From the IMG/VR virus record IMGVR_UViG_3300031774_000009, positions 1 to 62,937 of that record: a stretch of 62,937 nt of DNA. One strand, written 5' to 3'. Both the position numbers and the translations under genes were made by a program. The stretch comes from a virus. Taxonomy: Duplodnaviria > Caudoviricetes. Under the pieces are notes generated by a model that saw nothing but the letters and a program-made list of their open reading frames with translations, made no database searches and was not told the DNA's origin. Shown here piece after piece: positions 1 to 62,937 of the stretch. Each line of letters begins with the position of its first letter. The stretch's first letter is position 1.

Positions 1-90
1 ATAAAAAAACTCGTGCCCGTCCTCAACTACAGCCATCTTGTCTGGAGTCATGTCGCTCCGCTTAAATGTATATGTCTTTACTTCCTGCAT
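1..90 (-). CDS. small early protein, truncated by window edge (MQEVKTYTFKRSDMTPDK...)
   Basis: ATG at 90 lies 9 nt behind TTGACT-N17-TATACT; frame stays open to position 1; not in ORF track. Confidence 0.6.
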   Translation of the reverse strand, partial: MQEVKTYTFKRSDMTPDKMAVVEDGHEFFY

Positions 91-133
91 AACAAAAAAA
101 GTATATCAAATTAAAAAAGAAAAGTCAAGAGGA

Positions 134-412
134 TTACCAGTCGCAGCAGCCACCGTAATCCTCATCTGTCCCCATGCCCGCACTCGCGAGGGCATCCGCG
201 TCCGCTTCCGCGTCCGAGTTAAAACCATCCCATGGCTCAGACTCCTCCTCCTTCTCCGGCCAAACGACATCACCATCAAAGGTGACCTCAGTACCCTCAC
301 GCGAGGCCAAGATGATGGCCTTTTCAAGACCATCGTGAGACCGTGGGAAACCCGCAGCATCGCCGGAGTTGGCGATCTGCACTTTGTACATATTTTCAAA
401 CATATCTCTCAT
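134..412 (-). CDS. acidic early protein ending DADALASAGMGTDEDY
   Basis: 92 aa, about one quarter D/E, MRD start directly behind a sigma70-type promoter. Confidence 0.75.
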   Translation of the reverse strand: MRDMFENMYKVQIANSGDAAGFPRSHDGLEKAIILASREGTEVTFDGDVVWPEKEEESEPWDGFNSDAEADADALASAGMGTDEDYGGCCDW

Positions 413-436
413 AACAAAAAACAGTATATCAGAATC

Positions 437-673
437 TCAGGAAAAAGCAAGCATTAATGTCACTTTTTTACACTTTTTTTCCGCCAGATGCGCAGCCCAT
501 TGCTCGGCGCGTCTTTTGCGATCTTCCATCGCTGCAATCGGAAAATCGCGATCCCGTGCGGTTTGAGGTAAAACAAACACACCGCGTTTGAACTGTTCCC
601 ATGTAGGGCGATCCACTGGGTGAATCGCTTCCCATGCCTTTTTTAACTCTTTTCTTTTCTCTATTTCTCTCAT
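437..673 (-). CDS. small early hypothetical protein (MREIEKRKELKK...)
   Basis: start moved to ATG 673, 10 nt behind TTGCTA-N16-TATAAT with extended TG. Confidence 0.7.
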   Translation of the reverse strand: MREIEKRKELKKAWEAIHPVDRPTWEQFKRGVFVLPQTARDRDFPIAAMEDRKRRAEQWAAHLAEKKCKKVTLMLAFS

Positions 674-753
674 AACAGGAATCATTATAGCACACCCCCC
701 CAAAATAGCAAGCATTATTTTAAAAAAAAATAAAAAAGTTTTTTTATTTTTTA

Positions 754-802
754 CTTGACACGTAACAGTTGCGCGCAACCCCGCTGGCCGTTACGGGTCA
801 AG
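754..802. repeat. 49-bp imperfect palindromic repeat, copy 1
   Basis: CTTGACACGTAACAGTTGCGCGCAACCCCGCTGGCCGTTACGGGTCAAG. Confidence 0.9.
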
Positions 803-814
803 CATTAAAGAGAA

Positions 815-1012
815 TTACTTTTTGCCGAAGCAAAGAGAGCAAGACTCAAAAAACTTACACCAACACAACTCCTCCTCCTCCTCTTTCGCGACCATCTCCG
901 CGTCCTGCGCCTCGATAGCAGCTTGACGCTCCTCTTCACACACAGCCTCAAACTCCGCACGCGCATTTGCGTCCGCCTCGAACACCTCTTCACAACTGAT
1001 ATTATCTCTCAT
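815..1012 (-). CDS. very acidic early protein with C-terminal Cys cluster
   Basis: start moved to ATG 1012 behind TTGACA-N16-TATACT; 65 aa with EEEEE run and CWC...CSLC. Confidence 0.7.
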   Translation of the reverse strand: MRDNISCEEVFEADANARAEFEAVCEEERQAAIEAQDAEMVAKEEEEELCWCKFFESCSLCFGKK

Positions 1013-1093
1013 AACAGGGAACAGTATATCACAACCTTCAGAAATGTCAACCCTTAATATCAATTTTTTTTTATTTTTATTTCTATCTTTTCC

Positions 1094-1142
1094 CTTGACG
1101 CGTAACGGTTCGCGGGCAGGCCGCCGGCCGTTACATGTCAAC
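1094..1142. repeat. 49-bp imperfect palindromic repeat, copy 2
   Basis: CTTGACGCGTAACGGTTCGCGGGCAGGCCGCCGGCCGTTACATGTCAAC. Confidence 0.9.
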
Positions 1143-1162
1143 ACTTTTTTTCATCTTTTCAC

Positions 1163-1193
1163 AAAAAAAACACTCCGCTCTCGCGGAGTGTTT
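1163..1193 (-). terminator. rho-independent terminator
   Basis: AAACACTCCGC-gaga-GCGGAGTGTTT followed by a T-run on the minus strand; near-copy at 4618-4647. Confidence 0.85.
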
Positions 1194-1218
1194 AGTGTTA
1201 TGAGGAGACAAGCAACAG

Positions 1219-1365
1219 TTATGAGGTTGCCAGCTTTTTAAGTTCGGCGAGATTGCCTCTACTTAAAATTTTTATTAAACGTTCAGTCAGTCCACCTTTA
1301 GTGATGATATTTTTAAAATAGCATCTTAAAATTAATTTTTCTTGGCGGTTAAGGTCAGAGATCAT
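1219..1365 (-). CDS. 48-aa hypothetical protein (MISDLNRQEKLILRCYFK...)
   Basis: ATGA overlap with the upstream ORF; below the ORF-track cutoff. Confidence 0.5.
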   Translation of the reverse strand: MISDLNRQEKLILRCYFKNIITKGGLTERLIKILSRGNLAELKKLATS

Positions 1366-1493
1366 CGGAATATCTTTTTTAGCGTACGATTTCTTTTTAA
1401 CCTCGCTTGCATTATAGCGTCATCAATTTTTTTATCAATCAGCTTAAATGCCAAAATAGATTTGCCGCTTCGATTTTTGAATTCAATGTTCAT
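1362..1493 (-). CDS. 43-aa hypothetical protein (MNIEFKNRSGKSIL...)
   Basis: ATGA overlaps on both sides (translational coupling). Confidence 0.5.
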   Translation of the reverse strand: MNIEFKNRSGKSILAFKLIDKKIDDAIMQARLKRNRTLKKIFR

Positions 1494-1966
1494 AGTTTAT
1501 AGAATGCGTGTTGCCCAATTACTTTAACAGGCTTTTGGCCTTTTGCCCAGTATGGAAGTTTTTTCATCCATGTCGCGTGATAGTGGTTAGCATATCCAAC
1601 ATAGTCGCGACTTAATGTTTTCACATTCTTTGCAACGATAATTGCATACTTCGCTTGCGGCACTTTCAACAGATGCTCCAAGTCTTTTAATTTTTTACCG
1701 TTCCAACAACTAAATTGCCATTTTTTAAGGCATACCTCCGAGGGAGTCCGTTTTCTTTCAAATGCTCGTTGAGCAATGACAGCACCCACCGCATACATTC
1801 CCTTTTCCCCTTCGCCTCTGGCTTCCGCCAATATAGTGATTGCGACAATTTTGGTTTCACGACTGAGTTGATGGTTCTTATGTGTGTGGGCATAAACAGA
1901 GTTAACAATTAACAATAATTGAAACGCGAAAGGTATAACACAAAGAGATATAATAAATCTTTTCAT
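1490..1966 (-). CDS. SleB/Hydrolase_2-family cell wall hydrolase with N-terminal signal/anchor
   Basis: TILAEARGEG...AVGAVI..R...QFSCWN...NHYHA...PYWA...IGQHAFYK; start moved to MKRFIISL at 1966. Confidence 0.85.
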   Translation of the reverse strand: MKRFIISLCVIPFAFQLLLIVNSVYAHTHKNHQLSRETKIVAITILAEARGEGEKGMYAVGAVIAQRAFERKRTPSEVCLKKWQFSCWNGKKLKDLEHLLKVPQAKYAIIVAKNVKTLSRDYVGYANHYHATWMKKLPYWAKGQKPVKVIGQHAFYKL

Positions 1967-1967
1967 A

Positions 1968-2204
1968 TTAGAGCCTTGCCTTTCCTTCTTCGATTGGCCA
2001 CATTCCTTCCACCCTATCCATGCGGAACCGCTTGTACTCGCCCGTCTCCATGCACTTGCCGCCGATGCCAGCGAACTTTTCACCGTTAGTGCGATTAGCA
2101 AACGACTCATCCAGTTCGATCTGGTAGCTGTGCATAAGGTTGCCAGTGTTTTCTTCCCCGTCATGTGTGGCGGGCCGATAGTATATGTCGAATATTTCTC
2201 TCAT
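1968..2204 (-). CDS. small WYL-like domain protein
   Basis: C-terminal G.C...GEYKRFRMDRVEGM resembles the WYL R.FR.DRI motif; MRE start behind promoter. Confidence 0.55.
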   Translation of the reverse strand: MREIFDIYYRPATHDGEENTGNLMHSYQIELDESFANRTNGEKFAGIGGKCMETGEYKRFRMDRVEGMWPIEEGKARL

Positions 2205-2245
2205 AACAAAAATTAGTTTAACAGGTTTTTCAATAAAGTCAACAA

Positions 2246-2404
2246 TTATTTTTTATTAGTATTGAGAAGCTTTTGCTTCTCAATGTTGAACTTGGCCACC
2301 TTATGGCGATGGTCTTTGATTGGGTCAAGGAATTTGATCGGGCCATTCAAGACGATTGCCACGTTCAATTCGTGAATTTTCTTCTCTATGTCTATTTCTC
2401 TCAT
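2246..2404 (-). CDS. small early hypothetical protein (MREIDIEKKIHEL...)
   Basis: start moved to ATG 2404 behind TTGACT-N17-TAGACT. Confidence 0.65.
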   Translation of the reverse strand: MREIDIEKKIHELNVAIVLNGPIKFLDPIKDHRHKVAKFNIEKQKLLNTNKK

Positions 2405-2447
2405 AACTTCAAACAGTCTAGCATAGTCTTTTGGTAAAGTCAAGCAC

Positions 2448-2603
2448 TTATTCGCACTCGTGGCATTGGAACCGGTCCAGATCATTCCAGTTTGCAGCCT
2501 CTTCTTGGCTGATCTGAAGTTTCTCGCCGCATCCGCAGCAAGACACTAACACGGGCGACTCTTCGCTAACGAAGACCTCTTCTAGTTCGATTCTATCCCT
2601 CAT
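2448..2603 (-). CDS. acidic zinc-ribbon-like early protein
   Basis: CCGC...CHEC; start at ATG 2603 behind TTGCAA-N16-TATACT. Confidence 0.65.
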   Translation of the reverse strand: MRDRIELEEVFVSEESPVLVSCCGCGEKLQISQEEAANWNDLDRFQCHECE

Positions 2604-2694
2604 AACTGCAAACAGTATAGCACAACCTCCGAAAATTGCAAGCATTATTTTCACTTTTTTTAAAAAACTTTTTTTACTTTTTTTCACTTTTATG

Positions 2695-2743
2695 CTTGAC
2701 ACGTAACGCTTCGCGGGCAGCCCGCCGGCCGTTACATGTCAAC
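2695..2743. repeat. 49-bp imperfect palindromic repeat, copy 3
   Basis: CTTGACACGTAACGCTTCGCGGGCAGCCCGCCGGCCGTTACATGTCAAC. Confidence 0.9.
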
Positions 2744-2770
2744 AATAAAAACGCGTTGCGCGTTTTTATT
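2744..2770. terminator. probable terminator hairpin
   Basis: AATAAAAACGCG-ttg-CGCGTTTTTATT at the end of the lipoprotein gene. Confidence 0.55.
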
Positions 2771-2987
2771 CGGTTTGGTGGTTTAATGTTGTACCAAATC
2801 GGACTAGCATTGTCTTGGGCGTGCCGTCATCTATTGGCTTTAAAAACTTTTGCCATGTAGGCGGATAATATAAAGTAGTCACACCTTTCTTATCAGCAAA
2901 AGAAATTTTCTTATAAACAACTTTCTTTTCAGTAACCACGCAACCAGATAAACAGATTGCACCAACTAAACTAATTATTTTTTTCAT
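2766..2987 (-). CDS. putative lipoprotein
   Basis: MKKIISLVGAICLSGC lipobox-like N-terminus. Confidence 0.6.
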   Translation of the reverse strand: MKKIISLVGAICLSGCVVTEKKVVYKKISFADKKGVTTLYYPPTWQKFLKPIDDGTPKTMLVRFGTTLNHQTE

Positions 2988-2988
2988 A

Positions 2989-3288
2989 TTATTGCATTCG
3001 CTGCGCGTCGACTTTAGTAGCTATTCTTTCCATTATTTTCTTCTGGCCCGACCGTTGGAGCCATAGAGCAAGAGATCTTTCAAACCAGTCTTGTGGCTTG
3101 CGTTCACATTTTACATCCTCCAGCCAACGGTTCAAGTGGTTTGATGTTGTTGGACTATGTTTCTCGTCGGTGCGATAATACTTCAGGCCGACCTTTGCGG
3201 CGACTGGTGTATCGTAGGAGAAGAAAACAGTTGTCCTGTCGCTCAAGTGGAGTTCAGTTTCGTTTAGGCTTATTCGTTTTAGTTTCAT
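2989..3288 (-). CDS. phage hypothetical protein (FSYDTPVAA...SPTTSNHLNRWL)
   Basis: 99-aa ORF in a tightly packed operon; motif of a type common in phage early regions. Confidence 0.7.
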   Translation of the reverse strand: MKLKRISLNETELHLSDRTTVFFSYDTPVAAKVGLKYYRTDEKHSPTTSNHLNRWLEDVKCERKPQDWFERSLALWLQRSGQKKIMERIATKVDAQRMQ

Positions 3289-3290
3289 AA

Positions 3291-3668
3291 TTATTTAATT
3301 AAGGCAATAAAGTAGCGATTAGCAACATCAGCCATTTCCTTATCTTTAGCGTGTTTCTTTCGGGATATCGAGCTAATGTAGTTAAGGATTTCTTCTGTTG
3401 GCTTCTCTTTGTATTTCTCACGAAGGCTCAAGGCCCAATGGAACCAATCTGATTCTACTGTTCTGACTTTACCATTGGCAAAAATTGTTTGAACAAACAT
3501 CTTAAAACCGGGTTCGCTGCGTGTCATGTAGGCGTGGGCGAACTCCTCAATTTTGCCGTTGTCTTCGGGGTTGAGATCGTCAGGCGATTTAGCAGCCATA
3601 GCAACCTTAACGCCTCGCGTCACCAACTGCATACCGTCAATTATTGAGTCTAGGGAAAAAATTGTCAT
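3291..3668 (-). CDS. hypothetical protein
   Basis: 125-aa ORF coupled to its neighbours. Confidence 0.65.
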   Translation of the reverse strand: MTIFSLDSIIDGMQLVTRGVKVAMAAKSPDDLNPEDNGKIEEFAHAYMTRSEPGFKMFVQTIFANGKVRTVESDWFHWALSLREKYKEKPTEEILNYISSISRKKHAKDKEMADVANRYFIALIK

Positions 3669-3868
3669 TTGGTATTACTTGGGGCAAACTGGTTTATTTC
3701 GTAAATGCCGTCCCACTTCTTTTGATGCTTATGTACAGCGAATTCATGTGAGATTAGTTCAAACAAATCTTCGCGTGATTCATGCCCGATGCTTGTTTGC
3801 CCATAGGTGCTGAAGTAGCGAGCAATTTGTTTTCGAATACTTTCTTCAAGTTGTTTCATTTCGTTCAT
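3665..3868 (-). CDS. hypothetical protein
   Basis: 67-aa ORF with ATGA overlaps. Confidence 0.6.
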   Translation of the reverse strand: MNEMKQLEESIRKQIARYFSTYGQTSIGHESREDLFELISHEFAVHKHQKKWDGIYEINQFAPSNTK

Positions 3869-4107
3869 AGTTCGTCACCTCCCCAGTTAGACATAGACAA
3901 TTCACTATTGCCTCCTTCTGGCATTACCTTTTCGATCTTCCATGGCCACGCATTGGAATCAATCACTTGCGCTAGGCTCAATGCATCCATTGAGCCAGAG
4001 TGATCTTTGCCCACCGTGTTGACATATTCTTTTGTATTAACCTCATTAGCATCTAAGTCGTGCCAAGTTAAAACAAACCGCGTTTTCATTACTGAGTCCT
4101 GTATCAT
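3865..4107 (-). CDS. hypothetical protein, paralog of 5970-6212
   Basis: shared TW.D.D.N.V..K...N..G.DHSG...AL..AQ..D.N.WPW..E...WGGD. Confidence 0.75.
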   Translation of the reverse strand: MIQDSVMKTRFVLTWHDLDANEVNTKEYVNTVGKDHSGSMDALSLAQVIDSNAWPWKIEKVMPEGGNSELSMSNWGGDEL

Positions 4108-4120
4108 AACAACAAAGAGA

Positions 4121-4345
4121 TTATCCTATAAATTTTTTTAAAAGTAAAGTACTTTTTTCAAGTTCAGCCAATTTTTTTGGGCTTTTAGTTGGCTTCAGTT
4201 CATTCAAGAAAAGAAGCATGGAAGTTCGAGCAATTGCCTTCTTTAATAGGGGATCGACTTTTGGCGCGACTTTGCGGGTTTTTGGGTAGGTTGTCATGTA
4301 GTCAGCCCAATCAGCGTCAGTCCAATCAGCAAAGGGGCTGCTCAT
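4121..4345 (-). CDS. hypothetical protein
   Basis: 74-aa ORF with ADW repeats at the N-terminus; ATGA overlap with the upstream ORF. Confidence 0.6.
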   Translation of the reverse strand: MSSPFADWTDADWADYMTTYPKTRKVAPKVDPLLKKAIARTSMLLFLNELKPTKSPKKLAELEKSTLLLKKFIG

Positions 4346-4464
4346 TTCGGGTTCCTCCCATAGTAGCCAGCCCGTTGCCGGCGTTGGTGCTTCGGATCAT
4401 TGTTCACAACATAGACGCGCCCATTCAGGGTAATCGTCTCGACTTCTTGTTTCTTATCCCTCAT
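4342..4464 (-). CDS. 40-aa early protein (MRDKKQEVETITLNGRVYVV...)
   Basis: MRD start 10 nt behind TTGCAA-N17-TAGACT; not in ORF track. Confidence 0.65.
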   Translation of the reverse strand: MRDKKQEVETITLNGRVYVVNNDPKHQRRQRAGYYGRNPK

Positions 4465-4546
4465 AACAGAAAACAGTCTACCAGAATCGTTTGAAAATTG
4501 CAAGCACTTTTTTTAAAAAAATAAAAAAACTTTTTTGTCTTTTTTG

Positions 4547-4595
4547 CTTGACACGTAACGCTTGGGCGCCTGCCCGCCGGCCGTTACGCCTCAAG
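4547..4595. repeat. 49-bp imperfect palindromic repeat, copy 4
   Basis: CTTGACACGTAACGCTTGGGCGCCTGCCCGCCGGCCGTTACGCCTCAAG. Confidence 0.9.
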
Positions 4596-4617
4596 CTTTT
4601 TCTTCATTTTTTTACAT

Positions 4618-4647
4618 AAAAAAACACCCCGCTTTCGCGGGGTGTTT
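4618..4647 (-). terminator. rho-independent terminator
   Basis: AAACACCCCGC-gaaa-GCGGGGTGTTT followed by a T-run on the minus strand. Confidence 0.85.
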
Positions 4648-4692
4648 ATGTTATGAGGTATGACAGACAACACGCACACACAAACGAGGTTA

Positions 4693-4977
4693 TTACACCT
4701 CGGAAATTTTTTGTTTAAACTCCGCAAGTGCTTTCCGTATTTTAACACTTGCCGCAGCATCCATGGCGATGCTGCGTTTTGAGCCACGCAACCGATGAAG
4801 AAAGTCTGTTGCTTCGCGGGTGATGTTCTTCTTGACCATCCGCTTTTGGCCCTCCGCTTGGAGTTTATCGCTGCGCTTCATCTTTTTGCGCGTTAATGAT
4901 TTTGTTTTACTCATTTCTTCTTCTTCTTCTTCTTTAAACTCTTGGCACAACTTTTGCCATTCATTGTAATCTAACAT
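4693..4977 (-). CDS. hypothetical charged protein
   Basis: 94-aa ORF, acidic N-terminus followed by a basic helical region. Confidence 0.6.
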   Translation of the reverse strand: MLDYNEWQKLCQEFKEEEEEEMSKTKSLTRKKMKRSDKLQAEGQKRMVKKNITREATDFLHRLRGSKRSIAMDAAASVKIRKALAEFKQKISEV

Positions 4978-4984
4978 TTTAAAT

Positions 4985-5388
4985 AAAATGGTGGTTGGAC
5001 TATTTGTTTACCAACAACTTTTCGGCTTCCAAATCAAATTTTCAGATTTACCTACTTCGTACCCATCCAGACTACCCTCTGCCACTTGGCCGTCGAGCTT
5101 GTCCAGTTGTCGCCTTAACGCCTTGGATGCGTTTATTCAGCCACACCGATCTCACTCCGTCGAGCGAGAAAATTAATTAAGTTGCTGCCGCACCACCAGC
5201 AGTTATAAGTTTCATTAGCATATGATATGAAACAATTAACGGGCGTGAACTTTCAACTGTGTCGTGCGCACGAGACAGATTCACAGGGGTATTTAACTCC
5301 GTCAACTTAAATTCAAAGAGCGTCTGGGATTGACTAGCATTGCATTCCTGCCCTAGTCTTTTACATCGGCCCAGCCCGATGTATATGG
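4985..5388 (-). ncRNA. candidate structured non-coding RNA region
   Basis: ~400 bp with no convincing minus-strand ORF inside a dense operon; several hairpins (4994-5015, 5117-5133, 5150-5169, 5209-5233, 5257-5278, 5362-5383). Confidence 0.45.
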
Positions 5389-5604
5389 TTAGCTTACCAA
5401 CTCCAGATGATTAATCTGGGAGATGTTAAACCGGCGTATGCCGTGACTCTCGCCATCAGCAAATTTATACCCCTTAATGTGGTCAGGGTGTCTCTCGGTA
5501 ATGGCCACGGTGTATTCCTTGGTCATCCCGTCCTTGCGCTCATAGTTCACATGGTAGCGCGGCGCATTATCGATTTGGTTCATTATTTCTTCGTTTGTCA
5601 TCAT
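5389..5604 (-). CDS. small WYL-like domain protein
   Basis: YHVNYERKDG...GIRRFNISQINHLELV; promoter TTGACA-N17-TAGACT at ~5648-5676. Confidence 0.55.
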   Translation of the reverse strand: MMTNEEIMNQIDNAPRYHVNYERKDGMTKEYTVAITERHPDHIKGYKFADGESHGIRRFNISQINHLELVS

Positions 5605-5683
5605 AACTTGATTTTCTGTCTTGTGGTTCTTCCGAACCGCTGCAAGTAGTCTACCTGCTAGGCGGCGTAATGTCAACCCCTTT

Positions 5684-5956
5684 TTAATCTTTTTTTCCAT
5701 ACTTAAAAGCGGCTTGGTCAGCAGCAGTACGCAGATGTCCGCGATCAACGGGCTGGCCTTTGGTATTATGTGTCTGCATAGCAAAGTGTTTGTACCCTCT
5801 GTCGAAGTCTTCTTTAAGGCCATGCATATCTTCTGTGGTTATACTGCCCATACCTTCGATCCGTTCTGTCTCAGTAGCTTTACGCTCACTAAAGTCTTTA
5901 TGGCCGAGATTGCGTTGATGTGCTTCGAATCCGTTATTGTTCATGTTATTACTCAT
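5684..5956 (-). CDS. hypothetical protein
   Basis: 90-aa ORF. Confidence 0.6.
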   Translation of the reverse strand: MSNNMNNNGFEAHQRNLGHKDFSERKATETERIEGMGSITTEDMHGLKEDFDRGYKHFAMQTHNTKGQPVDRGHLRTAADQAAFKYGKKD

Positions 5957-5969
5957 ACTAATTTAAAAT

Positions 5970-6212
5970 TTATCCACAAGTAGGGAAGAGTCTACCATTA
6001 CCCATTTGATCACCACCCCAGCCATGCGCTACCTCTGTACCATCTTCCTCAAGTACCCATGGCCACATATTAGTATCAGCCTGTTGAGCTATTGCCAGAG
6101 CTTCATCCATGCCAGAGTGGTCAACGCCTTCCTTGTTGGTGAAGTCTTTACTGCTAACACGATTGGAGTCTTCATCTTTCCAAGTGATTGTGTATGTCTT
6201 TCTATCTCTCAT
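5970..6212 (-). CDS. hypothetical protein, paralog of 3865-4107
   Basis: start moved to MRD at 6212 behind TTGACA-N17-TAAGCT; DHSG/WPW/WGGD motifs. Confidence 0.75.
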   Translation of the reverse strand: MRDRKTYTITWKDEDSNRVSSKDFTNKEGVDHSGMDEALAIAQQADTNMWPWVLEEDGTEVAHGWGGDQMGNGRLFPTCG

Positions 6213-6225
6213 AACTGGATATAGC

Positions 6226-6408
6226 TTACCTGATTTCTTTTGCTTTGTCAACTTCTTTGTTATCCCACTCGAAGGGGATCTCATCCCCTTTGAGTGATGG
6301 CTCAGGCGCACCGCAAGAGTTGTTGTTGCAGTGAGGGCCAAGGTAGTGGGAGGTGTTAGCATTTAGTCCATGGAATCTGTAAGTTTGTGTCTGTGTGCAA
6401 TATGTCAT
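6226..6408 (-). CDS. small hypothetical protein
   Basis: 60 aa; ATG 10 nt behind TTGACT-N17-AATAAT. Confidence 0.55.
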   Translation of the reverse strand: MTYCTQTQTYRFHGLNANTSHYLGPHCNNNSCGAPEPSLKGDEIPFEWDNKEVDKAKEIR

Positions 6409-6454
6409 AACTAAAAAAATTATTATCTATTTGAATCTTAAAGTCAATTACTTT

Positions 6455-6727
6455 TTAATAATTGTCTTTGTGGAATCTTCCTTTGGGTGTTCTATCTTCA
6501 AAGCATTTAGTGATCTCAACTACTTCAACCATGTCACCAGTCTTTTCATTATTATTCACATCAGAATCGAGGAATTGCTTTATCATCTCTTCTTCAGATG
6601 TTCCTAGTGGGTATGTATTACCCATTGAGGAATTAGTGCGAGCGAGGTAATGACCGCCTTTGTAGTTTGGATTCCTTCTTAATTTGAAGGTTACGTTTAG
6701 GAAGTTTATGTATTCTGTATCTCTCAT
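6455..6727 (-). CDS. early hypothetical protein (MRDTEYINF...)
   Basis: start moved to 6727 behind TTGACT-N17-TTTAAT. Confidence 0.65.
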   Translation of the reverse strand: MRDTEYINFLNVTFKLRRNPNYKGGHYLARTNSSMGNTYPLGTSEEEMIKQFLDSDVNNNEKTGDMVEVVEITKCFEDRTPKGRFHKDNY

Positions 6728-6776
6728 ATCAACTGCGTATATTAAACCATACTTTTTTAACAAAGTCAACACCTTT

Positions 6777-7010
6777 TTACAGGCTGTCGACCATTTCTTC
6801 GACGACGTATTCGTGCCATGCGTCCACTGTGTGCTGTACAGTGTATTTATCCACAAAGCATTCGCGAACTATTTCGCTTTCCTTTTCGGCGTTGATATCG
6901 CCGAAACCCAGTTCCCAGTATTCGCATCGTGCTGCGACCTCGTTGAAGAACACTTTCCAAGAGTTTGTCAGAATGTCTGACTCGTATTTCATCTCTTTCA
7001 TATCTCTCAT
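6777..7010 (-). CDS. acidic early protein (MRDMKEMKYESD...)
   Basis: start moved to 7010 behind TTGTAT-N16-TATCCT. Confidence 0.65.
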   Translation of the reverse strand: MRDMKEMKYESDILTNSWKVFFNEVAARCEYWELGFGDINAEKESEIVRECFVDKYTVQHTVDAWHEYVVEEMVDSL

Positions 7011-7090
7011 CTGAAAAAAGGATAGCAGAACCACAGAAAAATACAAGCTAAATCGACAAAATAATTCATTTTAATTTAGCCCCTATTCTG

Positions 7091-7106
7091 GCAGGTTCCA
7101 TGCCAA
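7091..7106 (-). promoter_or_regulatory. possible sigma54 (-24/-12) promoter facing the early region
   Basis: minus strand TTGGCATGGAACCTGC, GG-N10-GC spacing. Confidence 0.35.
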
Positions 7107-7268
7107 CCCCCCCCATTTTTTGAAATTTTAGAGTATTCTTTTGTTATAATAACGGCCGGGGGTGGTATTTTTCAATATTGCCACCCAAACTGAACAAAAC
7201 AAAAATTTAGTAAATTAAAAAAATCGGCGGCCCTATTTAAATTCAAACAAAAAAATATATAATCAACG

Positions 7269-8024
7269 ATGATCATCTCTAATCCTCAATACGACTGGCG
7301 CGAAAGCAACTGTAAAACTTTCGGTATGGAGGGCATAGACGAATATTTATACGAAAATTATTTAAAAAATATTGAAAAAGGGTTTTATATAGAATGCGGG
7401 GCCGCTAATGGAATAGAACAAAGCAATACCGCCGCTCTTAATTTTCATTATGGATGGAAAGGTCTTTTGATTGAACCCAATCCTTTTCAATACAAAAATA
7501 TGTCAAAACTAAGACACGATTGTTTTGCTTCTAATTGCGCTCTTGTATCCCATGAATACACAGAAGATTACATAGAAGGTTTTTTTGGCGCAGACCCGCG
7601 CTACCTTCAGGGACCAATACCCCTCTCTGAAATCAAACATTTATTAGAAAATAAGGAAGAGCTTGCTTTATACAATAACGCACCTCAAGATGCGATGTGC
7701 GGTCAAATCAAAACAAACCATGATTACGACAAAAAAAGATATTCAGATTCTACGCAAGCCCTTGAGGTGCCTGCGAAAACATTAGATTGGGTTTTGGACT
7801 CCTATGCAATAAAAAAGGCTGACTTTTTCTCGTTAGATGTGGAAGGATATGAAGTGGAAGTATTAAAAGGTTGGTCTCCCTTCAAATACCCGATTCGATA
7901 CGTCTTGATTGAAACACCATCAGAATCAAGCGTTAAAAACGACATTATTAAACAATACATGACACAACATCATTATAAAATTGAAGAAAAAATACAACAC
8001 AACACATTGTATTCTTTATCTTAA
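7269..8024 (+). CDS. FkbM-family methyltransferase
   Basis: GFYIECGAANGIEQSNT...WKGLLIEPNP...DFFSLDVEGYEVEVLKG. Confidence 0.9.
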   Translation: MIISNPQYDWRESNCKTFGMEGIDEYLYENYLKNIEKGFYIECGAANGIEQSNTAALNFHYGWKGLLIEPNPFQYKNMSKLRHDCFASNCALVSHEYTEDYIEGFFGADPRYLQGPIPLSEIKHLLENKEELALYNNAPQDAMCGQIKTNHDYDKKRYSDSTQALEVPAKTLDWVLDSYAIKKADFFSLDVEGYEVEVLKGWSPFKYPIRYVLIETPSESSVKNDIIKQYMTQHHYKIEEKIQHNTLYSLS

Positions 8025-8067
8025 AATTTTCCTTGACAATCCAAGCGACAGCAAACAAACTACTCAC

Positions 8068-8880
8068 ATGACGAAGTTATATTCATTTTGTGCAATTATT
8101 ATTACCACCGTTTCTTTAACGGCCGGACCAACCATAACCCACGGAACATCAACTTATACTTTAGTTAATGATAAGCCATACACATGGCATGAAGCAAAAG
8201 TTAAAGCAGAAAGTTTAGGAGGACATTTAGCAACAATAACCTCTAAAGAAGAAAATGATGTTGTTTTCAATAAATTAAATTTAAATGGTCTGAATCCATG
8301 GCTTGGAGCTACAGATGAAAAATCTGAAGGTCAATGGCGTTGGATTACAGGAGAAACATGGACTTATACCAATTGGGGTGGCCATGGTAATGATAATGCC
8401 AATGGCAATGAACACTACCTTCATTTTCATGCTTATTTCCCTTCTCAATGGGGTGACCACAAATCAGTGATGTTTCACACTGTCGGTGACGGCAAGGGGT
8501 GTTTTATATTAGAGACACCACACAAACAAATTATTAACAATAAACCAAATACGTATGAATTAACAAAATTTATTCCTTCTGGTTTTTCTATGATACAAAT
8601 ACCCTTCTCGTATCAAAATAATTCTATACAGGCTATTTTCGGGGCTGGCCATGATTTTGTGATATATGAATATACTTTCACAAAAGACTTTTTTCACGGC
8701 GAATGGGTAATTAACGCTTACGACTCTGACTTTGAGGAATGGGACTATCCATCACATGTTTTACCTGCCGGCACGGCAGTTTGGATACTAAATAATTCTC
8801 CCTTTGTTAAAATGATAGAATTCAAGGGTCACATCCCTAAAAATTGGAAAAACGTAAAATCCACTGTAAGAATTCCTTAA
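8068..8880 (+). CDS. secreted C-type lectin domain protein
   Basis: signal-like N-terminus; TWHEAK..AESLGGHLATITSKEEN...WLGATD..SEGQWRWITGE.W.YTNW; start moved to ATG 8068 behind TTGACA-N17-CAAACT. Confidence 0.8.
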   Translation: MTKLYSFCAIIITTVSLTAGPTITHGTSTYTLVNDKPYTWHEAKVKAESLGGHLATITSKEENDVVFNKLNLNGLNPWLGATDEKSEGQWRWITGETWTYTNWGGHGNDNANGNEHYLHFHAYFPSQWGDHKSVMFHTVGDGKGCFILETPHKQIINNKPNTYELTKFIPSGFSMIQIPFSYQNNSIQAIFGAGHDFVIYEYTFTKDFFHGEWVINAYDSDFEEWDYPSHVLPAGTAVWILNNSPFVKMIEFKGHIPKNWKNVKSTVRIP

Positions 8881-8889
8881 TTTAAAAAA

Positions 8890-9609
8890 ATGGCTAAAGA
8901 AGTACAAGACAATGTTCGAGAAGAAGAATTGCGTGCTTTATTTGGTTTAACCAAAGATGAATCTACTGGTCGAAGCGGAGTTGACGCTTATTTAGATTTA
9001 AATAATACTAAATATGAGTTTGAGCTAAAATCAACAACCACCGGCAACGTAACAACAGTTCGTGACTTTGGCTTGTCTCATATAGAAAAATGGAAAAACA
9101 AGCATTGGATTATTGGCTATTATTCTAATTTGCAAATTCTTCAATATGCAATATACGCCCCGCCTTCGTTCATGAAGCAATGGATTGATGAAAAGCAAAA
9201 TTATATTGAACTTGATTTTAAGTTTGCCGCGTTAATACCTGAGAGTGTGACTATGAAGCATTTTAATGCTTTATTGCCCAACAAAAGTAGATATACATTA
9301 CAAGACGCAAAATTCATCCACAAAAAGCAGTACAGCAAGGAAAAGTATAAATCAATGATGGATCTTCATAATGGATACTCAAAAGAGCGCATGCTTGAGA
9401 TTATGCAAGACAGAATACGTTATTTAATCCAACGAGGTTCTACTTTGAATAATCCTCACATTCCAGCTAATTATTTCAAAGAGTTTCCTGCTCAATACTT
9501 CATAAAAGATGATTTTCAAAAAAACTTACAAAAGTTAATGAATAATCATTCTTCTCAAATAAAATCTCCTAATTTAAATAGAATGAGTCAGCAGTCTGAA
9601 TTATTTTAG
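8890..9609 (+). CDS. PD-(D/E)xK restriction-endonuclease-like protein
   Basis: SGVDAYLD...FELKST pattern typical of type II REases. Confidence 0.55.
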   Translation: MAKEVQDNVREEELRALFGLTKDESTGRSGVDAYLDLNNTKYEFELKSTTTGNVTTVRDFGLSHIEKWKNKHWIIGYYSNLQILQYAIYAPPSFMKQWIDEKQNYIELDFKFAALIPESVTMKHFNALLPNKSRYTLQDAKFIHKKQYSKEKYKSMMDLHNGYSKERMLEIMQDRIRYLIQRGSTLNNPHIPANYFKEFPAQYFIKDDFQKNLQKLMNNHSSQIKSPNLNRMSQQSELF

Positions 9610-9760
9610 TTTTTTTTTATTTGGAGAGCAAAAATATTTTAAAAAATTAAATTTTATTATAACAAGGTGTTTTTGCGCTCAAAAGGTGCTATGCACCGCT
9701 CTGAGCACAAAGAAATGTTGTTTAAGGCAAATATCGTGTAATCTTTTAAGGGAAGTGATA

Positions 9761-9880
9761 ATGAAAATCAACGGCGATAAAATACTTTATATTATAGGAT
9801 GGATAGCTATTAGTCCCTTTATACTAAAAGATGCAATAGTGATAGGAGTAAAATGGGTATACAAAAAAATAAAAAAATAG
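9761..9880 (+). CDS. small membrane protein
   Basis: hydrophobic 39-aa ORF behind a GTGTAA motif. Confidence 0.4.
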   Translation: MKINGDKILYIIGWIAISPFILKDAIVIGVKWVYKKIKK

Positions 9881-10032
9881 ATGTATGGGGAATTTTTTCT
9901 GGTGTTGTAGCTATTGTTATCGTCATAATATTTCATTACGCTTTTAATGTTGGAGGGATAGAAGAAAGCCCTAAAAAAGAAAGGCATAACCCAGATTTAC
10001 CTCTTCAAAGATACGGATCAGGAGTAAGATGA
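9853..10032 (+). CDS. 59-aa membrane protein (MGIQKNKKIDVWGIFSGVVAIV...)
   Basis: AGGAG before the ATG, one TM segment, ATGA overlap with the next gene; not in ORF track. Confidence 0.5.
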   Translation: MGIQKNKKIDVWGIFSGVVAIVIVIIFHYAFNVGGIEESPKKERHNPDLPLQRYGSGVR

Positions 10033-10340
10033 AAATTTTAATAACTATCTTAATAATTGTCATGAGCACCGGCTGTGCATCATGGGGATGGGAATCAGTT
10101 GACTCCCATCATCATCGTCATTGGGAATATGATCACGTAGATGTACTTACTCATCATTATTACGACTACGGTCATCACCATCGTTATAAAGGGCGACATT
10201 CGCACAAAAAGAGAGCTTCACGGCCTTTACCAACATCACGGCCTCCTGTACCCCCTCGACGGCCTATAAGCCCTCCTACGAGATCTATTAGTAAAGGGAT
10301 TCCTAGCGACAGGGTGCCATCAAAGAGGAACGAAAAGTAA
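10029..10340 (+). CDS. His/Pro-rich putative lipoprotein
   Basis: MKILITILIIVMSTGC lipobox-like, His-rich middle, Pro/Arg-rich tail. Confidence 0.55.
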   Translation: MKILITILIIVMSTGCASWGWESVDSHHHRHWEYDHVDVLTHHYYDYGHHHRYKGRHSHKKRASRPLPTSRPPVPPRRPISPPTRSISKGIPSDRVPSKRNEK

Positions 10341-10369
10341 GTTCGACTAAACATTTTAAAGATAATATT

Positions 10370-10621
10370 ATGGCAGACATAAAAGACAAACTAGCGGAAA
10401 ACGTAGAAGGTAGATATTTTGTAGATTCTGAATGTATAGATTGTGATGCATGTAGAGAATCTGCTCCAAACAATTTTACCAGAGAACCAGACGAAGGTTA
10501 TTCATACGTCTTTAAGCAACCAGTAAACGAAGAAGAAGAAAAAGAATGCAAGGAAGCAATGGATACCTGCCCTGTAGAGGCTATAGGAGTTTGTTGCGGA
10601 ACATCCTGCGGGTGTCACTAA
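10370..10621 (+). CDS. ferredoxin (single-cluster 4Fe-4S/3Fe-4S type)
   Basis: YFVDSECIDCDACRESAP...CKEAMDTCPVEAIG. Confidence 0.9.
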   Translation: MADIKDKLAENVEGRYFVDSECIDCDACRESAPNNFTREPDEGYSYVFKQPVNEEEEKECKEAMDTCPVEAIGVCCGTSCGCH

Positions 10622-10622
10622 C

Positions 10623-10847
10623 ATGAGTTTTCCTTGTAAAGGCTACAAAGAGCTTGCTGAAGATTGCCCGGAGATTCCAGATAATACTTGTCCTCATATA
10701 GATAAAGCTCAAGACTACTTAGAAGAGTTGCGTGATCAAAATGAAGCGCTGCGAGAGGTGGGTAAATACTGGAGAACCACAGCAATGCATTTATTACAAG
10801 AATGTTGTAGCCTTAATAGGTACATTCGGGAACTAGAGGAGAAATAG
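10623..10847 (+). CDS. hypothetical protein
   Basis: P.IPDNTCPHID...LEELRDQNEALR helical ORF. Confidence 0.6.
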   Translation: MSFPCKGYKELAEDCPEIPDNTCPHIDKAQDYLEELRDQNEALREVGKYWRTTAMHLLQECCSLNRYIRELEEK

Positions 10848-10864
10848 TGTAATATACATATATT

Positions 10865-11263
10865 ATGGAAGAGGCAAAAGTCAACGACAATACAAGTTTA
10901 GGTATTAATTTAAAATGGTTAGTCCAAATTATAGTAGTAGCAGCAATGGCGGTGTGGGGTTATTTTGGAATTACTTCAAAAATATCTCAATTAGAGATCG
11001 ATGTATTAAGAATGAAAGACGCGGTAGAAATGAATTCTGATTTTAGAGTAAAATGGCCCCTTGGGCAATTAGGAGCATTACCAGATGACGCTGAACAAAA
11101 TATGCGTTTAAGATTTATAGAAAAAGATATAGAGGTTATGGAGGCTCACGTCGACACCCTCCGAATCAAATCCGTACAACAAGAAGAGCTACACAATCCC
11201 CCTCATCCTTTTATGCCTCAAACACCCCCTTTAAACCATAAAGAAGCGGGCGGAGTAAGATAA
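10865..11263 (+). CDS. membrane-anchored coiled-coil protein
   Basis: one TM segment followed by a heptad-like region; GTGTAA upstream. Confidence 0.6.
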   Translation: MEEAKVNDNTSLGINLKWLVQIIVVAAMAVWGYFGITSKISQLEIDVLRMKDAVEMNSDFRVKWPLGQLGALPDDAEQNMRLRFIEKDIEVMEAHVDTLRIKSVQQEELHNPPHPFMPQTPPLNHKEAGGVR

Positions 11264-11628
11264 TGGAGTTTCATTCGTATTTAAAACAGCTTAGACTAGT
11301 ACGGTTTAAGGACACCAAAAAACTATGCATGATGCTGGGTGTCTCAAAACAGGAATGGCGCAAAATTGAACGCGGAATAAACCCTCCTCCCCGAAGATCG
11401 CTATTAAACAAGTTTTGCGTTTTGACAGCCGCCTTAAGCTATGAACAGGCTCAGCTTTTTGCATTGGCTAAAAAATGGAAACCTCACGCAGACACAAATA
11501 CAGATAATCATATCTTATTAGACCCGAAGTCTAGAGCTATAGATTTCCCCTCTATACAAGAATGGAGAGAAGCCATGATAAAAGAAAATACCCCAGACTA
11601 CGAACACAAGCACTGGGGGAGGCGATGA
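11263..11628 (+). CDS. XRE-like helix-turn-helix protein
   Basis: FHSYLKQLRL...LCMMLGVSKQEWRKIERGINPPP. Confidence 0.65.
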   Translation: MEFHSYLKQLRLVRFKDTKKLCMMLGVSKQEWRKIERGINPPPRRSLLNKFCVLTAALSYEQAQLFALAKKWKPHADTNTDNHILLDPKSRAIDFPSIQEWREAMIKENTPDYEHKHWGRR

Positions 11629-11664
11629 ATTGTTAGATTTGGTTAAACAAAGAGTAAACTCACG

Positions 11665-12681
11665 ATGAAAATAGCATTTATAGATTTTTGGCCTAATTTT
11701 GAATTAGAGAATAATTATTTTTTTTATTTATTGAAGGATTCTTATAATTTGGAGATTAATCAAGTTGATCCAGATTTAATGTTTCTTCATACAGACTCTT
11801 ACCGCTTTTGCCATAGAAAAGAGTTTGTTGACCATCCGGCCACTCGAGTTTTTTGGACCATGGAAGGGGAACCTCCTAATTTTGAAGTTGATACCTATCC
11901 ACCCGACTTAAGTATAATAACCACGGGAGGTAAAGGCTACAATGACCCCAACTCTCAATTAACCAAACAATCAACCGATTTTTCAAGAAAATATTATTAC
12001 GGTCGTTGTGATTTTGCTTTAACTCATGAAGTCATGGACGATAGCCGTCATTATCGTTTTCCATATTGGGTTTATCATATTGATTGGTTCAATAAAGGAG
12101 ATTATGGAGGAGAACCAAATTATTTAGTGCGTGAAAATGAGATAAGCAATAATGTTTATTACAATACAGCTAAAACTAAATTTTGTGCAATTTTTATGAG
12201 TAATCCTACCTGTCAAAGATTAGAAGCATACAATAAGCTTAGTACATATAAACAAGTAGATGGTTATGGAAATAGTTTTAAGAGGGAGGCTGTCAGCCGC
12301 AATAAGTTTCAGGGAGTTAATGATCCGTGGGAAAAAAGAAAATTAGAAGTTTTAAAAGACTATCGTTTTTCAATTTGTTTTGAACATCAAGTAAGAGATG
12401 GTTATCATTCAGAAAAATTATTTCATGCAAAGGTAGCAGGTACAATTCCAATTTATTGGGGAGCCTCTACTGTTTCACAAGATTTTAATCCGGACTGTTT
12501 TATTAATTTAAATGATTTTGATTCAGTTGATGCTATGTTAGAAAGAGTCAAAGAAATCGATCAAAATGAAACTCTTTATCAGCAGTACGCTCAAGCCCCA
12601 TTATTCGTAGACAATAAAGTGCCTGATAAATTTAAGCCCGATGCTGTTTTAAACTTTTTTACAAATACTGTTTTAGCTTAA
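11665..12681 (+). CDS. glycosyltransferase family 10 (alpha-1,3/4-fucosyltransferase-like)
   Basis: KFCAIFMSNP...YRFSICFEH...GYHSEKLFHAKVAGTIPIYWG. Confidence 0.9.
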   Translation: MKIAFIDFWPNFELENNYFFYLLKDSYNLEINQVDPDLMFLHTDSYRFCHRKEFVDHPATRVFWTMEGEPPNFEVDTYPPDLSIITTGGKGYNDPNSQLTKQSTDFSRKYYYGRCDFALTHEVMDDSRHYRFPYWVYHIDWFNKGDYGGEPNYLVRENEISNNVYYNTAKTKFCAIFMSNPTCQRLEAYNKLSTYKQVDGYGNSFKREAVSRNKFQGVNDPWEKRKLEVLKDYRFSICFEHQVRDGYHSEKLFHAKVAGTIPIYWGASTVSQDFNPDCFINLNDFDSVDAMLERVKEIDQNETLYQQYAQAPLFVDNKVPDKFKPDAVLNFFTNTVLA

Positions 12682-13379
12682 GGGGCGTCTCGCCTACTTC
12701 TCTTATATTCATCATATCTTCTTTGTCTTTCATTGGAGTCAATTTTTTGACCCATTTGTTCTTGACCGCTTTGAAGCCTTTCTAGTCTTTCGAGAATATA
12801 TTTTTTTTTATCTTTATCTTCTACTTTTTCTAAATACTCTAACCCTCTTTTAATTATACTGGGGTCAATTTTGGGCCTACGTGACGGCACAGTGACGATT
12901 TGAGGTCGAGGGGTACTCGGGGTAGGGGAAGACTTCTTAATGTCCTTAGAGGAGCTTTTAGAGCCCTTAGACGACGTTTTGACGGTAGGAGCCTTTAAAA
13001 TTACGGTAGGAAGGCCGTGCGTCTTAAATGTAAGGTGTTGCTTGGTTCCTCTATTATCTATGAGGACAGATTTTTTTAAAATTTTAATTATGGTGATATT
13101 GTCTTGTTTTTCTCCTTCAGATAAGGATAAAAATTTATTGGTAGCACTTCCGCTTACTTTTAATGCTAAATAGGCTTTTGGCGAATGGTGACGGGTTATG
13201 CCTGTTAGATAGACGGGATCGGGAGGTAAGATAGATGTTATGGGAGGAAGAATGAATGCAGGAGAATCTGTGGTTAATTCAAAAGCATTTCTCTTGGAAA
13301 TAATTTGATAGGGATTTTCCGCCAATAAAGTACAAGTCCCCAATAAAAATATAAATGTAAATAATCTAAATATCACCAT
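12678..13379 (-). CDS. secreted/periplasmic protein, GspC/PilP-like
   Basis: signal peptide; NPY..I..RNAF...LTGIT...AYL...LSEGEKQDNITIIKI; Pro/Ser-rich tail. Confidence 0.45.
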   Translation of the reverse strand: MVIFRLFTFIFLLGTCTLLAENPYQIISKRNAFELTTDSPAFILPPITSILPPDPVYLTGITRHHSPKAYLALKVSGSATNKFLSLSEGEKQDNITIIKILKKSVLIDNRGTKQHLTFKTHGLPTVILKAPTVKTSSKGSKSSSKDIKKSSPTPSTPRPQIVTVPSRRPKIDPSIIKRGLEYLEKVEDKDKKKYILERLERLQSGQEQMGQKIDSNERQRRYDEYKRSRRDAP

Positions 13380-14181
13380 CGGCTTTTCTATATGAATCTT
13401 TTACTTTTCCGCCTCGCTTCATTTTTAAAAACATATTGACTCTTGCCATAGCCCATCCGCCACGACTCATGCCCGGTCTGTGAGAAGAAGAAAAAGCTCC
13501 TGCCCCTCTTCTGTATACTTTTTTAAGTTGCCCCAAAGTAACTTTTTTAGAATGTTTAGCATTATGTTCTTTGACTTTTTCTTTTAAAGATTTAACTATG
13601 CTTTCAGAGAACGTGATTTTACCTCCCCCACTTCCGGCGCTACCGGGTTTATTTTTACTAGAGCCTTTTTTTCTTTCACTTGGCTTGGCAGGAGTTTGTG
13701 CTGACGACTTAGGGCCGGGCCTAGAAGCAACTGCTTCGCAGCCGCATCCACTACCACACCCACAACCCTCTTCCTCTTCTTCTTCGTCAGGATCGTCAAC
13801 AAAAGCAAGAGAAGGATTGATAGATATGAGTTCATCTAAGTCAAAAAGAGTTTCGCCGTCCCACTCATTTATTAGATGTGAACCTTTAGTATAATCAGTT
13901 ACCGATTTTCCGGCCTCCCACATTTTGCAACTCCAATAACGAGCTTTGGTTTTAGGTCCCGGATTTGCGCAATTATGACGAGCACGAAAGTTTTTGCGAC
14001 GATCAGGATCGTCTCGTTTAATCTCCATATTAGGGTCACCAAAATTAACCTTCACCACATTCCCTTTTTCGTTTTTAACATATACTGAAAACTTTTTAGG
14101 GCCTTTAGGCGTTCGAAAGGGCTTATTCAATGTTTTACTCTCTTTTGCTTGAATAATCTGTTGAGTGAAATCTACTTCCAT
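13366..14181 (-). CDS. two-domain basic phage protein with Glu/Cys-Gly linker
   Basis: LNKPFRTPKGPKKFSVYVK...FGDP...RRKNFRARHNC...ARYWSC and VYRRGAGAFSSSHRPG...WAMARVN domains; start moved to ATG 14181. Confidence 0.7.
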   Translation of the reverse strand: MEVDFTQQIIQAKESKTLNKPFRTPKGPKKFSVYVKNEKGNVVKVNFGDPNMEIKRDDPDRRKNFRARHNCANPGPKTKARYWSCKMWEAGKSVTDYTKGSHLINEWDGETLFDLDELISINPSLAFVDDPDEEEEEEGCGCGSGCGCEAVASRPGPKSSAQTPAKPSERKKGSSKNKPGSAGSGGGKITFSESIVKSLKEKVKEHNAKHSKKVTLGQLKKVYRRGAGAFSSSHRPGMSRGGWAMARVNMFLKMKRGGKVKDSYRKADGDI

Positions 14182-14200
14182 ACTTATTATATACACATGG

Positions 14201-14521
14201 TTAGGTGAGTTTAGACATAATGAAATTTAAATTATCCCATGATATTCTATCTATTTTAAAATAAGGAGAGCGAGTTTTTGTTTCAGAAAGTCGAAGCCCT
14301 TTTATATTATATTCAGGATAAATGATTTCTTCAATAAAATCATGCATGCCAATTTTTTTTATCCAATGATAGTACATATCTACAGTTTCTCTTTCTGTTT
14401 CTAACAAGAATGACCTAGAGCGCCCAAAAGTATTTAAATATATACACAGGCCTCTTATCGCTAAACTTTCAGTAGGAGGCTCTACTATTCCGTCACAAAA
14501 GATTAAAGTGTCAGTCTCCAC
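14201..14521 (-). CDS. hypothetical protein
   Basis: 106-aa ORF, GTG start 8 nt behind GTGTAA. Confidence 0.6.
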   Translation of the reverse strand: METDTLIFCDGIVEPPTESLAIRGLCIYLNTFGRSRSFLLETERETVDMYYHWIKKIGMHDFIEEIIYPEYNIKGLRLSETKTRSPYFKIDRISWDNLNFIMSKLT

Positions 14522-14535
14522 ATAAATATTTACAC

Positions 14536-14568
14536 AAAAAAAACCTCCGGTAAAATACCGGAGGCTTT
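14536..14568 (-). terminator. rho-independent terminator after the OMP gene
   Basis: CCTCCGGTA-aaa-TACCGGAGG stem flanked by an A-run (T-run on the minus strand). Confidence 0.8.
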
Positions 14569-14589
14569 ATAAGTGTTTTAACGCTTTTA

Positions 14590-15315
14590 TTAGAAAGCGT
14601 ATTTAAGGCCAACCCAAACAGATGTCTGCTTATCAGCCTGCAAGCCAACAACATCCACATCATTATCAAGATGAGTGATTTTAATGTTAGGCTCAACGGT
14701 TGTACCCCATAATGAGACATCAGTAGAAATACCTACTCCGAATTGAGTATAATCGTATTCGTCACTAATACCCCATTTAACCGAGGGGGTGATTTTCCAA
14801 TCTTTATTGACAGCGGATACTTCCCAAGTTTTATGAAGCCCCCATGTTGCTCCTGTAAAACCGTAATCTACATCTTTCCACAGTGAAACAGAAGGAGTGA
14901 CCCACTCACTAATACCGATAGGGTCTTCTGTAACTTCAATAGTAGCTCCAACTGCGACGCTGCTATCAATAGCAGGATCAGCGATCTGATGACTACTGAT
15001 TCCACCTGAGGTTTTCAGACCGATATCTGCAATACTCCAACCTTTACTTACTCCAATATGGAAATGAGATTGAGTATCCTCTTCAGAAGCCAATAGATGA
15101 TAAGCCCCAGCGTTTATTGTGAGACCCCCTTTAACAGGGAATTTTCCATTGATTCCTGTGAGAAACCCATCTCCGCCATACGATAGACCGCGGATGTTGA
15201 TTTCATCTGCATAACCTGTAATAGCGCTAAAAGAAGGCTCCTCCGCCTGTACTTCTTGGACATTAGCAAATGCACAAGAACCGATTATTAACATTGTAAG
15301 AAATAATTTCTTCAT
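14590..15315 (-). CDS. outer-membrane beta-barrel protein (porin-like)
   Basis: signal peptide, alternating beta-strand pattern, C-terminal VGLKYAF BAM signal; own TTGACA-N17-TACTAT promoter and terminator. Confidence 0.8.
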   Translation of the reverse strand: MKKLFLTMLIIGSCAFANVQEVQAEEPSFSAITGYADEINIRGLSYGGDGFLTGINGKFPVKGGLTINAGAYHLLASEEDTQSHFHIGVSKGWSIADIGLKTSGGISSHQIADPAIDSSVAVGATIEVTEDPIGISEWVTPSVSLWKDVDYGFTGATWGLHKTWEVSAVNKDWKITPSVKWGISDEYDYTQFGVGISTDVSLWGTTVEPNIKITHLDNDVDVVGLQADKQTSVWVGLKYAF

Positions 15316-15462
15316 AATTTAAAAAAACCTTTAAAGGTAGGTCAAAACCTGCTAGAATAGTATGGTGTTAACATATCTTTGTCAAGTCCTTTATTTTACA
15401 CTTAAAAACATAAAATGAGTCAATTAAATGCTTTTGGTGTAAAATCTATAATTAACCGTTCT

Positions 15463-15603
15463 ATGCATTTTCCAGACAATAAAAAAAACTACCCTTCAAA
15501 AAAGCTAGCGCAAAAAGGAGAGGTCGTATTATCAGAAGAAGGAGAAAAAATTAGAGAAGAAGATTATAAAGAAGAAGAGGAAGAAGACACTCCTTTAAAA
15601 TGA
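15463..15603 (+). CDS. small acidic hypothetical protein
   Basis: probable start MHFPDN behind GTGTAA; overlaps the next start. Confidence 0.4.
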   Translation: MHFPDNKKNYPSKKLAQKGEVVLSEEGEKIREEDYKEEEEEDTPLK

Positions 15604-16202
15604 AAAATTTTTCTTTTATTTTAGATAAAGCGCTAGAGGAAAAAGATTTCTTTGAGCATAAAAATTATTTACAAAATTCGGCTATTTACGAAATGATCGA
15701 GGCAGATGGGGACAAGAAATTTTATACAACAAAAATTCCATATGGATTGCAAGAAAAGATAGTAGAAATATTAGAGAGAGTGTGGAACCAAAAAATTAAA
15801 ATTGTCTTAGCTACTGTTCGTAAAGCTACATACTATTTAGATAAAAATTGGGGCATTCATTCAGATCTTTATGTGGGGGCAGAAGAGAGACCTCAATATG
15901 GGGCCGTCCTTTACATGTCACAAAACGAAAGTGAATTAAACGGCACCGCATTATGGAGACATAAAGACTTAGGTTATCAAATGCCTACAGATTGGCCTAA
16001 GGAACATGTCGTGGAAATATCAGATCGAGACTATGATGACATTGATAAGTGGGAATTAAATTCAGTAATTGGCGGCATCGAAAATAGATTGGTTTCTTAT
16101 CCATCTGAATATTTTCATTCTAAGTTTCCCAAGCAAGCATGGGGAACAACACAAAAAGATTGTCGAATTGTATGTGCTATATTTTATTCTTTACAGAATT
16201 GA
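15600..16202 (+). CDS. 2OG-Fe(II) oxygenase-like protein
   Basis: IHSD (HxD)...AVLYM...GTALWRHK...NRLVSY...FHS...R. Confidence 0.75.
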   Translation: MKNFSFILDKALEEKDFFEHKNYLQNSAIYEMIEADGDKKFYTTKIPYGLQEKIVEILERVWNQKIKIVLATVRKATYYLDKNWGIHSDLYVGAEERPQYGAVLYMSQNESELNGTALWRHKDLGYQMPTDWPKEHVVEISDRDYDDIDKWELNSVIGGIENRLVSYPSEYFHSKFPKQAWGTTQKDCRIVCAIFYSLQN

Positions 16203-16220
16203 AAAAATGGATACTATTAA

Positions 16221-16403
16221 GTGCGTTCTTCTTCAATGAAACAAAAATTCCATGAAGTCCATATTTTAAGTAACCAGTTGATTTCTCAACTGCTCTATTG
16301 CAATAGCAAATTAAACGAGGCTGAATTTCAAAAGGTTTCTGATGAAATTTTGAATCTTTTAGAAACTTACAAACAAAAGGTAAATAAATTGAAACAACTT
16401 TAA
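16221..16403 (+). CDS. small hypothetical protein
   Basis: short helical ORF. Confidence 0.4.
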   Translation: MRSSSMKQKFHEVHILSNQLISQLLYCNSKLNEAEFQKVSDEILNLLETYKQKVNKLKQL

Positions 16404-16477
16404 TTTATTTTGTTTTTTTAGATTGGGTGCATTCACCCTGACAGGTGTCATCAAAACACTCTTTATTGGTGCACATT

Positions 16478-16672
16478 TTATTCAGACTTCGGCACAAGCC
16501 CGATGCCGCTACCATTTAAAGTAAAGCCACAAGCGATGCTAAAATTTTCCACACCCCCAAGGATTTGCTCTAATGTGAGATCTTCCCCGAGACAGTTTGT
16601 GGTGATATTTTCGACGAATTGTCCGGTGTAATCTACATCCTCATCACGATTAAAAAGATAATTATATTTCAT
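16478..16672 (-). CDS. hypothetical protein
   Basis: 64-aa ORF coupled to the upstream gene. Confidence 0.55.
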   Translation of the reverse strand: MKYNYLFNRDEDVDYTGQFVENITTNCLGEDLTLEQILGGVENFSIACGFTLNGSGIGLVPKSE

Positions 16673-16944
16673 TTATTATTATTAAGTAATTCTGTTATTT
16701 TTTCTACAGCTTTTTCTTTTACGTTGTCCGCTGCTTTATCAACGACCGTCTCTACGGATTTTTCAATCGCAGTATTCACTACTTTTTCTTTTAAGGAATC
16801 CTTTTTTTCTTGAACTTTTTCTCCAAAAATAAAGGCCACCGCGATCGCAGTCGCTATAATAATGATAATTAAGGTGACTCTTTTTTTAAAAGTTGTGTTT
16901 TTTTGTGCCTGTTCTTTTCTGAGCTTATTTTTTCTTTTTTTCAT
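16669..16944 (-). CDS. single-TM membrane protein
   Basis: basic N-terminus, TM helix, helical C-terminus. Confidence 0.6.
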   Translation of the reverse strand: MKKRKNKLRKEQAQKNTTFKKRVTLIIIIIATAIAVAFIFGEKVQEKKDSLKEKVVNTAIEKSVETVVDKAADNVKEKAVEKITELLNNNK

Positions 16945-17360
16945 TTTTTGGTAAAATCTGGGTCTCCACCTTTAGGTAAATATGCTGCCCCTCCATTTAA
17001 AGGGAGGGTTTTTTCAATGGTTAGTTCTTTCAATTGTTCGTTAGGTACAACCATCTTACTTTTACGATCGGTCATATAAAATGTAGTGCTTGTAATCCCC
17101 ACGCGAACAATGCGGGCTTGTCGTCCTGAAATATAGATTATATCGTCATTATTAAAGTGCGAACCATAAAAGACCATAATTCCTTTAGCGAAATTCATCA
17201 TTACATCTTTAATAAGGATAACCGCCACTCCTGCGAAGAAGAACCAACCATATTGCGAGAATAAATTTTGAGCCACATCTTCAAGTTGATTAGTCTCAAG
17301 TCCAGATAATTGATTGACCAAATTCGTGCTGTTTAATAAATTGGTTATGCTATCCGTCAT
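16941..17360 (-). CDS. MscS-like (small mechanosensitive channel) domain protein, short form
   Basis: TM + IKDVMMNFAKGI...DDIIYISGRQARIVRVGITST...MVVPNEQL. Confidence 0.65.
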   Translation of the reverse strand: MTDSITNLLNSTNLVNQLSGLETNQLEDVAQNLFSQYGWFFFAGVAVILIKDVMMNFAKGIMVFYGSHFNNDDIIYISGRQARIVRVGITSTTFYMTDRKSKMVVPNEQLKELTIEKTLPLNGGAAYLPKGGDPDFTKK

Positions 17361-17545
17361 TTACTTTTATTCATTGGCATCAATTGTGGCCAAGATGGTA
17401 GAGGTGCGACGCTCTCGTTTTGTTGGGGCTGTGGTGCTTCATAATATTCTAATTCAATTCCAGTCAGACTTATATCCACTTCTTTTAGGTTGGCGCATCC
17501 GCTGAGTAGGATTATCAAAATTAAATATTTTAAAAAAACTTTCAC
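17357..17545 (-). CDS. putative lipoprotein
   Basis: LIILLSGC lipobox; Pro-rich tail. Confidence 0.55.
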   Translation of the reverse strand: MKVFLKYLILIILLSGCANLKEVDISLTGIELEYYEAPQPQQNESVAPLPSWPQLMPMNKSK

Positions 17546-17660
17546 AATAAGTTTTACACTTACTGCGGATTATTTACCTAAAAATATTTTACGCTGGGGG
17601 ATATTTCCCTAAAAAAAATAGAGAGTTTTCAAAAACCCCTTTAAAAATAAAAAAAAGTTC

Positions 17661-17676
17661 TGGCATAGAACTTGCA
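17661..17676 (+). promoter_or_regulatory. sigma54 (-24/-12) promoter
   Basis: TGGCATAGAACTTGCA matches TGGCAC-N5-TTGCW with GG-N10-GC spacing, 14 nt before the ATG. Confidence 0.6.
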
Positions 17677-17689
17677 GTGTATATATTAT

Positions 17690-18211
17690 ATGTCTATGAA
17701 ATATTTATTAAAAATTGGATTAATAGCTGCCATGGCAGTTTCATTAACGACAGTGCAGGCTGGCCCAGATAGAGATAAAGAAAAGCCCGAAAAGCCGCGC
17801 CCTGAGAAAAAAATCGATAGAGAAAAAATCAAAGAACGCTTAAAAGCCGCATTTGAAAAACGGAAAAAGAATCATAAAGACTCTAAAAAGAAAGGTTACA
17901 AGTTACAACATAAAGGTAGAGCTTTTGGGAAATTAGTTAGAGATGATGAAAAAATCAAAGAGTTAAGAGAAGCTTTTAGCGCTGCCGCCAAAGCGCATCA
18001 CTCTCAAGTAAAAGATTTACATAAGCAACTAAAAGATGCGGCGGATGCCGAAAAAGATGGCTTAAGAAATCAACTCAAATCTTTACGCAAAGATTGGGTT
18101 GAGGGAATGAAAGGTAACCGCGAAGAGGTTAGAGAACGTCTTAAAGACATCCGGAATGAGTTTAAAAATAAACGCGACGAAGTGATTGATGGTAATCAGC
18201 CGGAGGAATAA
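17690..18211 (+). CDS. secreted highly charged helical protein (Spy/CpxP-like character)
   Basis: signal peptide ending VQA-G; Lys/Glu/Arg-rich helices. Confidence 0.65.
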   Translation: MSMKYLLKIGLIAAMAVSLTTVQAGPDRDKEKPEKPRPEKKIDREKIKERLKAAFEKRKKNHKDSKKKGYKLQHKGRAFGKLVRDDEKIKELREAFSAAAKAHHSQVKDLHKQLKDAADAEKDGLRNQLKSLRKDWVEGMKGNREEVRERLKDIRNEFKNKRDEVIDGNQPEE

Positions 18212-18214
18212 TTT

Positions 18215-18694
18215 ATGAATAAATACATTAAGTTTATTATAATCGCAGCATTGTTAGCTTGTGGCGCTAACACACTTTACGCTGAGTCAAGCCCCAAAAC
18301 AAATAAGGTTGCCAAAGCTGGTATCAAGAAAAGCCCTCACGCAGCCCGTCCAGCACACAAAAATTCGGAGGCGAGAAAGAAGTATGTCGCCGCTGCTAAA
18401 AAAATTAGAGAAGCAGTTAAAGCTGGAAAGCTTACTGAAGCTCAAGCAAAAGTAAAGTATGCGGCGTTGAGAAAGAAAATAGCCCCTTCTAGATCATCAT
18501 CTAAAGAAGCCCTTCTCAAGAGATTCGATAAAAACAAAGACGGCAAGCTTTGTGATAACGAAAAAGCAGCGATGAAAAAAGCGATCGCTGAAAGAAAGAA
18601 AAAGGATGCTAAAAGGGGCGGTAAGTCGCGTCGCGAGAGAGGGGGAAAACCTCATCGTGGAGGAGACAGGAAAAAAAGGCCAGCGCGCAAATAA
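18215..18694 (+). CDS. secreted basic protein with EF-hand-like motif
   Basis: signal peptide; IREAVKAGKLTEAQAK and LLKRFDKNKDGKLCDNEK. Confidence 0.65.
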   Translation: MNKYIKFIIIAALLACGANTLYAESSPKTNKVAKAGIKKSPHAARPAHKNSEARKKYVAAAKKIREAVKAGKLTEAQAKVKYAALRKKIAPSRSSSKEALLKRFDKNKDGKLCDNEKAAMKKAIAERKKKDAKRGGKSRRERGGKPHRGGDRKKRPARK

Positions 18695-18715
18695 AAAAGT
18701 TGAAAGCCCAGTAAC

Positions 18716-18747
18716 AAAAAAGCCCCGCTCCAAAAAGCGGGGCTTTT
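18716..18747. terminator. bidirectional rho-independent terminator
   Basis: AAAAAAGCCCCGCT-loop-AGCGGGGCTTTT between convergent genes. Confidence 0.85.
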
Positions 18748-18761
18748 ACTTTTAGAATCAC

Positions 18762-19217
18762 TTACATATCATGGGGGTCAACTCCCGGTACGGTTTCCTG
18801 TGCATCACCAGAACCAGACAGATAAGGGTAAGGAAAATCAGTCCAGCTAATAGGGGTATGAAGCGCCCCTGAAATACTTTCTTCTAAATGGTGACACCAG
18901 CACAAACCGGAAGCATATTCATTAGCTAATCCACTGATGTTGTCACTTACATAGTCTGGAGTATAACAAATAGCGTAACCAGACGCTCCAGTTTGACCGC
19001 TTGCAGGATAATCTGGGATAGGGTCAGTCCAACCCATAAATCCAGTTGTTCCATCAATATAGGAGCCCTGAACTACTGGCAGGTCATTTTGATCAACTCC
19101 CGAAAATACGCAGTTCATTCCTACTACTAATGATTGACATCCTGTTTTTAAGGAGTTGTCATACATCGGATCTAGCCGTGAAAAATTAAATGTATAGGTT
19201 CCTGATATGTGGCTCAT
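18762..19217 (-). CDS. Ser/Thr-Gly-rich hypothetical (possibly virion) protein
   Basis: 151 aa with 12 SG/TG dipeptides. Confidence 0.65.
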   Translation of the reverse strand: MSHISGTYTFNFSRLDPMYDNSLKTGCQSLVVGMNCVFSGVDQNDLPVVQGSYIDGTTGFMGWTDPIPDYPASGQTGASGYAICYTPDYVSDNISGLANEYASGLCWCHHLEESISGALHTPISWTDFPYPYLSGSGDAQETVPGVDPHDM

Positions 19218-19248
19218 CTTATTATAATATGTTTAAATTTATTTTTAT

Positions 19249-19590
19249 CTAGTTTCGAGAGATATTATTATTTTTTTTGTCTCTTGCCGCTGTAGTGCGA
19301 GAGGCTTGTGCATTATGTTTAGCTACCTCTAACTCTAGCAATCGAATTCTTTCTGTGACTCTCCGAAGATCCGTAGTATTGCCGGTAATAGCTTGTTGAA
19401 GTACGGTCATTTCCGTAATTTTCTTATCCATTTGGATTAATTGGTTTTGAATTTCTTTGAATTCATCCTTGCTAGGAAAGAGCGTTTGTAAATACGCTAA
19501 TAAAGTCAAACCAAGAATGGGAGCTATTTTAAGAAATGTATCTAAATCTCCAAATTTCACTCTTTTGCTTTCTTGACCTTCTTTTGACAT
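19249..19590 (-). CDS. membrane-anchored coiled-coil protein
   Basis: hydrophobic segment then coiled coil; GTGTAA 10 nt upstream. Confidence 0.6.
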   Translation of the reverse strand: MSKEGQESKRVKFGDLDTFLKIAPILGLTLLAYLQTLFPSKDEFKEIQNQLIQMDKKITEMTVLQQAITGNTTDLRRVTERIRLLELEVAKHNAQASRTTAARDKKNNNISRN

Positions 19591-19640
19591 TAGTAATAGG
19601 TTACACTTTTTTTTAAAATCTCTCTTTATTTATTTTTAAA

Positions 19641-20747
19641 TTATTTAACCACAAACTTACATTTATTGAAAATTGCCCCCAACCCATGGTCCCCAACATG
19701 AATCAAGTGAATAAAGTATTTTTCATACATTTCAGCCACTATATCAATAGTAAAATTTTGCTGTGCGTATTCTCGACAAAACTTAGGTTGTATGGTATCT
19801 ATTATACCTAAAGCATGATAAAATTCATTTAATGATTTACAGCGAAATCCAGTCTTTCCATGAATATTATATTCTGACAATCCGCCCCAATCAGTAGATA
19901 AAACGGGAGTTCCAGATATAAAAGCCTCTAACATCGTCCATCCACAAGGCTCCGGAAAAAGAGATGGCATCACCAAAGCTTTAGCCTTACTCAAGAGTTC
20001 TTTACGTTCTTCAAAGCTAACTGTAGGAATATATTCCGCTAATGAATTAGTTTTCAAAAGGTTGTTTTGTAAATTTTGAGGGCCTACAAATTTTATAGGA
20101 ATTTGTGAGGCTTGGGACAAGTTTTGAGCGATGGATATACCCTTATTGTCTATCATGCGACCTAAAAATAAAAGATAGTTTTCTTTTTTTTCTTCGTAAT
20201 TAAAATCTTCAAAATAGAATCCGGGTCTAATTACATGGTCTGTGAAAGAGGGTAAACCGCTTTCACCATACATTTTATGATGAAGCTTATGTAATTGAGC
20301 ATAAGATTCAAATACTTTAAATGGGGCAAAAGAAGAGTCATATCCAATGCTAGGCTCTACAATTTTAAATTCTCCGTTAAGTTCTTGACAGCATGAAGCA
20401 TGTCCAAAACCCCAAAAGGCTAACACGAAATCATGTTTACTTTGTTTATTTTTTTTAATTAAGGCTGCGGCATTTTTGTTAAATTCCCTATGAACATCAT
20501 TATTGACGTCTTGAGAGAGAAATTCTTTCCAAGATTTTTTTTGATAAACTTTATTATAAGTGTTTCGGGAAACTACATCAAAGTGCTGTGTACACGCTAC
20601 GTCTGAATCGGGATGGCCATAATGAAAAACTGTATGGCCTCGCTGAGTCATAACTTTACAAAACTTATAAACTTTTTGGGTAAAAGCACATAAGGTTATT
20701 TCTTTTCGCGTCGGATAGACAGGAACTGATAAAACATGAAAAATCAT
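19641..20747 (-). CDS. GT-B glycosyltransferase (family 4-like)
   Basis: YLLFLGRMIDNKG...LVMPSLFPEPCGWTMLEAFISGTPVLSTDWGGLSE; start moved to ATG 20747. Confidence 0.9.
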   Translation of the reverse strand: MIFHVLSVPVYPTRKEITLCAFTQKVYKFCKVMTQRGHTVFHYGHPDSDVACTQHFDVVSRNTYNKVYQKKSWKEFLSQDVNNDVHREFNKNAAALIKKNKQSKHDFVLAFWGFGHASCCQELNGEFKIVEPSIGYDSSFAPFKVFESYAQLHKLHHKMYGESGLPSFTDHVIRPGFYFEDFNYEEKKENYLLFLGRMIDNKGISIAQNLSQASQIPIKFVGPQNLQNNLLKTNSLAEYIPTVSFEERKELLSKAKALVMPSLFPEPCGWTMLEAFISGTPVLSTDWGGLSEYNIHGKTGFRCKSLNEFYHALGIIDTIQPKFCREYAQQNFTIDIVAEMYEKYFIHLIHVGDHGLGAIFNKCKFVVK

Positions 20748-20798
20748 ATTTGATTTAAATAATACAGGGAAAATCACCCAAGTCAAGTGTAATATTTA

Positions 20799-21524
20799 AT
20801 GATGAGTAGACGGAAGAAGTCCACGGCGTCGGAAAAGATAATACCTCTTGCGGAAAATAAATATAAGCTTTATCTGAAGAATTTTGACTTAACTGCAAAA
20901 CAACACGAATTTTTAAAAATAGCTTTCGATAAAAATACGAAAATTGTTTTTGTTTCAGGGCCAGCAGGCTCTTCGAAAACTTTTATTTCAATTTATGCTG
21001 CACTTCAGCTATTCAATATGAATATGAATCAAGATTTGTTTTATGTTCGTACTATAGCAGAAAGCGGTGAGAGAAATTTAGGAAGTTTACCGGGAGATGT
21101 AGATGAGAAATTTCATCCTTTTATGATGCCCCTGCAAGATAAGCTATGCGAACTATTATCTAAAGATCAAATCAAAATGCTAATAGACGAAAAAATCATA
21201 CAATGTGCTCCTATCAACTATTTGCGCGGAGCGAGTTGGGATAATAAGTTAATCATAGCCGATGAGTCTCAAAACTTCACCAGAAAGGAATTGGTGACGC
21301 TAGTTACGCGAATTGGTACTAATTCTAAATATTTTATATGTGGAGATCCAATGCAGTCCGATATTAACGGCAAAACAGGTTTTGCGCCTGTAATGGAGAT
21401 TTTTGACGATAATGAGTGTAAAGAAAAAGGTATACATACTTTTCGTTTCACAGAAGAAGATATCTTGAGAAGCGAAATTTTAAAATTTATAGTGAATAAA
21501 CTAGAAAATAACCCTATAAAATAA
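20799..21524 (+). CDS. phoH: PhoH-family ATPase
   Basis: SGPAGSSKT Walker A, LGSLPGD, YLRGAS, IIADESQN, GDPMQSD. Confidence 0.92.
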   Translation: MMSRRKKSTASEKIIPLAENKYKLYLKNFDLTAKQHEFLKIAFDKNTKIVFVSGPAGSSKTFISIYAALQLFNMNMNQDLFYVRTIAESGERNLGSLPGDVDEKFHPFMMPLQDKLCELLSKDQIKMLIDEKIIQCAPINYLRGASWDNKLIIADESQNFTRKELVTLVTRIGTNSKYFICGDPMQSDINGKTGFAPVMEIFDDNECKEKGIHTFRFTEEDILRSEILKFIVNKLENNPIK

Positions 21525-21534
21525 ATTATAAAAA

Positions 21535-21933
21535 ATGGCTAGTATATTTTGTCCTGAGTGTGGAGCCAAAAATGGTTACACTTTAAAGAAGCCCAACTTC
21601 TGCCAAAGCTGTGGGGAAACATTTGCGGCGTTTGGGATGTCCAGCGCTTCTGTGTCTGATCCTAGCCTGAAGGCAGCGAATGGAAAAAATGATGATGGGG
21701 GGATTCCAAATATATCTAAATTAGAATATGATATAGATATGCCCGCCTCCAAGGTGACGCTCGAGTCTCTAGTTAATAATCCTTTAGATCCTAATGAAAT
21801 CAAATATAATGCTAAAGCGAAAGAAGGATATAAAAAGATGACTACAGAGGAGTTTGCCAAAATTTCCCAAGCTGAATGCGGGTCCTCCCGAGGAAAGTTT
21901 GATGAGATAGGCGGCGGTGGTGGCGAAGGATAA
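21535..21933 (+). CDS. zinc-ribbon protein
   Basis: FCPECGAK...PNFCQSCG. Confidence 0.75.
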   Translation: MASIFCPECGAKNGYTLKKPNFCQSCGETFAAFGMSSASVSDPSLKAANGKNDDGGIPNISKLEYDIDMPASKVTLESLVNNPLDPNEIKYNAKAKEGYKKMTTEEFAKISQAECGSSRGKFDEIGGGGGEG

Positions 21934-22636
21934 AAAACAAACATACGAAGATAAATTTGAGATTGTAGATAACGAAATAAGGAAGCGATACTATAAGTGG
22001 CATTTACATGCCCTAGCATGGCTAGACTTTGATGACGTATCACAAATTATTCGTACTCATATTTATAATAAGTGGGAGCAGTGGGATCAATCTCGCCCCA
22101 TAGAGCCGTGGGTAAATAAGATTATATCCAACCAGCTTAAAAATATTCTTCGTAACAATTATTCTAATTTTGCGCGACCATGCATTAGTTGTAAGCATAA
22201 TCAATCTAAAGAGCAAGCAAGTGGTCAAATTTCCAATCTCTGCTCCCTTACTGCTAGCGGTTTACAATCAGACGAATGTCCGGACTTTGCCAAATGGTAC
22301 AAGACTCGGAAGCAAGCTTATGATATTAAAATTCCAGTTTCTTTAGAGACTAATCCTTTCGATCGTTACACCCTTCCTGAAGATCACTATAGCATAGGAG
22401 GGGCCGTTATCTCATTACATTTATCAATGAGACAATATTTAAATGATCGTCATTATATTATCTATAAAATGTTATTTATTGATCATATAGATGAAGAGTT
22501 AGTAGCTAAAGTTCTGGGTTACAAAAGTAACGAAAAAGGACGTAAGGCGGGCTACAAGCAAATAAAGAACTTAAAAAATTTTTATAAAAAGATCGCTAAG
22601 AAAATATGCGACGAAACTGATATATTTTTCGAATGA
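21917..22636 (+). CDS. phage-encoded RNA polymerase sigma factor-like protein
   Basis: region-2-like FDDVSQIIRTHIYNKWEQWDQSRPIEPWVNKIISNQLKNILR and region-4-like EELVAKVLGY; Cys-rich insert. Confidence 0.7.
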   Translation: MVAKDKKQTYEDKFEIVDNEIRKRYYKWHLHALAWLDFDDVSQIIRTHIYNKWEQWDQSRPIEPWVNKIISNQLKNILRNNYSNFARPCISCKHNQSKEQASGQISNLCSLTASGLQSDECPDFAKWYKTRKQAYDIKIPVSLETNPFDRYTLPEDHYSIGGAVISLHLSMRQYLNDRHYIIYKMLFIDHIDEELVAKVLGYKSNEKGRKAGYKQIKNLKNFYKKIAKKICDETDIFFE

Positions 22637-23703
22637 AAGAATACGTTTTAACAAAAGAAGAAAAAGAAAAGAGTTTAAAACTTTTCGAAGAATTGGATGG
22701 CGATTTAAGTGAATGCACTAAAAAGTTATTTGATGATCCCAATGAAAAAGGCAGCACAGTGCGAGGGAGAGCCTTAAGAAAATATTGGGTAGATAAAGGT
22801 TTAAGTTATCGTACCAAAGTAAAAAAAAGAGTAGTAAAGCATTTTCTAATAGAGAACGAAAAAGCTTTTATACATAATCATTATGGGCCAGAAATGACCA
22901 AGCTTGAAGTTGGTCAACTGTTATGGCCTGAGGAATCCAAAAAGAAAGGATTTGCGGAGAGTGAAAAATTTATTGCCTTATGCGAATATATTAGTAATGA
23001 ATTCCCTTCGGTTACCAGTACTCGAGATGATGCGGCTGGAGAAAAATATACCCCTCCCCATATTCTTACCACCGCGGTAAAAAGATTAAATAAAGTTGCC
23101 GCCAAAGAATTTGATATAAATAAAATAAATCTGCAAGACAAAAAATGCATAGAAAAATTAATTACATATTTGCAAGGTCCTAGATTTTTGCAAGTTATTA
23201 ATTCTTATATAACCAAACAAAGCCGAGAACTTTTTGAAGCAGAATATATTCGTAGTACATGGGATAAACCTGATTTAACTTCTGATGAGTTAAATTTGTA
23301 TGTTAATGTTTGCATGGATTATGTAAATCTTAAAGAGATAGAGCAACATAAACAAAAATTAAATTTAATGTTTGATGACGCTGAAGGGCAAAATGAATTA
23401 ACCATGAGGCTGACAGAAATGCTTAAAACAAAAGCGGAAGAATACAATCAATGCATTAATCGTATTGATAAAATGTTAGCTAAACTTAATGGCGAAAGAG
23501 CTAAAAGGGTAGCAAATCAACAGCAGCGAAATGCCTCTATCATTTCGTTGGTGCAACTTTTTCAAGATGAAGAAGAGCGAAAGTTAATGATTAAGATGGC
23601 TGAAATGCAAAAACAAGTTGTTAGAAAAGAGGCCGATGAAGTAGAGAAAATGTCAGATTGGAAAGCGCGAGTATTAGGCATTAGTAAAGAGGATGCTATT
23701 TAA
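22633..23703 (+). CDS. helical/coiled-coil protein in the packaging operon (possible terminase small subunit)
   Basis: position two genes upstream of TerL; long C-terminal coiled coil; function inferred from synteny only. Confidence 0.45.
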   Translation: MKEYVLTKEEKEKSLKLFEELDGDLSECTKKLFDDPNEKGSTVRGRALRKYWVDKGLSYRTKVKKRVVKHFLIENEKAFIHNHYGPEMTKLEVGQLLWPEESKKKGFAESEKFIALCEYISNEFPSVTSTRDDAAGEKYTPPHILTTAVKRLNKVAAKEFDINKINLQDKKCIEKLITYLQGPRFLQVINSYITKQSRELFEAEYIRSTWDKPDLTSDELNLYVNVCMDYVNLKEIEQHKQKLNLMFDDAEGQNELTMRLTEMLKTKAEEYNQCINRIDKMLAKLNGERAKRVANQQQRNASIISLVQLFQDEEERKLMIKMAEMQKQVVRKEADEVEKMSDWKARVLGISKEDAI

Positions 23704-24650
23704 TGGAAAGAATATGTACTAAAATTTTCCCTTGTGCCGAATGTAAAAAAGAATTTACTAGCCGAGCATCTTTGCATAAACATATTAAACAGCATGATTT
23801 AAATTTAGCCTCTTATTACACTAAATACTTTCCGCGTACTAATAAACTAACCGGTGACCCATTACCCTTCAAAAGGTTTGATGAATACTTTGAAAGAGAC
23901 TTCTCCACAAAGCAACAATTATTAAAATGGTGCAAAGAGAGCCCTCAGGAGGAAGTTAAAAACTATGCTCTTTCATTATTAGAAAAACGGCATTTTAAAA
24001 AACAGAGAAAGTATGGTCCGTTTCATTTGGAAACAAAAAATTCTTTTCTTCCTTCTGTTTCCATCTATAGAAAATTATGGGGTAGTTACAATGCCGCTTG
24101 TGAAGAAATAGGTTGCGAGCCACTGTATAACAAAAATTTACCGCGTAACTTTTTTACTTTTCCGTTGCCTACAGACTTAACTGTCGCTATAGATACAAGA
24201 GAACAGAAGCCTTTGAATTTTGAAGGGTGTACCAATGAAATCCTTAAGCTCGATATAGGAGATTACACAGTCTTAGGGGATCATTATAGTTATACTTTTG
24301 TAGATCGAAAATCTGGAAATGACTTACAAGGAACCCTTGGTAAAAATAATATTGAAAGATTTAGGAGAGAGATTTTTCGGGCGCAAGAAATGGACGCTTA
24401 CTTATTTGTAGTGATTGAATCTAGCGTCGAAAAAATAATTAAAGAAAATAAAATTTTTAATCGACGGTCTAATATTGATTATACCTTACGGCAAATAAAA
24501 GACATTTGTCATGATTATCCGCGAGCATGTCAATTTATTTTTGTAGAGGACAGAAAAAATGCATCCTACATTATACCGCGGCTTTTATTATCTGGTAAAA
24601 ATATTTGGCGAACTGACATGCAATATTTTTGGGACACACGAGAACAATGA
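23703..24650 (+). CDS. C2H2 zinc finger + ERCC4/XPF-type nuclease
   Basis: CAECKKEF...LHKHIKQH; IDTREQKP...LDIGDY...VDRKS..DL...FVVIE. Confidence 0.75.
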   Translation: MERICTKIFPCAECKKEFTSRASLHKHIKQHDLNLASYYTKYFPRTNKLTGDPLPFKRFDEYFERDFSTKQQLLKWCKESPQEEVKNYALSLLEKRHFKKQRKYGPFHLETKNSFLPSVSIYRKLWGSYNAACEEIGCEPLYNKNLPRNFFTFPLPTDLTVAIDTREQKPLNFEGCTNEILKLDIGDYTVLGDHYSYTFVDRKSGNDLQGTLGKNNIERFRREIFRAQEMDAYLFVVIESSVEKIIKENKIFNRRSNIDYTLRQIKDICHDYPRACQFIFVEDRKNASYIIPRLLLSGKNIWRTDMQYFWDTREQ

Positions 24651-26512
24651 GTTGGCAAGAAGGAAATCAAATTAGAAACGGACTTAAACTTAGAAGCAAT
24701 GAAGAGCTTTTAAAGATTGAAGGATTTTTAGATGAAAGAGAAGCTAAATTAGCTCTTTATGAATTTTTAAGAAATAATACCACCTTTGCAACTGATTTAT
24801 TATTAGGAGTAAAACTTTTTCCTTTTCAACACATGGCAATTAAATCCATGTTTGAGACGGATTATTTTTTAGGAGTATGGAGCCGAGGGATGTCTAAATC
24901 TTTTACTACCGGTATTTTTGCTGCCTTAGATGCAGTACTTAATCAAGGAGTAGAAATAGGGATTCTTTCCAAATCTTTTCGACAAGCCAAGATGATTTTC
25001 AAGAAGATCGAAGATATTGCGAACAAGCCTGAAGCAGGTTTTTTTCGACAATGCATAACTAAAACTTCTAAAAGTAATGATGAATGGCTCATGGAAATTG
25101 GAGCTAGTAGAATTCGTGCTTTACCTCTTGGCGATGGAGAAAAGCTTCGTGGTTTTCGATTCCACCGAATTATTATTGATGAATTTTTACTCATGCCTGA
25201 AAGAATTTATAATGAGGTTATAGTTCCCTTTTTGTCTGTGGTGGAAAATCCCACTCAGCGCGATGATCTTTTTAAGCTTGAAAACCGGCTGATAAAAGAA
25301 AATAAAATGCAAGAAAAAGATAGATATATTTGGCCTAACAATAAATTAATAGCTCTATCTTCAGCTTCTTATAAGTTTGAATACTTATATAAACTTTACA
25401 ATCAATTCGAATTTTTAATAGCTGCTGAAAAACAAAAAGATAAAGCATCTCGTTGTATCATGCAGTATAGTTACGATTGTGCTCCTCAACAATTGTACGA
25501 TCAAAATCTCATCAATCAAGCAAAAGCCACAATGAGCCAATCTCAGTTTGAGCGAGAATTTGGAGCTATATTTACAGACGACAGTTCTGGTTATTTTAAA
25601 ACCAGTAAAATGGCTATGTGTACGGTGCCTGATGGAGAGTCTCCTTGCATAGAAGTTCAAGGAGATCCTGACGCAGAATATATTTTAGCTTTTGACCCCT
25701 CATGGTCGCAGACAGAAAGTTCTGATGATTTTGCTATTCAAATTTTAAAGATTAATGCTGAAGAGCAAAAAACTACATTAGTTCATAGCTATGCTTTGTC
25801 AGGAACTTCCTTAAAGAACCATATCAGTTATTTCTTATTTTGTTTAGAAAATTTTAATGTGGTTAGCGTCTGCGGTGACTATAACGGAGGCGTTCAATTT
25901 TTGCAAGCATGTAATGAAAGCGACACATTTAAACAAAAGAAAATCAAACTACAAACCTTAGAAGTTGGCTTGGATAAGCCTGAAGAGTATCAACGAGATT
26001 TGCAGTCTTATAAAAATCAATATAGCAAAGACTCTTATAAATATGTGATATTACGCAAGCCGACCAGCAATTGGATTCGTCAAGCCAACGAATTACTTCA
26101 AGCTAATTTCGATCATCGTCGTCTTTATTTTGCGGGACGGGCTATTGATGATTCTTATACGAAACAAAAAAATAAAAGTATACCTATACAAAATCTTAAA
26201 TTTTTACGAACTAGCGAAGAAAGCAAGCAAACTGCTGGAGCTAAAATGATTGATTTTATTGAGCACCAATCTGATATGATGGAATTAACAAAAAACGAGT
26301 GTGCTCTCATTCAAATTACTACTACTTCTCAAGGGACTCAAACTTTCGATTTACCTTCAAATTTGCGACGTCAAACTGGCCCCGATAAAGCCCGAAAGGA
26401 TTCTTACTCTGCACTAGTGTTGGCCAATTGGATGGCAAAAGTCCACTTTGATTCGCAGAACGTCCAACAAGAAGATGTTATAGAAACATTCGTTCCTGAG
26501 TTTATAATGTAA
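24647..26512 (+). CDS. terL: terminase large subunit
   Basis: LFPFQ, SRGMSKS Walker A, LRGFRFHRIIIDE Walker B, RNase H-like LAFDP and KDSYSA; start moved to ATG 24647. Confidence 0.9.
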   Translation: MSWQEGNQIRNGLKLRSNEELLKIEGFLDEREAKLALYEFLRNNTTFATDLLLGVKLFPFQHMAIKSMFETDYFLGVWSRGMSKSFTTGIFAALDAVLNQGVEIGILSKSFRQAKMIFKKIEDIANKPEAGFFRQCITKTSKSNDEWLMEIGASRIRALPLGDGEKLRGFRFHRIIIDEFLLMPERIYNEVIVPFLSVVENPTQRDDLFKLENRLIKENKMQEKDRYIWPNNKLIALSSASYKFEYLYKLYNQFEFLIAAEKQKDKASRCIMQYSYDCAPQQLYDQNLINQAKATMSQSQFEREFGAIFTDDSSGYFKTSKMAMCTVPDGESPCIEVQGDPDAEYILAFDPSWSQTESSDDFAIQILKINAEEQKTTLVHSYALSGTSLKNHISYFLFCLENFNVVSVCGDYNGGVQFLQACNESDTFKQKKIKLQTLEVGLDKPEEYQRDLQSYKNQYSKDSYKYVILRKPTSNWIRQANELLQANFDHRRLYFAGRAIDDSYTKQKNKSIPIQNLKFLRTSEESKQTAGAKMIDFIEHQSDMMELTKNECALIQITTTSQGTQTFDLPSNLRRQTGPDKARKDSYSALVLANWMAKVHFDSQNVQQEDVIETFVPEFIM

Positions 26513-26566
26513 AGAAAGCAACTTTAAAAGTCACTTTTATAACTTTAAGTGTAATTTATTTTTAAC

Positions 26567-28591
26567 ATGTCTGAAAAACGCAAATATACGAAAAGGTCCG
26601 ATTACTGGAACAAATTCAAAGAACAAGAGAAAAAACACTTTGAAAATATGTCACAGGCAAGTGCTGGCGGTTATCAGCCAGAGTTACTAGGGGAATCCTT
26701 CTATAATTATGAGTCTAAAGCATATGCTCGGTCGGGAGGCCCTAGTTCTAGTACCAACACCCGGCGCAATAATATAGCTATTGCTCCTAAACTTTTTAAG
26801 TATGCTAATATTCGGGCAGGAATGTTGCCTTATGAATATGCTTTAGATGGAGTTAATGTTAGAGATGCAATAGAGTTAACCCAAAAGGCTTATGCGAATA
26901 TAGCGGTTTTTAGAAATGCTGTAGACATGATGGCAGATTTTGCTAATTCTACTTTGTATTTAGAAGGTGGTAGCGCTAAATCTCGAGCTTTTGTTAATGC
27001 GTGGTTAAAGAAAATAAAAATTTGGAGTTTAAAAGATCAGTTTTTCAGAGAGTTTTATCGTAGTGGAAATGTGTTCTTATATACCATCGAAGGAAAAATT
27101 AATGTAGAAGATTTTTCTAAGGTAAGAAATTTTGGTTTAACTTTAAAAACAAACAAATTACCTGTTAGGTATATTTTATTGAATCCTTTTGATATTGTAG
27201 CTAAAAGGGCCACCTCTTTTGATATAGGGCTTTATGCTAAAGTGCTTAGCGAATATGAGGCAGAGCGGCTTAAGAATCCTAAAACTGACGAGGACAGAGA
27301 GCTTTATGAAGCTTTAGACCCCGCTATAAAACTTGGACTAGAAAAAGACTCTTGGGCTATGAATGGCTTAAAGGTAGAGTTAGATCCTGAAAAATTAAGA
27401 TACGCTTTTTATAAAAAGCAAGATTATGAACCATTCGCTGTGCCTTTTGGTTTCCCTGTTTTAGATGATATTGAGTTTAAAATGGAAATGAAAAAAATTG
27501 ACCAATCTATTTGCCGTACTATCGAAAATGTAGTTCTTATGATTACCATGGGTACGACCCCTGACAAAGGAGGAGTAAATCCCCGCAATATAAGAGCCAT
27601 GCAGTCCCTTTTTCAAAATCAAAGTGTGGGACGTATTTTGGTTAGTGATTATACTACTAAAGCTGAATTCATTATTCCTGACATCCAAAAGGTAATTGGG
27701 CCAGCTAAATATGAGGTAGTCAACCAAGACATCAAAGAAGGCCTTCAAAATATAATTTTAAATCAAGAAAAGTTTGCTAGCACTGAAATCAAAGCTCAGA
27801 TGTTTTTACAAAGACTTAAAGAGTCAAGAGATGGTTTTCTTAATAATTTCCTGCAACCTGAAATCAAACAGATATGCAAAAATTATGGTTTTAAAAATGC
27901 TCCTTTGGCTAAATTTGAAACTATTGATTTGCAAGATCAAACACAGGTACAACGTACGATTACCCGAATGATGGAATTAGGAATCCTTCCTCCAGAAGAA
28001 GGAATCAAGGTAATTGAAACAGGAGTTTTCCCTAATAGCAAAGAACTAGACGCAGCTCAGGAAAAGTTTGTGGAAGATCGTCAAAAAGGATATTACAACC
28101 CAATCGTGGGAGGAACTCCCATGCCAATGACATTTGAAGAGGATGTTGAATTGGAAGAAATTAAGCATCCAAAGAGTGCTGAAATTTTACAAAAAGATTC
28201 AAATGGACCTCGGAGTGCGTCTAATCCGGGGAGACCTCTTGGCTCTAAAACTTTAGCCAAAGAGTGTTATTCCGTCACAGCCATTAAAGATACAGCCGAT
28301 AAAACTAATGATTTGTACAATTCCCTAGCTACTGAAGCGAGAAAAGTATTTAAGAAAAAACGTTTAAATAAAAACCAAAAGGAAATGTTAGAACGGGTAT
28401 GTGAGTCTGTAGTAGTTTCAAAAAATAAGACCGATTGGTTAGCGGCTGGTAAAGCTTGCATTAAAGATCCTCAAGAGTTAATCAAATTGCAACCCATGGA
28501 GCCCGTCCTAAAAATTAGCGCAGAACATGAGCTAGATGACTACGCGGCAGCGATTTTGCATCATAGTAGAAAAAATTCTCTCAAGAAATAA
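26567..28591 (+). CDS. portal protein
   Basis: follows TerL; AYANIAVFRNAVDMMADF, FFREFYRSGNVF, KKQDYEPFAVP; size and synteny fit. Confidence 0.8.
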   Translation: MSEKRKYTKRSDYWNKFKEQEKKHFENMSQASAGGYQPELLGESFYNYESKAYARSGGPSSSTNTRRNNIAIAPKLFKYANIRAGMLPYEYALDGVNVRDAIELTQKAYANIAVFRNAVDMMADFANSTLYLEGGSAKSRAFVNAWLKKIKIWSLKDQFFREFYRSGNVFLYTIEGKINVEDFSKVRNFGLTLKTNKLPVRYILLNPFDIVAKRATSFDIGLYAKVLSEYEAERLKNPKTDEDRELYEALDPAIKLGLEKDSWAMNGLKVELDPEKLRYAFYKKQDYEPFAVPFGFPVLDDIEFKMEMKKIDQSICRTIENVVLMITMGTTPDKGGVNPRNIRAMQSLFQNQSVGRILVSDYTTKAEFIIPDIQKVIGPAKYEVVNQDIKEGLQNIILNQEKFASTEIKAQMFLQRLKESRDGFLNNFLQPEIKQICKNYGFKNAPLAKFETIDLQDQTQVQRTITRMMELGILPPEEGIKVIETGVFPNSKELDAAQEKFVEDRQKGYYNPIVGGTPMPMTFEEDVELEEIKHPKSAEILQKDSNGPRSASNPGRPLGSKTLAKECYSVTAIKDTADKTNDLYNSLATEARKVFKKKRLNKNQKEMLERVCESVVVSKNKTDWLAAGKACIKDPQELIKLQPMEPVLKISAEHELDDYAAAILHHSRKNSLKK

Positions 28592-28614
28592 TTTAGTGTA
28601 ACCTTTATGAAGAC

Positions 28615-30192
28615 ATGTCGACTAATTTCAAATACAAGACTCGCTATGATTTCACTGTTCATGCGACAACAGATTTAGAAAACGAGCTAAATATTAGTCA
28701 AGCCTCTTTGGAAAACTTACGCCCCCTTATCCCTAAATCTATTGATTTAGAAAGAAATATTGATTTAGTGGGAGCGGCCTTCAATGCAGCAGTTGTTAAT
28801 ACCTTTAATAAAAATGGGGATGGAATTAATTCTGAAACCGCTGTAGATCTCATAGATTACTTTGTTAATAAGCCTACAAATATTGAGCATAAAAAACAAA
28901 AAGTAGTTGGGCATATTGTAAATGCCGGGTTTACAGATTTAAATAATGATAAAATTTTAGGCAATGGCGCTGCTTTAGGAAACAAAGATCCTTACTATAT
29001 TTCATTGGCAGCCGTTATTTATAAAACTGTTAATAAAGATTTTGCAGATGTATTAATGCAATCTAGCGACGAAGAAAGTAATTTCTTTAAGAAAATTTCC
29101 GCCAGTTGGGAATTAGGTTTTAATGACTACGTATTAGCCGTAGGTTCCAAAGAACTTAAAGATGCTGAAATCATTAGTGACCCAGCTCACATAAATGAAA
29201 TGAAGCATTTTTTAAAGGCGTTTGAGGGTTCTGGAGCTTTAAATGATGGTACGCCTATTTACCGTTTAGTGGTAGGAGATGTATTCCCTTTAGGGATTGG
29301 ATTTACTACTAATCCCGCCGCCGATGTCAGTGGACTCATAGTTCAGAAAAACATAGATCTGGATATAAATGATAAACGAGATGCAGTGGAAGACGAAAAG
29401 AATTTTAAAAATAATATTTTAAAAATTTCACAAAGTGAAAATAATAATGTAAAAAATACTAATACTATGGATATTACAGAGTTCAAAACCGAGTTCGAGA
29501 AGGTTCTCGATTCGAAGTTAGCGGACAATGCTGAATTCACTCAAGAAGCCGTAGCTAATGTAGCCTCTCATGTTATCGATAAGATTCGTGAGAAGGATGC
29601 AGAGTTTAAGGCTGAAAGAGAAGCTGTTGAGGCTGAAAAGGCTCAAGCTGAGAAAGATGCAACCGAAGCTAAAGCTTCGATGGAAGACCTTCAGAAGAAA
29701 CTGGAGGAAGCTGATGAGAAAATTTCATCATTAGAATCATCCATCAACGCTGCTGCGGCAGAACAGCTATTTAATAGTCGCATGGAAGCTATTGATGAGC
29801 TTTACGACCTTTCCGATCAAGACCGTACGGTTTTGGCGAATGAAGTAAAGACTCTGGAAGCTTCTGATGAGACTTTTGAAAGTTATCAGGGCAAATTGGC
29901 CTCCTTACTCCACCATAAGAGCAAAGCTTTTAAAGTGGAACAGGAAAAACAATTTGAGGCTAAGGTTCAGGAAGAACTTGAAAAGCGTTTAGCTACTACT
30001 TCGCAAGAAGGCGTTGCTATTGCTACTGAAGTTACTCCAGAAGCCGAAGAAACTGTAGAGGAAGTTGTGGAAAACGTTGAAGTTCCGCATTCAAGCATCG
30101 CTAATAATAACGAAGCTTCTTCCACGGAAGAGTCCTTGTCAGATCAATTCAGACGGGCTTTTAATACCGAAAATATTTCAATAACCTACTAA
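28615..30192 (+). CDS. prohead protease/scaffold fusion
   Basis: NKNGDGI...NIEHK...SASWEL protease-like N-domain; acidic coiled-coil C-domain. Confidence 0.75.
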   Translation: MSTNFKYKTRYDFTVHATTDLENELNISQASLENLRPLIPKSIDLERNIDLVGAAFNAAVVNTFNKNGDGINSETAVDLIDYFVNKPTNIEHKKQKVVGHIVNAGFTDLNNDKILGNGAALGNKDPYYISLAAVIYKTVNKDFADVLMQSSDEESNFFKKISASWELGFNDYVLAVGSKELKDAEIISDPAHINEMKHFLKAFEGSGALNDGTPIYRLVVGDVFPLGIGFTTNPAADVSGLIVQKNIDLDINDKRDAVEDEKNFKNNILKISQSENNNVKNTNTMDITEFKTEFEKVLDSKLADNAEFTQEAVANVASHVIDKIREKDAEFKAEREAVEAEKAQAEKDATEAKASMEDLQKKLEEADEKISSLESSINAAAAEQLFNSRMEAIDELYDLSDQDRTVLANEVKTLEASDETFESYQGKLASLLHHKSKAFKVEQEKQFEAKVQEELEKRLATTSQEGVAIATEVTPEAEETVEEVVENVEVPHSSIANNNEASSTEESLSDQFRRAFNTENISITY

Positions 30193-30204
30193 ATATAAAA
30201 CATT

Positions 30205-30867
30205 ATGGCACTTAGATTATACCCATTTAGGCAATATAACGAAACAGACGTCATCAACTTATTTGCAAACCAGATAGTTGATGATAGTCCCACAACCAAT
30301 GGCAATGGTAGTGCAGGCGTGATGGTTAAGGTATTGAGCGGAAACTTGAACCAAGACACTTTCGATCTTATCGGCAGTGATTACTTGGGGAAAACTGATT
30401 ACCCGTTCTTGGGCGCTGACAAGTACCCAACTGTACCTTTACGTTTCGAACCTGCTACTACTGGAGCTCCGGTCTTAGGCGTTACTCTCAATCAAACATT
30501 GAAGAATGACGAGAATGGAGAAAAACTCCTTTATAACCCAATCAAGAAAGATGAACTTCAGGCAGTTCTTAGCGGTCAGGCTTGCCCAGTCGCTACTAAA
30601 GGCATGTTTACTTTTGATGAGACAGCATATGAAAAAGATAGCAATTTCGTTCCCGGTAACGTAGTTGGTATTTCTGCAAATGCTGGCAAATTAACAGGTT
30701 ATAATCGGGAACGTTTAGTTGATCTTGACGCGGCTCTTGTTGGTCATATTTTGGCCACAGGCAATAGAACGTCGCAGAATGGTCAGTCGGATGTGTTCGC
30801 TGGTACGGGTACTGCACAGTACGCGTTAGTTCAGCTAGATTCAAGCAGCTCATTGGATGTTGCATAA
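30205..30867 (+). CDS. head decoration/minor capsid protein
   Basis: lies between scaffold and capsid genes; beta-rich. Confidence 0.6.
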   Translation: MALRLYPFRQYNETDVINLFANQIVDDSPTTNGNGSAGVMVKVLSGNLNQDTFDLIGSDYLGKTDYPFLGADKYPTVPLRFEPATTGAPVLGVTLNQTLKNDENGEKLLYNPIKKDELQAVLSGQACPVATKGMFTFDETAYEKDSNFVPGNVVGISANAGKLTGYNRERLVDLDAALVGHILATGNRTSQNGQSDVFAGTGTAQYALVQLDSSSSLDVA

Positions 30868-30899
30868 CCCTTAACGTAGAAAGGAATTAATATAATATA

Positions 30900-32057
30900 A
30901 TGAAAATTACATTAAAAAGAACCGATGAGCAAGTAGAATTAGTGAAGGCAATGGGGTCTCGCAATCGCGAAACCGCCTACGCAGCTCAAATTGCTTTAGC
31001 TGAGTTTATTGGTCCGGTTTTGTCCGAAGTTATCAATAACGCTCCGACTATCAGCAATCTATTCACTCCGTTAGAATATAATGCAGATGATAATCCTTCG
31101 ATTCCGTTGGATCTGTATTACGATGTGTTTGACGAAGATTACATTCGAGTTTACAGTCAATCTGTAGCTGGAGGTCTTCCAACAAACTATGTGCAGCCGA
31201 CAGCTTCCGAGCTTAAGTTCGCCACTTACAGCTTAGATAGTGCAGTGTCTTTCGATAGAAAGTATGCTTCACGTTCTAGGCTTGACGTAATTGGTAAGAC
31301 TTTTACTCGTGTCGCACAGGAAGTTTTACTTAAACAAGAAAGAACTTCCTCAAACCTCTTGATGACAGCTCTCGCGAACGCAACTGCTGGTGATGCTAGC
31401 TTCACAGCTAAAAACCGCAATGTGTTCAGAACTGCTCAGGCGGGCCGTTTCTTAATGGATGACTTGAATAAGTTATTCACTAAGATTAAGAGAGTTAATG
31501 CTTCTTGGTCTGGCGGGACTCCTGCTGGAGCTCGTAAGGCTTTGACTGACCTCTTAGTGTCTCCTGAAGTAGTTGAGCAAATTCGTGCTATGTCATATCA
31601 GCCAGTGAGTACACTTGGCCCATCTGGTGCTGCTGCTGCAGCCGGTGATGGTGCAGGTATTCCTGCAACTGATGCTGTCAGAAATTCAGTATTTAGCCAG
31701 AGCGGCTTAACTGAATTCTTTGGCGTGGCTATCATGGAAGTCCTTGAGTTAGGTGTTGGCAAGCGCTTCAACGATGTGTTCGACACAGTGGCTGGTACTA
31801 CCGATTATCTTAATAACGGTTCTACTACTGCTTCTAGCGTCTTTAATGGTGCTACCGAACAGATTATTGTTGGTCTTGATCGCAGCCGTGACGCGATGGT
31901 TCGCGCTATTGCTGTAGATTCCGAAACTGGATCTCAATTCAATTTGGTCGCTGATGATCAGTTCTCCGCTAGACAGCAGAGAATCGGTTATTATGGCGCA
32001 TTGGAAGAGGGACGTATGGTCTTGGACAACAGAGCCTTAGTGGGCTTAATTATGTAA
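30900..32057 (+). CDS. major capsid protein
   Basis: 385 aa, synteny, HK97-like C-terminal GYYGALEEGRMVLDNRALV; followed by a strong terminator. Confidence 0.8.
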   Translation: MKITLKRTDEQVELVKAMGSRNRETAYAAQIALAEFIGPVLSEVINNAPTISNLFTPLEYNADDNPSIPLDLYYDVFDEDYIRVYSQSVAGGLPTNYVQPTASELKFATYSLDSAVSFDRKYASRSRLDVIGKTFTRVAQEVLLKQERTSSNLLMTALANATAGDASFTAKNRNVFRTAQAGRFLMDDLNKLFTKIKRVNASWSGGTPAGARKALTDLLVSPEVVEQIRAMSYQPVSTLGPSGAAAAAGDGAGIPATDAVRNSVFSQSGLTEFFGVAIMEVLELGVGKRFNDVFDTVAGTTDYLNNGSTTASSVFNGATEQIIVGLDRSRDAMVRAIAVDSETGSQFNLVADDQFSARQQRIGYYGALEEGRMVLDNRALVGLIM

Positions 32058-32073
32058 TCAGTGTAATCCTGAT

Positions 32074-32107
32074 AAACTCCGCTCCTTCGGGAGCGGAGTT
32101 TTTTTTT
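32074..32107 (+). terminator. rho-independent terminator
   Basis: AAACTCCGCTCC-ttcg-GGAGCGGAGTTTTTTTTT. Confidence 0.92.
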
Positions 32108-32140
32108 GGAAAAATGCAATTTTAGTTGTAATATATTAAC

Positions 32141-32572
32141 ATGGCAGCGAAAAAAAAGACTACTAAGAAAGTAGAAAAAAAAGGCGTTTCTAAAGCGTCC
32201 AAGAAGAAGACTAACCTTGAAGATATAGAAAATTTTACCACAGGTAAAATGGATGATGACGCCATCGAAAAGGTAAAAAAGCTTGAAGAAGTCTTGGGAA
32301 TCAAGACCGTAAATCCTTTTGGTACTAATGACCCTAACATTTTTGAGCAAGGATTAAAAGATTCCAACTTAAGCGATTTACAGAATTTAGCAATGAAAGT
32401 TGGTGTATTCCCTGATGGCAGTCTAGCTCGACTCAGGGATAAATTACGAGCAGAATTTACCCGTATTACTCGCGGTGCGAGAACTATAAGCATGGAAGAT
32501 CCACTGCCTATTCATGATCCTAGTCACCCTAATCATGAAAGAGCCAAGAAATTAATGAGCGAAGGTTTCTAG
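32141..32572 (+). CDS. hypothetical protein (head region)
   Basis: 143-aa ORF with Lys-rich N-terminus. Confidence 0.7.
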   Translation: MAAKKKTTKKVEKKGVSKASKKKTNLEDIENFTTGKMDDDAIEKVKKLEEVLGIKTVNPFGTNDPNIFEQGLKDSNLSDLQNLAMKVGVFPDGSLARLRDKLRAEFTRITRGARTISMEDPLPIHDPSHPNHERAKKLMSEGF

Positions 32573-32593
32573 TTTTTAGTGTAAATATATCAT

Positions 32594-33148
32594 ATGCCGA
32601 ACAGACAGAAAACGCCATATTTGGTAAGCACGATAGCTACAGGTATTTATAATGATGAATTTGATTCTGATACAGGTTACGCGACGTTAGCTTCAATTTC
32701 AGGGTGGCTTGCTAATAATGTAGGCTTACTTAATACTATTCTTTATCGAGCATTTTCTGGTTCAGGAAGCACTACTGACTATCCTGATGATACAGTCTTG
32801 ATGCCATCTGGGAATTTCCGATTTGAAGAGGCTGATATCTACAAGCAAGTTTATCTGAATAACTATTATACTAAAAAGGCACGAGCTGTATTAAAAGGTA
32901 TAGATAGTTCCGTTGATTTCATTTCTTTACGCGAAGGGGATTCTGTGATTACCCGAACTAATAAAAATGAGATTGCCAAGACTTACAGAGGCTTCGCTAA
33001 GGACGCAGAAGAGCGCCTAGAAACGCTTGTAGCTAAATATAACATATATGATGCCGAACCAGTTCAAGTAGCCGGCACAGACGCTTCTGTGGACGCTAGT
33101 GGGGATATTTATTCTGCTTGGGATTACCGAGGCCGTGCAGGCTGGTAA
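32594..33148 (+). CDS. putative head-tail adaptor
   Basis: synteny; ISLREGDSVITR..K..IAK.Y pattern. Confidence 0.55.
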   Translation: MPNRQKTPYLVSTIATGIYNDEFDSDTGYATLASISGWLANNVGLLNTILYRAFSGSGSTTDYPDDTVLMPSGNFRFEEADIYKQVYLNNYYTKKARAVLKGIDSSVDFISLREGDSVITRTNKNEIAKTYRGFAKDAEERLETLVAKYNIYDAEPVQVAGTDASVDASGDIYSAWDYRGRAGW

Positions 33149-33177
33149 CTACTGATTTTTCTTTTTAATAACTTCAT

Positions 33178-33209
33178 AAAAAAAACCCCGCCCGAAGGCG
33201 GGGTTTTTT
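33178..33209. terminator. bidirectional rho-independent terminator
   Basis: AAAAAAAACCCCGCC-cgaa-GGCGGGGTTTTTT between convergent genes. Confidence 0.92.
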
Positions 33210-33229
33210 GCGAATAAGTTTAATTAGTA

Positions 33230-34699
33230 TTAGCTTGGAGTTAATACTGAGTTGGCCAAACCACCTTGCTGAGATTTTTGGTCGCCCAATGGCCAGAAAG
33301 GGAGAGTGGTCCATCTAGCATAAGAGCCTCTCATAAAGATACCATTGCTAGTATCAGCAGATCCACCAACTTGTGTAGAGAATGTAATGTCAACAGTCTC
33401 ATTGTCTCCAATAGCGTTGCTATAACTTTCTCCTTCTAGTCTTGCCCCTTTAACATCAATTATCAAAGCGTCAGCGCCCGGTTTACCCGTTCCAGCCGAT
33501 CTGCGTAGAGTTAAACGGAAGTCATGTTTGTCTGTAGAGCTTAATCTTTCGAATAAGTTGTTGCTTCTCAATTCAGAGACAATTGCCGAAACGCTAACAT
33601 CAATATTCATTGGCAGATCGATAACACGAGCGTATCCAAATGTATTACCTAATCTACCAAGAATAGTACGACTCATTGGAACGGTCACATTAAAGCTTTG
33701 GATGTGAGCTGCGCCGGCTCCACTTAAAATAGTGAATCCGTCACTATTAAAGGTAGATTCTGCATCATCAATGAATTCAAGATTAATATCGCCCGGGCGT
33801 AAAGCAACAATTGTATTATCTGCTACAGCGTCACCATTAACATAGTCTCCTGTGGTAGAAATAGTGCCACCTCGGAAGTTATAGTTGTGTGCTACTTGCT
33901 GACCATTAATATCGTCAACTCCCGGAATTTGGTTGCCGGTTACGGCATTAGGGCTAGTTCCATCTAAAGCTCCAGAAATATAATTGTCGGCTCTAATATT
34001 AAATGCCTCAACACTAACACTGGCAGTAGGAATAGATCCGACTGATGCGTCTATGTTGTAGTCACTAATAAATCCATTACCGATAGAAATAATATCATAA
34101 TCAGTTGAATTAGAAACAACAGTATCTCCTTGAACATCTTTGCCTTCTTTAGAAGTAACGATAAAATAGTTATTTCCTTGGGTATCTTCGATCAATCCTG
34201 AAAGAGCAGAAAATCCGGAGATACAACCGTCTCCCGTCCATGCATATGTAGTAGCAGTAGGACGAGAGGCACCGGCGGGTATCGCCGTTGCACTTCCAGA
34301 TCCATTAGTAGGGATATTGAAACCCATTTTACGTTCATTTCCTCCGTCAGTAAGATAATAATTAAAATCTAAACCAACAGTGGGTGATTCCATTACAATA
34401 GAATCTAATCTGGCCAATTTGCCGAATTCATTGATATCTTGACGATTAATCGTGAAATTAAAGTTCGCAGATTGAACTCGATGAAGAGGTTCGATTAAGG
34501 TTCTATTTAAAACAACGGCAGCACCACCAAGATGCGGCGATTGACCGTCGGTGTATGCTATCCCTGTGACTCCTGTCCAATTGGTATTACCGGGAGCGTC
34601 AACAGAGCAAAATTTATTGCCTGTTTGCATATGGTAACCAGTGGATGTAGGGCTCATAAAGAGAGCCTGACTTTGATAAATTACTCTGTTTCTAGCCAT
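33230..34699 (-). CDS. major tail tube protein
   Basis: MARNRVIYQSQ...RVQSANFNFTINRQDINEFG; beta-rich tube-like pattern; followed by a terminator. Confidence 0.7.
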   Translation of the reverse strand: MARNRVIYQSQALFMSPTSTGYHMQTGNKFCSVDAPGNTNWTGVTGIAYTDGQSPHLGGAAVVLNRTLIEPLHRVQSANFNFTINRQDINEFGKLARLDSIVMESPTVGLDFNYYLTDGGNERKMGFNIPTNGSGSATAIPAGASRPTATTYAWTGDGCISGFSALSGLIEDTQGNNYFIVTSKEGKDVQGDTVVSNSTDYDIISIGNGFISDYNIDASVGSIPTASVSVEAFNIRADNYISGALDGTSPNAVTGNQIPGVDDINGQQVAHNYNFRGGTISTTGDYVNGDAVADNTIVALRPGDINLEFIDDAESTFNSDGFTILSGAGAAHIQSFNVTVPMSRTILGRLGNTFGYARVIDLPMNIDVSVSAIVSELRSNNLFERLSSTDKHDFRLTLRRSAGTGKPGADALIIDVKGARLEGESYSNAIGDNETVDITFSTQVGGSADTSNGIFMRGSYARWTTLPFWPLGDQKSQQGGLANSVLTPS

Positions 34700-34753
34700 A
34701 ATAGTATATTAAATTTAAAATAATTTACAACTTTTTTTTGAATTTGAGAACTT

Positions 34754-35602
34754 TTAACTTCGAGGGTCGCGATATTTATAGATTTCAAAGTCACAGAATC
34801 CTACAAAAAGATCAACAGGTATTACTTTATTGGAGCTATCGGAGATTTTAGATACATTTACATTATTTACCATATAGAAATTTCCGTCTGCCGCTACGTT
34901 GTTATAATCATAGCCTGTAGGATAAGCAGATTTAACGTCTCCATATTCATCTAAAGGGGAACCTGTGAAAGGAATATTGCCAAAAACAGTATGTGCAGAA
35001 TCCGCCATTACCGATAAAGCTCCGTCTAATTGATAAATATTTTCTGCAAAAATTACAGCGGTTACATCTGTTACAGTATTGTCGGTTCCTCCTAAAGCGA
35101 AAGGTTCATTTGTAGTTGCTCCTAAAGAGAGAAAGGCTGCAGGGGTAGCTTGGTCATAAGGAGGGACATACGTCAGAGTGCGTCCATAGCGGCTATTCTT
35201 CTTATATTTCGTAGCCGTTATCATCGATTCTTCTGTTTGGTTAGAAATATAAACATTGAAATCTTTAACCGTATAGGTTCCGCTTATGTTAGTTCCTGTA
35301 GCAAAATCTGAATCAAACAACACTCTCCCATTATCAAAGTCAAATTTTAGACCACTGGTCCCTTCAGCTATAGCGCCCGAATCTCCACTGATCAGAGGGT
35401 TGATTTGGGCGGCGCTGATATTTTTATCATATACCCATTGTTTATAAGGCGATCCAAATACTCTTTTATTTTGTACGCGTTCATCCGCATAATAATAAAA
35501 ATCCGTGCTGTAAGTTGTATAAGCCTCTCCTTTACGGGTAAGAAAATCATCGAACCAAAGGTAAAAGCTGTTTAAAAGCTCATGTTGATATACTGTTTTC
35601 AT
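34754..35602 (-). CDS. putative tail terminator/neck protein
   Basis: synteny upstream of the tube gene. Confidence 0.5.
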   Translation of the reverse strand: MKTVYQHELLNSFYLWFDDFLTRKGEAYTTYSTDFYYYADERVQNKRVFGSPYKQWVYDKNISAAQINPLISGDSGAIAEGTSGLKFDFDNGRVLFDSDFATGTNISGTYTVKDFNVYISNQTEESMITATKYKKNSRYGRTLTYVPPYDQATPAAFLSLGATTNEPFALGGTDNTVTDVTAVIFAENIYQLDGALSVMADSAHTVFGNIPFTGSPLDEYGDVKSAYPTGYDYNNVAADGNFYMVNNVNVSKISDSSNKVIPVDLFVGFCDFEIYKYRDPRS

Positions 35603-36204
35603 GAAAAAGTTTTCTTTTCTAATTTTTGTATTTCTTTATAATAATTATTGAGTAAAGTCGACATATAAGAAGTATTAGAGAATCTACCTCCTCTAACCGG
35701 AGCTTGAGTCTGAATAGCGAATCCAGATTTAGATTTAGCTATTCTACTGCTTTTTACTAGATACTGCCCTAATCCGGAAATTCCTCGTTCGATTCCTCGT
35801 GCCCAACTACGACCAGTGGCCCATGGCATAGGTGTGGCTCCAAAAACCTCTTGTTTTGTGGGGACTTCAATTTGTATAGACATATATTTATTGCGAGGAT
35901 GATAGTGGATTTCATAAGCTTCCAATAGTTTTCTTAAATTTTTAATTGGATCACTTCCCGAATCAAATCCAATGTAAGTAAAAAGATTGCCAACGCCTCC
36001 AAGAGTTCTGCTAATATTGGTAGCAGATGGACCTCCTTTAATTTCTTGAGTAACAGGATGAGCTTCAAAAGCCTTAAGGAAATCTGTATATATCTGCTTA
36101 AATTCTGTATCCACAATTTGTTTTACTCTTTTTTTAAAAGAATTTTCTTTAATGACTTTTTGATCAATATTTTGCAAATCACGGTTGGAGAGTTTTAAAG
36201 CCAT
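35599..36204 (-). CDS. putative neck/tail completion protein
   Basis: synteny; basic; WARGIERG motif. Confidence 0.5.
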   Translation of the reverse strand: MALKLSNRDLQNIDQKVIKENSFKKRVKQIVDTEFKQIYTDFLKAFEAHPVTQEIKGGPSATNISRTLGGVGNLFTYIGFDSGSDPIKNLRKLLEAYEIHYHPRNKYMSIQIEVPTKQEVFGATPMPWATGRSWARGIERGISGLGQYLVKSSRIAKSKSGFAIQTQAPVRGGRFSNTSYMSTLLNNYYKEIQKLEKKTFS

Positions 36205-36656
36205 TATACAAGTTTTTTCAACATTACGGTGTAAAATTTAGTATCAAATAAACCATGACCTCTAAAATCACTATAAATAGAGAATTTTTGATTATCAAAT
36301 TCTACTCTTTTGGCTTCAGAAACGGTATCGTAATCTGAAGCTTTGATCTTCATTCTAACTAACCCTTCTGGAATATATACTTTAATCTGGTTGGGAGATC
36401 TAGATGCTGTAAAATAATCATCGCTCATTTGTGCGCCGTATTGTATACGAGCTTGGACTGTACTGCTTTGTTCTGTATAGGTGATAGGCGTGGTTGCCCC
36501 TGCATTTCCGTAGATAGAATTAAAGGATGAACTCGGGGTGGGCACAGTTACCACCGGATCTTTTATAACTGTAACGGGGCGAGAAAAGGTATCCGCCTGA
36601 TCATCCATTACGTCATGAAGTGCATTCTTATCACTGTCTGAAATTAAACTGGCCAT
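36204..36656 (-). CDS. putative head closure protein
   Basis: synteny; start moved to ATG 36656 behind GTGTAT. Confidence 0.5.
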   Translation of the reverse strand: MASLISDSDKNALHDVMDDQADTFSRPVTVIKDPVVTVPTPSSSFNSIYGNAGATTPITYTEQSSTVQARIQYGAQMSDDYFTASRSPNQIKVYIPEGLVRMKIKASDYDTVSEAKRVEFDNQKFSIYSDFRGHGLFDTKFYTVMLKKLV

Positions 36657-36726
36657 GTCTATATTATACACTTTTTAAAAAACCTTTAGAAAAAAAGTAT
36701 ATATACAATATTATTTTTAAGCATTT

Positions 36727-37494
36727 ATGTTTAAAGAATTATATTCGTTCACAGTAACTGACACCCAAGAAATTGAGGAAAAATCTAAAGAAAAGCGCAA
36801 AAATGATAAGGGCGTGGAAGAAGAGATTGAAGTTACAAAAAAAGTAGAAAAAGAGATTCCAGTAAAATTTATTCTTAAAGAGCCGAGCCGCCGTGAATTA
36901 GAAGAGGCAGATATGGAGTATTCTATCGAAATGAGCCGTTGCATAAAAAAGGGAATTTTGACAAAAGCCATGTTGGCCAAGAAATATTCTGATACTGGCG
37001 GGCTACTCTCAGAAAGTGATGCTAATAAATTAGTTGATTTATATGCGGAATTAGCTGATCTTGAGGGAGAATATACAAAAAAGACTTTAGCAAACAGAAA
37101 TGTTAAAAGGTTACCCGCTGCGACTAAAAAACAAATCGATGCTTTGGCTGCAAAAGTTGCAATTTGTCGCCGAGATATTGTTACACTTGAGGCTTCGTAT
37201 CAAACTTTATTTGGTCATACTGCCGATACCAAAGCCCAAAATAGAATTATTTTATGGTATTTGACTCATTTAACATATATCGTAAATAAGGAAAATGAGG
37301 AGCTGGTATATTTTCAAGGGGATACTTTTGAAAGTAAAGTGGATAGTTATTATGAAAAAGAAGAAAGTGGAGATTCTCTTTTCGCTGCGGCATCGGGAAA
37401 ATTAACTTCTGTATTAAGCTATTGGTATTTTAGCAATAGCCCTTCTAAAGAAGATTTCGATAAAATTATAGATGACATCGACCAACCCAGCTAA
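36727..37494 (+). CDS. putative tail assembly chaperone
   Basis: helical protein two genes upstream of the tape measure. Confidence 0.5.
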   Translation: MFKELYSFTVTDTQEIEEKSKEKRKNDKGVEEEIEVTKKVEKEIPVKFILKEPSRRELEEADMEYSIEMSRCIKKGILTKAMLAKKYSDTGGLLSESDANKLVDLYAELADLEGEYTKKTLANRNVKRLPAATKKQIDALAAKVAICRRDIVTLEASYQTLFGHTADTKAQNRIILWYLTHLTYIVNKENEELVYFQGDTFESKVDSYYEKEESGDSLFAAASGKLTSVLSYWYFSNSPSKEDFDKIIDDIDQPS

Positions 37495-38464
37495 TGTTAA
37501 TTTTAGACACATCTTCAGGGACGTAGTTTTTGGTTGGTCTCAAATTATTCATGACGAACGAGCTGCCTATTTAAAACATCTTTCTGTTTTTGATCAGGTA
37601 GATATTGAAGACGTTCGGGATTCTTTTTATGAAAAAGCTAAAAAAAGAGGCCTTCCTTCGGAAGAAGAAGCTTTAGAGCGCCTTCATGAAGAAGAATTGT
37701 GGACCTCTCAAGATGAAGCTAAAATCATCGAACAAAAAAATTATTTAAAAAATGTAGAAACTTCAAAAAAACAATTATTTCTTAAAAAAGAAATAGATCG
37801 CGCTAACGAAGATATTCAAGAAGCGCAGAAGAAGTTAGTTGAGCTACAGTCTGAAAAAGCTGGTTTGTTAGGGCAAACATGTGAAAAGTACGCAGAATCT
37901 CGTGTTTCAGACCATTATGTTATTAGATCCCTCTATAAAGATAGTAAATTAAAAGAGACCTACTACTCTGAAGATGAAGTTGATGAGATGAGTCGAAGTG
38001 AAATGAGCTCTATCGTTAAGCTTTATAATGAGAGTTATAGTTCTTTTGATGACAATAAAATTCAACAAGTTACTCTTCAAGATTTTTATCAACCTTATTT
38101 GCCTTTCTGCGAGAATGTAAGCAATATGTTTACAAAGCCTTTGTTTGAGCTTTCTTTAAATCAGGTAAAATTAATTATCTACAGTCGAATGTTTAAAAAC
38201 ATTTTTGAAAATTATCCTAAAATACCAGAGAGGATAAAAAAAGATCCAGAAAAAATCATAGATTATGTCAATGCCCAAGAAAAAGCTAAGGACAATCTAC
38301 AGAATATGGACAAAGAGGGCGCTTCCACCATTATGGGTGCTAACAAAGAAGATTATGATTATTTAGGTATTGAAGGTAGCGGCAATACAAGCCTTTCTTC
38401 AAAACTAAAAGAAAAAGGTGGGAAAATGGACATGAAAGACTTAATGGACGTATTAAAGAGCTAA
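37472..38464 (+). CDS. putative second tail assembly chaperone
   Basis: coiled-coil protein directly upstream of the tape measure. Confidence 0.5.
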   Translation: MTSTNPANVNFRHIFRDVVFGWSQIIHDERAAYLKHLSVFDQVDIEDVRDSFYEKAKKRGLPSEEEALERLHEEELWTSQDEAKIIEQKNYLKNVETSKKQLFLKKEIDRANEDIQEAQKKLVELQSEKAGLLGQTCEKYAESRVSDHYVIRSLYKDSKLKETYYSEDEVDEMSRSEMSSIVKLYNESYSSFDDNKIQQVTLQDFYQPYLPFCENVSNMFTKPLFELSLNQVKLIIYSRMFKNIFENYPKIPERIKKDPEKIIDYVNAQEKAKDNLQNMDKEGASTIMGANKEDYDYLGIEGSGNTSLSSKLKEKGGKMDMKDLMDVLKS

Positions 38465-38491
38465 AAAAAGTGTATAATTTTTATTGAAATT

Positions 38492-41400
38492 ATGGCTATA
38501 GATTTAAAAGCAGGTATTGATCACGCAGCTTTTGTAAAAGATGTTGAGCGCGGAATGCGTAAAGCCAACGCGGCAATGTCCAAAAGGGGCAATACTTTAA
38601 AATTAAAAATTGATGACAAAGGTTTTCGTCAGCCATTAGGCAGAATTACAGGCGACTTAAATATGTTTGATTCAGCTTTGGCTGCTTCAAATGCTCGTGT
38701 TATTGCTTTCGGTGCTTCTACTGCCGTGATAGGAGGTATCTCTAAAGCCTTCAAAGAATTAGCTAAAACTACTATTGTGGTAGCAAAACAGTTTGCAGAT
38801 ATTAATCGTATTTTATCGTTAAGCAATAAAAACTTTGAAAAATTTGGAAATAAACTTTTTGAAATTAGCAAAAAGAATGCAACAGGTTTTCAAGATACCA
38901 CTAAAGCAGCATTAGAATTTGCTCGACAAGGTCTAAAAACAGAAGAAACATTAAAAAGAACTAGTGATGCATTAACTTTAGTTCGTTTAACAGGAATTAA
39001 TGCGGACAAGGCTGTGGCAACATTAACTGCTACAGTTAATGCTTTTGAAGGAACAATGCTTACTACAACAACTGCTGTTAATAAATTTGTAGCGGTTGAA
39101 ACTAAGTTCGCTGTAGGTGCACGAGATTTGGTTGAAGCTATTGGTCGTGTGGGTTCTTCGGCAAGAGACGCAAAAGTAGGATTTGATGAATTGAATGCGA
39201 TGGTTACTTCGGTACAGCAAACCACTGGTCGAGGTGGCGCTGTTATTGGTAACGCCATGAAAACTATTTTTACGCGTTTACAACGTCAAAGTACCCTTGA
39301 AGCCTTGGAATCTTACAACGTAGCTGTTAGAGATATACAAGGTAACACGTTACCAGCTATGCAGATCCTTGATAATTTTGCACAATCTTATGCTGGTCTG
39401 GCTGACGCTAGCCAATCGTACTTAAGAGAGCAAGTAGCGGGTGTTTTCCAAGCAAATATTCTTTCAGCTATACTAAAAGATTTAAACAAACAGCAATCTA
39501 CCTATGGTAGCGCTTTAGATGTCTCAACAAAAGCTACAAATGAAGCTAATCAAGCTACAGCCGAATTAAATAGAACTTTATCTGCATTGGTAGACCAAAC
39601 AGGCTTAGAGTTCCAAAGGCTTCAACAAAATATTGGTAAAGCTACATTCGAACCTATTGCTAAAGAATTACTCGCCCCATTAAAAGGTTTGATGAAAGGC
39701 ATCAATGATCTAATTGACGGTGAAGGAGCTGGAAGTGAAGTTGCTAATGGCCTTTTAAAAGGAATAAGGAATGTATTAGGTGGGCCGGGCTTGGTGGCCG
39801 CATTAGGTTTAATTGGAAAAGTATTTTTAAATACTACTAGCTATATTTTGAAATCATTACCAGCGCTTGCAGGTATAACAACTGAAACTCAAAAACGAGC
39901 TACTTTAGAAAAACAAGTCGAAAGTATTTTACAAAGAGAATCTGGTTTAGCGTTGGCTATACAAGGCTACACAGGCAACACAGCAATGCAGGCTCAGTTG
40001 TTAGCTGATTACGCTCAAATGGCGGCAGATGATATGGATCGTCAAGAATCATCAGTTGCAAATATAGCTGCTACTTTAATGAGAATGCCTAAAGGGTCAC
40101 TAAATGTTGCGGCAGTTACTACCGGTAAAGCAGGAAAAAGAGGAGCGTCTGGTTTTATTCCGGGAATGGCTGGAGAAGTTCATGATATTAAAAGAGGCGT
40201 AGGAGGGGTGAGTTCTTCAGCTAAACCAGTTACGATTCCTAACTTTGCTTTTGGCGGTGGAGTTCGTGGAACTATGATTGCCAACACTGGAGAACATATA
40301 GTTCCCAACTTTAAAGGCGGGGGCTCTGCTATTTTTAATCCTAATATGATTGCACAGTATGGAATGCCTGCTGGGGCAAAACCAATCAGGGGAGCTGGTG
40401 GATATGTGCCTAATTTTGTTGATGTAAACAAGGCAAATGCTGGGCAGATGGCTAGTGCCGCTGGTATTACTCAATCATCACACCCTTCTTTATTTACAAA
40501 AACTGGAGCTATTCGGGTTGGGGCGTTGCGTTCAAATCTAGAAAGAAAAAGCGGGGCAAAAAGCTCCAAAGGAAGATTTTTTGATGCTCGGCAAAAGGCT
40601 CATATGTTTGTTCCTCAAGCTGGATTTAAAATGGAGAACTATCCTTATGTATTTGGACCGAATAGTTCAATGCAAAAAATGTCGTCCACGGTATCTAAGG
40701 ATGGAAAGCCTGTTGATGGAATGCTTTTGAATGCTTATGGGCCTAGTCTTACAGCTAGCAAAAGAGTACAAAAAGGAGGGAATCTAGCTAAAGTTGAAGA
40801 TATTTTAGATGACTCATTACGTATAGCTGCTGAAAATGTAATCATGGCTTACAGTCCCGCGCTTCATAGTGGCAGACCGGTTAATAAAAAGAAAGTAGAA
40901 GGTTCATTTTTAAAAGAAGGTGGGGCTGGTGCGATGGGCGCGTTCAAGGGTGCACTTTTTGAAGCTGTTGTAGACAGATTAGTAGGCCAACAATACGAGA
41001 AGGGAAAACAAAATAGTTCCACTTTAGATATATTATTGTCAGGCAAAGCAGGTAAAAATGCTGAAGATCTTTTTGGTATAACTGGTACAGCAGTAAATGC
41101 AACACACGCAGATGCCAAGTCAAGCTGGTCATCAGGCAACAGAACAAAAATTACCGAACAAATTATGAAGAACTTCGGTAAGTCTCTACCTATTACCATG
41201 GGAGCGGCTGCTAGAGGTTATGTGCCTAACTTCGCCGCACTTGGAGATTCCGTAGAAAGAGAATTAGCCGCTGGAGTTCCTATGGGATCTATTCGGGTAG
41301 GACGATCAAGTAGATTGGCCGGCCCTAATAATCCTGCTGGTCTAGGCGTTACAAATACGCGCGATGAGCCTAGAGGTTTGGCAGATGTAGTTGGAGCTTC

Positions 41401-44400
41401 AAGAGGTTACGTTCCTAATTATGTTGATCCTATGGGAGTAGATGTTAGTGGAGTAGTAGGAAAAACTAATAAGCAATTAGCCGGCCTAAATAATGGTTTC
41501 ACCAGATTCCAGAGAATACTAGATAAAGTGGCTTTAAAGTTATCTAAAAAAGAAATAACTGAAACCCAAGCGATGAGAGCTACTCAGCGTTTAGGGTCGG
41601 CTGCAGGCAAAAGTGGAGCGGCATTAACTACATTACAGGCCAGAGTTAAAACCACATCCTCAGCTATGGCAATTGCTGGGAAAAAACCTAGCTCTGCCGG
41701 AGGTGGTATGGGAGGTATGGGAGGAATGGCGGTTGGCATGGGGCTTTCAATGGGGCTTCCTATGGCTGCTGGCGCAATGGAGCAGGCCGGATTTAGTCGT
41801 GATACGACCGGGGCAATGAATATGGCGGGTACTGGAGCTGCTATTGGTATGTTGGCTGGTCCATGGGGCGCTGCTGCTGGAGCTGCTGTAGGAGCCCTTG
41901 GCAGTCTTGCGGTTTCAAGCTTAAGGGTAGGCGCAAGAATGGATGAACTTGAAGCAGAATTTACTGAGTTTGAAAAAACTTCCAAAGAGCAGAATAGCGC
42001 GGCCCAAAATATTATCAAAGCTCAAGAAGAAATTAATAATCCTACTTCAGCAGACGCACTCAAAGCAGCACAAATAGCACTAAAAGATAATTTTGAAAAA
42101 ATCAAAGGCACACAACTGGAAAAGAATTTTAAAGCGGCAGGCACCAATGTAGATGAGATGACTGTTGCGTTGAAGTCATTTACGAGCGGAGTTGTGGCTG
42201 AACGTACAGGTCGTCAAACCATCAGGGCAGCAAATAAGTTTGGCTTTCAAGATCGAGTATTAGGCAAGGGAAACAATATGATGGCCCTTACGTCTGATCT
42301 AAATCAGCCTACAACAGAGGAAGGTATATTGCGCAAAAATAAAGCCCTTACCGTAGCCGGTTATGGCAAAAAAACTCAAACGGCATTCGTCGATGAATTT
42401 AAAGACTTTTTTGAAATATTAGATTTTAATGCAGAGGAAGCTAAAGAGATCTCAACAATAGCTCGTGGTGTTAAAGAATCACCAAATGATGTATATGACT
42501 TAACTAGGAAATTTCTTGAGCTTCGAGAAGACATATTCGATGATATGTTTCTGGACGAAAAACTTTTTAAGAGTAAGCCGGGGGAGGCTAAGAGTAACGT
42601 ATTTCAGAGAGTTGCATCTCTTTTCAAGGGTGACGCTTTTGTTGAGTCACTTGGCGATATGGAAAATATTATGATTGGTGTTATGAGAGCAGCAGCAGAA
42701 GCAAAAGCAGCAGAGGATGCAAGCGACAAGCAATACAAACTCGTCAAACAACTTGAAACAAGCTTTACAGCAATTAATAAAGACTTAGATGTTTCTATAA
42801 ATGCTATAAAAGATACCCCAATAGCGAAATTTAAAGATGCTTTCAAAACTCTAAATAGTGCTTTATCTAAAATTGGCTCAGACATTAGAAATGTAGTAGG
42901 AGATCAAGTGGGAGCAACAAGGTTCAGAGCAGACGCAACTAATAGACAGAGAGTTTTAGATAATAGAGCTACTCGTCAGAAATTTGGTATAACTCAACAA
43001 AAAAGTTTACGTACTGCTTTTGACAAAGCTTTCCCTCAAGGAAGTGCTGAACTAGGAGCTTATGAAGACATTTCTAAAACGCTACTAACTAACCCAGCCA
43101 AAGCCACACAAATGCTAAAGTTGACTACAGGACCTCGACCTTCTGCGCCCGGAATAGCCGGTGAGTTACAAAGAAGGGCAGCGCCTAATATGGGAGTGTT
43201 TGCAAAGTCAGGTACAGAGCTTCCTAAAGCGCAAGATTTTAGAAATGCTGCAGCCGCGCTTATAAGAGCTTATGAAATTCAAGAAGCAAATATAGCAGCT
43301 CAAGGAACCGTTATTTCAGCAGAGCAAAAAATAGAAGAAATAAAAGCGAAAAATTTAGTTCAAGAGCGCGATCTACAAAAAGCCCAAAAGCTTTCTTTGA
43401 GTGAAAGAGAAAATCTCAATAAGTTAGAGCAAATGCGCCTGCAACAAGAAATAAGCATGATGCAAAAAAGATCTCAAGATCCTGCTGCATCTAGAGGTTT
43501 AACAAATCGACAAAATACAGCGCGTTTATTTGCTGATCAAAGAGCTGTTTTACAAAAACAAATTCTAATGGATGAAGCTCGCGTTAAAGCAGATAACGTT
43601 AATTTAAAGATGGAATTTGAGATGCAAAAAACTTTGATTCAATCTAATTTAGCTTTAATAGGGGCTGACGAGAAATTAATAGAAGCAACTGAAAAATTAG
43701 GTGCTATTATAATAGGAGAAGGTCTTGGCAAGGAATTTGATAAAGGAGGAGAGATGAGGGTAACAGGAGCGGCTGCTGCTTTGGCAGGCGGTGCCAGCAA
43801 TTCTGATATTCGTCAAATGTATATTGACCAAAATTTGAAAAAAATGGGTTTTACTGGTATTGGTTCGTCAGGAGGAAGCGCTGCTGTTGGAGGCGCTGGC
43901 GGATCAGGAAGCGCTCAAGGTGCTATACAAAAAGAAATCAATCAATTAGAACAACAATACAATCAAGATGTTGAAGGGAATAACGATCAACTACTTAAAA
44001 GAATTGAATACTTAAAAGAACAATTAAATTTAGATGAAAAGATAGGAAACCGCGAAGCTAAGCGCAATACCGAATTTTCAGCAGGACTACAAGATGGTTT
44101 TGATAAAGTATTTCAAGACACAGATTTAATCTTCAATAAATTAGGCAAAGATTTACCTACCGCTTTCAAAGATGGAATGGTTGGAGCTATGGAAAGTGCA
44201 ATGGACAAAGCTGATAGTTTTGGTGATGCAATGCGAGGAGTGGCTATTGATATGTTAAAAATGATGCGTAGAGCTGCACTTGAATCTTCAATGAGTAACT
44301 TGACCAGTTTGATGGGAATGGGCATAAGCCCCGGATTTCGCAACTCTGGACTTCAAAATGGTGCATTTGTACCGGGATCTGGAACGGGCGATAAAGTGCC

Positions 44401-45313
44401 TTCTCTATTAGAGCCGGGCGAGTATGTAATGAATCGTAAGGCCGTTAAAGGTATTGGTAGAGCTAATTTAGATAAAATGAATTTCGGCGCTTTCCCTCGT
44501 TTCGCTAATGGGGGAAGCATGGGATTAGATGAGAGTGTGCACAGCAGCAGAATGAGTGGATATTTTCTTGCATCAGATAATCCAGAATTAGCTGAAGCAC
44601 GCGAAGCTGAAAGAGAACGTTTAGCGAAGGAGGCTGAAAAAAAGGCCCAAAAGAAACAACTACTTTCTACTTTCTTGAGTACAGTAGCTAGCATGGGGGT
44701 TGGTAAATTAATGGGTATGGCAGCAGGAAAATTTGGTGCAAAAAATCCCGCTACTGTTGGAGGTCCGGGCGACAAAACAATGCATCGTAATATTGGAAGT
44801 GGTGGAGCTTTTTACTCTGAATCTGCTGTTGCCGGTAGGCCCGAAACTGCTTTTGATAGTTGGAAAGGATGGGGGCCGGGAAATGCAAGAGGAGGTCATA
44901 TAGGTTCAGGGTTTACCAATCGCGATAGTGTTCCAGCTTACATGGCAGGCGGCGAGTTTGTAATGAACAATCGGGCGGTGCGCAAGTACGGTCTTGGATT
45001 CATGGGTCGTTTAAACGGAGGTGTTATTCCAACAATGCAAGCTGGAGGGGGAGTTGACGCTGCGCCATTAAACGCTCAAAGTGGAGCTAATACTAACAAT
45101 ATATCCATCAATGTTAGCATGGGCGGCAGTGGAGGGGGAGGTCAAGGAGCCTCTGAGTCCGCCGGCAACGCTAATGCAAGTGAACAATCTAATGTGGATC
45201 AAGCCACAAAAGGAAAAGAAATGGCAGAAAGAATTCGAGCTGCGGTCCTTGAAGTAATTGGACAAGAACAACGTTTAGGCGGATCTTTAAGTAAAAAAAG
45301 TAGAACACCATAA
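38492..45313 (+). CDS. tape measure protein
   Basis: 2273 aa, Ala/Gly-rich helical; TP901-like core (ALEFARQG...GGAVIGNAMKTIFTRL); C-terminal DKVPSLLEPGEYVM and DSVPAYMAGGEFVM motifs. Confidence 0.92.
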   Translation: MAIDLKAGIDHAAFVKDVERGMRKANAAMSKRGNTLKLKIDDKGFRQPLGRITGDLNMFDSALAASNARVIAFGASTAVIGGISKAFKELAKTTIVVAKQFADINRILSLSNKNFEKFGNKLFEISKKNATGFQDTTKAALEFARQGLKTEETLKRTSDALTLVRLTGINADKAVATLTATVNAFEGTMLTTTTAVNKFVAVETKFAVGARDLVEAIGRVGSSARDAKVGFDELNAMVTSVQQTTGRGGAVIGNAMKTIFTRLQRQSTLEALESYNVAVRDIQGNTLPAMQILDNFAQSYAGLADASQSYLREQVAGVFQANILSAILKDLNKQQSTYGSALDVSTKATNEANQATAELNRTLSALVDQTGLEFQRLQQNIGKATFEPIAKELLAPLKGLMKGINDLIDGEGAGSEVANGLLKGIRNVLGGPGLVAALGLIGKVFLNTTSYILKSLPALAGITTETQKRATLEKQVESILQRESGLALAIQGYTGNTAMQAQLLADYAQMAADDMDRQESSVANIAATLMRMPKGSLNVAAVTTGKAGKRGASGFIPGMAGEVHDIKRGVGGVSSSAKPVTIPNFAFGGGVRGTMIANTGEHIVPNFKGGGSAIFNPNMIAQYGMPAGAKPIRGAGGYVPNFVDVNKANAGQMASAAGITQSSHPSLFTKTGAIRVGALRSNLERKSGAKSSKGRFFDARQKAHMFVPQAGFKMENYPYVFGPNSSMQKMSSTVSKDGKPVDGMLLNAYGPSLTASKRVQKGGNLAKVEDILDDSLRIAAENVIMAYSPALHSGRPVNKKKVEGSFLKEGGAGAMGAFKGALFEAVVDRLVGQQYEKGKQNSSTLDILLSGKAGKNAEDLFGITGTAVNATHADAKSSWSSGNRTKITEQIMKNFGKSLPITMGAAARGYVPNFAALGDSVERELAAGVPMGSIRVGRSSRLAGPNNPAGLGVTNTRDEPRGLADVVGASRGYVPNYVDPMGVDVSGVVGKTNKQLAGLNNGFTRFQRILDKVALKLSKKEITETQAMRATQRLGSAAGKSGAALTTLQARVKTTSSAMAIAGKKPSSAGGGMGGMGGMAVGMGLSMGLPMAAGAMEQAGFSRDTTGAMNMAGTGAAIGMLAGPWGAAAGAAVGALGSLAVSSLRVGARMDELEAEFTEFEKTSKEQNSAAQNIIKAQEEINNPTSADALKAAQIALKDNFEKIKGTQLEKNFKAAGTNVDEMTVALKSFTSGVVAERTGRQTIRAANKFGFQDRVLGKGNNMMALTSDLNQPTTEEGILRKNKALTVAGYGKKTQTAFVDEFKDFFEILDFNAEEAKEISTIARGVKESPNDVYDLTRKFLELREDIFDDMFLDEKLFKSKPGEAKSNVFQRVASLFKGDAFVESLGDMENIMIGVMRAAAEAKAAEDASDKQYKLVKQLETSFTAINKDLDVSINAIKDTPIAKFKDAFKTLNSALSKIGSDIRNVVGDQVGATRFRADATNRQRVLDNRATRQKFGITQQKSLRTAFDKAFPQGSAELGAYEDISKTLLTNPAKATQMLKLTTGPRPSAPGIAGELQRRAAPNMGVFAKSGTELPKAQDFRNAAAALIRAYEIQEANIAAQGTVISAEQKIEEIKAKNLVQERDLQKAQKLSLSERENLNKLEQMRLQQEISMMQKRSQDPAASRGLTNRQNTARLFADQRAVLQKQILMDEARVKADNVNLKMEFEMQKTLIQSNLALIGADEKLIEATEKLGAIIIGEGLGKEFDKGGEMRVTGAAAALAGGASNSDIRQMYIDQNLKKMGFTGIGSSGGSAAVGGAGGSGSAQGAIQKEINQLEQQYNQDVEGNNDQLLKRIEYLKEQLNLDEKIGNREAKRNTEFSAGLQDGFDKVFQDTDLIFNKLGKDLPTAFKDGMVGAMESAMDKADSFGDAMRGVAIDMLKMMRRAALESSMSNLTSLMGMGISPGFRNSGLQNGAFVPGSGTGDKVPSLLEPGEYVMNRKAVKGIGRANLDKMNFGAFPRFANGGSMGLDESVHSSRMSGYFLASDNPELAEAREAERERLAKEAEKKAQKKQLLSTFLSTVASMGVGKLMGMAAGKFGAKNPATVGGPGDKTMHRNIGSGGAFYSESAVAGRPETAFDSWKGWGPGNARGGHIGSGFTNRDSVPAYMAGGEFVMNNRAVRKYGLGFMGRLNGGVIPTMQAGGGVDAAPLNAQSGANTNNISINVSMGGSGGGGQGASESAGNANASEQSNVDQATKGKEMAERIRAAVLEVIGQEQRLGGSLSKKSRTP

Positions 45314-46278
45314 TGGCTAATAACGCTTCACCAAGCTATGAACAAATCTTCTATCTGGGAGGCGATAACGCTCTTAGTCGAACAGGAGTGTCGGGTATCC
45401 GCAATATCAGTGCGGGCTATAGTGTTGGGCAAAAGAAGGTTCGAGCTTTAGGCGCAGGGTTTATCCGTGAAATAATAGCCGAACCTTTGCGTGGCGAGTT
45501 ATCCATGACTCGAGATTTACTTTATCAAGATCCGGTTTTGGGTCTGACAGGAGAGTCTCCCGTTTCTGGCACATTATTATATGATGTGGAAATGAATGGA
45601 GCTGAAAAAGTTTATGGCTTTAATACTGGTTATCTGACTAGTTATAGTATAAATTGCGATGTTCAAGATGTCCCTACAATAGAGACAACGTTTGCTGTTT
45701 TTGGCCAGATGGGGAGCGGTGAAAGATACGGTGAATTAGACTACTCGGGCACCGCTCCTCTTCAAAATTTAGGTTTCGTTAATCACGAAGCTGTATTTTT
45801 AACTTTTAATGGCTCGGGGACAAATCGAGCTGTATCGGTTTCCCAAACTTACGATATTAATCGTGTCCCTATTTATACATTAGACCAAAAAACTGACGAA
45901 AGTTATTACACTCCATCTCAAGTAATAACAGAATATCCCATTGAAATTACTACTAATTTAACAATAGAAATGGATGATTATGAAACTGCGAATATGATAG
46001 ATAATATCCGTAGTGGTAATTATCAAACAATTGGGGTTGAAATTCGATTAGGAAGAAAAGAAGACACATTAGATGGCAATACTAATATACCCGCAGTTAC
46101 GGGCAATTTATGCTTAAATGATAACGTAGGTAACTGTTTGGGCGATGATGGTGATGGAATAACAAGATATGAATTTTTAAGCACAACAGGGCATTTAGTC
46201 TCAGAAAGTATTGAGTCTGCCGTGGATGGTGTTTTAAGTGTAAATTTAGAATTTAAAGACTACTACAACAAAGATTAA
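45313..46278 (+). CDS. tail protein, tube-like fold (distal tail candidate)
   Basis: directly after the TMP; motif similarity to the 33230-34699 tube protein. Confidence 0.55.
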   Translation: MANNASPSYEQIFYLGGDNALSRTGVSGIRNISAGYSVGQKKVRALGAGFIREIIAEPLRGELSMTRDLLYQDPVLGLTGESPVSGTLLYDVEMNGAEKVYGFNTGYLTSYSINCDVQDVPTIETTFAVFGQMGSGERYGELDYSGTAPLQNLGFVNHEAVFLTFNGSGTNRAVSVSQTYDINRVPIYTLDQKTDESYYTPSQVITEYPIEITTNLTIEMDDYETANMIDNIRSGNYQTIGVEIRLGRKEDTLDGNTNIPAVTGNLCLNDNVGNCLGDDGDGITRYEFLSTTGHLVSESIESAVDGVLSVNLEFKDYYNKD

Positions 46279-46280
46279 AA

Positions 46281-48179
46281 ATGGGCAAAATACTACAATA
46301 TCCAGATTTAGGAGCACCTCCAGCAATAACCGATTTGCTATTTATTGGTGATTATAGCGGCGCGCCTTTAAACCCCGTCACAAAACATGTTTCTATTAAC
46401 AACCTTAATAAAAAATATCAAATATGGGCGGCAGACGGCACTGGATTAAAAGTTACTGATGATGGTGGCACTTATGGTCTTCATCTTCATGATGGAGGCA
46501 ATATTGGTGTTGGCCCCGGCGCTGCTACAACTCCGGGTGCTTTTCTATCTGTGAGAGGGGCCGCCGATTCTAATCTCACCTTAGCTAATTTTTTAAATCC
46601 TTCTGCTACGACAGATGGGAAATATCAACAAATTATTTTTGGAACAGATGCAGCTAATGATAAATCTGTTGTTTTTAGATACTATTATAGTACCACAGAT
46701 GATGCTTCCACATTCAGGATTCAATCTTATGAAGATGCAGCCGCTGCAAATCAAATTGGATTACATTTGAAGGGCGACGGTAATGTAGGAGTAGGTACAA
46801 TTGATCCAGAATTTAATTTAGAAGTAGAAGGTGATTTTGGCGTCTACGATGACAATTATGGCGTAATGGTCGATGCGAGTTTAGGTGAACTTCATGGCAT
46901 CTACCGTGGAGGTGGAAGTACGGCGAGTGGCCCCTTACATTTAAATAGAGGAGCTGGAGGTGATGTTTGGTTGATGTACGGTGACGGAAGCAGCCCAGCT
47001 CTGAAGGTTGAATCTACTGATAAAAAAATAAGTATTGGACACAGTACCGCTGCAGCCAGATTAGATATTAAAGAGGCTGACGGTGCAAGTACCCCTGTTT
47101 TAAAGTTGCACAATGCAGCTAGTGGAACTCCTTATACTGCCATGCAACTTACAACAAGTTCTGATAGTCAGTATTTATTTTGGGACGGTTCATCTTTAGC
47201 TATTAAAAATACTATTGGGCCTATTGGAGCGGGATCAGTTAATTTTGGTAAAACAGGTAAAATAGCTATCAATCAAGCTGTTGGCACGCGTAATTTAGAA
47301 GCAAGCGAAACGAGTGGAGAAGGTATTGTAGCTTCTTTAAATTCTACATCATCAGGTAAAGGCTCTAAAATTTTATTTGTTAATACTACGGATTCTGAAA
47401 GCGTTAATCAATCTCAAGGATTTGGCTTTAGTAGTAATTTAAGCGGCACTCAAACTGTATCATGGTTTGGTGGAGTTTATAGGCCAAGTGGTAGTACGAG
47501 GAATTATTTTGCATTAAATTATGTGGGGGCAGCAGCAAGCGGTGGAGATAGCTTGTATACAATAAATACTACTCTCGCCAATAACCCAATGTATTTGGAT
47601 GATCTAGGCAATGTTAGATTTAAAGCTACGGTACAAGCTTCCGCATATTATGATCAAGGAGGTGATAGCGCTGGAAATTATTGTAGAGGAAGATTTATAC
47701 AAACTTTCTCGTATCGATATTTTTATACAGTAACCGGTAATCAACGATGGACTCCATTATTTTCAGAGCCTGTAGATACTACTAATAATTATGATCATGA
47801 TGGTTCAACTACCCCTGATAAATCAATGTGTAGTAAAGCTCCAATGGCAGGTAGGGTGACGAGGCTTGATGTTTCGTTTACAAATAATGTCTCTAATAAT
47901 AGTGTCAGTGCTTATGTATATAGCGGGACAGATGCTCCCACAACTGATTTAAGCTCTTCTAATGCAGCTTATACAGGCACTATAAGCCTTGGAGGATCGC
48001 TTACAGAAGGAGATTATACAATAGGTTATGATGATTTTACGGAACCAGCAGGTCAAACTAATCGAGATTTTGCTGCAGGAGAATTTTTAATGTTAGCTAT
48101 AGATAATTCTACTGGTAATGGTAATGCTACAGTTGTTGTAACAGTTGAATTTGATGTACCGGATAATTTAGGCGCTTAA
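46281..48179 (+). CDS. tail fibre/spike-like protein
   Basis: GNIGVG and GNVGVGTIDP repeats typical of fibre proteins. Confidence 0.65.
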   Translation: MGKILQYPDLGAPPAITDLLFIGDYSGAPLNPVTKHVSINNLNKKYQIWAADGTGLKVTDDGGTYGLHLHDGGNIGVGPGAATTPGAFLSVRGAADSNLTLANFLNPSATTDGKYQQIIFGTDAANDKSVVFRYYYSTTDDASTFRIQSYEDAAAANQIGLHLKGDGNVGVGTIDPEFNLEVEGDFGVYDDNYGVMVDASLGELHGIYRGGGSTASGPLHLNRGAGGDVWLMYGDGSSPALKVESTDKKISIGHSTAAARLDIKEADGASTPVLKLHNAASGTPYTAMQLTTSSDSQYLFWDGSSLAIKNTIGPIGAGSVNFGKTGKIAINQAVGTRNLEASETSGEGIVASLNSTSSGKGSKILFVNTTDSESVNQSQGFGFSSNLSGTQTVSWFGGVYRPSGSTRNYFALNYVGAAASGGDSLYTINTTLANNPMYLDDLGNVRFKATVQASAYYDQGGDSAGNYCRGRFIQTFSYRYFYTVTGNQRWTPLFSEPVDTTNNYDHDGSTTPDKSMCSKAPMAGRVTRLDVSFTNNVSNNSVSAYVYSGTDAPTTDLSSSNAAYTGTISLGGSLTEGDYTIGYDDFTEPAGQTNRDFAAGEFLMLAIDNSTGNGNATVVVTVEFDVPDNLGA

Positions 48180-48976
48180 TGGCAACAAAATTTATAAAAT
48201 ACGAAAACGCTTTACTCAAAATCGCTGATCAAAGCATTATGGCTGAATCGGCGGAGTTGGGAGTAGAGGCAGCTTTACAACCGGTGACTAACATCACCGG
48301 TTCTGTGATTAGATATGCTCCTACTGCGCCTGTTCGAGGTACTTTATCTTTTACTCATTATTGTACCGGAGCTTTTCATGACTTTTTAAATCCTTTAACT
48401 GCTATCGAGCATACAGGAGAGCCTTTAGATGGAAGCTTTGCAGGAATGACTTTTTCAAGTGGCTACATTAAAACTTTAAGTTTTTCTATGGCTCCTTATA
48501 GCCCTATACTGTTTCGTTCTGAGATAGATATATATGGAGAATTAAATGCATTAGATAATGATGGAGATACCGATAACGATTTGAGAAACGAAACTACTTT
48601 AGGGCACTCTTTAAGATCTTATATAGTGGGAACAGACACTAAAATAAACAAAAAAGTTTCTTTTGATTATTCCGTTTCAACTGACCGTAACCCAGTAACA
48701 ACAGTAGGAAATACTTTGCCCGCCCGCGTGACGAAAGAAAATGTCCGGATTAACTTATCTATAGCAGGTGAAGATGTAGGTGATGCTATAAAATCTACCG
48801 GTAATTATGCGGAACTTAATATAAAGATTTTGGACACCTATGGGAGTTCTCCAATAGCAACGTTTGGGTGTTCAGGGCAAATATTTAGTCAGAATTTAAC
48901 TGTAACTGAAGGCGGATATATAGACGGAACAATAGCTGTTTCTCAAGAATACATGACGGGAAGGGCTTTTTATTAA
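48179..48976 (+). CDS. tail protein, tube-like fold
   Basis: GYIKTLSFS...SFDYSVSTDRNPV pattern shared with the 45313 gene. Confidence 0.5.
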   Translation: MATKFIKYENALLKIADQSIMAESAELGVEAALQPVTNITGSVIRYAPTAPVRGTLSFTHYCTGAFHDFLNPLTAIEHTGEPLDGSFAGMTFSSGYIKTLSFSMAPYSPILFRSEIDIYGELNALDNDGDTDNDLRNETTLGHSLRSYIVGTDTKINKKVSFDYSVSTDRNPVTTVGNTLPARVTKENVRINLSIAGEDVGDAIKSTGNYAELNIKILDTYGSSPIATFGCSGQIFSQNLTVTEGGYIDGTIAVSQEYMTGRAFY

Positions 48977-50196
48977 TGCCATCTAATCAATCATATGTTT
49001 TTGGATCGGGTGTAACTAATATCCCGGTGGATTCTTTTGAGCTTGGGAACTCCTATTCTCAATACGATATAGTATTTTTTAGTGGTTATACAGATGGCGT
49101 CACCGAATACTTTCCTCCTGTTACAGGGCATTATTATTATAGTGGAGATACTGCCGCCACTTCGACTGCTGCTAATTCTCCTGCAGGAGCTTCTAGTGTT
49201 TGGACGCAAAAGTTATTTTGTGACCCTTCTTATGGAGCAAGCGTAGAATATTTTAATCAAACTTACGATATAACATTTGGAGATGGTTATTACAACTTAG
49301 CCAATAAAAGTGAAAATTCATTAAAGGTTAAATTTAAATTACCTTTCAATAAACGCTCAGACAAAGAAACAAGAAGTTTAGTTCATTTATTTGAAGATTC
49401 TTTTAATAAAGGAGAAAAACCCAGCGGAGCTTATACAGGCATTTATTATACTCCTTTTGCCCCTTACAATGAAGAGCACGAATTCTATATTGAAGAAATT
49501 ACAAGAGGATATGATTACCCTAATGTTAATACCGTTAGCACTACTTTATTACGAGAAGAACAATCTATTTTAGATTGGCAAGGATATTATATTCCTTTTA
49601 ATCAAACTCAAGGTTTTTGGGAAGCGGGGGCAACATATGACACTCATGATATTGTATATTTAAGCGGTGATGGGTATGTGCCCCATGTTTCTGGATGGTA
49701 TTATTATAGCGGAGCAGATGAAACTACTGCTACAGATGCTAATGGCCCTAACGGAGGATATACTTCAATGTGGACAAAAAGTAATTTTTACTTTGAGATA
49801 AATGGAGGGGCTGCAGTCAATCAAGCTCCTCGGTATTTAAAACAACCTACCCAAAGTGATTTTTATATTAGAACTCAAGATGGATTGAATAAAAGCTTAT
49901 TAAACATGAATTTAAGTTTTAATAACAGAAGCGATAAAGAAGCTAAGGCAATTGTACATTTTTTAGAGACCCATCAAGGTAAAAACCAATTTGAATTTAA
50001 ACCTCCTGCTCCTTATGATATATCAGGGAAAGTTTTTGTATGCCCTAAGTGGGAACATCAAATTAACTATGCAGACAATAATAATGTAGGTGTAAATTTT
50101 ATTGAATTTCCGATCAATATATTAAATGAAAATCTTAGTTTTAGTAGTTTAATTACAGTTGATCCATATTTTAACGCATTCGGACCTTTATCATAA
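48976..50196 (+). CDS. minor tail protein, duplicated lambda gpM-like domains
   Basis: FGDGY...NSL...F.KRSDKETRSLVHLFE and DGLNKSL...FNNRSDKEAKAIVHFLE...FEFKPP...FVCPKW. Confidence 0.7.
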   Translation: MPSNQSYVFGSGVTNIPVDSFELGNSYSQYDIVFFSGYTDGVTEYFPPVTGHYYYSGDTAATSTAANSPAGASSVWTQKLFCDPSYGASVEYFNQTYDITFGDGYYNLANKSENSLKVKFKLPFNKRSDKETRSLVHLFEDSFNKGEKPSGAYTGIYYTPFAPYNEEHEFYIEEITRGYDYPNVNTVSTTLLREEQSILDWQGYYIPFNQTQGFWEAGATYDTHDIVYLSGDGYVPHVSGWYYYSGADETTATDANGPNGGYTSMWTKSNFYFEINGGAAVNQAPRYLKQPTQSDFYIRTQDGLNKSLLNMNLSFNNRSDKEAKAIVHFLETHQGKNQFEFKPPAPYDISGKVFVCPKWEHQINYADNNNVGVNFIEFPINILNENLSFSSLITVDPYFNAFGPLS

Positions 50197-53100
50197 TGGC
50201 ATTACCCAGCGCAGTTACTAGTAGAGGAGAAGGCAATAATTTTATTGCCACCACAGGAATGGTGCTTACTGGCATTACTGGCTTTGGTGTGCGCACTGGA
50301 TTTTATTTAACTAATAGTGGAAGTCATGCGATAGAAACAACACTAGGTTATAATGAGGGCAATACTCCCGGCATTTTCGAGTTTCCCTCTGGGCAAGAAT
50401 TTACAATTTTACCCGGCAAAAGCAAATTCATTCCATTTGAGATGACTTTCGTGCAGGATAATATTTATGGTCCTATGACCTCTAACTATTCCACTGGGCC
50501 TGACACTTATGGCAAATATGAGACTTTTTTTATTTTAGACTCAATCTCTCAATATAATGGCGAAGGAGATTCCGAAGGAAGCATAAAAGTAAATGTAACC
50601 GGGCAAGCCACAGGCTTCCAAACTACCAGCGGCCCATGGTGGACTTCAGCTCCAGAGCACCCTTCTGGATTTTTGGTTACCACTGATTATGCCCGTAACG
50701 GCAAGCCAGCATCTGTATTAAGGTGGCAGCACCCATCAACCGGATACTATTTAACTAAATATAAAATCGAATATGCGGGTTCACAAGTAGTAGAAGCAGG
50801 TGTGGGAAGTTGGAGTGGTTTGTATGATTTTGATATTAATTATGAGAAGCAGCAGTATAATGGACCCAATATAACCGGCCCAATTAATTATTATAAATAT
50901 GCTACTAATACAGGTATTGCTCAAAAATATACGAGAGGAACTGCTCCAAATCCCGCTACCCCGTATGGCGAATATACAGTTGATGGCTTAGGGTTTAATG
51001 CCAATTATTATTATAGAATAAAAAGTCAATACGTAGATAGAGATGACTCCATTTCCTATGAAAGTCCTTATGTTTATGGATATCCTGTAGATAATTTTGA
51101 GGCTACAGTTACTGATGCTAATGTTAACGGAGGGTTGTTAAGTGGTAGCAGCACCTTAAGTTCAAGCACAGACCCAAGCGAGGTGATTGCTAATAACACT
51201 TCTAGTCCACAAGCCATGGAAATTTATTTTACGCAAGGACAAAAAGATATTAATTTAAAAACTCTTTTTGATGCCGAGATAAATGAGAGAGGGGGTTCTG
51301 TAAATTCTTTTGATTCTGCTCATGCAGATTATGCTTTCACAGGAGTATACTTTGTTCTTCCGGAAGCAATGAATGTAGGGTCAACAATCCAAGGCCAAGC
51401 GGGGATTACTAGTGGGGGTCGAATAAAATATGGGGGCACCGAAATAAAAACTGTTTTAGAGTTGAAAAAAAATTCTACGGTGGCGGGAATAGGAGGGTTA
51501 GGGGGAGACGGTGGATATACAGATATAAGTATAAAAGAAGATGGGACAGATATACAGTATCGAGGCAAGTTTACAGCTATAGAAAAAGGAGATTCAGAGT
51601 CTTCTACTGATGGAACTCAAGGGAGTCCAGCTATTTATATTAATGATACTACTATAGGGGAATTACGGATTAAAAAACATCCCACAGCACACATTTACGG
51701 CGGCGGCGGCGGCGGAGGAGGGGGAGATCCATTCTTTTGGCCTAAAGCTTTTACTTTTAATTCTAATGATACTTTTACGTACAATAAACATAGCAATTAT
51801 AAGGAAGCTTCAATAATAGTTGAAAATGAAGAGGGAGTTAAAATAAGTGTTAATACTACGGATAAAAATAAAGGCACAGGCGTCAACCTGCGAAATGTAA
51901 GCACCAAGAAAGATCAACGAATTACTTTCACTTTGGCTGATATAGTGGGGACTCAATTAGGAGGAGTGGGAGGCGGGGGACAAGGATTTTCAAGCGCAAG
52001 CGGAGGGGCTAGTTTGAAAATTAAAGAGGGTAATGTTGTCGCCACCTTCTCTCAAACAAATGGTAATTTTCTCAATTCAGGTTATGCTTCAACAGCGGTC
52101 CTTAGTAACAAAACATCTCCGGGCGGAAATGGAGGTGTTTTTGGCCAAGATGGAGATAACGCTTTAAATAGAAATTCTGAATTGTTATTTGAGTCGATTC
52201 CTGATAAGAAAGCTGGGATAGGGGGTTTAGCGGGAGAGGGCATTAAAATTATCACAGGCAATAGTGGATATTCTAATCTGGCTAGCTTGGTTCAATACTC
52301 CAATGCTTTAACTCCCACAAGTGCCAATTTCCCTAGTCTCTTAGCATGGTTTACAAGCGAAGATAGTTCTAAAATTACTACTACAACTTCAGGAAGTCCC
52401 GCGTACAAGTATATTAATAAATGGGAATCTAAAAACGACTCTAGCATTTATATAAATTTTCCATGGACTGGAGCCTCTAATAATAACAAACCTATGCTTA
52501 TTGAGGCTGGAACGACACTTAACTCTGACGCTTACACTAAGCCTTTCAATAAGCAAAATGTAGTATTTTTTGCTCCATTGAGGCAGCCCACTGGAGGAAA
52601 ACTTTATGGATTAGTTAAAAGTGGTAAATTAGAATCGAATATGAGCGGGTTCGAAATAATATATTTTATTTATCCCGGCTCTGTTATGGGCGATAGCCCC
52701 AGCGTATTAGCAACACACGGAAGTTGGGATCTTAGCGCCTTTCGAATATTCGAAGGTAATGATCCAAGTAGAGCTCTTTCAGGTAAGTTTTGGGTAAATG
52801 GAAATGGATATCGAGCAAAGTATGCACCGCTAGGGTTTGGGGTTGCGGATTGGACTCTAAATCAACCTTCTATGTTTTATTATACTGAAGGTAATAAGAA
52901 TATGTCAAGCGAAGGCACAGGCCTCCCTGATCAAAAGCGAGCTTTTTTCAGTGACTTTACCAATGGAATTAGTCCTCAAAGAGCATGGATGTATAGCGTC
53001 TCTGGGTCAAGAGAGGCGGGAGGTATAGAATATAAAATTCATAACGACTTAAAAAATATATATACTAGTACAAATGAATTCAGAGGATTGCGTAGATTTC

Positions 53101-53576
53101 ACTGGCGTCCTATTCCATATATAGGGTTAAACCACGGGACGGTGTTTCCGAATTATAATGCTTTCCATGGAGGGATTAGCGATATTTTAGTTTTCAAAAA
53201 GAGACTAACCGATACCGAAAGGGCGGCGGTATACTCTTATATTGCTAATAAAAGGTTACGAGTGCCGATTGTTAAATACCAGACAGTGACTTCTGGTGGG
53301 ACATCTTATAAAGCAAATTTACAAACGATCTTCATACAACTTACTTCCACTCCAGAATACATCGCAATAGGAAGAAAAATTATTTTTTCTAATGGAGCAG
53401 TGTTTACATTCACTGCAAATGCTCTTAAGTCTGTCAGCGCCATAGTGGTACAAGGAAGTTTGACAAGTGACCTTCCTTCGGGGACAAGTGGCACCTTATA
53501 TCCTTCTGATTTTGATCGTAACACGCTGGAAATGCAAAATGGATTCGCAGGATTCAACGAAGGACCCCAATGGTAA
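50196..53576 (+). CDS. large Gly-rich tail/receptor-binding protein
   Basis: FN3-like segment, GGGGGGGG runs, LamG-like C-terminus (FHGGISDILVFKKRLTDTER). Confidence 0.65.
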   Translation: MALPSAVTSRGEGNNFIATTGMVLTGITGFGVRTGFYLTNSGSHAIETTLGYNEGNTPGIFEFPSGQEFTILPGKSKFIPFEMTFVQDNIYGPMTSNYSTGPDTYGKYETFFILDSISQYNGEGDSEGSIKVNVTGQATGFQTTSGPWWTSAPEHPSGFLVTTDYARNGKPASVLRWQHPSTGYYLTKYKIEYAGSQVVEAGVGSWSGLYDFDINYEKQQYNGPNITGPINYYKYATNTGIAQKYTRGTAPNPATPYGEYTVDGLGFNANYYYRIKSQYVDRDDSISYESPYVYGYPVDNFEATVTDANVNGGLLSGSSTLSSSTDPSEVIANNTSSPQAMEIYFTQGQKDINLKTLFDAEINERGGSVNSFDSAHADYAFTGVYFVLPEAMNVGSTIQGQAGITSGGRIKYGGTEIKTVLELKKNSTVAGIGGLGGDGGYTDISIKEDGTDIQYRGKFTAIEKGDSESSTDGTQGSPAIYINDTTIGELRIKKHPTAHIYGGGGGGGGGDPFFWPKAFTFNSNDTFTYNKHSNYKEASIIVENEEGVKISVNTTDKNKGTGVNLRNVSTKKDQRITFTLADIVGTQLGGVGGGGQGFSSASGGASLKIKEGNVVATFSQTNGNFLNSGYASTAVLSNKTSPGGNGGVFGQDGDNALNRNSELLFESIPDKKAGIGGLAGEGIKIITGNSGYSNLASLVQYSNALTPTSANFPSLLAWFTSEDSSKITTTTSGSPAYKYINKWESKNDSSIYINFPWTGASNNNKPMLIEAGTTLNSDAYTKPFNKQNVVFFAPLRQPTGGKLYGLVKSGKLESNMSGFEIIYFIYPGSVMGDSPSVLATHGSWDLSAFRIFEGNDPSRALSGKFWVNGNGYRAKYAPLGFGVADWTLNQPSMFYYTEGNKNMSSEGTGLPDQKRAFFSDFTNGISPQRAWMYSVSGSREAGGIEYKIHNDLKNIYTSTNEFRGLRRFHWRPIPYIGLNHGTVFPNYNAFHGGISDILVFKKRLTDTERAAVYSYIANKRLRVPIVKYQTVTSGGTSYKANLQTIFIQLTSTPEYIAIGRKIIFSNGAVFTFTANALKSVSAIVVQGSLTSDLPSGTSGTLYPSDFDRNTLEMQNGFAGFNEGPQW

Positions 53577-53582
53577 TATAAT

Positions 53583-55052
53583 ATGTCTACACAATCACAT
53601 AATACAGCTTTACTTGATTTAGAGCCCGATACTTTAATTGAATTATATGAAATTGATTTAGGGGAACAAGATGGCTTGTATCGCTTTCATCCCGGCAAAA
53701 ATAACTTAAAAGATATAATGCTAAGTGATGCTCAAGGTGAACTTCAAACTTATTATCCACTGCCCATTGAAACAAGTGGATGGGAAATGAAAGGGGACGG
53801 ATCATTGCCGAGGCCAAAGTTATTAATGGCTAATCCTCAAGGGCTCATAAGTGATGCAATCAAAAGAAGAGGGGATCTTATTGGCAATACAATTATTCGG
53901 AAAAGAATTTTTATGAAGTTTTTGGATAATGAAAATTTTCCTGATAACTTTAATCCTTTTGCTATCCCTGATCCTAATTCTCGTTTTGACGATGACATTT
54001 TTACTATTAATCGCAAAACTCAGGAAAATAAATACTATATAGAGTGGGAGCTTGTTTCTCCCTTAGAACTGGAAGATGTACAAGTGCCGGCTCGAACAAT
54101 GATTGCTGATTATTGTCCATGGCAGTATAGAGGGGAAGGATGCAGTTATGGCAAAAGATCGGATTTTAAAGAGCAAGCGGTGACAATGGCTAATCAGAAA
54201 GCAGTTACTCCTACTGAATTTTTTGCTAATGACAATGGGGTAAATTTAGGCATTCCTCTTGCTGATGAAAATAATAAAAAATTTACTACTCCAGAGGGAT
54301 ACAATTTAACTTTGAATTGGTGCGGAGACTATGTCAAAGATAGTGTAACGGTAACAGCCGATGGAGCTGCTACTCTTTCTACGGTGACGATCAATAATGG
54401 CGCTGGTTATGCTTACGGTGACACTTCAATGACTGTGGATTCTTTGCCAGTTGCCATTGCTAGTGGTAAGGTCATTACTTTTGCTAATGGGGCGGAGTTT
54501 ACCTTAAGCTCTTTGGCTGGGGCGACCGCGGTTTCCGTTTCAGGAAATTTTCGCGACGGAGACTCTGTGGCTGATAATGAAGTAGGCACTGTTGCCCAAA
54601 CTGTAAGTGTGGATGCATTACCCGCAGCTATAGACAAAGATCGTACAATTGTTTTCAGCACCGGCGCTACTCTTAAATTGGATACGGATGCAGCCAAAAC
54701 AGCCGCATCACTTTCGGGTGTTTTAAGTGCCGCTTTAGCTGACAATTTAGTAGGAAGCACCAAATATGTAGCAGGGGACGTTATAAGAATAATATCCAAA
54801 ATAGAAAATATTGCTAAAAAAGAAGTAACCAAAACCCAAGAAAATTTAGAAACTCGGCCTGATCAATTTTATGTATGCATTGAAGAGGTGGCTACTTCCT
54901 CTGACCCTCGTTATACCATGCAATCATGGCGTAGCGATCAATGCTCTAAAACTTTAAATGGATGTAAATGTAGATATGTAGAGTACGGTATTTACAGGTT
55001 AGGGCTACCTTTTGGAGGATTTCCATCTATTGAAAAGTACAGATATCAGTAA
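53583..55052 (+). CDS. minor tail protein L-like
   Basis: LIELYEID, GSLPRPKL, WELVSPLE, CPWQYRGEGC, DQCSKTLNGCKCR, LPFGGFP. Confidence 0.88.
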   Translation: MSTQSHNTALLDLEPDTLIELYEIDLGEQDGLYRFHPGKNNLKDIMLSDAQGELQTYYPLPIETSGWEMKGDGSLPRPKLLMANPQGLISDAIKRRGDLIGNTIIRKRIFMKFLDNENFPDNFNPFAIPDPNSRFDDDIFTINRKTQENKYYIEWELVSPLELEDVQVPARTMIADYCPWQYRGEGCSYGKRSDFKEQAVTMANQKAVTPTEFFANDNGVNLGIPLADENNKKFTTPEGYNLTLNWCGDYVKDSVTVTADGAATLSTVTINNGAGYAYGDTSMTVDSLPVAIASGKVITFANGAEFTLSSLAGATAVSVSGNFRDGDSVADNEVGTVAQTVSVDALPAAIDKDRTIVFSTGATLKLDTDAAKTAASLSGVLSAALADNLVGSTKYVAGDVIRIISKIENIAKKEVTKTQENLETRPDQFYVCIEEVATSSDPRYTMQSWRSDQCSKTLNGCKCRYVEYGIYRLGLPFGGFPSIEKYRYQ

Positions 55053-55380
55053 AGTTTTTTTAAAAAAAATATCAAAAGTAGGCGAATCATGCAATTTTGA
55101 GATTTGTGGAGCCGCTACCAAAGAAAAATTACATTTTTTTAAAAATTTATCAAAAACCCCCAAAGAAAGTTTTTTTGTATCCCCACAAGAATATGTAGGT
55201 TTATATGATGATATTAAATTTTTCTTCCATTCTCATTGTTTAGGAGGGCCAAAGCCTAGTGAAGCCGATATTGATGCAGCCCGTGAGTTACTAAGACCGT
55301 TTTTAATATATTCTAGTGTAGAAAAAAACTTTTCATTTTATTGCCCAAAAACACAGAAGTCAATTTATTTTTCACTTTAA
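55012..55380 (+). CDS. tail tip protein K-like (JAB/MPN domain only)
   Basis: EICG...FFFHSHCLGGPKPSEADI JAMM motif. Confidence 0.8.
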   Translation: MEDFHLLKSTDISKVFLKKISKVGESCNFEICGAATKEKLHFFKNLSKTPKESFFVSPQEYVGLYDDIKFFFHSHCLGGPKPSEADIDAARELLRPFLIYSSVEKNFSFYCPKTQKSIYFSL

Positions 55381-55399
55381 ATGTGTATAATAATAGGTA

Positions 55400-56146
55400 A
55401 TGACTACAGTTTCATTAGCAGGGCGTCTAGGAGAAATCGTTGGCGTTAATTTTTGTTTTAAAACTCGCAATTTAAGGGAGGTGTTAGCTGCTATAGAGTC
55501 TAATACAGGCAAGTTGCGCAGTTACCTTGGAAATAATGGCAAAAGACGATTTGCTATTTTTGTGAATGAGAGAGAAATTGATCCCACTGCAGGAGAAAAC
55601 ATTGATGTAAGAAATAAAAAAGTTCTTATCATTCCTTTGTTAATGGGAGGTTTCGTGGCGATGACTGCCGCAATTACTTCAGCTATAGTGGGGGCTTCAG
55701 CCGTTGCAGCCGGTACGATAATGGCTAAAGTTGTTTCATTCGTAGTTGGAACTGTTTTAGGTGCTGCGTTAGCTTTTGGTTTAAACCTTCTTATTTCCAA
55801 ACTTATGAAACCTGATGATCCTGATCGAGCCAATACTACTTCTTTTTTGTTTGGTCAAGCAGAGAATGTGGCTCGACAAGGCGTTGTTGTGCCAGTGGGA
55901 TATGGTCGCATGATCATAGGCAGTCGAACAGTTTCAGTAAATTTATTCCAAGTAGACAGATCTCTTTATGATAAAGCTCGTGGAGGAGGAGGGATGGGCT
56001 CTATCGCTTCTATAGTCAAAGATTCTGCTTCATCTATTTCTCCTACTAATGACGGTATTATCAAAATGTCTAATAGGGGGGCGAGTGATCCTATAGATTA
56101 TACTATTAATAGTGATGGATCTTCTTCCGCACCTATAATCCCATAA
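55400..56146 (+). CDS. tail assembly protein I-like
   Basis: VSLAGRLG, hydrophobic middle, NVARQGVVVPVGYGRMIIGS. Confidence 0.85.
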   Translation: MTTVSLAGRLGEIVGVNFCFKTRNLREVLAAIESNTGKLRSYLGNNGKRRFAIFVNEREIDPTAGENIDVRNKKVLIIPLLMGGFVAMTAAITSAIVGASAVAAGTIMAKVVSFVVGTVLGAALAFGLNLLISKLMKPDDPDRANTTSFLFGQAENVARQGVVVPVGYGRMIIGSRTVSVNLFQVDRSLYDKARGGGGMGSIASIVKDSASSISPTNDGIIKMSNRGASDPIDYTINSDGSSSAPIIP

Positions 56147-56150
56147 TATT

Positions 56151-59100
56151 ATGTCAACTTCTGGTGCAACTCAAGAACAACTCGAAAAATTAAGAAAATA
56201 TCCTACTTTTCAAACAGTATGCCCTACGTCTAAAATGGGGCCAAACCCCGGTTTTGCTTTAGAGAATATATCTATGTATCAAACTATCGATTTGTTATGT
56301 GAAGGGGAGATAGAGGGTTTATGTGATAAACATGGTAATTTAATTCAAATTACTTCTGATGCTGCTGCAAATGAAAATGGCTTCAAAGGAATTATTTTAA
56401 ATGATGTTCCAGTAAAAAATACTGATTCTAACACTTTAAATTTTAATAGAACTTTAGCAGATTTTAGAACTGGTCGTGAAAAACAACGCGCTCTTGTAAA
56501 GTTTAATAATCCTGCTTTGTCTTTTTCAAACGCAATTCAGACTGTTAATCTTGATACTAATATGCCGGGCTTGGCTTTAAGTGAGCAATTCATACAAGGG
56601 GGGAGTATTTTTAATGTACAAGGAGGCGATGGACAAACAATAAATTTAGGTCCTAAATGGCAATACGCATACGGCAATTCCTTCAGGCTTGCTGGAAATT
56701 TTATTTATCCGGTGCCTTATTTGGATTCAGTTAATATAATAAGAACGGCTGAAAAAAATCAAGTTATTCATACTAATCATACTGTTACTAATGATTCTGT
56801 AGATTGGGTGCAACTAGATCTAAGTGTCGGCGGTTTAGTATATAATCACAGCGATGGAGACCAAAGTCCTGTCATGGTTAATTTCATCATTAAAACTGGC
56901 TATGCCGATGACGAATTAACTATGGGCGAAGGAGGGTCCGTAGTTTATATGGTAGGATCTATATATGGCATATCTACATCAGGCTACACTCGTAGTTATA
57001 ATATTGTTTTGCCTCCCGCTTTACCTAAAGATAGAAGAGATCGATTTGTAAAAGTATTTAGGATTGACGGTGAGCTAGGAGCGAGAGACGTCAAATTGCA
57101 GAAAAATTTAGCAGTTGCTAGGGTCAGTGAAATAACTGAACAAAACCTTACCTATCCTCATAGTGCTATAATGGGTATGTTATTTGATGCGAGAGCATTT
57201 TCTGCGCCTCCCACTAGAAGATTTGATGTAAAAATGACAAAAGTCAGTGTTCCTAATAATTATAATACTGTAACTCGTCAGTATAGGGGAAATTGGGACG
57301 GAGAATTTGCTACTACTAAAAAATGGACTGATAATCCTGCATGGTGCTTTTATGATTTGGCTACAAATGAAAGATATGGAATAGGAAAATACGGGTTTAA
57401 AGATCAATTTGTGGATCGATGGAACTTATATAGTATAGCAAAATATTGTGATGAATTTGTTCCCACTGGATATTCAGGTAAATATGCGGATATTGACTAT
57501 ACGTGCGAAACAGGAGGAGTAATAGTCACGATTGATGACAGCGGTGCAGACAGATTAGGCAAAGAGGCTTTATTTGAACGTTTCCCCGAAACAGGGTTAG
57601 TTGTTTTTTATCATAATAAAAATGCCAGTGATACAAAAGTAGATAAATCTTACAAGAGACTTATTTTTAATCGAAATTATAGTGCTGATAATATTTTTAC
57701 TTTTAAAATAGTTAAAACTCCCGATGTAGAAGAGGTTTTTGAGGCTTATCCTGCTATTCAAGAGGCTTTTTTAGAGCAGCAAAAAACTAAGTTACAAAAT
57801 GCTTATGCTTATGTTTTAAGTTATTTAAATAACCAGCAAAACAGCACTTCTGATTTTGTAACTACTTATATGGCAGGCGAGCCTTTCGATTCAGAAATTA
57901 GAAAAGGAAGCGCCGCCACTCAATTTCATGGCTTACCACTTTTAGAGCCTCGTTTTAGTTGTAACATATATTTAGATCAAAAACAAAATGCTTTTAATGC
58001 ATTAAATGATATAGCTGCTATTTTCAGAGGAATGCTTTACTGGTCTTCGGGTTACATTTTTGCCGCTAATGATCAAGCTAAGGAGGCTGTCATGCTTTTT
58101 ACTAATGCCAATGTAGCTGACGGCACTTTTGTTTATAGTGGGAGTTCTTTAGCCTCGCGTTCTACAGTCGTTACGGTTCGATATAATGACCGAGATGATA
58201 GCTTTAAGCCGAAAGTAGAATTTGTAGAGGATTCAGCAGGCATAAGAGAGTTTGGCATCGTGGAAAAAGAGGTGGTGGCTTTAGGCGTAACCTCTAGCGG
58301 GCAAGCGAATCGCTTAGCCAAATGGATGCTTTACACGAACCAAACTGAAACCGATACTATTCAATTCACTACAGGGCAAGAAGGCAGCTATTTAAAGCCG
58401 GGAGATGTGGTGAAAGTTCAAGACAAGCTTAAAACTTCCAAAAGATATGGGGGAAGAATTAAGGATATAGATTATGCGGCTAATACTGTTACTTTAGACG
58501 AAGGAATAGAACAAGATATCGTCGGTCAAAAAATAACTTTTATTGTACCTAAAGCCAACACTACGATTAGAGAATTAAATAAAGATGCTAACTCTAAGTT
58601 AAAAATAGCTGTTGAGAATCAAGTTCCTGCTGAGGGTATGACCGCTGAAGAGTTAGACGCCACCAGACAAACTCAAATAAAACAATTTACTGTCGAATCA
58701 GTAAGCGAAACAAATGTTATTACGATTTCTGAAAAGACCGATGAAGATTTTAATTTAGTGGAAAAAGGTTTTATTTGGTCTGTACAAAATACAGTAAGTG
58801 AATATGAAATTGAAGAGGTTGAATATAGATTAATATCTATTAATGAGCAAAGTTTTAATGAGTATCAAATCACAGGCATGATGTACAATAGAAGTAAATT
58901 CGGTGCTGTCGACTATTCTCAAAATTTAACTAAAACTCAACAATCCAAAAATATTACTGTTGACGTGGGGTCTTTGCCCGACCCGTTAGAGGATTTCGGC
59001 AACGGGCCGATTTCAAGTTTTACCACCATTACTAAAGATACTGTTCTTCCAGAATTTGATGCACGTTTTCCCAATATATCTACTTTAGGGGCTTTTGGGG

Positions 59101-59360
59101 CCTCATCAATTAAAAATATTTATTTAACCTTAAATTTTGCTCAATTAGCCGCCGATAATAGTGTAAATAAAACAAATACAGGAGGTTATATAGTAGAAGT
59201 GTACAAAGCCTCTGGAGAGAAAGTGAGGTTTAGTTTGGATGGATTTGACAATACGGAAGCCACAATTTTAGTAGGAACAGAGCAAGATTCAGCTAATATG
59301 ACATTTGATATTTATAGATATGATCCATCGAAACGACTTAACGCGGGATTAAGTAATTAA
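56151..59360 (+). CDS. host specificity/central tail protein J-like
   Basis: DLLCEGEIEGL, LTYPHSA, WTDNPAWCFYDL, EPRFSCN, LFTNANV, GVTSSGQANRLAKW, LKPGDVV. Confidence 0.9.
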   Translation: MSTSGATQEQLEKLRKYPTFQTVCPTSKMGPNPGFALENISMYQTIDLLCEGEIEGLCDKHGNLIQITSDAAANENGFKGIILNDVPVKNTDSNTLNFNRTLADFRTGREKQRALVKFNNPALSFSNAIQTVNLDTNMPGLALSEQFIQGGSIFNVQGGDGQTINLGPKWQYAYGNSFRLAGNFIYPVPYLDSVNIIRTAEKNQVIHTNHTVTNDSVDWVQLDLSVGGLVYNHSDGDQSPVMVNFIIKTGYADDELTMGEGGSVVYMVGSIYGISTSGYTRSYNIVLPPALPKDRRDRFVKVFRIDGELGARDVKLQKNLAVARVSEITEQNLTYPHSAIMGMLFDARAFSAPPTRRFDVKMTKVSVPNNYNTVTRQYRGNWDGEFATTKKWTDNPAWCFYDLATNERYGIGKYGFKDQFVDRWNLYSIAKYCDEFVPTGYSGKYADIDYTCETGGVIVTIDDSGADRLGKEALFERFPETGLVVFYHNKNASDTKVDKSYKRLIFNRNYSADNIFTFKIVKTPDVEEVFEAYPAIQEAFLEQQKTKLQNAYAYVLSYLNNQQNSTSDFVTTYMAGEPFDSEIRKGSAATQFHGLPLLEPRFSCNIYLDQKQNAFNALNDIAAIFRGMLYWSSGYIFAANDQAKEAVMLFTNANVADGTFVYSGSSLASRSTVVTVRYNDRDDSFKPKVEFVEDSAGIREFGIVEKEVVALGVTSSGQANRLAKWMLYTNQTETDTIQFTTGQEGSYLKPGDVVKVQDKLKTSKRYGGRIKDIDYAANTVTLDEGIEQDIVGQKITFIVPKANTTIRELNKDANSKLKIAVENQVPAEGMTAEELDATRQTQIKQFTVESVSETNVITISEKTDEDFNLVEKGFIWSVQNTVSEYEIEEVEYRLISINEQSFNEYQITGMMYNRSKFGAVDYSQNLTKTQQSKNITVDVGSLPDPLEDFGNGPISSFTTITKDTVLPEFDARFPNISTLGAFGASSIKNIYLTLNFAQLAADNSVNKTNTGGYIVEVYKASGEKVRFSLDGFDNTEATILVGTEQDSANMTFDIYRYDPSKRLNAGLSN

Positions 59361-59362
59361 AA

Positions 59363-62300
59363 ATGCCTAAATTTAAACAATTTATTGATGTCCAGCCGCC
59401 CGATTATGGAGCGGCTTTAAAAGTTTCAGGATTTTTTATTGCTAATGAGGCGGACAACGCTCCTCTTAAAGAGCCTTTTTCTTACAATTCCGCATTACCG
59501 TTGTTTAGTAGCGGCAGCGGAATCAGTTCGGATGTTCGTGTGGCTAGCGGGGAATTTTTTATAGGAGATCCTTTGTTGAGGTGGAATTTAGTGAACCCAG
59601 TAGATGGTAGCATTTTTTCTCCTGATGATTTATATTCTTTAAGTGCATTTGAGGGTTTTGAGGTTAATTTAAGAAGTGAGACTGGTACACTCATTAGTAC
59701 TATGGCTACGGGAGATGGGAAATCTGCTGAATTACAACTTAGCACTAATCAACTTACCAATTTATTTTCTTTTTATCCTCACCAACCTAACAGTGAAGAT
59801 TCTAATGACGCCGGTATACATAAGCGGCGTTTTCAAGTAGAGGTTATTTCTACCGATTATTATGGCCGTAAAGACACCGGTATTTGTTTTTTAAATAATA
59901 AATCTCCTGATGTTACAAGGGGTACCGTTAGTGTTGGCGACCAAATACAGTTAAACTTAAGCTCCACTAAAAGTTCTGGATTATTAAGTGCTTACATATA
60001 TGGTTCCACTGACCAAGATTTTCGTATTGATGATATATCCGGTTATAGCAGCCCGCAAGTTAGTCACTATTTTGACTTAACATTAGAGGATAATCCAAAT
60101 TTAAATTTTAGCTTTTCGGCTCCTCAGACCTCTGGTTTTTATTACGGTGCAATCTTAGAAGATAGTTTCGGAACAGGTCAAGCTTATTATTACCCCTCTT
60201 CATTAAAGCCTTTTGCTATAGATCCTTTAATTAATAATATTAATACAAGTGGATTTGAGGGTAGGGTTCTAGCGGCCAGAGATACTTTTAATAAAGTTGT
60301 CGATACTCAAGTATTAGCCAAATTTGCAAAAGATTTAACAGATGATGATATTTATTATCAAGTAAAGATAATAGAAAGCGGCAAGCTTTTTGATAAAAGT
60401 GATTTTATTCAAGTGGATGTGCCCACGGTTAAAGGGATCGACAGATTCATTCACGGCACAGGTTCAGGTCGCTTAGATAAAAGATTTTTTGACATTAACA
60501 CTACCTTGCAGGATTATGCTTATAGTGGAGCTTCGGCTACTCCTATTTTTTCTGCCTATGAGACTGTTGGATTACAATGGTTAGATCATACTATAATTTT
60601 AGATCCCTATGAAAATATTCCGCCGGGATCATTAACGGGGCAGCCCTCTGTTACAGAGGTAGCCATTGCTGCTGGAAATACTACAAGTTCTCGAATATTC
60701 TGGGGAGGAGAATTTGATACGGGCACTCAAGAGTATGTGATTTGGCAAAATCTTTTGAGTCAAGGGGCGTTAGTCTCAGGAGACCTTTATTCAGGAACTT
60801 ATCTTACAGGCCAGACAGGAACAGCAACTTACACTTCCGGCTCCCAATCAGTTAGTGGCCCTACGGCTGGAACGGGAGGAATTATGGGAGATCTTACCGG
60901 AGTATTAGTTACTACTAATTATTCAGGAATGATTGTTCCAGAATATGAGCCTCACTTTATATACCCTGTTCATGACTATGCTAATTATGAATTTAGCGTG
61001 AGAACAGTTACTCCTCAAGGTTTGTCACCTTTTGGAGATATTCTTAAATTTAATTCAGGAGATATTATTGCAGGAATTACCGGCGGGGGATTTCCTACTG
61101 GTTTGTTTGACGGGGATACGAATAGCGGCGTTGCGGTATATAATGCTGCAACAGATAATTTAAATATTAGTCAATATGTCACTCTTGATGATGCGGGTAT
61201 TCCTGTACAAATCGAAAAAGTTGGAACAGCAAATGAAAAAGAGACTTTACTATTATTAAAAGCAGGAACAAGTAATAGGCCTTCTATTCAATTTAGTGAG
61301 ACTTCTTCTGATACCGCTGGAATGTCTTTGGAATATTATGGTGTTGGTAGTGACAATGCAATACATTTTAATCCTCAAAGCGATGCTGATCCGCCTGTTG
61401 CAAAATTCTTTGATGATGGCAATACAAATTTAGCTGGAGATTTATGGGTATCAGGAGCTTTGACTGTAGAAGACTTAAACGCAAAGACTGCAGAAACAGG
61501 CTATCTTGTTATTGATAGTAATAATAAAGTTTTTACTCAGGTAGGTAGCGCTGGCTCTCAAGGCACTCAAGGAAGCACCGGTTCTCAAGGTACTACTGGT
61601 GATTCGTTTTGGACGCGGGACTCGGGTAATGGGGAAATTTATCCTACCACTATTACTGATGAAGTTCTTGTTGGTGGCTCTAACGCTATGGGTCCACTTG
61701 GGAGTTGGAGTTGGACACCTTTATTGCAACAACTTGGAACTCAGGGGATTGCTTCTATCCGATGTGCTCCTGACGTTTATGGTGGAGCATTACATTTGAC
61801 ATCAGCTAGGGGTAGTAATGCTTCTCCCACTATTATTTTGGATGATGATCGAGCAGGAGGAATATATTTTCATGCTTTTGATGGGGTAGATTTTAAAAAT
61901 TCGCCTGCTGCAATAGAGTGTTTTATGGATGGAACCATAGGAGCAGACAGTACTCCGGGTAGGTTAGTCTTTGGAACAACGGGTGCTGGCGCTAATCATT
62001 GGACAGCGCGAATGACTATTTTGGCGGACGGTAATGTTGGTATCGGTATTGCTACTCCAAGCTCAATATTACATGTCGCTGGAACAACGAATGATGGAAA
62101 TACTTTGGGACAGTTTTTTCAGTCAGGGACAGGAAGAGGGCTTCATGTTTCAAGGACTGTTGCTTCAGCAACAAGACAACTGGTTAGCTTTACCCAGCTC
62201 TCCGCCACGGGAGGGTCAACACCTGTAGTTCACATCCAGCAAGCTGACACGGGAGAGACGGCACTTGCAATTAGTACGGACGGATCAACAGAAAACTTTA

Positions 62301-62937
62301 CGGTGTCGGATGTAGGTGAGGTTTATGCAAAGGGTAGTGTTGGTATAGGAACAAGTAGCCCAACCACATTGCTTCACACTAGTCGTCCTGCCGTCGGCCT
62401 AACCGGCTCAGCAGTCACAGCTTTGACTACTACTACAGCTTTAGACATAGGCGTTAAATTAAGTTTTACAGGTGGAGCTAATTCGAACAATAATATAATT
62501 GGGGGCATTTCTTTAGGCAACACTGGAGAGGAGTATGCGGGCCTATATGCTTTAGATGGAGGTTCGGGTGCTGCTACCCATTTAGCATTCTTTGTTGGGA
62601 CCACAAGTGGAATAACTGAAGCAGTTAAAATAGATTCAAGTGGAGCAATTAAGTTTAATACTTATGGTTCGGGAACTCACACCGGAACTGCCGCAAAGTT
62701 CTTAGCGGTTGACAGCGCTGGTAATGTAATCGAAGAAGCGGCTGCTACAGGTTCTCAAGGTATTCAAGGTGCGCAAGGTATTCAAGGTACCACCGGTACT
62801 CAAGGTACCACCGGTACTCAAGGTACCACTGGTACTCAAGGTACCACTGGTACTCAAGGTACCACTGGTACTCAAGGTACCACCGGTACTCAAGGTACCA
62901 CCGGTACTCAAGGTACCACTGGTACTCAAGGTACCAC
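59363..62937 (+). CDS. long tail fibre protein with collagen-like repeats, truncated by window end
   Basis: ATG 59363 (MPKFKQFIDVQPPDY); same frame encodes GNVGIGIATP, GSVGIGTSSP and (QGTTGT)n at the end; absent from the ORF track because no stop is reached. Confidence 0.8.
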   Translation, partial: MPKFKQFIDVQPPDYGAALKVSGFFIANEADNAPLKEPFSYNSALPLFSSGSGISSDVRVASGEFFIGDPLLRWNLVNPVDGSIFSPDDLYSLSAFEGFEVNLRSETGTLISTMATGDGKSAELQLSTNQLTNLFSFYPHQPNSEDSNDAGIHKRRFQVEVISTDYYGRKDTGICFLNNKSPDVTRGTVSVGDQIQLNLSSTKSSGLLSAYIYGSTDQDFRIDDISGYSSPQVSHYFDLTLEDNPNLNFSFSAPQTSGFYYGAILEDSFGTGQAYYYPSSLKPFAIDPLINNINTSGFEGRVLAARDTFNKVVDTQVLAKFAKDLTDDDIYYQVKIIESGKLFDKSDFIQVDVPTVKGIDRFIHGTGSGRLDKRFFDINTTLQDYAYSGASATPIFSAYETVGLQWLDHTIILDPYENIPPGSLTGQPSVTEVAIAAGNTTSSRIFWGGEFDTGTQEYVIWQNLLSQGALVSGDLYSGTYLTGQTGTATYTSGSQSVSGPTAGTGGIMGDLTGVLVTTNYSGMIVPEYEPHFIYPVHDYANYEFSVRTVTPQGLSPFGDILKFNSGDIIAGITGGGFPTGLFDGDTNSGVAVYNAATDNLNISQYVTLDDAGIPVQIEKVGTANEKETLLLLKAGTSNRPSIQFSETSSDTAGMSLEYYGVGSDNAIHFNPQSDADPPVAKFFDDGNTNLAGDLWVSGALTVEDLNAKTAETGYLVIDSNNKVFTQVGSAGSQGTQGSTGSQGTTGDSFWTRDSGNGEIYPTTITDEVLVGGSNAMGPLGSWSWTPLLQQLGTQGIASIRCAPDVYGGALHLTSARGSNASPTIILDDDRAGGIYFHAFDGVDFKNSPAAIECFMDGTIGADSTPGRLVFGTTGAGANHWTARMTILADGNVGIGIATPSSILHVAGTTNDGNTLGQFFQSGTGRGLHVSRTVASATRQLVSFTQLSATGGSTPVVHIQQADTGETALAISTDGSTENFTVSDVGEVYAKGSVGIGTSSPTTLLHTSRPAVGLTGSAVTALTTTTALDIGVKLSFTGGANSNNNIIGGISLGNTGEEYAGLYALDGGSGAATHLAFFVGTTSGITEAVKIDSSGAIKFNTYGSGTHTGTAAKFLAVDSAGNVIEEAAATGSQGIQGAQGIQGTTGTQGTTGTQGTTGTQGTTGTQGTTGTQGTTGTQGTTGTQGTTGTQGT
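62783..62937 (+). repeat. 18-bp tandem repeat CAAGGTACCACYGGTACT (~8.6 copies)
   Basis: encodes QGTTGT Gly-X-Y repeats; the window ends inside it. Confidence 0.95.

Follow-up and report, generated by a model that had tools for sequence, protein, structure and literature searches.

The host-takeover module of phage SPO1 packs many early promoters and small genes annotated without function densely together, as does the locus described here. T4-type phages carry promoter-early stem-loop (PeSL) cassettes, which in the accounts of Arbiol et al. 2010 (PMC2839356) and Comeau et al. 2014 (PMC4122927) are multiple copies of strong early promoters of sigma70-like type, with an AT-rich tract upstream and often a stable stem-loop, cluster among small ORFan genes, and hold the insertion, deletion and replacement junctions between close relatives; in these respects our locus resembles them. 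It also resembles the P-N25 promoter of phage T5, with its A-rich upstream tract, TTGCTT -35 element, near-consensus -10 and purine-rich initial transcribed sequence (ITS) containing TGAGAGA at +8 to +14, and the small pre-early genes with their own promoters packed in about 10 kb at the T5 genome end. The native N25 ITS is reported in PMC12464699 to favour promoter escape, with output about 10-fold lower for a pyrimidine-rich 'anti' version.

The array and its promoter cassettes

We analysed the Caudoviricetes phage record IMGVR_UViG_3300031774_000009 as a window of 62,937 b (the whole stretch of DNA examined; completeness estimate 43%). Our best reading, held jointly with the promoter mechanism set out below at slightly better than even confidence, is that the phage is a large, uncultured marine one of siphovirus-like type, and that positions 1 to about 7,050 form its early-gene ('host-takeover'-like) array, in which copies of one strong sigma70-type promoter cassette would drive a row of tiny genes (Table 1). 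The terminase and portal proteins matched Bacillus phages only, at 22-27% identity, and a search of the array DNA against the phage collection found no DNA match. The only RNA-labelled runs for this sequence were assembled contigs of low share, which carry no weight as evidence, and no transcript 5' end was seen.

The sequence ATGAGRGA occurs exactly at ten minus-strand gene starts (412, 673, 1012, 2204, 2404, 2603, 4464, 6212, 6727 and 7010), as the earlier note had listed. These are 10 of only 12 matches in the window, the other two (51283 and 55566, plus strand) lying out of frame inside long ORFs; shuffled sequences gave 3.90 ± 2.09 matches and at least 12 in 0 of 100 shuffles. Eight of the ten starts read GTTATGAGRGA, with GTT replaced by GAT at 6727 and by CAG at 7010, and the mechanical ORF list mis-extends eight of the ten genes upstream. 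All ten starts have a promoter of their own, and with three additional ones at 90, 4107 and 6408, which read GTT-ATG without AGRGA, the self-promoted genes number 13 rather than the note's twelve. The encoded proteins are mostly unrelated, as had been claimed, since 82 promoter-adjacent ORFs from the window and its relatives fall into 25 BLAST families; some are nevertheless paralogues, for example those starting at 4107 and 6212 (38% identity).

All 13 starts have a -35/-10 pair, preceded at the -10 by TGn (extended -10) in 10 of 13. The -10 hexamer lies 10 nt from the ATG in nine, and 8, 9, 12 and 13 nt away in one each, in agreement with the earlier estimate. A generic promoter scan of positions 1-8000 returned 31 promoter-like sites against 15.1 ± 3.7 in shuffles. 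Each cassette runs from an A-rich upstream tract through a -35 of the TTGAC/TTGCA type, TGn and a -10 close to TATACT to a 7-nt pyrimidine-rich discriminator and the almost invariant G-T-T-A-T-G-A-G-R-G-A-W-A. Across 70 unique instances, G at -3 was kept in 67, T at -2 in 63, T at -1 in 64 and A at +10 in 65, and positions -10 to -4 of the same copies vary freely. The stem-loop at 752..804 lies upstream of an A/T-rich tract and the promoter of gene 437-673. The manA-like RNA motif sits within the array but outside the header.

Table 1. Features of the array. Gap, distance in nt from the -10 hexamer to the start codon; type A, cassette with the ATGAGRGA header.
Feature	Position	Strand	Details
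Cassette of truncated gene 1-90 (MQEV...)	81..128	-	-35 TTGACT 123-128; TGn + TATACT 100-105; gap 9; GTT-ATG-CAG-GAA, without AGRGA
Type-A cassette, gene 134-412 (92 aa, MRDMFENMY...)	403..450	-	-35 TTGCTT; TGn + TATACT; gap 10
Type-A cassette, gene 437-673 (78 aa, MREIEKRK...)	664..711	-	
Stem-loop	752..804	-	arms TTGAC..GTAACGG / CGTTAC..GTCAA; -26.9 kcal/mol, z -3.5
Type-A cassette, gene 815-1012 (65 aa, MRDNISCEEVFE...)	1003..1050	-	
Stem-loop, family of 752..804	1093..1143	-	-24.9 kcal/mol; upstream of gene 815-1012 promoter
Intrinsic terminator	1168-1193		precedes stem-loop 1093..1143
Type-A cassette, gene 1968-2204 (78 aa)	2195..2242	-	operon 1968-2204, 1490-1966 (Hydrolase_2 cell-wall hydrolase), 1362-1493, 1219-1365
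Type-A cassette, gene 2246-2404 (52 aa, MREIDIEKK...)	2395..2443	-	
Type-A cassette (AGG form), gene 2448-2603 (51 aa)	2594..2641	-	
Stem-loop	2696..2742	-	-27.9 kcal/mol; upstream of gene 2448-2603 promoter
Terminator-like hairpin	2744-2770		precedes stem-loop 2696..2742
Weaker cassette, gene 3865-4107	4098..4148	-	TTTACT / GATAAT, gap 12; GTT-ATG-ATA-CAG, without AGRGA; then heads 3665-3868, 3291-3668, 2989-3288, 2766-2987
Type-A cassette (AGG form), gene 4342-4464 (40 aa)	4455..4503	-	next gene 4121-4345, own GGGAGGA site
Stem-loop	4546..4596	-	-31.2 kcal/mol; upstream of gene 4342-4464 promoter
Intrinsic terminator	4622-4647		precedes stem-loop 4546..4596
manA-like RNA motif	4984..5169	-	immediately 5' of gene 4693-4977; RF01745, E 1.9e-10, 49.1 bits (gathering score 55.2)
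Sole leadered promoter of array, gene 5389-5604	5604..5676	-	TTGACA 5671-5676; TAGACT 5648-5653
Type-A cassette, gene 5970-6212 (80 aa, MRDRKTYTITW...)	6203..6251	-	then 5684-5956; paralogue of 3865-4107
Cassette, gene 6226-6408 (60 aa)	6399..6447	-	TTGACT / AATAAT, gap 10; GTT-ATG-ACA-TAT, without AGRGA
Cassette, header shifted 3 nt, gene 6455-6727 (90 aa)	6718..6769	-	GTT-GAT-ATG-AGA-GAT, gap 13
Outermost cassette, gene 6777-7010 (77 aa)	7001..7046	-	TTGTAT / TATCCT, gap 8; CAG-ATG-AGA-GAT

A header-pattern search matched 21 contigs; five appear to be chance matches, and in the 16 other IMG/VR contigs the promoter and start cassette likewise heads arrays of small ORFan genes. In a 144,418-b relative (completeness estimate 90%), all 12 exact headers fall within 130,982-139,073 and the reversed-pattern control gave none. 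The header is constant and the cargo variable across these 16 contigs, which bears out the proposal that promoter and start form one portable unit. The homologue of truncated gene 1-90 in one relative starts MREMKTYKF and has the full header, and the homology of gene 2246-2404 to relative G004 begins at its ATG. The same G004 carries an identical start of the leader of gene 5389-5604, which by a position-7/8 start-site rule would be about 35-40 nt long and open with a GGTTC-GGAA-GAACC hairpin.

The conserved block is kept as nucleotides and moves with the promoter

The earlier note had called the shared start a 5'-coding tag. As an N-terminal protein signal (degron, localisation, block to Met removal), M-R-D/E would account for the 66 of 75 promoter-adjacent ATG genes that encode M-R and the 66 of 75 with D or E next. 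Codon 2 of these 75 genes, however, is AGA in 52, AGG in 14, AGY in four and another codon in five. None of the 66 arginines is CGN, though CGN makes up 53-72% of Arg codons elsewhere (AGR 287/612 in 38 large ORFs, 26/94 in array gene bodies), and the four AGY variants retain AG as serine. A second header (type B), GTG-AGT-GAG-AGA, contains the TGAGAGA word in another frame, so that identical bases are translated as S-E-R. Among 13 promoter-linked GTG cases, the frame of the first GTG is open for at least 22 codons in all 13 and the other frame is closed in 12, and in two type-B cargoes no alternative start codon precedes the conserved residues. Cargo homologues that lie operon-internally or behind a longer leader lack M-R-D/E: one cargo reads MNTT... 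with a long leader and MRDT... with the header, and an operon-internal MSNN... is the counterpart of MRDT... behind a promoter. These codon and frame data already contradict a protein tag, which we regard as extremely improbable; the block is conserved as nucleotides, read in two frames, and moves with the promoter and not with the cargo. Within the cargo family of gene 6455-6727, 65 of the 71 cluster representatives returned had a recognisable core and were counted, and they comprise 52 type A, 12 type B and one other start. The position of the 7001..7046 cassette is occupied by a GTG-type header in contigs of other strains.

We scanned the window and its relatives with a position weight matrix (threshold 12) blind to everything 3' of the -10. 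Of the 84 promoters returned, 27 were the matches through which the loci had been fetched; in 55 of the 57 others a reading frame of at least 35 codons begins with an ATG or GTG 5-14 nt downstream of the -10. ATGAGRGA follows 34 of the 57, a by-catch estimate rather than an unbiased census, as header-bearing promoters served to train the matrix and header matches to fetch the loci. In 22 promoters that are not type A, purines occupy a fraction of 0.73-0.95 at positions 13-17 counted from the -10, against 0.57 in gene bodies. All promoters of this class have a purine run some 13-18 nt past the -10, irrespective of the start codon.

Junctions between relatives lie at the edges of the block. Between two close relatives (G001 and G002), homology stops immediately 3' of ...GTTATGAGAGA and is restored from the next promoter on; the intervening 52-aa cargo of one has a 57-aa replacement in the other. 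A two-gene insertion is flanked by two identical headers, and another breakpoint falls inside the -35. Because the breakpoints sit either at the 3' boundary of the header or within the -35 element, the suggestion that the cassette is a homology block for swapping cargo has direct comparative support. These breakpoints would also suit a block with no function of its own, in which cassettes descend from one ancestral promoter copy, stay uniform through recombination or gene conversion, and spread cargo by homology. A tandem header (MRERVMRDT, in L022 and database proteins) and a variant in one low-depth contig, which omits 448-798 and joins the ends over 10 shared letters, point the same way. 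We nonetheless judge this very improbable: in the same copies -10 to -4 vary and -3 to +10 are fixed, contigs with only 55-75% identity in their cargo still share the block, and type B retains the purine word after a different start.

Predicted 5' ends and the role of the block

Start-site use in E. coli is given in PMC5730371 as 8, 55, 29 and 7% at positions 6, 7, 8 and 9 after the -10, with a purine preferred at +1 and a pyrimidine at -1, and pyrimidine-rich discriminators moving the start downstream. Because of these published rules we predict that transcripts begin with the G of GTT, position 8 and 3 nt before the ATG; the leader would be about 3 nt for the ATG header and 0-1 nt for the GTG header, in which translation must begin 7 nt after the -10 hexamer. 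All start-site and escape rules applied here are those of E. coli RNA polymerase, which may not be the host's. The term 'near-leaderless' used for these genes thus stands as a prediction. The absence of Shine-Dalgarno (SD) sites is real and not distinctive, as 31 of 38 large ORFs elsewhere also lack an SD-like word; among 10 internal array genes read by eye, only two (3868 and 4345) have a GGAGG-type site.

The account we lean towards, by a little, is that the cassette is an early promoter like T5 P-N25, with the start codon lying inside its conserved purine-rich ITS. The invariant block would be the start site plus ITS, with the start codon merely embedded. Transcripts would begin GUUAUGAGRGA or, for the second header, GUGAGUGAGAGA, and the GA/GG-rich stretch at about +6 to +11 may allow rapid escape from a very tightly bound promoter. 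Translation would start at the 5'-proximal AUG or GUG without SD pairing, which this phage hardly uses anywhere; M-R-D/E would be a by-product, and the repeated cassette would serve secondarily as homology where cargo genes are gained, lost and replaced. GG and GA near +6 are reported to promote escape (PMC5961368). The same source names TG at +5/+6 as the dinucleotide most harmful to escape, which is where a start at G would put the TG of the embedded ATG. Also against this reading, TGAGRGA begins 8, 11 or 12 nt after the -10 rather than at one distance, the motif is always 0-3 nt after the start codon, which a translational role fits equally, and the retention of GTT over ATG at the start site gets no explanation.

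Such a translational role, as first suggested, would be a ribosome-read signal making a 5'-terminal or near-terminal AUG or GUG efficient in a host that barely uses SD pairing. In both header types the start codon is immediately followed by the motif, no SD lies upstream in a phage that is SD-poor as a whole, a -10-like word is also present 5-14 nt ahead of the ATG of several late genes, mRNAs with GUG starts only 7 nt from the -10 would be truly leaderless, and 5'-end structure is weak (mean -2.7 kcal/mol over 43 nt). However, the motif stands at +2 in the AUG form and +6 in the GUG form, and therefore has no fixed register with the P-site codon. A GCG variant (L039/L040) has its ATG some 30 nt downstream of a retained GAGGGAA block, a second leadered promoter shows only a purine-rich run at the block position, and the accessibility gain is small (-2.7 against -3.3 to -3.6 kcal/mol in random or CGN controls). 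We know of no ribosomal partner for GAGRGA 3' of a start codon. In the Caulobacter reporters of PMC8459731 even leaders of 1-3 nt reduce leaderless initiation, so that a constant 3-nt leader is sub-optimal where measured, and the idea of an optimised leaderless signal is not supported. We consider a ribosome-read signal unlikely, though of some weight.

The shared 5' end might instead be bound or cleaved by one phage or host factor that switches early genes off jointly, acting on RNA or on DNA (an operator overlapping +1). T4 offers a precedent in RegB, which cleaves early mRNAs at GGAG, and in RegA, which binds around the start codons of early genes, and here one invariant 11-13-nt word, more tightly conserved than the adjoining discriminator, would mark the 5' end of the majority of the clade's early transcripts. 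Five records, among them the one estimated 90% complete, yielded no member of the RegA (PF01818) or RegB (PF10715) families in searches run without a positive control. The word lacks palindromic symmetry, and its exact form is missing from 21 of 55 by-catch promoter-adjacent genes and 3 of 13 in this window, which would therefore escape such control. We rate this proposal as quite improbable.

Comparison with known systems

SPO1 genes have strong Shine-Dalgarno sites, unlike those of our array, and to our knowledge share no coding start. Leaderless mRNAs (lambda cI; actinobacterial, Caulobacter and archaeal) resemble the predicted transcripts in having the start codon at or near the 5' end, no SD, and a strong preference for AUG with a GUG minority; we know of no fixed downstream word common to them, unlike the header here. 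They also differ in that our main form would always have a 3-nt GUU leader, and leaders of that length lower initiation in the reporters of PMC8459731.

The T5 resemblance extends to the purine-rich ITS with TGAGAGA, whose escape role was measured for T5 (PMC12464699). The T5 purine run, however, occupies +8 to +18 and also serves as the SD for a gene starting at +25, whereas ours is predicted to run from about +5 and forms part of the coding sequence. No sequence relationship between the two phages is detectable, and the T5 pre-early genes lie at a genome end, which need not hold for our array. PeSLs belong to T4-like phages and ours to a siphovirus-like one; as described in PMC2839356 and PMC4122927 they end with an SD and a separate start codon, whereas our cassettes have no SD and a stem-loop at only 4 of 13, about 95-125 nt upstream. 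The conserved part here extends through the start codon into codons 2-4, and the swap junction therefore lies inside the coding sequence.

Promoters, headers and exchange junctions of the array

The ATGAGRGA starts listed in the earlier note proved real: the word occurs 12 times in the window against 3.9 ± 2.1 in shuffled sequences, and 10 of the 12 are the listed minus-strand starts. Each start does have its own promoter, as had been claimed, but once the strand was read and the sites measured the self-promoted genes numbered 13, not twelve. Their -35 elements are TTGACn, TTGCnn or a weaker form, the spacers are 16-17 nt and the -10 hexamers lie near TATACT, with TGn directly before them in 10 of 13. 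The Bacteroidota-type promoter is TAnnTTTG, which does not fit the array sequences. The gap from -10 to ATG is 10 nt in nine genes and 8, 9, 12 and 13 nt once each. GTT stands directly 5' of the ATG in 11 of the 13; at three starts (90, 4107 and 6408) GTT-ATG is kept and the AGRGA that completes the type-A header, (GTT)-ATG-AGRGA, is absent. The absence of a Shine-Dalgarno (SD) sequence at header starts was confirmed, with the ATG 8-13 nt after the -10, and an SD-like word is also missing upstream of 31 of the 38 large ORFs in the window. The mechanical ORF list runs upstream through the promoter for 8 of the 10 header genes, as had been noticed earlier. A Pfam scan of the array's 23 complete genes, without the truncated gene 1-90, gave one match above the curated cut-off, to the cell-wall hydrolase Hydrolase_2, and one further sub-threshold match.

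The array holds a single clearly leadered promoter (Table), and the hairpin at the 5' end of its transcript may be a stabilising stem-loop. SD-like words are almost absent genome-wide. At nine or more middle/late genes GTGTAAT/GTGTAAA or TGTATAAT precedes the ATG by 5-14 nt, and these words may mark another class of promoters, one whose leaders are very short.

An IMG/VR scan with part of the cassette, that is, of the promoter plus header, returned 29 loci on 21 contigs, some of them near-duplicates. On 16 of the 21 the headers are promoter-linked and the ORFs of their arrays, 40-100 aa long, vary in cargo; the other five carry single matches without a promoter, which look like chance. Exact headers numbered 7, 6, 12 and 5 in four records searched whole, with none in the reversed control, and all 12 in the 90%-complete, 144-kb record fall inside 8 kb. 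A logo of 70 unique instances comprises an A-rich tract from -58 to -52, the -35, TG, the -10, a variable pyrimidine-rich stretch, G(-3)TT and ATGAGRGA (G(-3) in 67, the two T positions in 63 and 64, A at +10 in 65).

A promoter scan with less ASCERTAINMENT bias, in which only -40 to -11 was scored and downstream sequence was inspected afterwards, covered the whole window and 14 loci. At threshold 12 it found 84 unique promoters, 27 of which were the matches that had fetched the loci. Of the remaining 57, 55 have an ATG or GTG 5-14 nt past the -10 that opens at least 35 codons, and 34 have ATGAGRGA. At laxer thresholds, matches with no adjacent start made up 13 of 101 (threshold 10) and 34 of 127 (threshold 8); both false and leadered promoters are probably among them. 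BLAST sorts the promoter-adjacent ORFs into 25 families, 16 of which have header members.

The junctions between homologous and unrelated sequence were compared in two close relatives, G001 and G002 (whole IMG/VR records, 84-97% identical in shared blocks). Homology breaks off immediately behind GTTATGAGAGA and is found again from the next promoter on, a 52-aa cargo being swapped for an unrelated one of 57 aa, and a two-gene insertion is bounded by identical headers. Two of the junctions lie at the 3' edge of a header and the third inside a -35. Of the homology blocks shared by the window and a further relative, G004, one starts at the ATG of gene 2246-2404 and another at the GTT of gene 5970-6212. 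A tandem header at one locus (Table) looks like a scar of recombination between headers. Single low-depth contigs weakly suggest variants in other samples, one skipping 448-798 and others with a type-B header (GTG-AGT-GAG-AGA) before the homologue of gene 6777-7010. The proposals of a portable promoter-plus-start unit, constant while its cargo varies, and of a homology block for cargo swapping were thus borne out, the former by the 16 contigs and the latter by the G001/G002 junctions. An array as terminal repeat was rejected: no second array copy was found in the 144-kb record (G003), and arrays lie close to the contig end in some records and mid-contig in others.

The header as a nucleotide element and its predicted role

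Codon 2 was tallied in 75 promoter-adjacent ATG genes: 52 have AGA, 14 AGG, 4 AGT or AGC, 5 another codon and none CGN. AGR makes up 47% of Arg codons in the 38 large ORFs and 28% in the array gene bodies. Codon 3 is GAT, GAA or GAG in 66 of the 75, G-A being fixed and the residue alternating between D and E. The type-B header, GTG-AGT-GAG-AGA-A.., has its GTG 7 nt after the -10; it was met first in the blind scan and then gathered from IMG/VR. In all 13 promoter-linked GTG cases the frame of the first GTG runs for 22 codons or more with no stop, the other frame is closed in 12 of them, and two type-B cargoes have no other start codon ahead of residues conserved with type-A homologues. By this codon and frame evidence TGAGAGA is read M-R-D/E in type A and S-E-R in type B.

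The M-R-D/E residues track promoter context, not cargo. The family of gene 6455-6727 yielded 71 cluster representatives, of which the 65 with a recognisable core were counted: 52 have type A, 12 type B and one another start. A cargo that begins MRDTFDNLSCEE... behind the header begins MNTTFDNLSCEE... at a site that has GCG in place of the GTG and, behind it, a leader of about 30 nt; the internal window gene 5684-5956 begins MSNNMNNNGFEAHQ... and its promoter-led relative MRDTNTNNNGAFEPHQ...; and the window paralogues at 6212 and 4107 show the same header-dependent N-terminal difference. A protein tag is contradicted by the lack of CGN at codon 2, by the reading of the same bases in two frames and by residues that follow context: the conserved block, GTT-ATG-AGR-GA-W-A, is a nucleotide element. 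In 16 or more unrelated early-gene families the proteins begin M-R-D/E or M-S-E-R only because the first codons fall within the conserved, predicted initial transcribed region. This is a clear case from nature in which the sequence of a promoter limits that of a protein. Gene callers mis-start header genes, and many database entries translate the promoter.

Where transcripts begin can be predicted from the rules of E. coli RNA polymerase, which, in the cited part of one study, uses positions 6, 7, 8 and 9 past the -10 for 8, 55, 29 and 7% of starts, favours a purine at +1 and a pyrimidine at -1, and is shifted downstream by pyrimidine-rich discriminators (PMC5730371). In the 70 instances position 7 is A in 23, C in 25, T in 22 and G in none, position 8 is the conserved G and positions 9-10 are T-T. 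By these rules, from which the host polymerase may differ, type-A mRNAs are predicted to begin GUUAUGAGRGA, with leaders of 3-4 nt, and type-B mRNAs would have leaders of 0-1 nt, their 5' end lying at the GUG or one base before. The coding evidence for type B independently requires a start no later than the G of the GUG. Four RNA-labelled runs were rejected as evidence of starts, strands or levels: they are assembled contigs with a 5-10% share, some probably of DNA, and the depth of one, X18, stems from low-complexity A/T matches.

In the 22 promoters without a type-A header the purine fraction is 0.73-0.95 at positions 13-17 past the -10, against 0.57 in gene bodies, whether the start is ATG, GTG or further downstream; being independent of start type, the purine run is a property of the promoter class. 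The parallel studied in most depth is the phage T5 early promoter P-N25, whose record has an A-rich upstream tract, a TTGCTT -35, a TATAAT -10 and TGAGAGA at +8 to +14. Its native purine-rich initial transcribed sequence (ITS) speeds promoter escape, and a pyrimidine-rich 'anti' ITS lowers productive output about 10-fold, according to the section cited (PMC12464699); a high-throughput study, in the passage cited, finds that GG and GA near +6 favour escape (PMC5961368). Taken together, the purine run, the P-N25 parallel and the GG/GA effect make it most likely that the block would be a start site plus escape-tuned ITS in which the start codon is embedded, a reading drawn from the rules of E. 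coli polymerase, from which the host's may differ. Against it, the embedded ATG places TG near +5/+6, where the same passage describes TG as harmful to escape (PMC5961368), the distance of the purine word from the -10 is not rigid, and the word always abuts the start codon.

A translational role of the block at the start is a live rival. It accords with the rarity of SD sites throughout the phage and with the -10-like words that stand 5-14 nt ahead of the ATG in several late genes. On the other side, leaderless initiation works less than optimally with a 3-nt leader in the systems covered by the cited part of one report (PMC8459731), and the block hardly alters predicted accessibility. The header is not a proven leaderless enhancer. 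In the most far-reaching form of the rival, which we regard as improbable, the header would be a standardised 5'-end start module, the purine word directly behind a 5'-proximal AUG (3-nt leader) or 5'-terminal GUG serving by itself as an initiation signal for the ribosome or a phage factor. If true, a whole clade of large phages would run and exchange its early genes through this module in a marine host that barely uses SD, and the module, joined as it is to a promoter, would be an initiation element of a new type.

Two other explanations were rejected. Structure avoidance has too small an effect to be the reason for the block, and GAGRGA does not act as an SD for a downstream ATG, because many headers have no second ATG and the spacing in MRDM starts is only 1-2 nt. 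No homologue of RegA (PF01818) or RegB (PF10715) matched in any of five records, a weak negative given that control genomes gave no match either.

The phage and its host

The window record is linear, 62,937 b long and 43% complete by CheckV estimate. From its gene content (terminase, a 2,273-aa tape measure, lambda-J-like tail proteins, PhoH, a glycosyltransferase and an FkbM-type methyltransferase; PHROG matches for the tape measure, tail proteins and terminase) it is judged a fragment of a large siphovirus-like phage. No cultured-phage DNA matched it among 50,697 records and none was found for a capsid-like ORF; protein matches are remote, the terminase and portal matching only Bacillus phages at 22-27% identity. 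No tRNA genes were found. For the first 7.3 kb, 87-95% of sampled words are present in marine metagenomes of three further studies, besides ten possible source runs.

A scan of genome contigs yielded no prophage: eight of the matches are one conserved archaeal gene. The remaining match, a 2.7-kb contig binned in a Methyloligella MAG (L045), bears a header cassette of the usual kind (MRDTFDNLSCEE...); this contig is probably a phage fragment put into the wrong bin and is no evidence for the host. Marine gammaproteobacteria, cyanobacteria and cyanophages are known to carry the manA-like motif, and its occurrence in the array (Table) may be a hint at the host. Homologues of a C-type lectin domain protein encoded just past the array adjoin the arrays of L015 and L041, and the ammonium transporter encoded near the array in two relatives (Table) is an unusual auxiliary gene in a phage.

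Features of the window, or of the relatives named, with their positions; the middle/late genes are those with a -10-like word before the ATG
Feature	Position	Strand	Details
manA-like RNA motif	4984-5169	(-)	Directly 5' of gene 4693-4977; RF01745 at 49.1 bits, below the gathering score of 55.2; E 1.9e-10
Leadered promoter	5604-5653	(-)	Transcript begins with a GGTTC-GGAA-GAACC hairpin, kept in L041 (G004)
C-type lectin domain protein	7981-8880	(+)	PF00059, E 1e-12; adjoins the FkbM-type methyltransferase
Full-length ammonium transporter	L039 (G001) 11343-12557	(+)	PF00909, E 3e-116; also in G002; few kb from array
Tandem header	L022 868-897	(+)	GTTATGAGAGAAAGA then GTTATGAGAGAT, giving MRERVMRDT...; also in database proteins (P0006, P0008)
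Palindromic stem-loop	752-804	(-)	~50 nt
Palindromic stem-loop	1093-1143	(-)	~50 nt
Palindromic stem-loop	2696-2742	(-)	~50 nt
Palindromic stem-loop	4546-4596	(-)	~50 nt
Related repeats	G003 131.9-143.2 kb		~100 nt, at 10 further places
Middle/late gene	10847		
Middle/late gene	19606	(-)	
Middle/late gene	20787		
Middle/late gene	26549		
Middle/late gene	28596		
Middle/late gene	32579		
Middle/late gene	36670	(-)	
Middle/late gene	38471		
Middle/late gene	55384		

Comparison with known systems

Literature searches on leaderless phage early genes yielded no shared promoter-plus-start header, a weak negative. The closest likeness is to the promoter-early stem-loop (PeSL) cassettes of T4-type phages, which, in the parts of the two papers cited, couple a stem-loop to a strong early promoter whose upstream tract is AT-rich, cluster among ORFans and mediate modular shuffling (PMC2839356, PMC4122927). 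Here too a sigma70-like early promoter with an AT-rich tract upstream is repeated (13 cassettes; A-rich from -58 to -52, n=70), and indel or replacement junctions of close relatives fall inside cassettes. PeSL cassettes end in an SD and a separate start codon, whereas here the SD is absent, the start and first codons lie inside the conserved part and a second in-frame header type exists; the PeSL carrier is a T4-like myovirus, and here it is siphovirus-like with no cultured relative found.

Stem-loops of -25 to -31 kcal/mol number four, at only 4 of the 13 cassettes, and are placed on the far side of the AT tract, upstream and outside the promoter; an intrinsic terminator hairpin stands in front of three cassettes. 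The palindromes (Table) form one family, in which the outer arms are conserved and resemble a -35 (TTGAC) and the GC-rich centres vary; downstream of each come about 45 nt of A/T and then a header promoter.

With leaderless mRNAs the array genes share the lack of an SD and an AUG or GUG at the predicted 5' end, and with P-N25 a near-consensus -35/-10, an upstream A tract and a purine-rich predicted ITS. The original observation is confirmed and generalised and its first interpretation partly right. What emerges is an abundant marine phage clade in which most genes seem to be expressed with no SD and with leaders very short or absent, which constrains the possible host, and the cassette is a compact, testable part, with promoter and start in about 60 nt. 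It works like a PeSL cassette combined with a T5-type promoter and a leaderless-type start, and is not a member of the T4 element family; the idea of mobile regulatory cassettes thereby extends past T4-like phages, to a form whose exchange junction is internal to the coding sequence.

Follow-up and report, generated by a model that had tools for sequence, protein, structure and literature searches.

The closest described counterparts of the repeats analyzed here are the promoter-early stem-loop (PeSL) cassettes of T4-like myoviruses (PMC2839356; PMC4122927). As described for these myoviruses (PMC4122927), a PeSL is a repeat made up of a stem-loop terminator, an AT-rich stretch and a sigma70-like early promoter, with a Shine-Dalgarno sequence and the next gene's start codon at its 3′ end. 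Such cassettes are located in hyperplastic regions, among small uncharacterized genes, where close relatives differ by insertion, deletion or replacement, and their sequence varies slightly among phage lineages. The locus described below has the terminator, the AT-rich stretch with its promoter and the hyperplastic location at gene differences, and its sequence likewise differs between lineages. However, it has no Shine-Dalgarno sequence, and in its place a conserved ATG-AGR-GA start follows the -10 by about 10 nt. Unlike the PeSLs as described there, it also contains an additional 49-bp GC-rich palindrome with three boxes between the terminator and the AT-rich stretch, and the phage that carries it possesses tail genes of the siphovirus type.

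The locus belongs to an incomplete IMG/VR contig of an uncultured marine phage, the whole 62,937 bp of which are referred to as the window. Its four palindromes share the orientation of the minus-strand early genes, and each is part of a border unit. Along early transcription, the unit has first a stop codon or an intrinsic terminator, then the palindrome, some 40 bp of A/T tracts, the promoter and the start. The components of the four units are:

754..802, minus strand: palindrome A, 49 bp; its gene-sense reading starts CTTGACCCGTAACGG
712..753, minus strand: A/T-tract spacer A, from palindrome A to the -35; itself an A-run/T-run inverted repeat
671..711, minus strand: promoter A (TTGCTA, 16 nt, TATAAT, with TG preceding the -10), 10 nt and start; ATG 673-671, gene 437-673 (MRE...)
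1168..1193, minus strand: intrinsic terminator before palindrome B, flagged by the scan; 11-pair stem, then a T run
1094..1142, minus strand: palindrome B, 49 bp
1051..1093, minus strand: A/T-tract spacer B
1010..1050, minus strand: promoter B (TTGACA, 16 nt, TATACT), 10 nt and start; ATG 1012-1010, gene 815-1012 (MRD...)
2745..2771, minus strand: terminator-like hairpin adjoining palindrome C, A5CGCG-CAA-CGCGT5; seen by eye, unflagged by the scan
2695..2743, minus strand: palindrome C, 49 bp
2642..2694, minus strand: A/T-tract spacer C, with one additional A7GT-type unit
2601..2641, minus strand: promoter C (TTGCAA, 16 nt, TATACT), 10 nt and start; ATG 2603-2601, gene 2448-2603 (MRD...)
4622..4647, minus strand: intrinsic terminator before palindrome D, flagged by the scan
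4547..4595, minus strand: palindrome D, 49 bp
4504..4546, minus strand: A/T-tract spacer D
4462..4503, minus strand: promoter D (TTGCAA, 17 nt, TAGACT), 10 nt and start; ATG 4464-4462, gene 4342-4464 (MRD...)

The 49-bp elements are confirmed to be real and non-random. The pattern TTGACRCGTAAC-N18-26-GGCCGTTAC has 4 matches in the 62,937 bp of the window, compared to 0.00 expected from 100 shuffles, and the four copies of exactly 49 bp in the original prediction were each recovered in place. Their three boxes are symmetric, TTGAC-N2-STAACG-N4-GCGG-N5-CCGC-N4-CGTTAS-N2-GTCAA, as are the internal loops. Coordinate differences also reproduce the distances of 81, 82, 92 and 83 bp claimed between the elements and MR(D/E) starts, the greater distance at copy C being due to the extra A7GT-type unit in its spacer. 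The A/T tracts claimed for this interval are present, and in all four copies this AT-rich stretch leads into a sigma70-like -35/-10. The consensus of the promoter is TTGACw/TTGCww, 16-17 nt, TGnTAnACT, and the near-leaderless ATG-AGR-GA follows the -10 by 8-10 nt. The start codons of units A to D read ATGAGAGAA, ATGAGAGAT, ATGAGGGAT and ATGAGGGAT, respectively; the start codon is conserved and the units contain no Shine-Dalgarno sequence. A terminator hairpin had been claimed upstream of three copies, of which those at B and D were flagged by the scan and the third, at about 2745-2771, was recognized by eye only. Palindrome A lies 12 nt past the stop of gene 815-1012 and has no terminator ahead of it. 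The palindrome itself was rejected as an intrinsic terminator, as the scan picked out none of the four copies, whichever the strand, and the sense strand runs on into an A run, not a T run.

The same element recurs in relatives, for which the original prediction had proposed a scan. Five related contigs hold 25 palindrome copies, all of them in early regions, and the number per phage record ranges from 4 to 9. Judged by eye, 17 of these 25 copies come directly after a terminator-like hairpin and its T run, and 18 are followed by a promoter. Pooling of the relatives with metagenomes yielded 111 distinct palindrome copies and 78 distinct elements, and the length is constant in 77 of the latter. 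In the pooled sample, an automatic criterion detected a terminator-like hairpin in 54 of 109 copies, while a promoter was found in 76 of 106 and the other 30 lacked one within 130 nt. The near-fixed distance to the promoter that had been claimed holds in the window but not in the pool, where the first TTGAC lies 68 to 124 bp from the -35 and the 76 copies with a promoter cluster at 72-73, 80-85, 89-93 and 99-101 bp. The palindrome is missing from 185,579 species genomes, in which the sole match was chance-like. In more distant relatives, including G020 (100% complete) and G021 (90% complete), the corresponding context is occupied by a different element, which is confined to their early regions. 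This element is a pair of 27-bp palindromes set 52-53 bp apart, with a GC-rich C-run centre between them, and its presence fits recognition that would be specific to each lineage.

Comparison of flanking sequences shows that the terminator-palindrome-promoter unit is the shared homology at which related phages exchange, lose and acquire small early genes, as at the PeSLs. The window does not have the same gene order as G003, G004 or G019, and the alignments end at the cassettes. In 67 copies, 26 upstream and 27 downstream flank clusters form 42 combinations. At least two downstream genes are joined to 11 of the 18 upstream clusters that recur, and the converse is true of 8 of 13. Contigs from four other marine runs part from the window at 716-753, 1135-1151, 2594-2599, 2667-2695 and 2742, all short-sided joints that are unreliable. 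The junctions of shuffled flanks concentrate at the terminator/palindrome edge and between promoter and ATG, and they are distributed across the unit with no single fixed nucleotide. The proposed delimiting of gene cassettes is supported in a looser sense, in that recombination of early genes involves the unit as a whole and not one nucleotide.

The palindromes do have hairpin potential: their z-scores in the window range from -2.6 to -5.5 and both strands fold, which leaves room for a role as RNA or as a cruciform. Two claims about this folding did not hold, namely that the variable centre pairs with itself in each copy and that G-T wobbles favor the plus strand. In the 24 aligned copies of alignment A1, 73.2% of the symmetric-hairpin cells are paired versus 73.8% after shuffling, and 404 of 500 shuffles equal or exceed the observed 73.2%. 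Columns 15-18 seldom pair with 32-35 in these copies, and two-sided change is limited to pair 9-41, which is CG in 20 copies and GC in 4. Native halves fold no better than swapped ones (-24.13 versus -24.55 kcal/mol for half-swapped chimeras); for the 27 intact CTAAC-class copies the energies are -25.7 and -29.0 kcal/mol, and 300 of 300 swaps are at least equally stable. The variable parts of the palindrome are without compensatory pairing. The RNA fold energies of the plus and minus strands of copies A to D are -19.8/-23.6, -27.9/-24.2, -23.4/-28.5 and -22.4/-26.3 kcal/mol, so that the minus (gene-sense) strand is the more stable in three of the four, as it is in 51 of the 78 pooled elements. 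Of the initial description, then, the copies, their length, the starts and the A/T tracts stand, while the self-pairing of the centre and the preference for the plus strand do not.

The arms vary in a concerted manner. Among the 111 pooled copies, 89 have CTAAC/GTTAG arms, 20, including those of the window, have GTAAC/GTTAC, two are changed on one side and none is crossed, and the classes are unmixed in all 14 multi-copy sources. Concerted arm change of this kind could stem from gene conversion among the copies instead of co-evolution with a protein. G003 and G019 depart from exact two-fold symmetry, in that the spacer of the downstream arm is 1 nt shorter or TGCAA replaces GTCAA. In alignment A1, 8 columns are invariant in the upstream half and 6 in the downstream half; the metagenome part of the pool was picked by a pattern requiring the upstream half and is therefore unfit for comparing the conservation of the halves. 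In pairs with both flanks in common, conservation is 0.93-0.95 for the palindrome versus 0.91 for the promoter.

Two-fold boxes, fixed spacing, symmetric variation and no need for pairing within a strand are, at the level of sequence, the marks of a generic dimeric operator, and the palindrome is probably a duplex site of a lineage-specific dimeric protein. An operator for a dimeric regulator had been one of the two functions originally proposed, and it is the best reading of the constant 49-bp length, the three symmetric boxes and the symmetric, lineage-wide G/C swap, although no binding protein was identified. A Pfam match above the curated cut-off was obtained for one of the 23 small early proteins, and a DNA-binding Pfam domain for none of them. 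One HTH-like protein, encoded at 11263-11628, scores 25.0 bits, under the cut-off of 27. Its WRK-E-GINPPP stretch (WRKIERGINPPP in the window) is invariant across genomes of differing arm types; the protein therefore does not track the arms.

The reading favored here, with about even confidence, is that of a PeSL-like boundary cassette in which the palindrome serves as the duplex site of a lineage-specific dimeric protein and exchange takes place by homologous recombination. The hyperplastic early region of this uncultured marine phage clade, whose tail genes are of the siphovirus type, carries repeated boundary cassettes, the palindrome being one component. A dimeric (or tetrameric) protein specific to the lineage would read it as double-stranded DNA through the three symmetric boxes, and it might act as a boundary or insulator that keeps early transcription units apart, or it might switch the adjoining early promoter. 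Exchange from cassette to cassette would be general homologous recombination, and not the work of a site-specific recombinase on a folded single strand. The operator half of the original interpretation and, more loosely, its cassette half are thus supported, while its attC-like mechanism is not.

RNase III processing sites occur between the early genes of T7, and the palindrome might also work at the RNA level, although this is unlikely. In transcripts that pass the upstream stop or terminator, it would then fold into a hairpin (about -24 kcal/mol) whose 4x4 internal loop is fixed, and as a 3′ stabilizer, processing site or back-up block it would keep the upstream message independent of the near-leaderless next gene. 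The element is always downstream of a gene end and co-oriented with it, including one G003 copy behind a plus-strand gene. Moreover, z-scores of the gene-sense strand run from -3.2 to -5.5 in the window copies, this strand is the more stable in most pooled elements, pair 8-42 (U-A in 18 of 27 copies, U-G in the other 9) can form on it alone, and the internal loop at columns 15-18/32-35 stays unpaired. Nevertheless, a canonical terminator precedes 17 of the 25 copies, so most transcripts should stop short of the palindromes. In addition, the sense-strand hairpin lacks a U run and was not flagged as terminator-like in any of the four copies, covariation is confined to the lineage-wide pair 9-41, and the palindromes match no Rfam family. 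The extremely AT-rich flanks and the ability of both strands to fold also suit a rather unlikely explanation in which no trans factor is needed and a DNA structure (a cruciform or a GC clamp amid AT-rich tracts) or a gene-converted patch of homology promotes recombination of cassettes. The grouping of junctions at the terminator/palindrome edge and promoter-ATG would follow, and homogenization would give one arm class per genome. However, a patch of this kind does not account for a palindrome that is conserved at least as well as the promoter where both flanks are shared, or for its constant length and invariant boxes, and a symmetric change fixed across every copy requires selection for symmetry. 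A GC-rich centre should also hinder the extrusion of a cruciform.

Integron attC sites are about 57-141 bp long and carry the inverse core RYYYAAC and the core GTTRRRY. Like them, the palindromes are imperfect, lie at the 3′ ends of genes, have TAAC...GTTA words in their arms and adjoin variable neighbors that change at the unit. Both core words are matched by the arms of 42 of the 111 pooled copies, that is, 42 of the 90 of the CTAAC class, and the G003 and G019 variants would form a one-base bulge. In contrast, neither core word is matched by any of the 21 GTAAC-class copies, which include the four of the window. The elements are also shorter than attC sites, lack strand bias and conserved extrahelical bases, and separate cassettes that have their own promoters at junctions spread over the unit. 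The search for a tyrosine recombinase or HUH protein elsewhere in the genome, which the original prediction had proposed, found no match to PF00589 (tyrosine recombinase), PF00239 (serine recombinase) or PF01797 (Y1-HUH) in five records, G000, G003, G004, G020 and G021, of which the 90-100% complete G020 and G021 carry the other element type; the controls were positive in 14, 12 and 6 of 14 genomes, respectively. With the core consensus missed, no strand-specific fold and no integrase in these records, the attC-like site was rejected, and a single-strand recombination site of either the attC or the REP/RAYT type, at which a dedicated recombinase mobilizes gene cassettes, is very improbable. 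REP and REPIN sequences resemble the palindromes in being GC-rich, extragenic and just past gene ends, and the version in the distant relatives is, like a REPIN, a palindrome doublet about a spacer. Unlike these sequences, which number hundreds per chromosome and are accompanied by a RAYT, the palindromes occur in the few copies per phage record given above, were not found in bacterial species genomes apart from the single chance-like match, keep a fixed orientation relative to transcription and had no Y1 transposase (PF01797) in the five records.

The promoters of the N4 virion RNA polymerase are small GC hairpins with a 5-7 bp stem and a 3-nt loop. Extrusion from supercoiled DNA is possible for the palindromes too, which likewise lie upstream of early genes, and one copy, C, alone among the four, has at its centre a stem of 5 bp capped by a 3-nt loop. 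Additionally, the upstream half (about 22 bp) is highly conserved and one lineage-specific base change is common to all copies, as in a T7-type duplex promoter with a specificity base that varies by lineage. A promoter for a phage RNA polymerase of either type is nonetheless highly doubtful. The palindrome is much larger than the N4 hairpins, its central loop is variable and 5 nt in most copies, and it would place identical inward-facing promoters on both strands, while a sigma70-type promoter already serves every downstream gene. No gene for a virion-sized polymerase was found, the largest ORF of the window encoding a 2273-aa tape measure protein. PF00940 (phage RNA polymerase) had no match in the five records, but its control was silent as well.

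Beyond the PeSL-like boundary cassette, it is conceivable, if improbable, that the palindromes, whose lineage-specific arms enclose a shared GC-rich core, are recognized by a phage system dedicated to marking early-gene cassettes and making them exchangeable between co-infecting phages. If this were true, a virulent marine phage would have a cassette economy resembling that of integrons, and the protein running it would belong to none of the known families of recombinases.

The four 49-bp palindromes were found where the original prediction had placed them, all in a single orientation, and the four pattern matches compare with 0.00 expected, which excludes chance.

Palindromes of the early region and what lies upstream of each in gene sense (minus strand)
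754-802, palindrome A: directly behind a stop codon
1094-1142, palindrome B: canonical terminator
2695-2743, palindrome C: abutting hairpin, noted by eye only
4547-4595, palindrome D: canonical terminator

On the 3' side of each palindrome, read on the minus strand, come A/T tracts spanning about 40 bp, then a sigma70-like promoter (TTGCTA, TTGACA or TTGCAA; 16-17 nt; TATAAT, TATACT or TAGACT; TG before the -10 in most) and, after exactly 10 nt, the start ATG-AGR-GA. Near-leaderless genes, with the ATG 8-10 nt after the -10 hexamer, were observed on the minus strand throughout window 1-7250 (for example, ATGs at 412, 673, 1012, 2204, 2404, 2603, 4464 and 7010). A conserved GTT-ATG-AGR-GA marks early starts, many early proteins begin with MRD or MRE, and a Shine-Dalgarno sequence is absent at the near-leaderless starts of this region.

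The window is a complete IMG/VR virus record of 62,937 bp with a completeness rating of 43%. Its genes include those for a large terminase, a 2273-aa tape measure protein and tail-tip proteins of the lambda type (J, L and M-like), together with PhoH, glycosyltransferases and a ferredoxin. The terminase shows only about 27% identity to its counterpart in any named phage; relatives of it occur in 593 viral contigs, the best 80 of the 593 being 72-95% identical. The early region (1-7250) consists of about two dozen small genes, every one on the minus strand, and of 23 small early proteins tested, only one exceeds the cut-off of a Pfam family: a cell-wall hydrolase (1490-1966). At least 81% of sampled words of window 1-7400 are present in 15 marine DNA runs, and the contig cannot have come from five of these runs, which belong to four studies; RNA-labelled runs hold 5-10% of these words. 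The phage is present in many marine samples.

Several other features of the record were observed. Auxiliary-looking genes at 7269-22636 include an FkbM methyltransferase, a C-type lectin domain, a family-10 fucosyltransferase, an MscS-like domain, PhoH and the 4Fe-4S ferredoxin (10370-10621), and a weak sigma70 region-2 match lies at 21917-22636. The early proteins at 3865-4107 and 5970-6212 look like paralogues by eye (shared ...W.D.D.N.V..K......G.DHSG...AL..AQ..D.N.WPW...), and in the related record G003 the second stands where the first would be. In the early region, a gap without genes (about 4981-5388) holds a full-length match to the manA RNA motif (RF01745; 4984-5169, minus strand; E 1.7e-10) that scores 49.1 bits against a gathering score of 55.2; the surrounding 4981-5694 aligns to G003.

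The exact arms of the window have no other occurrence in IMG/VR viral contigs in a pattern scan, because the relatives carry CTAAC/GTTAG instead. With the varying base left free, the scan returned 29 stretches, comprising nine true copies in three relatives and 20 unrelated sequences. In total, 21 further copies with arms TTGAC-NN-CTAAC...GTTAG-NN-GTCAA were located in four related contigs (nine in G003, eight in G004, one in G014 and three in G019). Relative to the GTAAC...GTTAC of the window, these have C in place of G in one arm and the mirror-image substitution in the other. A further 113 stretches came from a metagenome scan, giving a pooled total of 111 distinct copies: 89 are CTAAC/GTTAG, 20 are GTAAC/GTTAC, two show a one-sided change and none is crossed. 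The classes were mixed in none of 14 multi-copy sources. A host origin of the element was rejected, as it was not found in 185,579 bacterial and archaeal species genomes save for one chance-like match. In the single G014 copy (L109, 1300-1348), the asymmetric centre points away from the side on which the adjacent promoter lies, as if the element were inverted.

The position of the element within the unit also recurs. Among 25 copies in five contigs, 17 stand behind a terminator-like hairpin with a T run and one behind a tRNA-Cys gene, while 18 are followed by an MRD-type promoter; in the pooled sample, a promoter lies within 130 nt in 76 of 106 copies and a terminator-like hairpin within 60 nt in 54 of 109. 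One G003 copy behind a plus-strand gene has been turned round together with that gene. Six of the 25 lack a downstream promoter, and AT-rich repeats follow some of these. The stretches faced by promoterless copies contain repeated TTATTTA(C/G)-like words and may be iterons or an origin.

AT-rich stretches faced by promoterless copies
L105 (in G003): about 7046-7150 and below 2880
L106 (in G004): after 8265 and after 12314
G020: after about 110,753 and 105,194

Helical phasing of the palindromes, part of the original prediction, gained no support of its own. Pooled distances from the first TTGAC to the -35 cluster at 72-73, 80-85, 89-93 (44 of 76) and 99-101 bp; no period stands out, though the distances step by about 9 bp, because most copies lie at 89-93 bp. 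These steps match the gain or loss of A7GT-like units in the spacer, and spacer and promoter are homologous between copies (65-80% identity over 83-92 nt). The near-fixed distance is therefore accounted for equally well by phasing and by common descent of the unit as a whole.

In G003, G004 and G019 the genes stand in a different order from the window, with alignment blocks ending at the units. For example, palindrome A and gene 437-673 come after the gene at 815-1012 in the window, whereas the ortholog of that gene in G003 and G019 precedes a palindrome and the ortholog of 4342-4464. Gene 2448-2603 is absent from G003, with the junction at the promoter/ATG, and a tRNA-Cys gene is inserted in G003 at the upstream edge of palindrome C. 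This tRNA gene behaves like a further cassette. It was not found anywhere in the whole window, and it adjoins a boundary element in three records.

tRNA-Cys (GCA) genes
L105 (in G003): 9768-9841
L106 (in G004): 7580-7653
L211 (in G020): 7172-7245

Clustering of the flanks of 67 copies with enough flanking sequence gave 26 upstream and 27 downstream clusters in 42 combinations. At least two downstream genes were met by 11 of 18 recurrent upstream clusters, and the converse held for 8 of 13. Junctions were mapped from identity profiles and change points in 95 pairs with a clear change.

Location of junctions in 95 pairs
Terminator region just upstream of the palindrome: 29
Inside the palindrome: 7
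A/T spacer: 12
Promoter, ATG or just after: 36
Upstream gene: 11

The junctions thus fall in two zones, and no single point is used. A crossover within a block common to all copies appears at the edge of that block, so exchange inside the palindrome could look the same. In contigs from four other marine runs, the sequence departs from that of the window at the same places; having short sides, these contigs weakly support junctions at the units.

More distant relatives extend the comparison. Contigs whose early hydrolase is 78-88% identical, including G020 (170 kb, 100% complete) and G021 (144 kb, 90% complete), have the same promoter and ATG-AGR-GA start without the 49-bp palindrome. In its place are two 27-bp palindromes (GTAAGTCnTTGA-NNN-TCAAnGACTTAC), 52-53 bp apart, on either side of a GC-rich centre that contains a C run. 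Seven of these composites lie in G020, all at 105-116 kb. Some metagenome copies of the window's element type likewise have C-run centres, and G010 carries yet another arm type. Taken together, the doublets, C-run centres and G010 arms indicate that the clade as a whole keeps the position and the GC core, with arms that are lineage-specific. The near-leaderless start is likewise retained in these relatives. The doublets are confined to the early region (L211 in G020, about 105,194-116,474; G021, about 131,927-143,151), one G020 centre is inverted, and in ten G020 palindromes inspected by eye positions 6-8 of the two arms never match each other.

The known arrangement closest in kind is the PeSL, the promoter-early stem-loop cassette of T4-like phages. 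It consists of a stem-loop terminator immediately before an AT-rich stretch, after which come a sigma70-like promoter, a Shine-Dalgarno sequence and a start codon, and it sits in hyperplastic regions, mediating modular shuffling and mini-circle formation (PMC4122927; PMC2839356). The window unit fits this definition save in three respects: the Shine-Dalgarno sequence is missing, a palindrome is present in addition, and the tail genes of its genome are of siphovirus type. It is best filed under the PeSL kind, as a variant. Within a limited literature collection, titles and abstract openings showed nothing that seemed relevant to similar palindromes or to conserved, leaderless starts of early genes in phages.

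The function assigned to the palindrome is an inference. An alignment of 24 copies shows three symmetric boxes at fixed spacing, TTGAC/GTCAA, STAACG/CGTTAS and GCGG/CCGC, separated by spacers of variable sequence and constant length. The variable centre had been described as self-pairing; its changes proved not to be compensatory, since symmetric-hairpin cells were paired in 73.2% of cases against 73.8% after shuffling (24 copies). Pair 9-41, the lineage swap, is the only one changed on both sides in more than three copies, and columns 15-18 with 32-35 are mostly unpaired. The proposed plus-strand folding preference is reversed in three of the four window copies, where the minus strand folds better. 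When the left half of one copy was joined to the right half of another and folded, native and half-swapped energies were -24.13 and -24.55 kcal/mol in sense (366 of 500 permutations at least as stable) and -22.97 and -24.08 in antisense (491 of 500). For 27 distinct intact CTAAC-class copies, the natives were less stable (-25.7 vs -29.0; 300 of 300 swaps). As chimeras fold as well as natives and compensation is lacking, there is no selection for pairing outside the conserved boxes. A two-fold recognition site in duplex DNA would predict just this symmetric change without compensation elsewhere. Native palindromes are also less self-complementary than the chimeras, and an internal loop may be kept open on purpose.

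On this basis, the palindrome is a putative duplex protein site acting at unit borders, a reading to which we give about even credence. An RNA hairpin is unlikely, even though one with a fixed internal loop is compatible with the pairing and chimera results; no Rfam family matches the elements (chance-level matches only, overlapping 2713-2770 and 4512-4688, E 0.27-0.95). A purely structural or recombinational role is slightly less likely still. The attC-like site of the original prediction is very improbable: window copies do not fit the attC core words, and domains of tyrosine recombinases, serine recombinases and Y1-HUH transposases were not found in the window record (G000), G003, G004, G020 and G021, with positive controls. 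A phage-polymerase promoter is similarly remote. A search for a T7-like RNA polymerase gave no match, with a control that was silent as well, and so has no bearing on this reading. An HTH_31-like protein (11263-11628) was considered as a candidate regulator and set aside, as it does not vary with arm type.

Overall, the finding is genuine, and it is conserved in many marine samples. It means that PeSL-style gene shuffling is not confined to T4-like myoviruses. Two features go beyond PeSLs, namely a palindrome of strict size, with symmetric arms that are lineage-specific, at every unit border, and near-leaderless early genes with common first three codons. If a protein reads the palindrome, the arrangement would offer a simple model of how strong promoters packed close together can be insulated, and the lineage G/C swap is a ready-made test of specificity.
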